Assembly (NCBI GenBank): GCA_964490075.1
Contig: CAZBBK010000068.1
Coordinates: 1 to 32,199 of the forward strand
Source: an uncultured Gemmatimonadota bacterium
GTDB taxonomy: Bacteria > GCA-2686955
Reading direction: 5' to 3'
DNA length: 32,199 nt
Shown here: one piece after another, positions 1 to 32,199 of the stretch
How the letters are laid out: the number at the start of each line of letters is the position of its first letter
How positions within the stretch are numbered: the stretch's first letter is position 1
Translations under genes and position numbers: made by a program
The notes under the pieces: model-generated
The model's database searches: none
What the model saw: the letters and a program-made list of their open reading frames with translations, nothing else
Told to the model about the DNA's origin: nothing

Positions 1-29
1 CCGACCGTAGCCCGGCCGCGATCAGGCCG

Positions 30-179
30 TCACGCACGCCTGCCGAAGGGACACCGATCACCGGTCTCGGTTCTCTCGATGAAGGTCTCCAGGTGGGCTT
101 GAAGAACCCGGTAGAGAACCGTGGTCTCGGGGCGCCGGGGGCTGTAGAGAGGTCCGCATGGGGGCGCGAGGGACGACAT
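30..179 (-). pseudogene. IS91-family transposase N-terminal remnant
   Basis: Translates MSSLAPPCGPLYSPRRPETTVLYRVLQAHLETFIERTETGDR, matching the Y.PR.PE.T.LY..V..HLETF start of IS91/ISCR transposases. It stops after about 49 aa, before the zinc-binding Cys motifs. Confidence 0.65.
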
Positions 180-300
180 GACGATCGTGCGTGCGCACGA
201 CTCGTGCTTGCCGGCGACCTGTTGGGAGTGAGCGGCGTCCAGAAGGTCCGAGGAGGGTGTGCAGCCGTCTCTTGGCGCGTTGGGCGGCTCATCCGCCCTC

Positions 301-503
301 CTACGATTCCCCAGCGGGCGCCACGGACGCCTCGCGACCGCCCGCTCCCCCCAACCTCCGCCCGACCGCCCCGAAGCGCAGACAAAGCGCCGGCACAACG
401 ATCATGTTCAGGACGGTCGAGGACAGCAGACCGAAGAGGATGACGATCGCCATCGGTGTCTGAATCTCGCTGCCGGGTCCGCCGCCGGAGAGCGCCGGGG
501 GGC
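301..503 (-). pseudogene. C-terminal fragment of CzcA/CusA heavy-metal RND efflux permease
   Basis: ALSGGGPGSEIQTPMAIVILFGLLSSTVLNMIVVPALCLRFG matches the last TM helix of CzcA/CusA. The rest of the gene is absent and the upstream boundary is approximate. Confidence 0.75.
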
Positions 504-539
504 GGATGACCATGACCAGAATGGCGTCGGCGCGCCGCG

Positions 540-1165
540 GCGCCGGGCGGCGGCGCTGGCGGAGTCGATCGAGGAGCTGATGCCTCCCTGGTGGGCCGAG
601 CTCAGCATCAACGAAGTGCTGCTGGCCGGCGGCCCGGTCGGCATCGAGCTGCAGTCGAGGGCGGCCGATTCGCTGGTCCTGGACGGCGTCTACCTGTCGG
701 ATGATCGCGCCGACCTGCTGAAGTGGATGATCCCACGCCGCACGTTGGCCGCGGGAGAGATTGCCTATACCCCACTGCCGGGGACCCTGCTCGATGCCGA
801 CTGGCTGGCCCTGGCCGCGTCCGACGGGCCCCAGGTCACGATCATCGACTCGGTGATGATCGGCGACCCGATGGCCGGGCCGGCACTGGGCAGACATCCC
901 GACGGTTTCGGGCGCATGCGAGTCCTGGCGGAGGCCACTCCCGGATCGGCCAACATCTGGAGCTCTCCGATCCTGCTGGAAGCCGAGACCGATCGTCTGA
1001 CGGTTCCTCGAGGCGAGGCGGTCGAGCTGGAGCTGCGGGTCGAGAACGAGTGGCGCAGCGACATCGATCTGCGCCTGCTGGTCGAGCTGGAGGGCGAGAA
1101 CGGGACCTTGCTGGAGCTGCCGCCGATCTACGACTCGCGACACGAAGGCCTCGGGCCGGGCGACA
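540..1165 (+). pseudogene. Fragment of secreted protein: lamin-tail-like domain plus truncated Ig-like C-terminal domain
   Basis: Lies within ORF 259..1482. INEVLL..IEL...LDGVYLSDDRADLLKWMIP..TLAAGE..GRHPDG..ATPGSAN is lamin-tail-domain-like. It has no convincing start, and the 3' end runs antisense into yqaA. Boundaries are approximate. Confidence 0.6.
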
Positions 1166-1178
1166 GATCCGCGCGGAA

Positions 1179-1763
1179 TCACTCCACGGCGGCCTCGCGC
1201 GGTGTCGAGCAGCGGCGCAGCGCCTCCACCGCCAGCGCCACCACCACGATGACCACGACGATCGTCAGACCGTGGTCGACCAGCGCGCCGCGCACCTGCT
1301 CTCGGAACACGCTGGCGGCGAAGCCGAGCAGCGCGAAACGCAGCGCGCGGGCCAGGGTCGAGACGATCATGAAGCGCACCAGATCGAGATCGAAGAAGCC
1401 GGCGGTCAGGCTGACGTGCTTGAAGGGCACGAAGGGCAAGAGCCCGCCGACCGCGACCGCCAGCGCGTCGTGGCGCTGGTAGACACGCTCCAACCACTCG
1501 CGGGTGCGATTGGGGAGAACGCGGCGGACCAGAGGCCGACCGACACCGTGACCGACGGAGTATCCCAGCGCCGAGCCGGCCACCGATCCCACGATCACTA
1601 CCGCCGTCGCCAGCAGCCAGTCGTCCGGGCGCCCGGCGATGACCAGGATCAGCAGGAAGTCGGCGCCGGTCGGGAAGAGCCCGGCCTCCAGCAGCGACGC
1701 AAGAGCCAGCGCGCCCATCGCCAGCGGGCCGGGGGTGGATGCGAGCCGCTCGAGCCACTCCAA
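1179..1763 (-). CDS. YqaA/DedA (VTT, SNARE-associated) family membrane protein
   Basis: Motifs SLLEAGLFPTGADFLL, GSVAGSALGY and LLPFVPFKHVSLTAG..RALRF. TTG start at 1763 has AGGA upstream and sits just after the btpA stop. Confidence 0.85.
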   Translation of the reverse strand: MEWLERLASTPGPLAMGALALASLLEAGLFPTGADFLLILVIAGRPDDWLLATAVVIVGSVAGSALGYSVGHGVGRPLVRRVLPNRTREWLERVYQRHDALAVAVGGLLPFVPFKHVSLTAGFFDLDLVRFMIVSTLARALRFALLGFAASVFREQVRGALVDHGLTIVVVIVVVALAVEALRRCSTPREAAVE

Positions 1764-1771
1764 GATCGGTC

Positions 1772-2584
1772 CTATGCGCGCCGCAGCGCCGCCACCAGCC
1801 GGCGCACCCGCGCGCTGTCGACCGGGGCGCGCACCTCGCCCCCCTGCTTGACCCAGGTGCCGACGATCGCCCCCTCGGCGAGCGGCATCAGGTCGGCCGC
1901 GCGCGCCGGCGTCAGGCCGGAGCCGAGCAGCACCGCCCGCGTTCCGGCGGCGGCGCGCACCTCTTCCAGCAGCGCCCGGTCGATCGGCGCGCCGGTCGCG
2001 TCGCCCGTCACGATCACCGCATCGGCCAGGCCGCGCTCGAAGGTGTCGCGAGTGGCCGCGCCGGCGGAGATCGGAGCCAACGGGGTGGCGTGCTTGACCA
2101 GCACGTCGGCGAGGATGGCGACCCGCTCGGCGCCGAGCTCGCGGCGGTAGCGCAGCGAGTCGGCCGCCTCGCCCTCGATCAGGCCCTGGTCGGTCAGGGT
2201 GGCGCCGGTGTGTACGTTGATGCGCACGAAGTCGAGCCCTGCCGCGGCGGCGATGCCGAGCGCGGAGCGGGCATCGTTGCGCAGGCAGTTCACGCCCACC
2301 GGCACCTCGAAACGGACCTTCAGCTCGCTGGCGGCGAGAGCGATCGCGGCCACCTGGTGGGGCGCCAGCCGCTCGCCGCGGCTCCCCTTGGCGAAAGGCA
2401 CCGACCCGAAGTTCTCGACGATCAGGGCATCGACGCCGCCCTCGACCAGCGCCTCGGCGTCGGCTCGGGCCCGTTGCAGCACCTTTTCGAAGCCCGCCCC
2501 AGGTTCGCACAGAGGATCGCCCGGCATCGGCGCCAGGTGCACCACGCCGATCAGACCGCGCGGCACTCGGTCAGGCGGTGGCAT
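1772..2584 (-). CDS. btpA: BtpA/SgcQ family protein
   Basis: Motifs GVVHLAPMPG, GVDALIVENFGS.PF, GVNCLRND, ADVLVKHA and ADAVIVTG..TG. Its start overlaps the smc stop (TGATG). Confidence 0.92.
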   Translation of the reverse strand: MPPPDRVPRGLIGVVHLAPMPGDPLCEPGAGFEKVLQRARADAEALVEGGVDALIVENFGSVPFAKGSRGERLAPHQVAAIALAASELKVRFEVPVGVNCLRNDARSALGIAAAAGLDFVRINVHTGATLTDQGLIEGEAADSLRYRRELGAERVAILADVLVKHATPLAPISAGAATRDTFERGLADAVIVTGDATGAPIDRALLEEVRAAAGTRAVLLGSGLTPARAADLMPLAEGAIVGTWVKQGGEVRAPVDSARVRRLVAALRRA

Positions 2585-5500
2585 CAGGCAGTCGATAGAT
2601 GTGCACCGCTCACTCCTTTGAGCGAGGCCAACGCGCCCTCGTCGATCTGGCGGCGCTCGTCGACCCGCAGGGAGAGGATCTTCGAGACGCCGACCTCTTC
2701 CATCGTAATCCCGAAGATCGCGCCGGCCGCCTCCATGGTGCGCTTGTTGTGGGTGATCACCAGGAACTGGGTGTCGTGGGTGAACTTCTCCAGCAGCGTC
2801 ACGAAGCGCAGGATGTTGGCGTCGTCGAGGGGCGCGTCGATCTCGTCCAGGAGACAGAAGGGAGAGGGCCGCACACGGAAGAGGGAGAAGAGCAGCGCGA
2901 TCGCGGTCATGGTCTTCTCGCCGCTGGAGAGCAGGCTCAGCTTCTGCGGACGTTTGCCGCCGGGGCGCGCGATGATGTCGATCGACGCGTCGAGGGGATC
3001 GACATCCTCTTCCAGGAACACATCCGCGTCGCCGTCGGTGAAGAGGGTGGTGAAGAGCTCGCGGAAGTGAGAGCGGATCTGCGCGAAGGTGGTGGTGAAG
3101 GCTTCGCGCGCGGCGGTGTTGATCCGGTCGATCGTCTCCTGCAGCGAGTCGCGCGCGTCGAGCAAGTCCTGGCGCTGCTCGAGCAGGAAATCGAGCCGCT
3201 TGCGCTCCTCGTCGTGCTGCTCGATCGCCAGCACGTTGACCTGCCCCAGGCGATCGAGCGCCCGCCGCAGCTCGTCCAGACGCTGATCGGGGTCTTCCAG
3301 CTCGTCGAACTCCGTGGGATCGGGGATCGGCGCCGGCTCGGGCGCGTCGGCGCTCGGCCGCGCGCCTTCGTCCTCGCCGGCCGCTGCTGCGTCGCCCTCG
3401 CCATCCCCGTCGATTCCGTCGTCGTCGCCCGCCGCGCTCATCGACGCCGATTCGTCCTCCGCCTCGTGCTCCGCGGCGTCGACCGCGCTCGCATCGGCCA
3501 GGTCGATCCGGTGCTGCTGCCGGATCTGTTCGCGCAACGCGCCCTGGTTGGTGCGCAGCTCCACGGCGTCCATCTCCAGGCGGTGCAGCTCCTCGCGCGC
3601 CGCGTCGTGGCGCCGGCGCGCCGCCCGGGCCCGCTCCTCCAGTCCCCGCAGCTCCTCCTTCACCTCGCTCATCGCGGCCCGCATCGTGTCGGTCCTGCCG
3701 GCCGATTCCTGCTCGTCGGCCAGCGCAGCCTGCAACGCCGACTCGATCGTCCCCGCTTCGTCGGCGAGCCCTTCCAGCGTGCCGGCGGCATCGTCCATCT
3801 CCGCCCGCAGGCGCTCGATCCGCACCTCCATCTCTTCGAGCCGCTCTTTCTCTCTGCTCTCGGCGGCCCGCAGGTTGTCGATCTCGGCCTCCAGGCGAGC
3901 CGCCGCCAGGCGGTTGGCGGCCACCTCGTCCTCGGCGATCTGGCGCGCCTGGCGGGCCTGGCGCAGCGCGCCCTCGCCCTCGTCCAGAGCCGACGACTGC
4001 TCGCTGCGGTGGACGTCGCTCGCCTCCAGCTCACCCCCCAGAGACTCCACCTCGCGGCGCAGCGCGGCCGCGTTCTCCTCGCCCGCGGCGATGGCCGCGC
4101 TCGAGCGCTCGATCTCGGCATCGGCGGCGACGCGGCGATCGCGCAGGCGCTGCGCCTCCATCTCGCAGCGGTGGGCCTCGTCGCGCGCCCCGTCCCGCTC
4201 CGCGCCGACCTCTGCGATCTCCACCTTCAGCGCCCGGCCGGCCTGCAGCGCCCGCTGGGCTGCGTCGCGCGCCTCGTCCAGCTCTCGGTTCAAGCTTCCC
4301 ACCTGCTCCTCGGACTGTCCGATCTCGCGCTTGCGCGCCAGCAGCGAGCCGCTGTCGCGATCCCCCTCGCGGCCGCCCACGATCAGGCCTTCCGGGGTCA
4401 CCACCTCGCCGGCCGCCGTGACGTAGGTCCAGCCCGGATCGGCCCGGTCCGCGAGCCGGCGTAGCGCCACGTCGAGGTCGTCGACGATCAGCACGTCGGC
4501 CAGCAACGTCCCAACCAGGTCGGCGCTGCTCCGGTCCGGCGCCTCGATCTTGTCGGCCGCCGGACCGACGATTCCGTCTCCGCGGGGCACCTCGGTCGCG
4601 GCCTCGCCGGGGGAGCGCCCGCGCCCCGCCAGCGAGCGCGGCAACAGTGCGACCCGTCCCCAGTCCTGGTCGACGACCCGCCCCAAGGCCGCCCGCGCCG
4701 CGGCCTCGTCGCGGGTCAGCACCGCTTGCAGGCGCTCCGCCAGCACCGCCTCGACCGCATGCTCGTAGCCGCCGGCAACCTGCACGATCGACGCCAGCAC
4801 GCCCTCGAGGCCGTCCTCCGTTCCGTGCTCCGCGAGCAGCTCGCGCACCGCCCGCCCGTAGCCCTCGAGGCGCGCCTCCAGGTCGCGCAGCACACCGATC
4901 CGGGCCTCGCCCGCATCGCGCCGGCCGCGCAGATCCTCCACCGCGCCGCGCAGCCGCTCGCCTTCGGCGGCCAGCTCCGTCTCGCGGCTCGCCAGCGTCG
5001 CCAGCGCCTCTGCCGCCACCGCCTCGCGCTCGCGCGCGCGCTCCAGCGAGTCATCGAGATCGCGCAGCACCTGCTCGGTCTCGGCGCGCTCGGCCCGCGC
5101 CCGCGCTTGGCGCTCCTGCTCCGCCCGCCGCTGCTCTTCCAGCGCGTCGGCCCGCGCCCGAAACGCCGACTCCTTCTGGGAAAGACGCTCCCGGGCCTGC
5201 ATCCGCGCCATCACCTCGGCGCGCAGCGTCTCGAGCTCCGCGTGCAGCCGCTCCTCGGTGCCGCGCCGCTCCCGCACCAGCTCGTCGCCGCCCCGCTCCC
5301 GCGCCCGCGCCGCCTGCAGCGGCTCGTCGAGCTCGGCCGCGCGTTCGCCGTGTCGGGCGCGCGATTCGGCCACCGCGCCGCATGCCGCCCGCAGCTCCTC
5401 GATCTCGGCCGCCGCCCGTTCGCGCCCCGCCTCCAGGCCCCGCCGGCGCTCGCGGTTCACCACCGCGTCGCGCTCCAGGCTCGCCACCCGCGCCCGCCGG

Positions 5501-6375
5501 TGCGACAGATCGAGCTCCGCCTCGCGCAGCTCGCCCGCCTGCTGGTCGGTGCTGGTGCGCAGCGCCTCCAGCGCGGCGTCGGCGCGCCCCGAGTCGGCCC
5601 GCGAGCCCGCCTCCTCGTCGGTCAGGCTCCTCTCGCGCGCCTCCAGGTCGGCCAGCCGGGTGCCGTACTCCTCCCAACGCAGGCGCGCGGTGTGCAGCTC
5701 CAGGCGCACGATCTCGGCCCGCAGCCGGCGGTAGCGGCGCGCCTTGCGCACCTGGTAAGCGAGGCTGCGCACCCCCTTCTCCACCTCGGCGACGATGTCG
5801 CTCAGACGCTCCAGGTTTCCTTCGGCTTCCTGCAGGCGCCGGCCGGTGGTCTTCAGGCGGTCCTTGTAGCGCATGATGCCGGCCGCCTGCTCGAAGAGAG
5901 TGCGGCGCTCGGCCGGATTGGTGCTGATGATCTGCTCGACCATCTTGAACTCGAGCACCGAGTAGGCGTCCTTGCCGACGCCGGTGTCGAGGAAGAGGTC
6001 GGTGATGTCCTTGAGGCGGCAGGGGACCTTGTTGATCAGGAAGTCGGAGACCCCGTCGCGAAACACCCGGCGGGTGATCGCCAGGTCCTCGTAGTCGACG
6101 TCGAGGGTGTCGCGCACGCCTTCGAAGGAGAGGGTGACCTCCGCCACCGACAAGGGCTTGCGCTCTCTGGTTCCCTTGAAGATCACGTCGTCCAGGCGCT
6201 CGCCCCGCAACTGGCGCATCGACGACTCACCGAGCACCCAGCGCACCGCATCGGCCACGTTGCTCTTGCCGCAGCCGTTGGGCCCCACGATCGCCGTGAA
6301 GCCGGAATCGAAGTCGATCCGGACCTTGTCGGCGAAGCTCTTGAAGCCGTAGCACTCAAGTCGGGAAAGGCGCAT
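2584..6375 (-). CDS. smc: Chromosome segregation protein SMC
   Basis: GFKSF, Walker A GPNGCGKSN, long coiled coils, central hinge, LGQVN, signature LSSGE, Walker B/D-loop LLDEIDAPLD and ITHN. Confidence 0.98.
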   Translation of the reverse strand: MRLSRLECYGFKSFADKVRIDFDSGFTAIVGPNGCGKSNVADAVRWVLGESSMRQLRGERLDDVIFKGTRERKPLSVAEVTLSFEGVRDTLDVDYEDLAITRRVFRDGVSDFLINKVPCRLKDITDLFLDTGVGKDAYSVLEFKMVEQIISTNPAERRTLFEQAAGIMRYKDRLKTTGRRLQEAEGNLERLSDIVAEVEKGVRSLAYQVRKARRYRRLRAEIVRLELHTARLRWEEYGTRLADLEARERSLTDEEAGSRADSGRADAALEALRTSTDQQAGELREAELDLSHRRARVASLERDAVVNRERRRGLEAGRERAAAEIEELRAACGAVAESRARHGERAAELDEPLQAARARERGGDELVRERRGTEERLHAELETLRAEVMARMQARERLSQKESAFRARADALEEQRRAEQERQARARAERAETEQVLRDLDDSLERAREREAVAAEALATLASRETELAAEGERLRGAVEDLRGRRDAGEARIGVLRDLEARLEGYGRAVRELLAEHGTEDGLEGVLASIVQVAGGYEHAVEAVLAERLQAVLTRDEAAARAALGRVVDQDWGRVALLPRSLAGRGRSPGEAATEVPRGDGIVGPAADKIEAPDRSSADLVGTLLADVLIVDDLDVALRRLADRADPGWTYVTAAGEVVTPEGLIVGGREGDRDSGSLLARKREIGQSEEQVGSLNRELDEARDAAQRALQAGRALKVEIAEVGAERDGARDEAHRCEMEAQRLRDRRVAADAEIERSSAAIAAGEENAAALRREVESLGGELEASDVHRSEQSSALDEGEGALRQARQARQIAEDEVAANRLAAARLEAEIDNLRAAESREKERLEEMEVRIERLRAEMDDAAGTLEGLADEAGTIESALQAALADEQESAGRTDTMRAAMSEVKEELRGLEERARAARRRHDAAREELHRLEMDAVELRTNQGALREQIRQQHRIDLADASAVDAAEHEAEDESASMSAAGDDDGIDGDGEGDAAAAGEDEGARPSADAPEPAPIPDPTEFDELEDPDQRLDELRRALDRLGQVNVLAIEQHDEERKRLDFLLEQRQDLLDARDSLQETIDRINTAAREAFTTTFAQIRSHFRELFTTLFTDGDADVFLEEDVDPLDASIDIIARPGGKRPQKLSLLSSGEKTMTAIALLFSLFRVRPSPFCLLDEIDAPLDDANILRFVTLLEKFTHDTQFLVITHNKRTMEAAGAIFGITMEEVGVSKILSLRVDERRQIDEGALASLKGVSGAHLSTA

Positions 6376-6577
6376 GCGGTGGCTGCTCTACCTGAGAAAA
6401 GCCCGTTGCGGAGGGAAGCGAGAAAGCGCACAGGCTACCAGAATCCGGGTGAAACCGGGTTAGTCTGGAAAGTTGACCGCGGTCCGAAAGGCCGGCGACA
6501 GGCCCGGACCGCCGGCACCGACCTGACGAACAGACTCAGGACCACCCGACGGTCCCCAAACCCAGGAGCAGACCTCC

Positions 6578-8443
6578 ATGTCCCTCATCGATTCCCGCGC
6601 CCTGCTCTCCGCGGCGCTCACGGCGACCGCCCTCGGCGCATCGGCGAACGCCGCTACCCCCTCCCGCGTCTATCCCCTCCTTCCCTGGGAGGAGATCCCG
6701 ATCCACACGCGGGGCGAGCTGATCGTCCGCTTCGCGGACCATGTCGACATCCACGACCTCGCGACCTTCCACGCAGGCATGGGCACCCGCGGGCGGCTGC
6801 TCAGCGAAGGGCTGAAGATGCAGCGGGTGGCCTTCGATCCGAGCATCGACATCGAGCGCATGATCGATCGGCTCAGCGCTTCTCCCCTGGTCGAGTACGC
6901 CGAGCCTAATTGGGTGGGACAGGCCCTCCACGTCCCGGACGACCCGATGTACATCGAGACCGGCAAGTGGAACGACGTCTACGTCGCCGAGGCCTTCCAC
7001 CTCTTCCCGATCGACGTCGAGCGCGGCTGGGACAGCGCCACCGGCGAAGGCGTCGTCATCGCCCACATCGACACCGGGCTCGACTTCGATCATCCCGAGT
7101 TCGAAGGTCAGCTCTGGGTCAACGAGGACGAGATTCCCGACAACAATCGTGACGACGACGGCAACGGCGAAAAGGACGACGTGCACGGCATGGATTATGT
7201 CGGCAACAACAAAGGCCGCATGATCGAGATTCTCTTCCCGTGGCTCTACGACACCAAGGACGGCAATCCCGACGTGCACGAGACCGGCAACGACGGTTGG
7301 GGAGTTCCCGACCCCTCGATCGGCAACGGCCAGGACGACAATTTCGACGGCTATGCCGACATCGCCGTCTCCCACGGGACCATGACCGCCGGCGCCTGCT
7401 TCGCGGTGATGGACGACGCTCTCGGCATGCCGGGCGCGGCGCCCGACGCCAAGATCATGGTGCTGCGCGCCATCAACCCCGAGGGCCTGGCGCTCTTCGC
7501 CGACGTGATCGCGTCGATCGACTACGCCACCGAGAACGGCGCCGACATCATCAATCTGAGCCTCGGCTGGCCGATCGAAGGACGGTCGCTGCGCGAGGCC
7601 TGCGAGAACGCCTACGCCAACGGCGTGGTGATCATCGCCGCCAGCGGCAACGCCGCCCACGACGGCATCTCCGACGGCGTCGCCTATCCGGCCGGCTGGC
7701 CGACCACCCTGGCAGTGGGTGCCGGCAACACTTCGTTCGGACGCGCCGAGTACTCCGACTTCGGCGCCGCCCTCGACGTGCTCGCTCCCGGCGGCGACGT
7801 GGTTCTCGAGACCAGCACCTTCACCGAGATCTTCTGGAGCACCTGGGTCGCCTCCAAGGCCGACGACAACGACGGCATCGCGCCGATGGGCACGCCGGGT
7901 TGGGCCGGCGGCGCCGGCACCTCTTTCGCCTCGCCGGTGGTGGCGGGGCTGGCGGCGCTCTTCCTCGAGAAGCACCCCAGCGCCGGACCGGCGGCGGTCT
8001 ACGACGCCTTCCGCCAGTCGGCGATCGACACCGGCCCCGACGGTTGGGACGAGCAGACCGGCTACGGCATGGTCAACGCACGCCGCCTGCTGGGGCAGAC
8101 CATGGGCAAGGTGGCCGGCTTCATCTCACCGGACGACCAGAAGATGCCGCCCGGCCAGACCTACATCTCCAACGTGTTGATCACCAACGACGACGACGTC
8201 GCCCATACGGTCGACTTCGAGATCAATGTCTACGACAACGATCGGGTGCTGATCCCGAGCTACAGCCCGCTCGACACCGGAACGGTGACGCTGGATCCCG
8301 GCGAAGTGGTGCGCGGCTCGTTCCCGCACCCGACCCAGTTCGGCATGCCCCAGGGCGTCTACTTCATCTCGATCGAGCTCTTCGAGAACGACCAGCTGAT
8401 CGACTACGAGGATTTCGCCTTCAACTTCAGCATGTTCCTGTAA
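6578..8443 (+). CDS. Secreted S8 (subtilisin-like) serine peptidase with propeptide and C-terminal Ig-like domain
   Basis: Signal peptide, prodomain (GELIVRF..VEYAEPN), catalytic motifs IDTG, SHGT and GTSFASP, oxyanion AASGN. RBS AGGAG. Confidence 0.95.
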   Translation: MSLIDSRALLSAALTATALGASANAATPSRVYPLLPWEEIPIHTRGELIVRFADHVDIHDLATFHAGMGTRGRLLSEGLKMQRVAFDPSIDIERMIDRLSASPLVEYAEPNWVGQALHVPDDPMYIETGKWNDVYVAEAFHLFPIDVERGWDSATGEGVVIAHIDTGLDFDHPEFEGQLWVNEDEIPDNNRDDDGNGEKDDVHGMDYVGNNKGRMIEILFPWLYDTKDGNPDVHETGNDGWGVPDPSIGNGQDDNFDGYADIAVSHGTMTAGACFAVMDDALGMPGAAPDAKIMVLRAINPEGLALFADVIASIDYATENGADIINLSLGWPIEGRSLREACENAYANGVVIIAASGNAAHDGISDGVAYPAGWPTTLAVGAGNTSFGRAEYSDFGAALDVLAPGGDVVLETSTFTEIFWSTWVASKADDNDGIAPMGTPGWAGGAGTSFASPVVAGLAALFLEKHPSAGPAAVYDAFRQSAIDTGPDGWDEQTGYGMVNARRLLGQTMGKVAGFISPDDQKMPPGQTYISNVLITNDDDVAHTVDFEINVYDNDRVLIPSYSPLDTGTVTLDPGEVVRGSFPHPTQFGMPQGVYFISIELFENDQLIDYEDFAFNFSMFL

Positions 8444-8731
8444 ACGCCTCGGCGACTGTCATCGAGTCGGCGGCGGCTCGCTCTGCTTGGAGCGGGCCGC
8501 CGTCTTGTGTGATCGGCCCAACTCGGCGAAGCGCGGGCCGGGGGGCCCTTCCCCAGTCGCTGGACGGCTTCTGGTCGAAGAGCCGTTGCCTCTATGTGTT
8601 CGAAGATGGCAACTGGCAGTCTTTTGAGGCCTGATCGATACCCTTTGCCTCAGACCAGGGGTTTCAACTCATGACTGGTGCTACGACCACCGGCTTCCGA
8701 TTTGAGCATAATGCCGTGCTCCATCGCATCA

Positions 8732-10180
<1,449 letters not shown>

Positions 10181-10224
10181 GGGCTCTCTCCTGGCTCGGT
10201 CCGGGCCCCGATCGGCCCGGCCGT

Positions 10225-11004
10225 TCAGAACGATACCGTGACCCCCTGCCGCAGGCGCGCATCGAAGGCATCGACCCCCGGCGGTGGCCGCGCGTCGCGG
10301 TCCAGCGCCAACGAGAGCTCCAACGCCACCCGCTCCCCGGGCCTCACGCTCAGCGCCGTGGTGCTCGACAGGCGCAGGTCGCGCGCGTCGTCGAGCGCCG
10401 GCTGCAGATAGGTCGTGGTCGCCAGCTCCCAACCCGGCGCCGGCGCGATCGATCCCGCGGCATAGCAGGAGAGCCGAGGCGTAGCGCGGCGCAGCTCCTC
10501 GTCGGGCGCCGCCGCGTCGCGCGCGATCCGCTCCAGCTCCAGCATCCCGGCCGCCCCCAGCGCCAGACCGACGCGCTCCGCGTCGCCAGCCACCCGCAAC
10601 CGCACCCCCGCCCCCGCCAGCGCCCGCAGCTCCAGGCGCCGGAATTCGTCCAGCTCTCCCTGGACGAAGCTCTCCAGCGCCCAGCGCGAGCTCCAGTGCC
10701 AGCGATGTCGCAGATGCGCGAAGCGCCGATTGAGATAGCGCTCGCCTCCCGAGCGCCCCAGCTCCGCCGCCCCGGTCAGGAAACCCTGGTGCGCCCCGCG
10801 CCCCAGCTCCAACCACCCTTCGGCGCTCAGCGACAAACTCTCGCTGTTGCCGCCGCGCCACTCCCCGCTCAACCCCGCCGCGCCGCGCAGTCCCGCCTCC
10901 GGCGCGTGCGCCAGGCGCGACTGAACATCGACGATCTGCGCCCCGGCGGGCGCCGCCAAGGCCGTCAGCCAGACCGCGGCCACACAGATCGCGCTGCTGC
11001 GCAA
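10225..11004 (-). CDS. DUF481/YdiY-like outer-membrane beta-barrel protein
   Basis: Signal peptide, AQIVDV start, RGGNSE, FAHLR, ESFVQGE.DEF.RL..R.LAGAG.R, amphipathic strands and terminal Phe. TTG start with AGGAG. Confidence 0.8.
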   Translation of the reverse strand: MRSSAICVAAVWLTALAAPAGAQIVDVQSRLAHAPEAGLRGAAGLSGEWRGGNSESLSLSAEGWLELGRGAHQGFLTGAAELGRSGGERYLNRRFAHLRHRWHWSSRWALESFVQGELDEFRRLELRALAGAGVRLRVAGDAERVGLALGAAGMLELERIARDAAAPDEELRRATPRLSCYAAGSIAPAPGWELATTTYLQPALDDARDLRLSSTTALSVRPGERVALELSLALDRDARPPPGVDAFDARLRQGVTVSF

Positions 11005-11031
11005 TTTCGGTTCTCCTGGTTCGATTCGGCA

Positions 11032-11068
11032 CCGCCGGCCGCTGTCGCGCGCCGGCAGCGGCCGGCGG
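11032..11068. repeat. 16-bp inverted repeat (1 mismatch, 5-nt loop) in divergent intergenic region
   Basis: ccgccggccgctgtcg-cgcgc-cggcagcggccggcgg. Confidence 0.8.
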
Positions 11069-11144
11069 CACAGTATTGCAGACTCGTCGAATATAGTGGC
11101 ACCGCCCCTTGCAACGCCCTCCCGCAGCCGCCACCATTCCCCTC

Positions 11145-12350
11145 ATGCTCTCCCTCTCTTTCTCCCTCGCCCTCGCCCTCGCCACCGCCGCCCCGGCGGA
11201 CCCCGAACCCACCGCCGCAGCCACCCCCGCCCCACCCCACCCCCAGGTCCGCCACGCGACCCCAAACGACCCCGAGGTCCTCCTCGCGACCCGAATCCAC
11301 GCCCCCCCGCCGATCGTCGACGGCGTAGTCGATCCCCTCTGGGCCACCGCGCCGCCGCTGGCGATCGCAACCTCGGTCTGGGAGATCGCCGAGTTCGCCG
11401 GCTACGGCGGCAAGAGCTACCGCGCCACGCTGCGCGCGCTCTACGACGACACCAGGCTCTACATCCTGGCGCAATGGGACGATTCCACCCGCAGCGCCGA
11501 CCGCCAGGAATGGTATTTCGACCCCGGCGCCGGCCGTTGGGTCCAGGAGTCGGGCCGGCCCACCTTCGCGAGCGGCCAGCTGGTCGAGCCGGCCCACTAC
11601 GAAGACAAGCTGAGCTTGATCTGGAACATCGACGGAAGTGTCGCGGAGTTCGCGGACCAAGGGTGCATGGTGCTCTGCCACACCGGCGTCCGCGGTCACC
11701 CCTTCGGCAAGACCGCACTCAAGCACACCAACGCCGCTGCCGAAAGAGCCGACATGTGGCACTGGAAGCTGGTGCGCACCAACGCCGTGAACCAGGCCGA
11801 CGATCAGCACGTCGACCACAGCGCGAGCGAGAAGGGCGGCGGCCGCCACGGCGACAGCGCCGCGGGGGGCGGCTACTCCGCGAATATGCAGCTCGTTGGT
11901 CATCCGGCCGGCGGCCGGGAAGCGGCGATCCCCCGCTACTACATTCCCGGGCGCACCGAATACAACACAATTCTGCACAGCGAAATCGCGATCGGCTTGG
12001 CGGTCGAGATCGAGACGCTGAGCCCCGACGGATCGCTGGTCGACGCCCGGGGCGCAGTCCTCGCGCCGACCGACTTCCCACGCCGCGGCCCGAGCCGAAT
12101 CCCCAGCGTCACCATCGCCCCCTTCCGCGGCAGCAGAGGCGACCTGCAAAGCCACGGGCGCCACGACGGCGCCGGATGGACGGTCGAGATCGCCCGCGCC
12201 TTCGAGACCGACGACAAATCACACGACGTGCAATGGTCGGATCGTGGCGCCGGCGCCCGCTACGATTTCGGCTTCGCGGTATTCGACAACGCCCAGATCG
12301 CCCACGCCACCTCGAGCGAGGTTTATCGTCTCCTTTTCGAGCAGCGCTGA
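11145..12350 (+). CDS. Ethylbenzene dehydrogenase-related (DOMON-like heme-binding) secreted protein
   Basis: Signal peptide, P.VDG.VD..W, LRALYD..RLYILAQW.D, YEDKLSLIW, CMVLCH, ADMWHWK..R, WTVEIAR and FGFAVFDNA..H. Start chosen at ATG 11145. Confidence 0.8.
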   Translation: MLSLSFSLALALATAAPADPEPTAAATPAPPHPQVRHATPNDPEVLLATRIHAPPPIVDGVVDPLWATAPPLAIATSVWEIAEFAGYGGKSYRATLRALYDDTRLYILAQWDDSTRSADRQEWYFDPGAGRWVQESGRPTFASGQLVEPAHYEDKLSLIWNIDGSVAEFADQGCMVLCHTGVRGHPFGKTALKHTNAAAERADMWHWKLVRTNAVNQADDQHVDHSASEKGGGRHGDSAAGGGYSANMQLVGHPAGGREAAIPRYYIPGRTEYNTILHSEIAIGLAVEIETLSPDGSLVDARGAVLAPTDFPRRGPSRIPSVTIAPFRGSRGDLQSHGRHDGAGWTVEIARAFETDDKSHDVQWSDRGAGARYDFGFAVFDNAQIAHATSSEVYRLLFEQR

Positions 12351-12381
12351 CGACATTTTTCTATCGCCCAGGAACCCCCCG

Positions 12382-13248
12382 ATGAACCGATCCCGCCTCG
12401 CCCCCCTCGCCGCCGCCCTGTCGCTGCCGATCCTCGCCGGCGGCTGCGCCTCGGTCCAGGAGATCGCCCGCGGCGCCCAGCTCTTGCCCACGGTCGAGAT
12501 GGCCCGCGCCGGCATCGATCGCGTCTCCTTCGATTCGCTCGACCTGCGTTTCGATCTGGCGATCGACAACCCGAACGCGGTGGGCGTCGTTCTCTCCGGC
12601 CTCGACTGGCAGCTCGACTTCAACGACAAACGCTTTGCCGGCGGCACCGACCGCACCACCACCAAGATCGCGGCGCGCGGCCGCAGCACCCTGCCGATCC
12701 CCGCCACCGTCCACTTCAGCGACCTCTACGACACCATTACCTCTCTGGGCGGAGCCGCCGAGCTGCCCTACCGCTTCCACGGCTCGCTCGGCTTCGAGGT
12801 TCCGATCCTCGGCCGCGTCGCGGTCCCGATCAGCCACTCCGCGACCATCCCCGCTCTGCACGCCCCTTCGGTCGATGTCGCGGCGCTCGAAATCCGTCGC
12901 TTCTCACTGACCGGCGCCGACCTGGAGCTGCGCCTCGACGTCGACAACCCGAACGCCTTCGGCCTGATCCTCGACGCCCTGCGCTTCGACCTTGCCCTCG
13001 CCGGCGCCCGCGTGGCCTCCGGTAACGCGGGCCAATCGACGCCGATCGCGGGCGGCGACCAGGGCACGCTGCACATCCCGGTGGCGCTCGACTTCATGAG
13101 CACCGGTCGGGCCCTCTACACGGCACTGCGCGGCGGCAGCATCGACTGCAAGATCGGCGGCACCCTCGGCCTGGGCACCACCCTGCCGGAGATCGAATCT
13201 CTGTCTCTACCCTTTTCGTTGGCGGGTGCGGTGCCGATCAAACGATGA
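12382..13248 (+). CDS. LEA type 2 (WHy) family lipoprotein with two tandem domains
   Basis: Lipobox-like LAGGC and two repeats of L.L.[I/V]DNPNA. ATG at 12382 after AGGA. Confidence 0.9.
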   Translation: MNRSRLAPLAAALSLPILAGGCASVQEIARGAQLLPTVEMARAGIDRVSFDSLDLRFDLAIDNPNAVGVVLSGLDWQLDFNDKRFAGGTDRTTTKIAARGRSTLPIPATVHFSDLYDTITSLGGAAELPYRFHGSLGFEVPILGRVAVPISHSATIPALHAPSVDVAALEIRRFSLTGADLELRLDVDNPNAFGLILDALRFDLALAGARVASGNAGQSTPIAGGDQGTLHIPVALDFMSTGRALYTALRGGSIDCKIGGTLGLGTTLPEIESLSLPFSLAGAVPIKR

Positions 13249-13460
13249 TCGAGGCGCCTTGGTTTGGAAGAGGCCCCCTTCGGGGGACAGAGTGTGGCCG
13301 AGTCCCGTTTTGAGTCCGCGGCATCGCCCCCGGCTCTTCGAGGCTTCCGGACGCATGGCAGTTCAGCTCACCGGCGCCCATCTGCATCGGCCCGGTCGAA
13401 GGGCCGGGCCGGAGGTTAGTCTTCTCCAACCCCCCCGAATCCCTCAACCGGAGCGACGAC

Positions 13461-14303
13461 ATGCCCCAGCGCGCCTTCGCGACGGCCCTGACCGGCGCGC
13501 TGATCTCAGCCTCCGCGGCCTCCGCCTACCAGGTGGGCGACATCACCGACGACTGGACCGTGCTCGACGCCTGGGAAGAGGTATCGCATCGGCTCTACGA
13601 CTACCGGGGCAAGCTGGTCCTCGTAAACCTCTTCCGCGACACCTGAGGCGGCTGCATGCTGGAGGCTCCAGCACTCGAAACGAATATCTGGCAGCCCTTC
13701 AAGGACCGCGGCGTCATGGTCTTCGCCATGAACCGCTTCTCTTACAAGATGGCGCAAGACTGGATCACCGAGTACGAGCTCAGCTACCCCGTGCTCTACG
13801 ACCCGCCGCCCTCCGACGCCTACTGGAGCTACGCGCACCAAGTGCTGCCGCAAAACACACTCACTGACCGCAACTTCGAGGTGATCTTCGACCAGTCCGC
13901 GGGCTACGACGAGGAAGAGATCATCGAGCGGATCGAAGAGCATCTGCACCCCGTCGCGGTGGTGCTGGCGGGTTCGTCCGAGCAGGTGGTCGCCGGCGAC
14001 GACTTCGCCTTCGATGCCCAGCTGAAGAACTGGGGCGACAGCGCGCACAGCTTCGACGCCTGGATCGACGTCATCCTGCCGGGCCATCGACGCCTGCCCA
14101 ACAACCCGCGGCTCGGACCGCTGGCGATCACGCTCGGCGCCGGTCAAACCTGGATCGCGGCGCTTTCGCTATCGGTCCCCGCCCGCACGCCGGCGGCCGA
14201 CAACTATCGAATCAAGCTCTCGATCGGATCGTTCGGCGCCGACGAAATCCGCAACTGCGACCTGATCGAAGTCGACGTGGTGGCCGGAGATCGTCAGCGC
14301 TGA
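13461..14303 (+). CDS. Secreted TlpA/AhpC-TSA-type redoxin selenoprotein (UxxC) with C-terminal Ig-like domain, 280 aa
   Basis: ORFs 13461..13646 and 13656..14303 are in one frame, separated only by TGA-GGC-GGC-TGC. The joined reading is [25 protein letters not shown], at the thioredoxin-fold CxxC position. A SECIS-like hairpin follows and selA is nearby. Confidence 0.9.
13644..13677 (+). promoter_or_regulatory. Bacterial SECIS-like element
   Basis: TGA at 13644-46, a 10-nt spacer, then stem TGCTGGA / loop GGC / TCCAGCA (13657-13673). A lower pairing TGAG/CTCG is possible. Confidence 0.75.
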
Positions 14304-15106
14304 CACTTTCCGCAGTAGTATGTCGCTCGCTGCCCCTGGCGGCGCATGCGTAGCTCACGGCCACAGCGCGCGCAAGAGTCGCCGGCGCGGCCGTAGACCT
14401 GCAGCGACAGTCCGAAGTAGCCGGGCTCGCCGTCGGCGCGGGTGAAGTCGCGCAGACTGGTGCCGCCCTGATCGATCGCCTCTCGCAGCACCTGCTGAAT
14501 CGCGTCCGCCAGGCGCCGGTGGCGCGGCAGCGAGATCCGCCCGGCGGCGCGAAAGGGGTGGATCTCGGCGCGGAAGAGCGTCTCGCTGGCGTAGATATTG
14601 CCCACCCCCACCACCACCGCCGCGTCCATGATGAAGGGCTTGACGGCCAGACGCCGGCCGCGCGAGCGCGCGAAGAGATGCGCGCCGTCAAAGGCCGCCT
14701 CCAGCGGCTCCGGACCGAGCTTGGCCAGCAGCGGATGGTCGAGGGGGCGGCGCTCGGTCCAGAGCAGAGCGCCGAAGCGGCGCGGATCGCGCAGCCGCAG
14801 CGCGCGCCCGTCGTCGAGCTCGATGTCGACGTGATCGTGGGGTCCGGGCGGCGCGCCGGCCGGCACGATGCGCAGGCTGCCCGACATGCCCAGGTGGATG
14901 ATGGCAGTGCCGCGCACCGTCTCCAGCAGCAAGTACTTGCCGCGGCGGCGCACCGTCGTGAAGGTCTGCCCGCGCAGCCGCCGAATCCGCGCCGGCACCG
15001 GCCAGCGCAAGCGCGGCTGGCGCACAACGATCCGCTCGACCGCGCGGCCCTGCAGATGGGGCGCGATGCCGCGCCGGGTGATCTCCACTTCGGGCAGCTC
15101 AGGCAC
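14294..15106 (-). CDS. mutM: Formamidopyrimidine-DNA glycosylase / AP lyase
   Basis: N-terminal PELPEVE, RRGKYL, HLGMSG, DPRRFG, H2[11 protein letters not shown] and C-terminal CxxC..CxxCQ zinc finger. Confidence 0.98.
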
Positions 15107-15130
15107 GGCGCTTCCGCTGGCGGCGGTCCC

Positions 15131-18100
15131 TCATCGTCCGAACACTCGAAAGCCGGCCCAGAAGTAGGGGTGCGACTCGGGGGCGATGCGCTCGAGCCGC
15201 GGGTCGGCGCGCTGGTCCGCGAGCTGCTCGCGCCGAGCTTCCGCCAACGCGGCCACCGCGTCGCCGTCGGCGGCGGCCAAGGCTCGGTAGAAACGCTCGA
15301 TCAGGACGACCACGCCGCGGTCCTCGACCGACCACAGCGACGCCACCACGGCACGCGCCCCGGCCTGCACGAAGGCCCGGCTGAGACCGAGGATTCCCTC
15401 GGCTCCCGAGACCCGTCCACCGGCCACGTGGCAGGCCGAAATGACGACGATCGGCGCGCGCTCCAGCGTCACTTCGGCGATCTCGTAAGATTGCAACCAG
15501 GCGTCCTCGCGGTGTCGCGCCCCGGCCGAGAGCACCACCCCGGCATAGGAAGGATCGTCGCCGTCGACCAGCCCGTGACAGCCGAGATGAATGATGTCGG
15601 CAGCGCCCGCATGCTCGCGATAGGCCGCCTCACGGGCCTGCTCGCGCACCAATGCCCGCGTCTTGGGATAAATCTGTTGCAGAAGGCGCACCTCTTCGGC
15701 GGTGCCGGGCAGACGCGGCAGGTGGACCAGGGTGTCGGCCGAGGACTCCGCCTGCGCGTAGACCGGATCGCCGAACGCCAGCACCGTCGGCTCCGCCGCG
15801 GGAGCGCCGCGGGCGCGAATCAACGCCGGATCGAGCAGGGTCGCCGAAGGACCGTAGCCGATCTCGAAGCGCTCGCAGACGTACTCCGGCGCCGCGAAGC
15901 GGTCGACGCCCTCGCCCGCGTCCCAGCCCCTTTCGCCCGGCATCCGCAGCACCAGCATCTCGAAGGGCAGGCGGTGCAGCGGCCCGGAGGGCACGACCAA
16001 GAGCCGCCGCACTCCCTGCAAATGCTCCAGCGCCGACTCCAGAACCCAGTGCGCCAGGCGCCGCAGGTCGCGCGGGAGCAACGCCACCGGGCGCGGTGTG
16101 TCGCCGACCAGCGGCGCCACAACTTTGTCCACCAGGGCCTCGATCTCGGCGACCCCGCGCTCGAGAGTGAGCGCGTGCGCGCGCTCTTCGCGCACCACCC
16201 ACAGGTGCAGCACGTCCCCCGCGGCGAAGTACTCCAGCAGCGCCACATCCGCACCCGCGACCACCCGCTCCCGCACTCGCGCCAGATCGAGCGGCTTCAC
16301 CAATCCCTCGCTCGCCGCCAATCCCGGATCGGCGAGCGCCAGGTCGTCGAGCAGCGCGCTGTGCTCGCGGCGCACCCGCTGCAGCTCGCCCTCCAGGTAG
16401 CCGACCAATCCCCTGCGCGGGGCCGGAGCGGATTTCTCTTCGATCAGCGCGTCCTGCAACGCCCGCAGATGCAGCTCCAATCCGCTTCTCTTCTCGTCCA
16501 CCGCGCCGGCGGCCGCGCCGCTGCCGCGCTCCCCGCGCACCAGTTCGAGCAGCGAGCGTGCCTTGGCCCGCTCGGCCATCTCGAAGGCGCGCTCCGGGTC
16601 CCCGGCGTCCTCCAGGAAAAATGTGCCGGCATCGCCCAGCAAGGGCTGCGATCCCTCCAACACCCGCACCCGCCGGCTGTCGGCACCGATGTCTCGCAAC
16701 AGATGCTCCGCGTCGTCCACCGCCCTCTCGTACTCGGCGGCGGCCGCACCAGTGTCTCCCACGCTTCGCAGCGACTCGGCCAGCACGTGACGCGCGTCGA
16801 TCAGCGCCAATATATCGGCCGCCCCGTCCAGGCAGCGACAGGCCCGTGTCGCCAACACCACCGCGCGCCTTGGCCGGCCACGCCGGAGCTCGGCGCGACT
16901 CCAGTCCCTGAGCACCGTGCCCTCGCCGCGGACATTCCCCAAGCGTCGATGGAGCGCCAGCGCCCGCCGTTGCAGACGCCGCGCCTCGCGGGTCTCGCCC
17001 GCCGTCTCTCGCAAGGCGGCCAAAGACACGAGACACTTCGCCTGTCCCGTCTGATCGCCCACATCGCGGTGAATCTCGAGGGCCTGCTCGAAGAGATCGA
17101 GCGCGCGACCAAGCTCGCCGGCGGCCCGCCGCCCGTCCGCCAGCTCGCGGATCGCCTCGGCCTCGCTGGCGCGGTCGCCCAGTTCCCGAAAGATCGCCAG
17201 CGCCCGGTCGAAGAGATTCGCGGCACGCTTCGGATCGCCGGTCTGACGGTGCAGCTTGGCCAGGTTCTGCAGCGTGACCCCCTCGAAACGTCGATTGCCC
17301 ATCTCGCGCTGGATCCGCAGCGCCCGGTCGAGAAGCTCGCGCGCACGACCGTAGTTCCCACCATGATGCATGTGAACGCCCAGGTTCAAGAGCGCCATCC
17401 CCTCGGTCCACCGGTCTCCAACCTCCCGGCAGATCGCCACCGCCCGCTCCAGCAGCTCATCGGTACGGAGCGTGTCGCCCATCTTCTGGCTGCGGATCGC
17501 GAGGTTGCAGAGCGCCGCCGCCTCGCTGCGCCGGTTGCCGACCTCGCGATGAATGGCGAGCGCTTGCTCCAGGCTCTTGCGGATGTCCCTCGGGTCTCCT
17601 TGCTCGTCGGAAAAGGTCGTCAGGCTGGCGAGCGTCATCCCCTCGCCGAGACGGTCGCCGATCCCCCGCTGCAGCGCCAGGGCGGCGTGAAAGAGTTCCA
17701 TCGCCGATTCCGATTCGCCGATGATCCCGCGCAGATGCGCCAGGAGCTGCGCACCTTGACCGGCCGAGCGCCGGTCGCGGACCGCGAGCGCCTCGGCGAT
17801 GGCGGCGCGCGCAAAGCGCATGGCGCTGACCGGCCCGCTGACCGACATGGCGCGCCGGGTGACCACGAGATTGGCGCGGGCGCGCTCTCTGCCGGTACGC
17901 GCCCGGTCCAGCACCGCGGCACGAATCTCGTCCAGATCGCCGGGCGATCCGCGCAGCAGAGCGATCTGGGCGTGCAGGGTGCGCGCCCAATGCCGAAGCG
18001 CACGCGGAGCGTCGCAGCGCAGCACCCAGTCGACGATCTCCAGCGGGCGGTCGGTGTGGCCGCGCAGCAGATGCTCGCACAGGGCGAGGGCCACCACCGG

Positions 18101-18529
18101 CTCGTGGGCGGGCGGGTCGGGGCGGGGGAAGGCCGGCAGGACGCTTGCGGTCAGCTCTCGGTGCCAGTCGCCGGAGCGCGCCAGGCGCGCCGCGAGAGGG
18201 CCGAAGACCGCGTCGTCGATCCGCCGCAGCGCCTCCCAGTGGAGCATCGCCCGCTCGGCGGCATGCAGCCGCGGCGCGGAGGCGGGCGCACGGGATGCCG
18301 GAGCGAGACACAAGTCGGGATCCGATTCGACCGCCGCGCGGATCGCGGGCGGCACATCCGCCCAGGCGCCTGGTCCCTTCTCAGACCACTCCTCGGCCCG
18401 CTCGGCCGCCACCAGACTCGCCTCGGCGATCTCGCGCAGCGCCTCCGAATCCCAGGGAAACGACTCCACGAAGCTCCGGAGCGTGGCGACGCGGTCCTGC
18501 TCGAGCAGCTTCGGGACGATCTGTGACAT
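15131..18529 (-). CDS. TPR-repeat + CHAT (caspase-like) protease
   Basis: Multiple TPRs (e.g. ALAIHREVGNRRSEA), ERAKARSLL, PSGPLHRLPF, catalytic His in HLGCHG (15575-77) and Cys in ISACH (15431-33), VVASLW.V.D and PYFWAGF. Start is uncertain (ATG 18529 chosen). Confidence 0.93.
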   Translation of the reverse strand: MSQIVPKLLEQDRVATLRSFVESFPWDSEALREIAEASLVAAERAEEWSEKGPGAWADVPPAIRAAVESDPDLCLAPASRAPASAPRLHAAERAMLHWEALRRIDDAVFGPLAARLARSGDWHRELTASVLPAFPRPDPPAHEPVVALALCEHLLRGHTDRPLEIVDWVLRCDAPRALRHWARTLHAQIALLRGSPGDLDEIRAAVLDRARTGRERARANLVVTRRAMSVSGPVSAMRFARAAIAEALAVRDRRSAGQGAQLLAHLRGIIGESESAMELFHAALALQRGIGDRLGEGMTLASLTTFSDEQGDPRDIRKSLEQALAIHREVGNRRSEAAALCNLAIRSQKMGDTLRTDELLERAVAICREVGDRWTEGMALLNLGVHMHHGGNYGRARELLDRALRIQREMGNRRFEGVTLQNLAKLHRQTGDPKRAANLFDRALAIFRELGDRASEAEAIRELADGRRAAGELGRALDLFEQALEIHRDVGDQTGQAKCLVSLAALRETAGETREARRLQRRALALHRRLGNVRGEGTVLRDWSRAELRRGRPRRAVVLATRACRCLDGAADILALIDARHVLAESLRSVGDTGAAAAEYERAVDDAEHLLRDIGADSRRVRVLEGSQPLLGDAGTFFLEDAGDPERAFEMAERAKARSLLELVRGERGSGAAAGAVDEKRSGLELHLRALQDALIEEKSAPAPRRGLVGYLEGELQRVRREHSALLDDLALADPGLAASEGLVKPLDLARVRERVVAGADVALLEYFAAGDVLHLWVVREERAHALTLERGVAEIEALVDKVVAPLVGDTPRPVALLPRDLRRLAHWVLESALEHLQGVRRLLVVPSGPLHRLPFEMLVLRMPGERGWDAGEGVDRFAAPEYVCERFEIGYGPSATLLDPALIRARGAPAAEPTVLAFGDPVYAQAESSADTLVHLPRLPGTAEEVRLLQQIYPKTRALVREQAREAAYREHAGAADIIHLGCHGLVDGDDPSYAGVVLSAGARHREDAWLQSYEIAEVTLERAPIVVISACHVAGGRVSGAEGILGLSRAFVQAGARAVVASLWSVEDRGVVVLIERFYRALAAADGDAVAALAEARREQLADQRADPRLERIAPESHPYFWAGFRVFGR

Positions 18530-18738
18530 CGGGCGTGGGACTCGAGAAACCAGAAGCGAAACGCGACGGGACGGTGGCTGTCGCCCCCCGGAGACGGCTC
18601 GACCATACCCGACCTCGGGTCCGCCGCCCACGCGGCTGTCGAAGATCGCTTCGTCGGTCGATGGTCCAGAAAGATGCCCGTGGACCAGCATCCGTTATAG
18701 TTTGAGTGCTCGACCCGTTCCACGCCTGGAGACCACCC

Positions 18739-20613
18739 GTGAGAATCTTCCGCGCTCTGGCGGCCCTGTGGCTGCCCGCGCTCCTTGCCTCGGCGCACGC
18801 TGCCGTGCTCACCGTGCCGGTTCCCTACGCCAAGATTCAAGACGCGATCAACGCCGCCGCGGTCAGCGGCGACACGGTGGTCATCGACAGTGTCGCCTCC
18901 CCGTACATGGGACCGGGCAACATCGATCTCTCGTTCGAGGGCAAAGAGGTGGTGGTCCAGAGCCTCGATCCCTTGTTGCCTCAGGTTCGCGACGCCACCG
19001 TGATCGATGCCGCCGATACTTCTCGCATCGCCTTGATCGACCAGGGCGAGGGCCCCGGCGCCAAGCTGCGCGGGCTGACATTGCGCAACGGCGGCAGTAG
19101 AACCTCCGGCCCCTTCGCCGGAAGCGGCGGCGCCCTGCTTTGCGTCGGCACCAGACCGGCGGTCGAGAACTGCAAGATCGTCAACAGCCAGGCCTGGGAC
19201 GGCGGCGGGGCGGCCTGCGTCGACGGCGCGAGCGTGAAGCTGATCGACTGCCTGATCCACGCCAACAGCGCCGAAGAAGAGCTGAACGGGACCGGGCGCG
19301 GCGGGGCGGTCTACGCGTCGCAGAGCTCGGTCGTCGAGCTGCGCCGCTGCACTCTGGAGCAGAACGACGCCGAACGCAACGGCGGCGCGGTCTTCGCCGA
19401 CGGCCAGAGCAGACTGGTGGTGATCCAGTCGACCCTGACCGGCAACCACGCGGGCAACGACGGCGGGGCGATCGCGGCGCTGAACGTGGCGCAGCTTCGG
19501 GTCCTGAAGTCGCAGATCCGCAACAACGACGCCGCCCGTTTCGGCGGCGGCCTGCGGGTCCACGGGAATTTCTACCCGATCATCTCAGCCTGCGAAATCC
19601 AGCTCAACGACGCCGGCGATACCGGAGGAGGGATGTACCTCACCAAGGCGTCGGGGATCGTGCGTTTCAGCAACTTCATCAACAACGAAGCCGAGCGCGG
19701 CGGCGGCGGCCTGCACGCCGGCCAATCGAACGTCACCCTACTGCGCTGCCAGATCCTGCGCAACGAGCTGACGTCCAACGCGGTGGCCAACGGCGGCGGC
19801 ATCCAGTTCGTCGGCGGCGCGCCGCAGGTGGTGGCCTCGAGAATCGGCATCAACACCGCCCAGTCCGGCGGCGGCGTGGCGGCCCTGGCGCAGTCGAAGC
19901 CGACGCTGGTGAGCTGCATCATCGACTCCAACATCGTGCTGCTGCTCGACGAAGCGGCCGGTGCGGGCGGAGGCGTGCTGGCCGCCGACTCGTCTCCGAT
20001 CCTGTCCCACTGCACGCTCGTCCACAACGAAATGACGATCGCCGGCGGCGCTCTCTACGTAGAGGGCGCCTCGTCGACCGTCGAGGTCCACAACAGCATC
20101 CTTTACTTCAACGATGGCAACCAGATCGACGTGGCCGCGGGCTCGGTGACGGTCGACTACACCGACGTCGAGGGGGGCTACACCGGTTTCGGCAACATCG
20201 ATGTCGAGCCGACCTGGGAAGGCAACTTCCTACCGGATTTCAAGTACATTCCCGACGTGATGGCGGCGGTGGTCGACTCCGCCGATCCGGGCGACCCCGA
20301 CGACTACATCGACTGGTGCGGGTTCGCCGACACTTTCGGCATCGAGCTATGGTGTACCGACTCCGACACCAACACCTGCGCCCCCGACATGGGCGCCTAC
20401 GGCGGGCAGGAAGCCGAGTGGTGGATGAAAGGCACACCGGGGCAGATCCTCGATCCCTGCGGGATGTCGATGAGCCCCCTCTCCGCTATGATCGACGTGG
20501 ACGAAGTGAAGCCGGAGCCGGACCCGGTGCCTCCGGTGCCACTGGCGGCGCTCCACCGCCGGCCCGACGAAGACCGAGACCGGCCCGGGGCCGGACGGCA
20601 AGAAGCGCGCTGA
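18739..20613 (+). CDS. Secreted right-handed parallel beta-helix repeat protein
   Basis: Signal peptide, N-cap VP.PY.KIQDAINAA..GDTV, many N.A..GGA/GGG repeats and C-terminal PDMGAYGG. GTG start with GGAG. Confidence 0.88.
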   Translation: MRIFRALAALWLPALLASAHAAVLTVPVPYAKIQDAINAAAVSGDTVVIDSVASPYMGPGNIDLSFEGKEVVVQSLDPLLPQVRDATVIDAADTSRIALIDQGEGPGAKLRGLTLRNGGSRTSGPFAGSGGALLCVGTRPAVENCKIVNSQAWDGGGAACVDGASVKLIDCLIHANSAEEELNGTGRGGAVYASQSSVVELRRCTLEQNDAERNGGAVFADGQSRLVVIQSTLTGNHAGNDGGAIAALNVAQLRVLKSQIRNNDAARFGGGLRVHGNFYPIISACEIQLNDAGDTGGGMYLTKASGIVRFSNFINNEAERGGGGLHAGQSNVTLLRCQILRNELTSNAVANGGGIQFVGGAPQVVASRIGINTAQSGGGVAALAQSKPTLVSCIIDSNIVLLLDEAAGAGGGVLAADSSPILSHCTLVHNEMTIAGGALYVEGASSTVEVHNSILYFNDGNQIDVAAGSVTVDYTDVEGGYTGFGNIDVEPTWEGNFLPDFKYIPDVMAAVVDSADPGDPDDYIDWCGFADTFGIELWCTDSDTNTCAPDMGAYGGQEAEWWMKGTPGQILDPCGMSMSPLSAMIDVDEVKPEPDPVPPVPLAALHRRPDEDRDRPGAGRQEAR

Positions 20614-20683
20614 CTCCGGCTTGACGGGGTGGGAACCACCCACCCCCCGAGAACGCGTCCGCCGCGGGGGTCCGAAGCAACCG

Positions 20684-21307
20684 ATGAGTCGAAAAGACCT
20701 GGGCGCACGACTCGAGCAGGTGGACTGGGCCACCGTCGGCGTTCAGCTGGTCGGTTATGCCGCTTACCTGGCCCGCGGCTATCGCTGGGGGTCGAACGCG
20801 GCCGACACGCTGGCGCTCGGCATGGCCGCCGAGGACGTCGCCGCACTGGCGATTCGCAAAGTCTGGTCCGGCGAGCGGCGCTGGGATCCGGAACGTCACG
20901 ACGAATTGCTCCGCTTCTTGAAAGGGGTCGTGAGGAGCGAGATGGGACACCTCTATCATCGATCCGCGGCGCGCCACGAGGTGCGCAACCCGACCGGTCC
21001 CGACGGGAACGAGTCGGAAGCGAAGCTGGAGCGGCGCGCCGGTGAGGCGATCGAGCGCTCCGATCCGGAATCGGCGCTGATCGACCGCGAGGAACGAGCC
21101 CGGGAGGCGGCGCGCATCCACGATCTGCGCGCCGCGGTGGCCGACAGGCCAGAGCTGATCGCGATCATCGACGCGATCGGAGCCGGCTGCGGCGAGCGCC
21201 CGCGCCATCTCGCCGAGCACCTGGGGATCGCCGTTCCGGAGATCAACAACCGCCTCAAACGCCTGCGTCGAGCAGCCCTGCGCATCGAACCGGGGGTGCC
21301 TCAATGA
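20684..21307 (+). CDS. ECF-like RNA polymerase sigma-70 family factor
   Basis: Region-2-like AEDVAALAIRKVW..RRWDP..LLRFLKGVVRS, PES linker, and region-4 HTH RHLAEHLGIAVPEINNRLKRLRR. Confidence 0.7.
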   Translation: MSRKDLGARLEQVDWATVGVQLVGYAAYLARGYRWGSNAADTLALGMAAEDVAALAIRKVWSGERRWDPERHDELLRFLKGVVRSEMGHLYHRSAARHEVRNPTGPDGNESEAKLERRAGEAIERSDPESALIDREERAREAARIHDLRAAVADRPELIAIIDAIGAGCGERPRHLAEHLGIAVPEINNRLKRLRRAALRIEPGVPQ

Positions 21308-21867
21308 GCAAAGACGACGCACAGGAAATGGACGAGCGCGAGCTGGCGCGGCGCCTGGGCAGCGCCTTCGCCGAGACCGAGCCGGATGCCGATTTCGACG
21401 CCGCGGCCGAGCTGCGCGCCCTCGGCCTCGACCCGGACCAGGTGGCCGCGCGCATGAAGCGCGTGGCGGGCCGGGCGCGGCTGGAGCGGCGGGCCCGGCG
21501 GCTGCGTTCCTTTCTGGCCCGGCGTATCGACCACCTGCTGGAAGGCCTGGATTCGTTGCTGCCTCTGGCGCCGGCTCCCGCGGCGGTGCTGCGTGGCGGC
21601 GCCCACGCCCCCCGCAGCTCCGCCGATCCGCGCCTGGAAGAGGCCGTGGCGCTGCTCGGCAACGGCGCTTACGACCAGGCCAAGACCCGTCTCGACGACC
21701 TCATCGCCGACCACGGCCGGCAAGAGATCTACCTCTGGCTGCTGGCCCACGCCGAGCTCGGGCGGGGCGAGATCGGATGCGCCCGCGCATCGCTCGCCGC
21801 CATCGAGGGCGAGCTCGCACCGCGCGCGCGGGAGCTGCTGGAGGCGATCGAGGGGGAGGGGTTGTAG
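21304..21867 (+). CDS. Putative cytoplasmic anti-sigma factor with C-terminal TPR-like helices
   Basis: ATGA overlap with the sigma stop, no TM segment, helical N-domain (ELRALGLDPD), APAPAAVLRGG linker and TPR-like C-terminus. The anti-sigma function is inferred from context only. Confidence 0.55.
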   Translation: MSKDDAQEMDERELARRLGSAFAETEPDADFDAAAELRALGLDPDQVAARMKRVAGRARLERRARRLRSFLARRIDHLLEGLDSLLPLAPAPAAVLRGGAHAPRSSADPRLEEAVALLGNGAYDQAKTRLDDLIADHGRQEIYLWLLAHAELGRGEIGCARASLAAIEGELAPRARELLEAIEGEGL

Positions 21868-21874
21868 ACGGATC

Positions 21875-21924
21875 CGTCATTCCGGCGCTCTCCTCTTCGT
21901 CATTCCGGCGAAAGCCGGAATCCA
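21875..21924. repeat. REP-like palindrome plus partial direct copy
   Basis: CGTCATTCCGGCGAAAGCCGGAATCCA at 21898-21924 (8-bp stem, GAAA loop), preceded by a 13-bp copy CGTCATTCCGGCG at 21875-21887. Confidence 0.7.
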
Positions 21925-22054
21925 CGCGTGGGCACCGGCCCGATCCGCGGCTACCCGCCACGTTCTGAGGAGGCAGCATTGGGCGGGCGCGGGGTCGGGA
22001 TTGAATCCGGGAACGTGAGCAGCGTAGCGAAGCGTCAGGAGACGGAAAAAGCCG

Positions 22055-22083
22055 TTGACGCCACCCAAAGACGAGAATAGCGT
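22055..22083 (+). promoter_or_regulatory. Putative sigma-70 promoter
   Basis: TTGACG-17 nt-TAGCGT, with an A-tract upstream, about 65 nt before the 22150 ORF. Confidence 0.55.
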
Positions 22084-22149
22084 AAGGGCACCCCCCGACG
22101 CAGTCAGGTCGATGACGACATGTCGTCGCTTGAGCCATGAGCCCGGGAG

Positions 22150-24963
22150 GTGTGCTGTGACACGCGAGATCGGCCAACGCTGGATGTCGTTCCTCTCTCG
22201 TTCCTCGTAGCTCTATGGGTCGCGCCGCTGGCTGAAGGGCAGGCACTGCCGCCCTACTACGAGCCGTGGCCAGCCGGTGTGAGCCTGGTCGAGAACAGCC
22301 GCTTCGATGCGATCCAGTTGATCGGGCCAATGAACACCGACGGCCTCTCATCCGAGTTCCTCACCTACCGGGCCGACCTGACCCAGCCAAGGCACGGGAC
22401 GCGGCACGCGAAGGCGTTTCAGTGGGCTGAGTCGCCGATCCGGGTCTCCTTCTACGCCAGACCCGAGATCCCGGAAGCTCGATTGCAGCTCACGGCCATT
22501 CTGCGCGGCATCGCCGGTCAAGAGGAGGCCACGACGACGACTCTCTCGCTCGACCCACCCGCGGAGGAGTACGAGCACGTGGTCTGGGATGTCGAGCCGA
22601 CCGGCTTCGCGGTCGAAGAGATCGAGCTCAGGATCTTCGCGCTGGACGCCGGCAAGATCTGGCTCGACTTTCTGCGGATCACCGACGATCTGGAGTGGTT
22701 GAGCGAAGGGACGGAACCTCCGATCTACGCCCGTACCGACGAGGGCTACCTCACCAAGAACGGCGCGCCCCATTTTCCGCGGATCCTGTGGTGGGGCAAT
22801 GCCGCCTGGCGCGATCCCAACGATCTGGACGATGCCTTCGGCGCCCTGGCCGATCGCGGCTTCAGCGGGGTGTTCGCGCCACCCAGACAGGGCGATCCCG
22901 CCTCCTACTCACGGCGCGGCCTGCGCGTCTTCCTCGACACCGCGGAATGCCATGGGCTCGAGGTGATCGCGCACCTGCCGATCTTCCCCTGCTGTCCTGG
23001 AGGCGACTGGCCCAAAGAACGTGTACTGGTGGAAAGCTGGGTGGGAGGGTTCAGCGATCATCCGGCGCTCTTCGGCTGGCTGTTGCGCGACGAGGTCACG
23101 CTCCACCAGATTCGTGACCTGCCCCCCAGTTGGCCGGTTCGCGACTGGGTGCGCGCGGCCGAGGACGATCCGGACCGATTCCATCCGCTGCTGGCGTACA
23201 CCAGCGAAGGCCCCTTTGTCGCTCCCTGGACCTGGAGTGATTCGCTCCACTTCAACACCTACGACTGCTTGCAGTACTTCCACGGCAACGTCGACATCAT
23301 CGCCCCGAACATGCTGCCGATCCAGAACAACCTCTCCGGAAACAACCCCCGCCGACGCTACTCGATCGCGACCAGGCTGGCCAAGTCCAGCGCGATGCAG
23401 GCCCGCCTGACCCAGCCCGGCGATGTGCCGATGATCATGCCCTCGATTCAGGTGGAGCCCGCCCACTGCAACACCCGCTCACCCTCGGCCGTCGATGTGG
23501 GCGGCATGGTCGCACAGGCGGCGCTGGAAGGGGCGTCTGGGGTGCTGTTCTGGAAGGCGTATTGGGATCTGGCCGCGGAAGAGGAGGTCACGCCTCCAGG
23601 GCAGGAGCCGGAGTACGGAAAGGTCGCCAACGGTTACCCGGATCCCGACGATGGATGCGACGAGGGAGACGACCCGGAGTATCGCGAGTTTCGTCTGCTG
23701 ATTGCCGATTCGCGCGAGCTCTGGGAGGACCGGGATGCCAGCTACGGCCTGCCCGGACAGGGAGACACCGTCGCGGGTGGTGCGCAGTCGCTGTGGCAGG
23801 ACCTGCCGACGATCTTCGAGAAGGCGACCCAGCTCTTTCAGAAGATCTACGCGAAGACTACCGGGGATGGGTTTGAGAGGGAGTTGATTTACGATGATGG
23901 CGCCGATGTTGAGGTGGTGGATGGTTACGTCAAGAGCCCCTCTGGTGGCGACGGAGAGAGCTGGCAGATGCAAGTGGGAGGGAGAGGCGGCCACTACCGC
24001 TCGATGCTTCGATTCGAGTCTGACGGATTCAACGCGAACTATGGTACCGACTGCGACACGAGAGTGCGCCGGGCGGTGTTGCGCACACTCCTGCTGCATA
24101 ACCAGGACGTGCCTCTGGGGCCTGGTGAGGACGCCCCGCTTCCGCCTGGTGACGAGGGCGAAGACGTCGCTCTGAACCTGTTCGCCGCTGAGCTGCCCGC
24201 GGGATTCGACTACTGGTCCGAGGGAGACATCTCGTGGACCACCGTGGGGGAGTGGCTGGACAATTCCGCGGTCGGCCTCATGGACTGGGATACGATCGTA
24301 GCGATCGAGCGCATGGAGAAGCACCTGGCAGGGCAGTTGTTCTACGATCACGTCTACCTTGAGTTCGACCTTACCGATCTTTTCTGCCAGTGGGCCTCCT
24401 CCACCAACCCCAACTCCGGCCTCTTCATCCAACCCGACTTCCGCCGACAGCTCGCTGCATACTACGCCGTCATTGGAACCGAGGACTGGCCTCCGGAAAA
24501 GCAGCCCTTCGTCTCCCCCCATCTCGAGATCCACTCCTATCCCGCCGACACGAGCGGCCCGCGGGTAGAATCGTTCGAGGTGGCCGCCGATTTCGCATGG
24601 GAGGTCGGCGCGGACCTGTACGTTCTGGAGGATTGGGACAGCGCGGACAGAAACGAAGCCTGGCTCGCGGTAACGAATCCGGCCAATATGTCGCAGTGCT
24701 TGCAGGTCTACTCCGGTCAGGTCGATACCACGTACCTGGTGCAGGGATACGATCTTTGGAGGGGGCAACCGCGGGCGCCGTATGCGGCTTCTTGGAAGCC
24801 CGCTAGAAACTGCTCGGAGTACAGCGCAGTGAGCTGCGAGTGCGTTCCCACGGCGGGGGATACCCTGTGGTGCGGCGAGGACCCTCATGAGTACATGTGT
24901 TGGTACTACTTCGGGACGAAGATCCTGCCCTGGGAAACCAGGCTCCTCAAGGTGTACAAGTGA
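22150..24963 (+). CDS. Large secreted protein: glycoside-hydrolase-like TIM barrel + DNRLRE-like domain
   Basis: Hydrophobic N-terminus. KNGAPHFP and DHPALFGWLLRDE are GH-A-like. YRSMLRFE..VRRAVLR..WSEGDISW..LEFDLTDL..W..NSGLFI is DNRLRE-like. Start is uncertain. Confidence 0.7.
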   Translation: MCCDTRDRPTLDVVPLSFLVALWVAPLAEGQALPPYYEPWPAGVSLVENSRFDAIQLIGPMNTDGLSSEFLTYRADLTQPRHGTRHAKAFQWAESPIRVSFYARPEIPEARLQLTAILRGIAGQEEATTTTLSLDPPAEEYEHVVWDVEPTGFAVEEIELRIFALDAGKIWLDFLRITDDLEWLSEGTEPPIYARTDEGYLTKNGAPHFPRILWWGNAAWRDPNDLDDAFGALADRGFSGVFAPPRQGDPASYSRRGLRVFLDTAECHGLEVIAHLPIFPCCPGGDWPKERVLVESWVGGFSDHPALFGWLLRDEVTLHQIRDLPPSWPVRDWVRAAEDDPDRFHPLLAYTSEGPFVAPWTWSDSLHFNTYDCLQYFHGNVDIIAPNMLPIQNNLSGNNPRRRYSIATRLAKSSAMQARLTQPGDVPMIMPSIQVEPAHCNTRSPSAVDVGGMVAQAALEGASGVLFWKAYWDLAAEEEVTPPGQEPEYGKVANGYPDPDDGCDEGDDPEYREFRLLIADSRELWEDRDASYGLPGQGDTVAGGAQSLWQDLPTIFEKATQLFQKIYAKTTGDGFERELIYDDGADVEVVDGYVKSPSGGDGESWQMQVGGRGGHYRSMLRFESDGFNANYGTDCDTRVRRAVLRTLLLHNQDVPLGPGEDAPLPPGDEGEDVALNLFAAELPAGFDYWSEGDISWTTVGEWLDNSAVGLMDWDTIVAIERMEKHLAGQLFYDHVYLEFDLTDLFCQWASSTNPNSGLFIQPDFRRQLAAYYAVIGTEDWPPEKQPFVSPHLEIHSYPADTSGPRVESFEVAADFAWEVGADLYVLEDWDSADRNEAWLAVTNPANMSQCLQVYSGQVDTTYLVQGYDLWRGQPRAPYAASWKPARNCSEYSAVSCECVPTAGDTLWCGEDPHEYMCWYYFGTKILPWETRLLKVYK

Positions 24964-26924
24964 TGAAGACGCGACGAGAACAGCGAAGACGGGCGTGCCG
25001 ATTTCCGCTTCTGCTTCTTTCTGCACTGGCCTGCACGGGAGCGAGCGCGCTGGAGCGGGATTGCGACATCTACCGCGGCGTCTACCCCTCCTACGCCGGC
25101 GGCTGCTTTCTGAGCGACGGCGGCTGGTGGATCCACGGAGATCGCTGGGCGATTCCGGGCTTGCGCGAGACATCTCGAAGGGTGTCGGTCTCCCAACGAT
25201 TCACCGGATCCCCACCACGGCCACCGTCGCCGGCGCGGCTGGCGACGCTGTTTACCTACTGTCGATTCCGCACTATCCGGAACGGCCGGTCGTAGGCGTA
25301 CTCGACTGGTCGTGCAGGCCGGGTCTGCCTCGGGCGGTCGGAGAGCTTCCCGTGGAGTTCTCCGACGTCTGGGCGATGACCGTGACTGACCTGAGCCTCT
25401 GGGTGAACGCCCGGCTTTTCGAAAGGGCATCCTCCCTCCATCGATTCGACATCAGCACTCCCACGCAGCCGACGTACATGGGTTGGATCGTGGGGTCGTC
25501 AAGCCGGGCCATCGAAAGTGGCGGCTTGCTCTTTTCGCTTAGGCTGCCCGTGCTTGTCATCGACCCCACCATCCGTGACTCGATCGCCGTCATCGGAACG
25601 ATCGAGGTCGAGGAGTCGGTCCAGGATCTGGCCCACGTCCCGCCCTACGTGGCGGCGATCAGCGGAGACTCGATCTCCCTCTTCGATATCTCCGCTCCCG
25701 CCTCCCCCATCCCGCTCGGCAGCGTGGCGACCGCCGCCACCAACCTGGAGGCGGGTCCCAACGTCGTCTTCGCCCTCGGCGATTCTCTCCACGTGCTGGA
25801 TTGGCGGGACCGGCCTTCCCTGGCAACGCTTGCGGCGATCGACATTCCGGGAGCCGCCCGCGACGCTTCTATTCGACCCCGCGCGCGATGCGATCCTGGT
25901 CGCCGCGGGAGAGGAGGGAGCGTACACCGTCGATGTGTCGCTGCCGAGCGCGCCGGTCTTGCAGTGGCGGGAGCCGGAGCGGGAGGGCCTAACGGTTCAC
26001 AATGCGTCTCAAACCTCGGAACGTGTCTACTTGGCAACCTCGAGGCCGCCTGGGTTCACGATTGTCGACGCAGCCGATCTCGACCATCCGCGATGGTCCG
26101 GCACCATCACGGAGACCCGGAACATGCCCAAGGATGTGGTCGGTGAACGAGGCGACCGTTATGTGTACGCCTTGAAGCCGGGACTTCCTTGCGCCATCAC
26201 GGTCTGGGATGTAGGGGAATGGACGAGCCCGACTCTGGTGGACTCGGTCGCCTTGCCGAGCTGGGCCTTCTTCGATCTCCTGATCGACGGTTCTATTCTC
26301 TATGCGGCCGGGATGGGGATTCAGTCGTTCGACATCAGCAAGCCGGCCTGTCCAACTCCCTTGACGTACTTGCCCTTCACAGGGTACCTCAGTGAGCCGT
26401 CCTACGCTCGGGTGGAGGCAGGAGGGCGTAACTTCGTGGTAACCATGACCGACACGGTCCGTGTCGTGGAGGTCAGCGATCCCGCTTCGCCCACGCTGGT
26501 CTTCAGAGACACGATCGAAGATGTGTCGCTCTGGGGCGGGTGCGCGGCGAAGGGATCGTTCGTTTTCGCCCTCCCACGCAACGACAGCGACGAGCTCTGG
26601 TCGATCGACTTCTCGAAGCCGGAGACGCCGCGCGTGGTCCACAAGATGATCCTCGAGGAGGGAGAGGGCCAGTATCAGCAGATGACTGTGGACGGCGACT
26701 GGCTCTATACGGCGCCCGTTGTGATGGAAGACCCGCTCCCCTCGCTCCACGTCTTGCGCATCGACGCCGGCGGCGCCCTGCGCGAGGTCGCGAGGCATCA
26801 GCTTTTCGCGGAAACCTGGGCGCTGGCGGCGAGGGAGCGCCACATTTTGATCGGAGGCGAATACGGCTTCGGCTGGCTGGTCGACGAGAGCCGGGCGACC
26901 ACCCTGTTGCCAGGGCCGAAATAG
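24963..26924 (+). pseudogene. Secreted LVIVD-repeat-like beta-propeller protein, two frameshifts
   Basis: ATG 24963 (TGATG coupling) with signal peptide. The coding frame switches near 25150-25170 and near 25866. Repeats include FDISTPTQP, FDISAPASP, VDVSLPSAP, FDISKPACP and VEVSDPASP. Confidence 0.75.
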
Positions 26925-26931
26925 GAGTCGG

Positions 26932-27368
26932 ATGTCGACACGGCCCAGCCGATCGCTGCTCAATCTGCCGCCGGTGCTGGCCCTCCTCGCTGTCGCCGGC
27001 ACGGCGGCCGCGGCGGGAGCGCCGGACTGCCCCACCTACCACGGCACCTACCCCCGCTACGCCTCGGGCTGCGTGTTGAGCGACACCGGTTGGTGGTTCT
27101 ATGGCGATCGCCGCTAGAGCGGGCACCTGGTTCACGAGCGTTAGAGTCGGGGCGACGAGCTCAGGTGGCAGAGGTGGCCGATCTTGCCGTACACGGGGCC
27201 CATCGCCGCGGCGGGGATGGCTGTGTACACGCCGGAGTTCGACACGGGCCTGGCGGTGCTCGATCGGAGCTGCCCCGCGGACTGATGGAGTGGATCGAAA
27301 CCCTGCCGATCCTCAGCCACGAGTACGATGAGATCAACATGGCCGTCGTCGGCGCCGACTGCGGATAG
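26932..27368 (+). pseudogene. Degenerate truncated paralog of the preceding LVIVD-like gene
   Basis: DCPTYHGTYPRYASGCVLSDTGWWFYGDR aligns with DCDIYRGVYPSYAGGCFLSDGGWWIHGDR. AVYTPEFDTGLAVLDRSCP follows later, beyond in-frame stops. It ends at the IS91 end. Confidence 0.7.
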
Positions 27369-27380
27369 GCCATTCAAACC
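27363..27380 (-). other. oriIS-like terminus of IS91/ISCR element
   Basis: The minus strand reads GGTTTGAATGGCCTATCC, resembling the G.TTT.AA.TTCCTAT.C oriIS consensus as I recall it. It lies about 275 bp downstream of the transposase stop. Confidence 0.6.
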
Positions 27381-28460
27381 GGGTTTTCGTCCTTCGCCAG
27401 GTCCGAGATCGAGCTCATCGCGCCCCCTCCACCTCTTCACCAGAGCCTTTGGGAGCCCGCCGGAACCCACCGAGCAGCTCATCTGTGGCTCTCCGGCAGC
27501 TCATCGGATCGATAGCGCTTGCTTGTGAGCCGGTCTGCTCCCGAGAGTCGCCAGGCAGGGCAAGCTCCGCCCCTTGCGCGGTTTGAGCGCCATGCCATGC
27601 GTATTTCCGAGGACGAGGGCGGTCGCGCGAGTCGTGAAACGATCGGCCGGCTGACGTCAGGCGAAGTCGAGCTCGAGCTCATCGAGCGGTCGCGCGGGTT
27701 CGATCGGGGGCACACGGGTCGGCAGACCGACCGAGCTCAGAATGCGCATAATCGTGTCGGGTTCGGTAATGAACGAGATGAGCTCGAGCCAGCCACCCGC
27801 GCAGTCCAGGCAGGCCAGGGCGTCGATCCCGAACACGCGTTTCAACAATCGCGCCCAGGTGAGCCTCGCGCGCCCTCGCGCGGGGAAGTCCTCGACCTGA
27901 TTCTCGGCCTCGGCAGGGCATTTGGGGCACGGGTCCGGGGAGGGATCGAAAGCCGCGGGCACGACCCGAGATCGCAGTGCGGTGTTGGGCGCGAGCACAC
28001 CGTGGTAGACGAGCAGGTGGCTGCGCGGCGCGGGTATGAGAGCCACGAGCCGCTCGGTGGCGATCGGCGGGCGCGCGACATAGCGGCACAACCGTTCCAG
28101 GGCGGGGCGATCGTCGGCCTGCAGAACCACGCCAGCGCGGATGTTGAACCCGCCGGCGCTGGTGTCGCGGCGGATCGTTGCCGTCCCCGCGGCTCCCCGC
28201 GCCAGGCGAGTCGCCGGCGGAATGCGCATCCCTGCGCGCGGACCTTGGGCGATGGTGCCGGCGGCGGAGGCGTGGCCGAGACGCAGGAGAATCTCGTCAT
28301 CGGTGTCGCCCTCTTCCTCGCCGACGCTCGCCATCGTAAACCCGCGTTCCTCCAGCGCACGGGCGACCCTGCGGCGAACCCGGCGCGCGATGCGAGCCAG
28401 ATCGTCTTCGTCAGGCGCCGGTGTGGGATGGAAGAGCAGCTCGCCAGAATCACCTCCGTA
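27363..28460 (-). mobile_element. IS91/ISCR-family element remnant (3' half of transposase 27657..~28460 plus oriIS end)
   Basis: Motifs GFNIRAGV..DDRPALERLCRYVARPP, LIPAPRSHLLVYHGVLAPN and WARLLKRVFGIDALAC..C..ITEP..I.RIL. The HUH-containing N-terminal half is missing. Confidence 0.85.
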
Positions 28461-28598
28461 TGGATCCTGGTTTTGGCTCGTGTTGATGGTCTGGATCGAA
28501 GGGTTCGGACTCTGTGCTCGACGGTGCCGAGCGCGACGCTGCCGGTACCGCACCTCCGCGAGGGACCTCGATCGACACAGTGGCGGACGTGCCGTGGC

Positions 28599-28895
28599 TC
28601 AGTCTTCGCCGAGTGAGTGTCGTATGATTCGGCGGATGGTTGCGGGATCTCGGCGCTCGAGGTCATCGTCGGTCACCAGCGCTGGGCGATCTCTGCTGAG
28701 CGGCTGTGCCGGCAGGGAGAGCACCTGGAAGCGGGTTCCATCGAAGGCGACGAGGTCTTGCTCGAGGAGTGTCTTGCGGGCCGCGAGGTAGTCGTCGAGT
28801 GTCATCTCCAGCGTCGTGCAAATGCGATCGTATGCGTAGAAGCTGACGCCGTTGCGGTCGCCGGCGAGCACCAGAAAGAAGTAGAGGCGCTCAGT
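28599..28895 (-). pseudogene. C-terminal remnant of mobile-element-associated winged-helix-like protein
   Basis: RLYFFLVLAGDRNGVSFYAYDRICTTLEMTLDDYLAARKTLLEQDLVAFDGTRFQVLSLP resembles accessory ORFs I recall from IS21-like elements. Its N-terminus is missing. Confidence 0.55.
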
Positions 28896-28989
28896 CGAGA
28901 TGCTCGTCGCAGCGCCATTGGGAGTCCTTGCGTTTCTGGTCCTCTGGATCGCCTTGTGGGGCGCGAGGGCGCCGCCCGCGATCGATGCG

Positions 28990-29240
28990 ACGATCATACT
29001 CGACCGGCGCCGGAGGGTGTGTGCTCCACAACACAACGTTGGACGGAGAGGCGCCCAGAAGAGCATACTGGAGTGTGTGACAAGAGCAGGGTAGCTGCCC
29101 GGCGCCAAGAGCACAGTGTCGCTGTGCGACGCAGCATCGAGCGCGGCCTGAATGACCGGGAAATCACCTGGAACACGCCACGTGGTCGCACTTGCCGAGA
29201 AGATCAGGGCGCAGATCACGAGCGATGGGCGGAGCTTCAC
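28990..29240 (-). pseudogene. N-terminal remnant of secreted beta-helix protein
   Basis: GTG start with AGGGAG, signal peptide, then TWRVPGDFPVIQAALDAASHSDTVLLAPGSY (beta-helix N-cap), after which it degenerates. Confidence 0.6.
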
Positions 29241-29296
29241 GCGTATTCTCCCTTGGTCCTTGGTCTGGGCGAGCGCGTGAGAAAGGACGGCTGCGA

Positions 29297-29644
29297 TCAG
29301 TTGATGAGCGCGCAATCCGGTCGACCGCTCAGGGGCACGCCGCAGTCGATGGTGCTATTCCAGTGGACGCGCGAGGTTCCGTCGAGCGACACGCTGGGCA
29401 GAGGCGGAACGACATAACCTATGCCTGTGAGCCAGCCATATCCCGGAGTGTTTTCGGGCATTGGGCCAAAGTCGATGAGACCGCTGGTCATCTCGGTCTG
29501 TTCCCAGTTTCCCTCCTTGCCCTCCACGGTGGCGTAGTTGTGGCTTGTGCCAACGAAGTCGACCGCTCGATTGGCGATCAGGTCGATGGACTTCGCCGGG
29601 CCCAAGAGGCAGAGCGTCAGCACAGCGCCAATGATTCTTCTCAC
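29297..29644 (-). CDS. Small secreted hypothetical protein (possibly truncated)
   Basis: GGAGG RBS before GTG, signal peptide MRRIIGAVLTLCLLGPAKS, and protein-like composition. Confidence 0.5.
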   Translation of the reverse strand: MRRIIGAVLTLCLLGPAKSIDLIANRAVDFVGTSHNYATVEGKEGNWEQTEMTSGLIDFGPMPENTPGYGWLTGIGYVVPPLPSVSLDGTSRVHWNSTIDCGVPLSGRPDCALIN

Positions 29645-30079
29645 GACGTCGGCCTCCATCAACCGGCACGCCGAGCGTTGCGCGACCGGCCGAGCAGCGA
29701 TCCGTTATCGCGATCGGTCCGTCTGATCAACGTTTCCTCCTGGGGCTCCCGTCTGGCTCGGGAAGGAGGCTGCGCCACGAAGTGGTTCCGTCGGGAGAGC
29801 CCGACTGCATGCTCCAGCATAAACCGCGGCAGCGGTCGGCGAGGGGATGCAACGCTCTCTGCTCTGCCTGGTAAGGAAACTCGCGATCGCTGATGGTCAC
29901 CGGCGCGGCGCTCTGCTTTCAAAGGCATAGCGCAACAGGTTTGTGGCATGCACATGCCTCCGACGATGCCGCGGCGCCTGCTGAAGAAGCTGCAACTCAA
30001 CATTTCGCTCCGACGACAGAGATCGAAGCGCCGCCGAATCTCGGAGCGGGTGCGGCGCGCCCGCTGGGGGGGGTAGGCG

Positions 30080-30541
30080 TCATCCCCCGCGACGCTGCTC
30101 GCGAAGGATGGCGTGGATGGTCTCGTCGAGGCTGCCGAGGAACAGGGATCGGTCGCGCTTCGAGAAGGGCGGCGGCCCCCCCGTGAGTGTGCCGGCCTCG
30201 CGAAGATGGGCTAGCAGGTCGCGAGTTGCCAGCGCCTCCCCGATGGAGTCGGCGTCGAATACCCTGCCTCGGGGGCTCAGGGCGCGGGCGCCCTTGCGGA
30301 GCACGCGCGAGGCGAGAGGAATGTCGGCGGTGATCACGATATCTCCGGGGGCTGCGGCCTCGGCGATCCAGTCGTCGGCCGCATCGGGATCGTCGCTCAC
30401 CAGCACCAGATCGACCGAACCGTGGTCGGGCACGCGCATCCAGCTGTTCGAGACGAGACGCACGGCGAGCCGATGGCGTTCGGCGACGCGGTAGATCTCC
30501 GGCTTCACCGGGCAGGCATCAGCATCGACGTAGATCGTCAT
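30080..30541 (-). CDS. yaiI: YaiI/YqxD (UPF0178) family protein
   Basis: Motifs [30 protein letters not shown] and [11 protein letters not shown]. Confidence 0.95.
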
Positions 30542-30703
30542 GGGCGTGCTTTCGGGAGAGTGTCTCCGAACGGCTCATTGCCCGGTTTCGGGGCAGGAAC
30601 GCGGCAGCGTTGCGGGGGCATCGAGCACGGAGGGAGTGAGACGCCGCAGCGACCTGGGCACGGAACTGGGCGTTGCGACTCCGCGGTCGAAAGGGTCGTT
30701 GCC

Positions 30704-31225
30704 TTACACGTCCATCGATTCCGGCTCGTAGTACTCCCGTGGGTGTTTGCAGCACGGGCATTTTCCCGGAGGCTGGGTCCCCTCGTGAATGTAGCCGCAC
30801 ACCGAGCACTTCCATCGAATCGGGGCCTCGCGCTTGTAGACGGTTCCTTTCTCGACCATCTCGAGCAGGCGCTTGTAACGGTCGCGGTGCTCGGCTTCGA
30901 CCCGGGCGATCATCTTGAACAGAAGCGCCGCCTCTTTGTTGCCCTCCTCTTCGGCCGCTGCGGCAAACTCCGGATACATCGCGGTGGTCTCGTAGTGCTC
31001 ACCCTCGATCGCCTCTTTCAGGTTCGCCACCGTATCGCCGATTCCACCGAGCAACGCGAACTCGTCCTTCGCGTGCCGCATCTCGTTGATCGCCGTCTCC
31101 TCGAATACCTTGGCGATATAGTGATAGCCCTCCTTCTGCGCCACCTTGGCGAAATAGGTGTACATATTGCGCGCCTTACTCTCGCCCGCAAACGCAGCCT
31201 CTAGATTCTCTTCTGTCTTCGACAT
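30704..31225 (-). CDS. rbr: Rubrerythrin
   Basis: Di-iron motifs AFAGES, NEMRHA, GEHYE and EAEH, plus C-terminal rubredoxin-like WKCSVCGY..CPCC. ATG 31225 after GAGG. Confidence 0.95.
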   Translation of the reverse strand: MSKTEENLEAAFAGESKARNMYTYFAKVAQKEGYHYIAKVFEETAINEMRHAKDEFALLGGIGDTVANLKEAIEGEHYETTAMYPEFAAAAEEEGNKEAALLFKMIARVEAEHRDRYKRLLEMVEKGTVYKREAPIRWKCSVCGYIHEGTQPPGKCPCCKHPREYYEPESMDV

Positions 31226-31390
31226 CGATCGTTCCTCGCATGGATATCTCTCTCGACCAGCGATCGGGGATTCGGTCGTTGCGCCCGATCGCGCGGGGCG
31301 CCCATTGTAGTTGGGTTTGTCCGAGCACTGGTAGGCGAATGCACCCGGGACTGAACTTAGGGTCCGCGCAGAAATACTGTCATCCGACCC

Positions 31391-31425
31391 ACAGCCCACA
31401 GCCCACGGCCCACGGTCCACAGTCC
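31391..31425. repeat. Five degenerate tandem 7-bp repeats (ACRGYCC)
   Basis: acagccc acagccc acggccc acggtcc acagtcc. Confidence 0.8.
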
Positions 31426-31508
31426 AAATGCGCAAGGCAGCACCGTCCGGGACCGGCGTGAACGGTTACACCCGGACTCCCCGGTGTTCGGCACGAGTGG
31501 GGACCGCG

Positions 31509-31946
31509 TCACGCTCCGGGACGCGCAGGGCAGTGCGCGTTGTCACACCGCGGGCAGACCATCCCGCGGATCAGCACGCCGGCCCCGATCAGCAGGACCA
31601 CGTACACACCCAGGGCCGCCGTGCTCCTCCACATCCAGGCCAGGGGGACACCCAGCAGGGCGAGCAGCGCCGCGACAGTGACGGCCAGCGCGATGGCGCC
31701 GTACTCGCCCGGCGACGTCCCTGGGAACAGCCACCGCGCTACCATGCCGGGCACCACGTGGCCACAGCGATCCCGGCACGGACACCGCGCGCAGAAGACT
31801 GCGATGATCGCGATGGACGAGGTTCCGGCGATAGCCAGGTAGGCTGTCCCCCACCCAGCCGAGTAGGTGAAGGCGACCGCCGCCGCGAGGGAAGCGGCTC
31901 CGAGAACCATGAGCAGGCTTACGATACCGGCGACGCGACTCTGCAT
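31509..31946 (-). CDS. Small 4-TM membrane protein with two Cys clusters
   Basis: RBS AGGAGG, four hydrophobic segments, motifs CARCPCRDRCGH and CPRCDNAHCP. Confidence 0.75.
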   Translation of the reverse strand: MQSRVAGIVSLLMVLGAASLAAAVAFTYSAGWGTAYLAIAGTSSIAIIAVFCARCPCRDRCGHVVPGMVARWLFPGTSPGEYGAIALAVTVAALLALLGVPLAWMWRSTAALGVYVVLLIGAGVLIRGMVCPRCDNAHCPARPGA

Positions 31947-32199
31947 GTCACCTCCTGGCTCTGCCGTGGAATCCCTGGAGGGCGGCAGGTTGGTCTGGTC
32001 GCGAGCGCCTCGTATGGTAGGGGAGCACAGGTCGCGGGACCATCCCCCTGTAGCCTATCCTGCCTGCACGAATCCCGGCGCCGGCGCCGGGAGGACGACG
32101 CGGAAGGGCATGCACAGGTTGAACCCGAAGGCCATCGGGGAGTTTAGGTGCGGTTGTCAACCACCTACCGTCCGAAAACTCAGGACAGTCGCCGGCCGA

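Follow-up and report, generated by a model that had tools for sequence, protein, structure and literature searches.

A probable selenocysteine-containing exported redoxin with a C-terminal beta-sandwich, encoded across an in-frame TGA in a Gemmatimonadota bacterium

The window (the whole stretch of DNA analysed, 32,199 nucleotides from an uncultured Gemmatimonadota bacterium) carries, with genes for an LEA_2 protein and mutM among the flanking genes, a reading frame that is interrupted once by an in-frame TGA (Table 1). The list of open reading frames for the + strand has two entries here, 13461..13646 (61 aa) and 13656..14303 (215 aa), and translation of 13461-14303 joins them, as the original prediction had claimed, into a single 280-residue frame whose sole internal TGA is residue 62. 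Within the active-site motif DT-U-GG-C this codon occupies the first position of the thioredoxin-fold CxxC, and a Pfam AhpC-TSA match spans it (residues 26-115, E 2.3e-11). TGA is also the terminal stop of the same gene, i.e. a normal stop here. The letters at 13644-13646 are identical, with no differing letters, in contigs of three runs (X1, X2 record 6, and X4 record 14), which keep TGA and have none of TGC, TGT or TGG at this codon; run X3 does not cover it, and X1-X4 all come from one study, with X1 possibly the source. The TGA is not an assembly error.

Table 1. Features at and near the TGA-containing gene, with their positions in the window.
Feature	Position	Strand	Details and basis
selA, L-seryl-tRNA(Sec) selenium transferase	8732..10180 (upper end approximate)	-	Pfam SelA, 427 bits
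Putative Shine-Dalgarno-like GGAG	13450..13453	+	Read from sequence; 7 nt upstream of ATG
Candidate selenoprotein CDS	13461..14303	+	280 residues, Sec at 62; terminal stop TGA 14301-14303
Predicted Sec-type signal peptide, residues 1-22	13461..13526	+	Inferred from sequence; A-S-A before Y23
ResA/TlpA-like thioredoxin-fold domain, residues ~25-162	13533..13946	+	Pfam, NCBIfam, AlphaFold2, Foldseek
U62 codon TGA, predicted to be read as selenocysteine	13644..13646	+	Position 1 of U-G-G-C redox motif
Cys65 codon TGC	13653..13655	+	Partner residue of UxxC motif
SECIS-like hairpin	13657..13673	+	7-bp stem, GGC apical loop; fold prediction and conservation
C-terminal beta-sandwich (Ig-like, CARDB/RbmA-like), residues ~165-274	13953..14282	+	Predicted folds, Foldseek, profile
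Cys266 codon TGC	14256..14258	+	Motif N-C-D in tail; invariant in 9 rows of alignment A1

The TGA is shared by relatives of the gene. It lies in the same alignment column in 6/6 distinct orthologous loci at 50-54% identity, these being the window, L020 (which shares its contig with L030), L021 (the same as L026), L023 (the same as L027), L024, and L025, with L020 and L021 coming from MAGs labelled Gemmatimonadota and TA06. The orthologues align with residues 1-279, across the TGA, and the motifs found at the loci are DT-U-GGC, DT-U-AGC, TT-U-PGC, TT-U-SGC, and TW-U-GSC. In alignment A3, which has 16 full-length rows, the corresponding column holds TGA in 10 and cysteine in 6 (L033, L035, L039, P0013, P0024, and P0029, all with the same two-domain form), and the Cys65 column is cysteine in all 16. 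Cysteine is the usual counterpart of selenocysteine (Sec) in homologues, and its presence in these six homologues agrees with the predicted placement of the TGA at the first Cys of the CxxC. The Cys-carrying paralogues and relatives, which are distant homologues of the same architecture, have 27-34% identity to the window protein; no Cys orthologue at 50% identity or more was found, and the Sec/Cys pairing is based on these 27-34% relatives. The genome itself has four UxxC paralogues of this redoxin type, and a paralogue (G000:C77) carries a type IX secretion tail.

In public protein sets the family is present solely as fragments that break at the TGA, as would be expected if standard pipelines split the gene in the way that had been foreseen. 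All of the near-length database homologues (8/8) begin downstream of the TGA, with called starts that vary among columns 66, 67, 71, and 86 of alignment A1, and four short entries stop exactly before it, one of them being the window's own. Because the gene and every database relative found are truncated pieces, what appears to be a real protein is invisible to standard pipelines. What raises the signal above chance is the conservation, in other organisms, of the TGA, of the hairpin that follows it, and of the flanking protein sequence.

The hairpin consists of a 5′ arm at 13657-13663 (TGCTGGA), a loop at 13664-13666 (GGC), and a 3′ arm at 13667-13673 (TCCAGCA), with the stem (7-8 bp) beginning 10 nt and the loop 17 nt past the UGA; the arms and loop are thus as initially described. 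Both its position and the GGC loop are kept across the orthologous loci. In a sample of five distinct sequences representing about four lineages, 92.5% of stem cells are paired, compared with 27.5-62.5% when the partners are slid, and both sides change in four of the eight stem pairs, i.e. the changes are compensatory. In one of these pairs a silent position, the third base of a Pro codon (A, A, U, G), varies in step with its partner (U, U, A, C). The stem lies inside the coding sequence, so that protein constraint adds to its conservation. Folding energies are not unusual relative to shuffled sequences, either for the 77 nt following the UGA (z -0.92) or for 34-nt cores (z -0.20 in the window and +0.13 to -1.65 in five loci), and because these single-sequence energies are not significant the case for the hairpin rests on its conservation. 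Rfam, searched with the segment 13400-13900 at E up to 10, returned no family, a result of little weight because bacterial SECIS elements are poorly covered in Rfam. PMC1088965 describes bacterial selenoprotein genes as having a stem-loop immediately 3′ of the UGA, capped by a small apical loop that includes a G, and the window hairpin – 7-8 bp with a GGC loop, conserved, and covarying – conforms to that description. The claim of a SECIS at this site is strengthened by position, conservation, and compensatory changes, with an energy that does not exceed that of shuffles.

The machinery for selenocysteine insertion is present in the genome. The start of selA lies on the - strand about 3.3 kb from 13461, as had been noted at the outset, with SelA and Se-cys_synth_N matches covering residues 396-849 of an 871-aa open frame (8732..11347). 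The other components for which the original prediction had sought confirmation are also present, namely selB (378 bits), selD (318 bits, with an in-frame TGA of its own), and tRNA-Sec (75 bits), and all four score above curated cut-offs. Moreover, tRNA-Sec and SelA are found in all five (5/5) of the other genomes with TGA-containing members of the wider family.

The N-terminus of the protein has the features of a signal peptide – a basic residue, a hydrophobic stretch, and then a small-x-small motif – and members of the A3 family have AxA followed by Y or G in the same column as the A-S-A and Y23 of the window protein. In structure models, which were built with Cys in place of Sec, most of residues 1-17 have a pLDDT under 50, and the full AlphaFold2 model has a pLDDT of 91.2. 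The redoxin domain matches Pfam AhpC-TSA (PF00578) at 44.2 bits against a cut-off of 26, and also Redoxin; its best NCBIfam match is to ResA. Foldseek places the ResA-type structures 1su9 and 1st9 at the top, together with 4nmu, with target-normalised TM scores of 0.83-0.89 over 137-142 columns and an rmsd of about 1.9-2.3 Å. By this comparison the domain has a thioredoxin fold that carries the helical insertion of the TlpA/ResA type.

The tail, when modelled alone, has a pLDDT of 94.7 and a beta-strand pattern. Foldseek relates it to CARDB (3idu, TMq 0.66) and RbmA (4kkp, TMq 0.73-0.75), VIA-align gives Z values of 12.2 for RbmA and 12.4 for a dextranase N-domain, and a profile of the tail family (alignment A4) finds RbmA among PDB sequences at E 2e-11. 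The window tail itself matches no model in Pfam (E up to 5) or NCBIfam (E up to 1). When the 21 members of A4 were compared with Pfam at E up to 1, NEW3 was matched by 9 (best 1.7e-5) and CARDB by one, and NCBIfam gave no match to any of the 21. The tail also contains Cys266, which is a third redox-capable residue in the protein.

This domain is widespread in the genome, being present in 92 open reading frames, 60 of which have at most 10 residues between the domain and the stop; in some of the others it is internal, lying 31-200 residues from the end in 13 frames and more than 200 residues from the end in 8. Among 19 scanned frames that end in the tail, 14 contain Pfam families (including four subtilases, three M14 carboxypeptidases, a C13 peptidase, CotH, LTD, and a beta-helix protein) and five do not. 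Peptidases of these types usually have their activity outside the cell. As an identity for the tail, a type A T9SS sorting domain was considered and rejected, since neither TIGR04183 nor PF18962 matches at E up to 1 and a comparison by hhalign with 20 type A tails from this genome gives a probability of 1.7%. The motif N-P-F-N-P is absent from the tail. Type IX components are encoded in the genome (SprA and PorU), as are no fewer than 37 type A domains, and in at least one protein (C40:1334-6775) a domain of the tail family lies upstream of a type A tail. The proposal of a C-terminal Ig-like or sorting domain therefore stands with respect to the beta-sandwich, which is supported by predicted folds, and fails with respect to type A T9SS sorting. 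Its terminal position in many secreted-type proteins suggests a role for the tail in extracellular localization and makes the family a candidate new envelope-association or sorting domain; alternatively, the tail may serve as an extracellular module of a general kind, with no part in targeting.

The computed features – a single frame, a conserved TGA, a covarying hairpin, the complete selenocysteine machinery, two folds, and a tail domain that is mostly terminal across the genome – make it highly likely that the locus is one gene, encoding an exported selenocysteine redoxin whose decoding is directed by the hairpin and whose tail keeps the enzyme at or beyond the envelope. From them we infer selenocysteine insertion, export, the function of the tail, and a redox reaction, along with the direction in which it runs and the substrate on which it acts. 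SelB, loaded with Sec-tRNA(Sec) and recruited by the small GGC-loop hairpin 10 nt downstream, within the coding sequence, would translate UGA codon 62 as selenocysteine. Cleavage of the 280-residue precursor after about residue 22 would remove its Sec-type signal peptide, leaving a mature protein with the ResA/TlpA-like domain, its predicted active site U62-G-G-C65, and then the 110-residue CARDB/RbmA-like beta-sandwich. This protein is expected to be a thiol-disulfide oxidoreductase outside the cytoplasm, cycling between a selenol/thiol state and a selenenylsulfide, and its attacking selenium would be more nucleophilic and more easily re-reduced than the Cys of CxxC relatives. The tail, as a module common to the organism's secreted peptidases, most likely retains the enzyme at the cell envelope or outside it, and would act through attachment or through binding of a polymer or partner.

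That the TGA is a true stop, so that the locus is a pseudogene or two separate small genes, seems to us extremely improbable. Gene callers do split the locus, databases have it only in pieces, the hairpin energy is unremarkable, and the stretch was not found in any RNA run; but the same TGA recurs in every orthologous locus with both of its flanks conserved at the protein level, a stop there would cut the thioredoxin fold ahead of the active-site helix, the downstream pieces differ in their called starts, and the genome keeps the full selenocysteine machinery. Scarcely any weight falls on the alternative that the TGA is read as Trp or Cys, by near-cognate decoding or an altered code. Although the inserted residue is not decidable from the sequence alone, TGA also terminates this gene, homologues hold cysteine, the usual Sec counterpart, in the column, and the hairpin lies where bacterial SECIS elements sit; tRNA-Sec, selA, selB, and selD are encoded here, and tRNA-Sec and SelA in the other carrier genomes.

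A further alternative accepts selenocysteine and differs as to the function of the protein, which would be an ordinary periplasmic reductase of the ResA/TlpA type served by a CcdA/DsbD-type membrane donor, with the beta-sandwich acting as an accessory for binding substrate or partner and not as a surface-display or sorting module. We regard this as plausible, if somewhat less than even in likelihood. The closest structures are indeed extracytoplasmic reductases, ResA and DsbE-like, of cytochrome maturation and related pathways; Foldseek aligns both domains with the C-terminal part of DipZ (5cyy and 2hyx), at an rmsd of 18-19 Å; and the tail is not of type A and is internal in some proteins of the genome. 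Against it, most proteins with the tail domain (60/92) end in it, its carriers are mainly of peptidase types usually acting outside the cell, and no donor or substrate gene adjoins in the four neighbourhoods compared. These neighbourhoods (the window, L020, L023, and L025) have no shared partner, donor, or substrate gene: L020 is flanked by beta-helix/PMP-like proteins, and L025 by an LMW phosphatase-like gene and an SBF-family transporter.

The reading of the locus as an exported selenocysteine redoxin can be extended, tentatively and with a good deal of doubt, to the proposal that the organism and its relatives export such oxidoreductases to the surface or medium, that the tail is an undescribed targeting or anchoring domain, and that Cys266 is a third redox residue. 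The enzymes would then use the C-terminal modules of secreted peptidases (the CARDB/RbmA-like tail, or the type IX tail in G000:C77), Cys266 would work with the U-G-G-C site or tether the enzyme, and extracellular selenium-based redox chemistry would be regular physiology in a little-known marine candidate phylum. If these proteins did pass beyond the periplasm, their site of action would be out of reach of any cytoplasmic reductant, raising the questions of how they are re-reduced or re-oxidized and of why selenium is worth its cost.

Several known systems are related to the window protein. Redoxins with UxxC or UxxU and PF00578 are listed as the 'Prx-like thiol:disulfide oxidoreductase' selenoprotein family in tables of PMC13188914 and PMC9312934, and the same family is described in PMC1088965. 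The window protein resembles this family in its PF00578 domain, in having Sec first in the UxxC, and in the in-gene hairpin past the UGA. It differs in the subfamily motif DT/TT/TW-U-xx-C followed by xEAP, and in the addition of the 110-residue C-terminal beta-sandwich, a distinction drawn from descriptions of the family. The suggestion that the architecture may be undescribed is thus upheld for the subfamily and the fusion, and not for the class of UxxC PF00578 redoxins, which those sources already list. Judged by title and abstract start, the open-access library searched gave nothing relevant on a selenoprotein with type IX secretion or on selenocysteine with CARDB, and no TlpA/ResA selenoprotein fusion with such a C-terminal domain was among the matches listed.

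ResA, TlpA, and CcmG (DsbE) share with the window protein the fold, an active site placed where the first helix begins, and probably export. Unlike them, it has Sec for the attacking Cys, an extra C-terminal domain, and an N-terminus that appears to be a soluble signal peptide and not a membrane anchor. No curated NCBIfam model reaches its cut-off for this protein: scores fall short of equivalog level for ResA (NF002854, 51.5 versus 170 bits) and TlpA (NF047696, 18.1 versus 230 bits), and DsbE (TIGR00385) is not listed for it (P0001). The selenoprotein models WAxxUGC_long (NF041054), redoxin_TUGYCR (NF053656), and SelL_rel_redox (NF040769) likewise describe a thioredoxin fold whose redox motif contains Sec or lies next to it, but the motif in the window protein is a different one; none of the three matches it at E up to 1, and the orthologue P0010 scores 17.9 bits with WAxxUGC_long (cut-off 300) and 16.2 with SelL_rel_redox (cut-off 120).

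The C-terminal part of Mycobacterium tuberculosis DipZ (2hyx and 5cyy) similarly has a thioredoxin-like domain and then a beta-sandwich, and the Foldseek alignment extends over 327-332 columns, with the high rmsd already given indicating a different arrangement of the domains. DipZ presumably has a TlpA-like domain before its beta-sandwich, Cys and not Sec, and a link to a membrane domain for electron transfer. In its predicted fold the tail resembles the beta-sandwich domains CARDB (PF07705), NEW3/NPCBM_assoc (PF10633), and the FnIII-like domains of RbmA, although most of its carriers end with it, in contrast to typical CARDB repeats. With the T9SS type A domain (TIGR04183/PF18962) it has in common an extreme C-terminal beta-sandwich in many secreted-type proteins, but no sequence relation. 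The UxxC class is known, and the window protein represents a new, uncurated subfamily of it with a new combination of domains.

The candidate selenoprotein gene (13461-14303, + strand) comprises two open reading frames that share a frame and are separated solely by a TGA at 13644-13646; as originally predicted, they join in a single read-through frame, whose 280-residue product ends at a second TGA (14301-14303). The internal TGA is codon 62 (surrounding residues: [12 protein letters not shown]) and lies within a Pfam AhpC-TSA match (residues 26-115, E 2.3e-11, 44.2 bits), so a stop there would truncate the thioredoxin fold just ahead of the active-site helix. Four public runs of a single study were checked for another codon at this position; the fourth does not cover it, and contigs of the other three – one of which may be the source – have the same TGA, with no letter differing.

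Features of the candidate selenoprotein gene, its surroundings and related genes of the host genome (G000; C, contig)
Feature	Location	Strand	Details
Upstream ORF	13461..13646	+	61 aa
Downstream ORF	13656..14303	+	215 aa
GGAG	7 nt upstream of ATG	+	read from sequence
Hairpin, 7 bp	arms 13657-13663 / 13667-13673	+	loop GGC; starts 10 nt past TGA
selA	8732 to about 10180	-	
selB	G000		378 bits
selD	G000:C65:32509-33429	-	318 bits
tRNA-Sec	G000		75 bits
ResA-like gene	G000:C1, TGA 43334		EYW-U-GSC
ResA-like gene	G000:C38, TGA 37416		ASW-U-SSC
ResA-like gene	G000:C77, TGA 19006		ASW-U-PVC
SMC protein	2584-6375	-	
LEA_2 protein	12244-13248	+	two-repeat
TPR-CHAT protein	15131-18691	-	1186 aa

Conservation in independent loci is stronger support for the TGA than the run contigs. 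When genome and metagenome contigs were searched, five more orthologous loci were recovered, all distinct (L020, L021, L023, L024 and L025; L030, L026 and L027 are same-contig duplicates of the first three, respectively); they are 50-54% identical to the window protein on both sides of the codon. All five have TGA at the aligned position, within the motifs DT-U-AGC, TT-U-PGC, TT-U-SGC and TW-U-GSC, and L020 and L021 derive from MAGs with record labels Gemmatimonadota and candidate division TA06. No Cys-bearing orthologue was found at 50% identity or above; homologues with Cys at this position do occur among distant relatives (27-34% identity), which retain the two-domain layout. Among the 16 full-length rows of a wider alignment, ten have TGA and six have Cys (DNA loci L033, L035 and L039, protein entries P0013, P0024 and P0029), in keeping with the prediction that the TGA occupies the first Cys position of CxxC. 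A single paralogue group mixes EYW-U-GSC (L031, L032, L034) and EYW-C-GPC (L033, L035, L039), a coexistence of Sec and Cys forms that is typical of selenoprotein families.

Annotation pipelines were expected to split the gene, and they do: all eight near-length homologues in public protein collections begin past the TGA, with varying called starts, and four 56-64-residue entries in a representative library stop at the residue just before it; among these four is the upstream ORF of the window itself. The subfamily is present in these collections as pieces only. Protein entries P0031 (a 64-aa N-terminal piece) and P0161 (a 190-aa C-terminal piece) are both from 17263-base contigs, and probably represent a single gene that was split in two by gene calling.

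The host genome (5.7 Mb, 136 contigs, 68% G+C) contains selB, selD and tRNA-Sec, and the selA reported nearby is encoded on the opposite strand. The one in-frame TGA of selD makes selenophosphate synthetase another probable selenoprotein of this genome. Both tRNA-Sec and SelA are present in all five other genomes with TGA-bearing members of the wider family. TGA also terminates the selenoprotein gene and is thus the ordinary stop here, which is evidence against an altered code. In three further ResA-like genes of the genome, the first CxxC position is likewise occupied by an in-frame TGA; those on contigs C1 and C38 share the tail family of the window gene. There is also a Cys paralogue, EYW-C-GPC, at G000:C66:15987-16733. 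The redoxin at G000:C77:18892-19617 runs in frame into a type A tail (TIGR04183, 29.2 bits, 19378-19617), a sorting domain of the type IX secretion system (T9SS), making it a candidate for a selenoprotein exported by the T9SS; its relatives L045 and L047 have the same arrangement.

The 7 bp hairpin starts 10 nt past the TGA, as predicted. Its folding energy is no better than that of shuffles (z -0.92 for the 77 nt after the UGA), and the 34-nt hairpin cores of five loci range from +0.13 to -1.65; with z-scores like those of shuffled sequence, folding energy alone is no evidence for the hairpin. Nothing in Rfam matched the region. It is conservation, rather than energy, that counts as evidence: all orthologues have a stem of 7-8 bp, a GGC loop and the same spacing from the UGA. 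In a small alignment of six sequences (five distinct, from about four lineages), 92.5% of cells are paired, compared with 27.5-62.5% when partners are slid 1-3 columns, both-sided changes are seen in four of eight pairs, and the covariation score is matched by none of 500 shuffles. In one pair a Pro codon varies at its silent third position (A, A, U, G) in step with the opposite base (U, U, A, C), covariation that protein constraint does not explain. These features agree with those given as common to bacterial SECIS elements in PMC1088965, namely a stem-loop just past the UGA whose apical loop is small and includes G. The ASW-U-(G/S)SC paralogue group (L036, L038, G000:C38:37416-37465) has its own hairpin with the same spacing from the UGA, an AGUUG or AGUUA loop, and compensatory stems (UUGCGG/CCGCAA, UUGUGG/CCACAA, GUGCGG/CCGCAC).

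The N-terminus looks like a Sec-type signal peptide, in which a basic residue and a hydrophobic segment precede A-S-A and Y23; the small-x-small position is conserved through the family, and the region is of low confidence in the structure model. Models were built with Cys substituted for Sec, and the full-length model (pLDDT 91.2) has a thioredoxin fold followed by an eight-strand beta-sandwich. The top Foldseek matches are ResA, a Bacillus thiol-disulfide oxidoreductase and DsbE-like proteins (target-normalised TM 0.83-0.89), with streptococcal thioredoxin-family proteins lower. Beyond the active site, the mature protein has a single Cys, C266 in the tail (codon 14256-14258, motif N-C-D), which is invariant in all nine rows of the orthologue alignment. 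Among 21 aligned tail domains, Cys is in the C266 turn in eight of ten redoxin-linked tails and at the C266 column in none of 11 tails of other proteins.

Folded alone (pLDDT 94.7), the tail resembles CARDB (3idu) and RbmA (TMq 0.66-0.75), and many Ig-like domains are matched by VIA-align, RbmA and a dextranase N-domain among them with Z 12.2-12.4. A profile of the 21 tails matches RbmA sequences (E 2e-11), and nine of the tails have a Pfam NEW3 hit with E no higher than 1; the window's own tail matched nothing in Pfam, and none of the 21 matched NCBIfam. A single-pass profile places the domain in 92 stop-to-stop ORFs of the genome; at most 10 residues separate its end from the stop in 60 of them and at most 30 in 71, and it lies more internally in 21. 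The family is uncurated, and most of its carriers are peptidases. Of 19 carriers scanned, five lacked Pfam families and 14 had them: four subtilases, three M14 carboxypeptidases, a C13 peptidase, CotH with LTD, LTD alone, a beta-helix protein, a BNR-like protein, and weak matches to pullulanase-X25 and Omp28/DUF1223. From its terminal position and carrier set, the tail is a module of the extracytoplasmic protein set, usually placed last, and may serve in targeting, anchoring or binding. The genome has a T9SS (SprA, PorU and at least 37 type A tails), and a relationship to these tails was considered and dropped, as none was detectable (hhalign probability 1.7%); of the predicted C-terminal Ig/sorting domain, the Ig-like beta-sandwich stands and sorting is a candidate role. 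At least one protein has a tail-family domain upstream of a type A tail. The C-terminus of a subtilase (6578-8443, +), which has a fervidolysin-like prodomain, matched the iterated tail profile in the third iteration only (E 4.7e-5).

Gene neighbourhoods vary among organisms and offer no partner gene for the redoxin; the flanking TPR-CHAT, SMC and LEA_2 genes suggest no link to it. A mutM/fpg gene (formamidopyrimidine-DNA glycosylase; 14294-15106, -) is convergent with the selenoprotein gene, their 3′ ends overlapping by 10 nt. At L025 (711-2187, -) the neighbours encode an LMW-phosphatase-like protein and an SBF-family transporter, not seen at the other loci; the LMW-phosphatase family includes some arsenate reductases.

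Most likely, the hairpin recruits SelB with Sec-tRNA(Sec), such that UGA62 is decoded as selenocysteine, and the precursor is exported and its signal peptide cut off, its export and location being predicted. The ResA-like domain would then swap electrons with protein thiols or disulfides, U62 and C65 cycling between selenol/thiol and selenenylsulfide.

Selenoproteins that combine a UxxC motif with a PF00578 domain already form an established predicted family, ‘Prx-like thiol:disulfide oxidoreductase’, in PMC13188914, PMC9312934 and PMC1088965, and the first two likewise list related UGC-type TlpA-like families. Because PF00578 and UxxC, both defining features in these tables, are present, the gene belongs to this family. 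The class is thus known, as originally stated, and what is new is the subfamily and the fusion. The subfamily is outside every curated model, with members that are all metagenomic and stored split, and its redoxin is fused to a terminal CARDB/RbmA-like domain common to secreted hydrolases; in the open-access papers searched, neither this fusion nor a type IX tail on any selenoprotein is described. Against NCBIfam, every score is far under the curated cut-off and none of the curated models for ResA-like selenoproteins matches the window protein; the best model, ResA, gives 51.5 bits relative to a cut-off of 170. The C-terminal part of DipZ, a lower Foldseek match, also has two domains, in a different arrangement.

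Follow-up and report, generated by a model that had tools for sequence, protein, structure and literature searches.

Can a TPR-CHAT protease control the release of an ECF-type sigma factor outside a CRISPR setting? Release of a sigma factor by a protease is established for two CRISPR-linked systems and has been proposed for DdvA and ECF54; to our knowledge, no stand-alone CHAT case has yet been tested. In the type III-E craspase, the TPR-CHAT protease Csx29 reportedly cleaves Csx30, which is said to bind the sigma factor RpoE, and in CalpL-CalpT-CalpS a SAVED-Lon protease cleaves the anti-sigma factor during type III CRISPR signalling. The question is raised here by a module within a 32,199-nt stretch of DNA (the whole stretch analysed, hereafter the window) from an uncultured bacterium that probably belongs to the Gemmatimonadota, in which a TPR-CHAT gene lies divergent from a beta-helix gene followed by an ECF-like sigma gene and a translationally coupled gene for a soluble partner (Table 1). 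A sequence-only reading had located these four genes correctly, and all are real; three start codons (CHAT, beta-helix, and sigma) were corrected. As it had also stated, the module is free of CRISPR components: Pfam scans of the called ORFs across the whole window revealed no cas gene, and Tandem Repeats Finder detected no array.

Table 1. Features of the module, in window coordinates
Feature	Position	Strand	Remarks
TPR-CHAT protease gene	15131..18529	-	probable start ATG 18529, 1132 aa
Conserved intergenic block	18656..18701	+	GGTCGATGGTCC, 22 nt, ATCCGTTATAGT
Secreted right-handed beta-helix protein	18739..20613	+	624 aa from GTG 18739; ORF open from 18706
Bipartite promoter-like motif GGCAAGA-N14-CGGCT	20597..20621	+	overlaps beta-helix stop codon; 63 nt before sigma ATG
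Divergent ECF-like sigma factor	20684..21307	+	207 aa, start probable; ORF open from 20621
Two-domain soluble partner	21304..21867	+	187 aa; ATGA overlap with sigma stop codon

Our preferred answer, to which we give about an even chance, is that the module is a protease-gated sigma switch. The sigma factor and the partner would form a sigma/anti-sigma pair driving its own promoter, with the N-terminal helical domain of the partner holding sigma. The C-terminal TPR-like domain, specific to this bacterial family, would dock on CHAT and thereby couple the partner to the cytoplasmic protease. A trigger sensed by the TPR and N-terminal region of the protease would activate its His/Cys site, and the partner would be cut in a disordered linker, probably after Arg97 in AVLRGG. 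Freed sigma would then amplify its own operon and switch on a small regulon at other sites in the genome.

The Pfam CHAT match of the protease (E 1e-59; 202.8 bits against a cut-off of 24), together with the catalytic dyad, assigns the protein to the CHAT family, and TPR_12 matches with an E-value of 3.7e-40. The longest ORF, 15131-18691(-), would encode 1186 aa; translation probably begins at the ATG listed in Table 1 because the similarity of relatives begins at residue 61. The product belongs to a longer paralogue group (about 1130-1190 aa). The catalytic His (of HLGCHG) is encoded at 15575-15577 and the Cys (of SAC) at 15431-15433, the latter as originally proposed. A hydropathy scan detected neither a TM-like nor a signal-like segment, in keeping with the claim that a signal peptide is lacking, and the protein is predicted to be cytoplasmic. 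When the CHAT domain was searched against PDB sequences (phmmer, E up to 10), no solved chain was recovered, hence neither Csx29 nor DdvA.

The partner has the makings of an anti-sigma factor. Its frame, and not the antisense one, is conserved (63% vs 42% identity to the relative at locus L003), and the protein contains neither a TM segment nor an HxxxCxxC motif. The anti-sigma-like N-terminal domain (about residues 10-85) occurs throughout the family; an HMM of this domain finds a match directly after sigma in 22 of 22 loci. The C-termini, meanwhile, differ by class across the family, being short, HTH-like, TM plus DUF1329/LolA-like, or TPR-like. Varying C-termini on a constant N-terminal domain would correspond to the usual anti-sigma architecture, and the partner thus appears to behave like a modular anti-sigma factor, an assignment supported by context. 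At two loci (L004 and L007), the HMM match fell within the stop-to-stop ORF of sigma, as though the two proteins were fused; the frames differ by 1-2 nt, and this apparent fusion was rejected because the partner frame is merely open upstream in GC-rich DNA.

The predicted structure of the partner (pLDDT 81.3) separates a well-defined C-terminal domain (residues 109-184, pLDDT about 95), which matches TPR folds, from a disordered linker (residues 88-105, pLDDT below 50). A profile of the partner retrieved only TPR proteins. The C-terminal domain is a generic TPR-like fold. The linker contains the AVLRGG sequence, with the Arg97 codon at 21592-21594, and a motif of the form hydrophobic-hydrophobic-(L/V/F/T)-Arg aligns in eight of nine proteins and is absent from the one that does not adjoin a CHAT gene, a count that refers to a motif defined after viewing the sequences, in a GC-rich proteome where RG dipeptides are frequent. 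This hydrophobic-x-Arg motif is a candidate cleavage site.

The C-terminal domain tends to occur near CHAT genes. A phmmer search with the window domain, run on the complete set of 66,177 six-frame ORFs from the genome, returned two proteins: an XRE-type HTH protein (E 1e-6) whose gene lies 15 bp away from a CHAT gene, and its paralogue on contig C73 (E 1.7e-4), which does not adjoin a CHAT. Jackhmmer added a zf-HC2 (zinc-finger) anti-sigma factor whose gene overlaps another CHAT gene; the similarity of a small protein on contig C5 was insignificant (E 0.31). In the related genome G001, all three strong matches of the domain profile stand 2-5 kb from CHAT domains. Among 55 CHAT loci, including those of other phyla, the profile was found in three, all from G001.

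These associations would fit equally well with protease-partner coupling that involves no cleavage, because they show coupling and not its direction. The C-terminal domain might serve as an inhibitor, adaptor, or pseudosubstrate of TPR-CHAT, securin-separase being a model for such coupling; sigma would then be freed by partner switching, or the partner would regulate the protease rather than the reverse. TPR-TPR contacts are plausible, and DdvA catalytic-dyad mutants are described as resembling wild type in the assays reported in the available text of PMC11506125. The His and Cys residues of the dyad are, however, unchanged in both alignments of CHAT proteins (A2 and A3) and invariant in all seven proteins of A2, which also bears out the earlier description of the dyad as intact. 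Moreover, a conserved Arg motif in a disordered inter-domain linker suits a substrate better than an inhibitor. We regard coupling without cleavage as unlikely, albeit the most serious competitor to a protease-gated switch.

A second concern is whether the adjacency of the genes is inherited synteny with no functional link, in which case the sigma/partner pair would respond to a different signal and CHAT would act on unrelated substrates. Consistent with this possibility, the CHAT gene is divergently transcribed in a different operon, with two genes between it and the partner gene, and every CHAT-linked instance of the sigma family is kin to the others, all coming from one bacterial family and four related genomes. 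The survey of sigma/partner homologs proposed in the sequence-only reading gave a divided outcome: CHAT linkage was found in Gemmatimonadota loci, whereas 19 of 20 loci outside that bacterial family lack CHAT. Conversely, among the 55 CHAT loci, the sigma family is present only in the four Gemmatimonadota ones.

Several observations nevertheless argue against bare synteny. The four-gene arrangement is kept in both relatives with enough contig, and the module persists in paralogous copies: G001 carries three copies, two of them diverged, with sigma identities of 27-36%, suggesting that the module was duplicated as a unit and retained. The C-terminal domain also stands beside other CHAT paralogues, attached to unrelated N-terminal modules. 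Furthermore, the 5.7-Mb genome contains just 21 Sigma70_r2 matches, yet six of these lie in TPR-CHAT loci, at 0.7-2 kb from CHAT. With the window's own sigma included, six of the seven such loci have a sigma gene within that range, and an HTH regulator is present in the remaining one. At the C33 locus, a sigma gene was sought in the gap upstream of CHAT and not found there; it stands downstream of the zf-HC2 gene instead. Another locus (C6), on a different contig of this genome, matches the ECF54-type context gene for gene, a context for which Huang et al. 2015 is reportedly a further source. Unlinked neighbours are, on this evidence, somewhat less probable still than coupling without cleavage.

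The protease-gated switch further requires that the 207-aa protein be a sigma factor, a call for which fold and sequence give different support. Profile scores miss the curated cut-offs, both for Sigma70_r2 (17.2 bits vs 24) and for TIGR02937 (20.3 vs 42.9), although the latter match spans positions 22-159 of 165. A profile searched against PDB sequences found no sigma factor and only weak winged-helix matches (such as MntR and ArsR; E 0.08-0.4). The AlphaFold model (pLDDT 77.9), in contrast, has ECF sigma factors as its best Foldseek matches, namely SigH, SigL, sigmaE, AlgU, and CnrH, at a probability of about 1.0 with TM scores of only about 0.3; the match to 6kop_F has an E-value of 2.2e-3 and a probability of 1.0, and none reaches 1e-3. 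The seven highest-ranked matches are all sigma factors, as are most of the top thirty, with alignments extending over about 190-220 columns. The protein is single-copy in its genome, and no more than 10 relatives were recovered from 5.8 billion clusters; one of these relatives is labelled a sigma-24 family protein by one source. The original ECF assignment is favoured by the predicted fold, at low TM scores, and left below threshold by sequence profiles, which makes it a weaker call than first implied.

A bipartite motif with a GGC-to-GGC spacing of 21-22 nt lies upstream of sigma in 18 of the 22 regions examined, across phyla and about 10 lineages. The window contains one match (0.06 expected), and this site ranks among the top genome-wide PWM matches; at 18 bits or more, there are 15 matches in the genome and one in a reversed-genome control. 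Such fixed spacing is typical of ECF-type promoters, and the locus would combine two features of ECF sigma factors, a predicted co-transcribed cognate anti-sigma factor and a predicted autoregulated bipartite promoter. That the protein is instead some other helix-turn-helix regulator, and the pair a different two-gene regulator, would suit the subthreshold Pfam and NCBIfam scores and the winged-helix matches, but is very improbable in view of the Foldseek ranking, the motif spacing, and the sigma-24 label.

As judged from these comparisons, the sigma/partner pair represents a separate family without annotation, distinct from the ECF54-type pair. Elsewhere its companions are membrane sensors or proteases of the M78 or M78-UvrD type; in 12 of the 22 family loci, the gene immediately 3' of that for the partner encodes such a protease, making a protease a likely recurrent third component, a role taken by CHAT in Gemmatimonadota loci only. 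The window sigma is 30-35% identical to those of the M78-UvrD cassettes (tblastn E 1e-17 to 1e-20), with which it shares the sigma family, the partner N-terminal domain, and the promoter-like motif. Unlike these cassettes, the window has no M78 (ImmA/IrrE-type) peptidase or helicase by Pfam scans, the partner C-terminus is TPR-like rather than HTH-like, and the neighbouring protease is a TPR-CHAT protein.

Comparison with known systems places the module near several without equating it to any. The CalpL-CalpT-CalpS pathway resembles the proposed switch in that a soluble anti-sigma factor cut by a protease would free an ECF-type sigma; it differs in protease fold, cyclic oligoadenylate activation, and CRISPR linkage. 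With the type III-E craspase, the window shares a logic of TPR-CHAT protease, small predicted sigma-binding protein, and ECF-type sigma, but contains no Cas7-11, cas gene, or array. Neither phmmer of the CHAT domain against PDB sequences nor the partner profile revealed a sequence relationship to Csx29 or Csx30. The link to type III-E is therefore one of analogy, with Csx29-Csx30-RpoE, as described in the available text (PMC10028731), serving as a precedent for proteolytic sigma control.

The ECF54 context, in the portion of the source available, comprises an ECF sigma factor, a carboxypeptidase-regulatory-like protein, a subtilase, and a TPR-CHAT protein (Casas-Pastor et al., 2021; PMC7826278). 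A CRISPR-free association of sigma, anti-sigma, and CHAT thus appears to be already known, and in both cases the mechanism is predicted; what seems to differ here is the sigma/partner family. Indeed, the window sigma shows no similarity to the sigma of the ECF54-type C6 locus (blastp E 7.6). Relative to ECF54 as described there, the partner lacks a carboxypeptidase-regulatory-like domain, the module includes no subtilase (the nearest S8 subtilase, at 6578-8443, is 8 kb away), and the CHAT gene runs divergently, outside the operon. In Myxococcus xanthus DdvA-DdvS, proteolytic release of the anti-sigma factor has been proposed and not demonstrated, according to the available text; DdvA unites in one membrane-spanning polypeptide a zinc anti-sigma domain at the N-terminus and a TPR-CHAT part located in the periplasm (PMC11506125). 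Both systems associate anti-sigma function with a TPR-CHAT module, the tie being physical in DdvA as described and predicted here. The window protease is, by contrast, a separate cytoplasmic protein, as far as can be predicted, and its partner lacks the TM segment and HxxxCxxC motif.

The shared sigma/partner family joins CHAT-linked and M78-UvrD-linked sigma switches, which suggests that the protease is an exchangeable input. A broader reading, possible but on balance doubtful, is that the sigma/anti-sigma core acts as a pluggable output unit, wired through exchangeable C-terminal receiver domains of the partner to membrane sensors or to non-homologous sensor proteases (TPR-CHAT, M78, or M78-UvrD). 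The dedicated TPR-like receiver and Arg linker seen in this Gemmatimonadota family would mark several unrelated transcription regulators (the partner, the zinc-finger anti-sigma factor, and the XRE-type HTH proteins) as substrates of a family of cytoplasmic caspase-like proteases. If so, transcription factors in this lineage would be controlled through a proteolytic signalling network of caspase style. Should the C-terminal domain be a CHAT-docking module, it would offer a sequence tag for predicting substrates of bacterial caspase-like proteases. The locus also constitutes a compact test set, containing a soluble protease, a 187-aa two-domain candidate substrate, a predicted cut site, a sigma factor, and a promoter motif.

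Of the stand-alone proteolytic cascade envisaged at the outset, the core gains from the conservation of the module, the CHAT-sigma linkage, and the anti-sigma-like partner, whereas the suggested outputs do not. The sigma factor had been expected to induce the beta-helix gene or the downstream secreted-protein island; yet the only family-type promoter of the module sits after the beta-helix gene, directly before sigma, and a PWM scan found none of at least 11 bits before the beta-helix, CHAT, or 937-aa genes. Sigma control of the beta-helix and downstream genes is therefore unsupported, as no family-type promoter precedes them, and the island is not conserved in L003. Nor did a suggested defence role find support, PADLOC returning nothing defence-specific beyond generic TPR and subtilase matches.

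The beta-helix gene is itself conserved. Its frame, 18706-20613(+), matches PF13229 (E 7e-20), and the start was set at the GTG on the basis of a GGAGA ribosome-binding site and alignment with relatives, giving a protein with a classical signal peptide. Orthologues with 58% identity stand at the equivalent position in L002, L003, and G003 (L094). Upstream, the intergenic block of the window is also conserved in L003 and L002, and ends in TATAGT, a -10-like hexamer 38 nt upstream of the beta-helix start. The block pattern has one match in the window (0 expected); its first box has one further occurrence in the genome, and its second is unique.

The module of TPR-CHAT protease, beta-helix protein, sigma-like protein and partner is best read as a protease-gated sigma switch, to which we give about an even chance, with both cleavage and binding putative. 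This kind of system, itself putative in mechanism, is already known; the locus is a version of it with a different sigma/partner family. The genes and their arrangement are as described in the sequence-only reading. The protease, in which the Cys codon at 15431-15433 was confirmed, carries an intact dyad (His of HLGCHG and Cys of SAC) that is invariant across 7/7 aligned CHAT proteins. Neither scanning the ORFs of the window against Pfam nor running Tandem Repeats Finder turned up a cas gene or a CRISPR array. The comparison with type III-E CRISPR is no more than an analogy, and there is no specific sign of the defence role that had been suggested. The host genome (5.7 Mb, 136 contigs, approximately 69% G+C), of which the 32.2-kb window forms one entire contig (C68), has MAGs labelled Gemmatimonadota as its closest relatives in public collections.

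Coordinates of the features discussed (unprefixed positions are those of the window; C1, C16, C17, C33 and C73 are other contigs of the same genome, G000)
Feature	Position	Strand	Remarks
S8 subtilase gene	6578-8443	+	fervidolysin-like prodomain; 8 kb from CHAT gene
Motif match within S8 subtilase coding sequence	7164-7194		21.3 bits
Formamidopyrimidine-DNA glycosylase gene	14294-15106	-	directly after CHAT gene
TPR-CHAT protease	15131-18691	-	Pfam CHAT E 1e-59, TPR_12 E 3.7e-40
Conserved block	18656-18701		divergent CHAT/beta-helix intergenic region; direct-repeat-like GGTCGATGGTCC box and box ending TATAGT
Right-handed beta-helix protein	start GTG 18739 (most likely)	+	PF13229 E 7e-20
Promoter-like motif	20597-20621	+	overlaps beta-helix stop codon, 63 nt before sigma ATG
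Sigma-like protein, 207 aa	20684-21307	+	
Partner, 187 aa	21304-21867	+	ATGA overlap with sigma stop codon
937-aa secreted protein	22150-24963		weak DNRLRE-domain match only
Lower-G+C stretch	24900-32199		G+C 0.62-0.67; ORFs poorly defined
Y2_Tnp transposase-like ORF	27657-28598	-	
Rubrerythrin gene	30704-31465	-	
Candidate target	C1:265606	-	about 50-80 nt before secreted DUF6345 protein
Operon at C1 site (L085)	C1:264643-265626	-	
Candidate target	C17:71332	+	intergenic; doubtful target gene
Candidate target	C16:76964	+	intergenic, before HTH/C-terminal-domain gene; 17.2 bits, under level of control
TPR-CHAT operon (L027)	C33:29553-34106	-	
HTH protein (L087)	C73:9382-10254	-	
Second glycosylase gene	L070 3098-4003		about 1 kb before CHAT gene

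Because the protease aligns to its relatives only from residue 61, its start is probably the ATG at 18529. A hydrophobic segment was looked for in this protein and none is present, which points to a cytoplasmic location. The preferred beta-helix start, downstream of a GGAGA site, would yield a classical signal peptide. The forward frame of the partner is the conserved one, with 63% identity to the syntenic locus L003 versus 42% for the antisense frame.

By sequence profile, the sigma call is only marginal: the 207-aa protein falls below the cut-offs of both Sigma70_r2 (17.2 bits versus 24) and TIGR02937 (20.3 versus 42.9), and searching PDB sequences with a profile of its family found no sigma. 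The family is rare: of 5.8 billion clusters, 10 belong to it, a precomputed Pfam domain is assigned to none of these, and G000 carries a single copy. In Foldseek searches, the best matches of the AlphaFold model (pLDDT 77.9) were the ECF sigmas SigH and SigL of M. tuberculosis, E. coli sigmaE, AlgU and CnrH (probability ~1.0, best E 2e-3); TM-scores are low (~0.3), as they should be when a flexible linker joins two domains. A bipartite motif, GGC(A/G)A(A/G)A ... (C)CGGC(A/T), was also detected upstream of the sigma in 18 of 22 regions (the window and 21 loci, L012 being omitted as its contig begins at the sigma gene), with one match in the window against 0.06 expected. Its GGC-to-GGC spacing is fixed at 21-22 nt, which is the geometry of ECF promoters. 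Together, the fold matches and the upstream motif support assignment of the protein as a putative sigma factor. The regions lacking the motif (L006, L010, L020 and L022) are exactly those of the class with a short partner and a stand-alone M78 gene.

The standard anti-sigma architecture joins an N-terminal binding module, which is conserved, to C-terminal sensor modules that vary. The partner appears to be built in this way, its binding to the sigma being putative: an HMM of its N-terminal part (first 70 alignment columns) matched directly downstream of the sigma in 22/22 loci, and what follows varies. In L006, L010, L020 and L022, partners of ~150 aa with a short tail precede a stand-alone M78 peptidase gene. 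In eight loci (L012-L019) the partner is ~190 aa long, its C-terminus is weakly HTH-like and the next gene is an M78-UvrD fusion (split over two ORFs in L018); partners of ~190 aa are followed by other genes in L011 and L021. A transmembrane segment and DUF1329/LolA-like domains mark L005, L007, L008 and L009, with which L023 is grouped, its weak DUF1329 match lying one ORF beyond the partner. The Gemmatimonadota form ends in a TPR-like C-terminal domain. L004 was left unclassified because its contig stops just past the N-terminal domain. Profile searching of 1.84 billion proteins gave 533 partner-family clusters at 50% identity (E up to 1e-3), mostly ~150 or ~190 aa long. The model of the window's partner (pLDDT 81.3) has N-terminal helices at 11-24 and 33-39 and a long helix at 44-85, then a disordered stretch (88-105) and a confident five-helix domain (109-184) matching TPR domains. 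Among the relatives, the M78 (IrrE/ImmA-type) peptidase-UvrD helicase fusions of L012-L019 (Entotheonella, Blastocatellia and others) are ~1150 aa long. Both L011 and L021 have a 149-aa ORF of no known family after the pair and an AAA ATPase gene upstream on the opposite strand; L021 has a further 640-aa protein with a dCTP-deaminase-like domain downstream.

Linkage to CHAT, which had been put forward as a check, is absent across the sigma family at large but strong within the window's bacterial family. A CHAT HMM matched only 3/22 sigma-family loci. Two of them, L002 and L003, share synteny with the window; in the third, L016, the CHAT match lies 4.4 kb past the M78-UvrD gene, and a 1147-aa TPR-CHAT gene stands 0.9 kb past it. 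Conversely, among 55 CHAT loci of many phyla, the sigma family occurs only in the four from Gemmatimonadota. The taxonomic order of the bacterium comprises just four genomes, all of one family. The relative genome G001 contains an orthologue of the sigma and two paralogues (36% and 27% identity), each followed by a C-terminal-domain protein, with a TPR-CHAT gene 2-3 kb off and a beta-helix-like or lamin-tail-domain secreted protein encoded in between. The linkage score leaves out the relatives G002 and G003, whose assemblies are too fragmented.

The partner's C-terminal domain recurs beside other proteases. When its last 92 residues were searched with phmmer against all 66,177 six-frame ORFs of G000, two other proteins matched. 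One is of the XRE-type HTH class (E 1e-6) and is encoded on C16, where the ends of its gene and of the CHAT gene are 15 bp apart; the other is its C73 paralogue (E 1.7e-4), which has no adjoining CHAT. With jackhmmer, a zf-HC2 anti-sigma was added, its gene overlapping that of the C33 CHAT protein at the latter's end. Thus, 3/4 family members in G000 lie at CHAT genes, and all three strong profile matches in G001 are on CHAT contigs, within a few kb of CHAT. One C-terminal domain is therefore carried by three unrelated N-terminal modules (that of the window's partner, a zinc anti-sigma domain and an HTH), as would be expected if it served as a docking or receiver module for the adjacent protease. 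Just before the domain, 8/9 aligned proteins share a hydrophobic-hydrophobic-(L/V/F/T)-Arg column, the C73 protein being the exception. In the window's partner this column falls within the disordered linker, as AVLR97|GG, and soluble anti-sigma-like proteins beside other CHAT genes have the similar motifs AVVRGQ, AGLRGG, LALRGN, FVVRGD and FVLRSD; as the motif was picked after the sequences had been viewed, it is a hypothesis rather than a test. Within G000, the proposed circuit is seen most clearly on a single strand in the C33 operon, which encodes a TPR-CHAT protein, the zf-HC2 anti-sigma that bears the C-terminal domain, and also a sigma (Sigma70_r2 E 6e-5). The C73 gene is flanked by a sigma-54 activator/histidine kinase pair and polysaccharide-export-like genes.

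The outputs proposed for the switch, namely the beta-helix gene or a downstream island of secreted proteins, were not borne out. A position weight matrix made from the 18 motif sites gave 15 genomic sites of at least 18 bits versus one in a reversed-genome control; the window has two, the autoregulatory site and one inside the S8 subtilase gene, and upstream of the beta-helix, CHAT and 937-aa genes no site reaches 11 bits. Within the module, the beta-helix gene occupies the same place in the window, in L002 and L003 and in G003, and one G001 paralogue includes a beta-helix-like gene. Since a conserved block of its own, containing a TATAGT hexamer, lies upstream of the beta-helix gene, its control by the sigma cannot be asserted; the block is common to the window, L002 and L003, its second box being unique in the genome and its first occurring once more. 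The 937-aa gene and the lower-G+C stretch behind it, which also holds an LVIVD-repeat ORF, are not conserved in L003. The C1 site is one of the three best intergenic matches outside the window, and the operon there encodes the DUF6345 protein and a second secreted protein, beside an FG-GAP repeat protein.

The wider CHAT-sigma association is real and already known. G000 has seven TPR-CHAT genes and 21 Sigma70_r2 matches, six of which lie inside CHAT loci at 0.7-2 kb from the CHAT gene; counting the window's own, 6/7 CHAT loci have a sigma, and the remaining one, on C16, has the HTH protein bearing the C-terminal domain. Among 117 ORFs flanking CHAT in 45 loci of other phyla (with ten omitted as short, partial or duplicate), Sigma-70 domains occur in nine loci and zf-HC2 in one, and an S8 subtilase lies directly 3' of the CHAT gene in six. 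The supplement of Casas-Pastor et al. 2021 (PMC7826278) gives this gene combination as the context of group ECF54. By contrast, the sigma and partner of the window fall outside ECF54 and belong to the family of the sigma/partner/M78-UvrD cassette, with CHAT in place of M78; this placement is what the present analysis adds. The glycosylase genes beside CHAT in the window and in L070, an unrelated Acidobacteriota locus, may be a coincidence.
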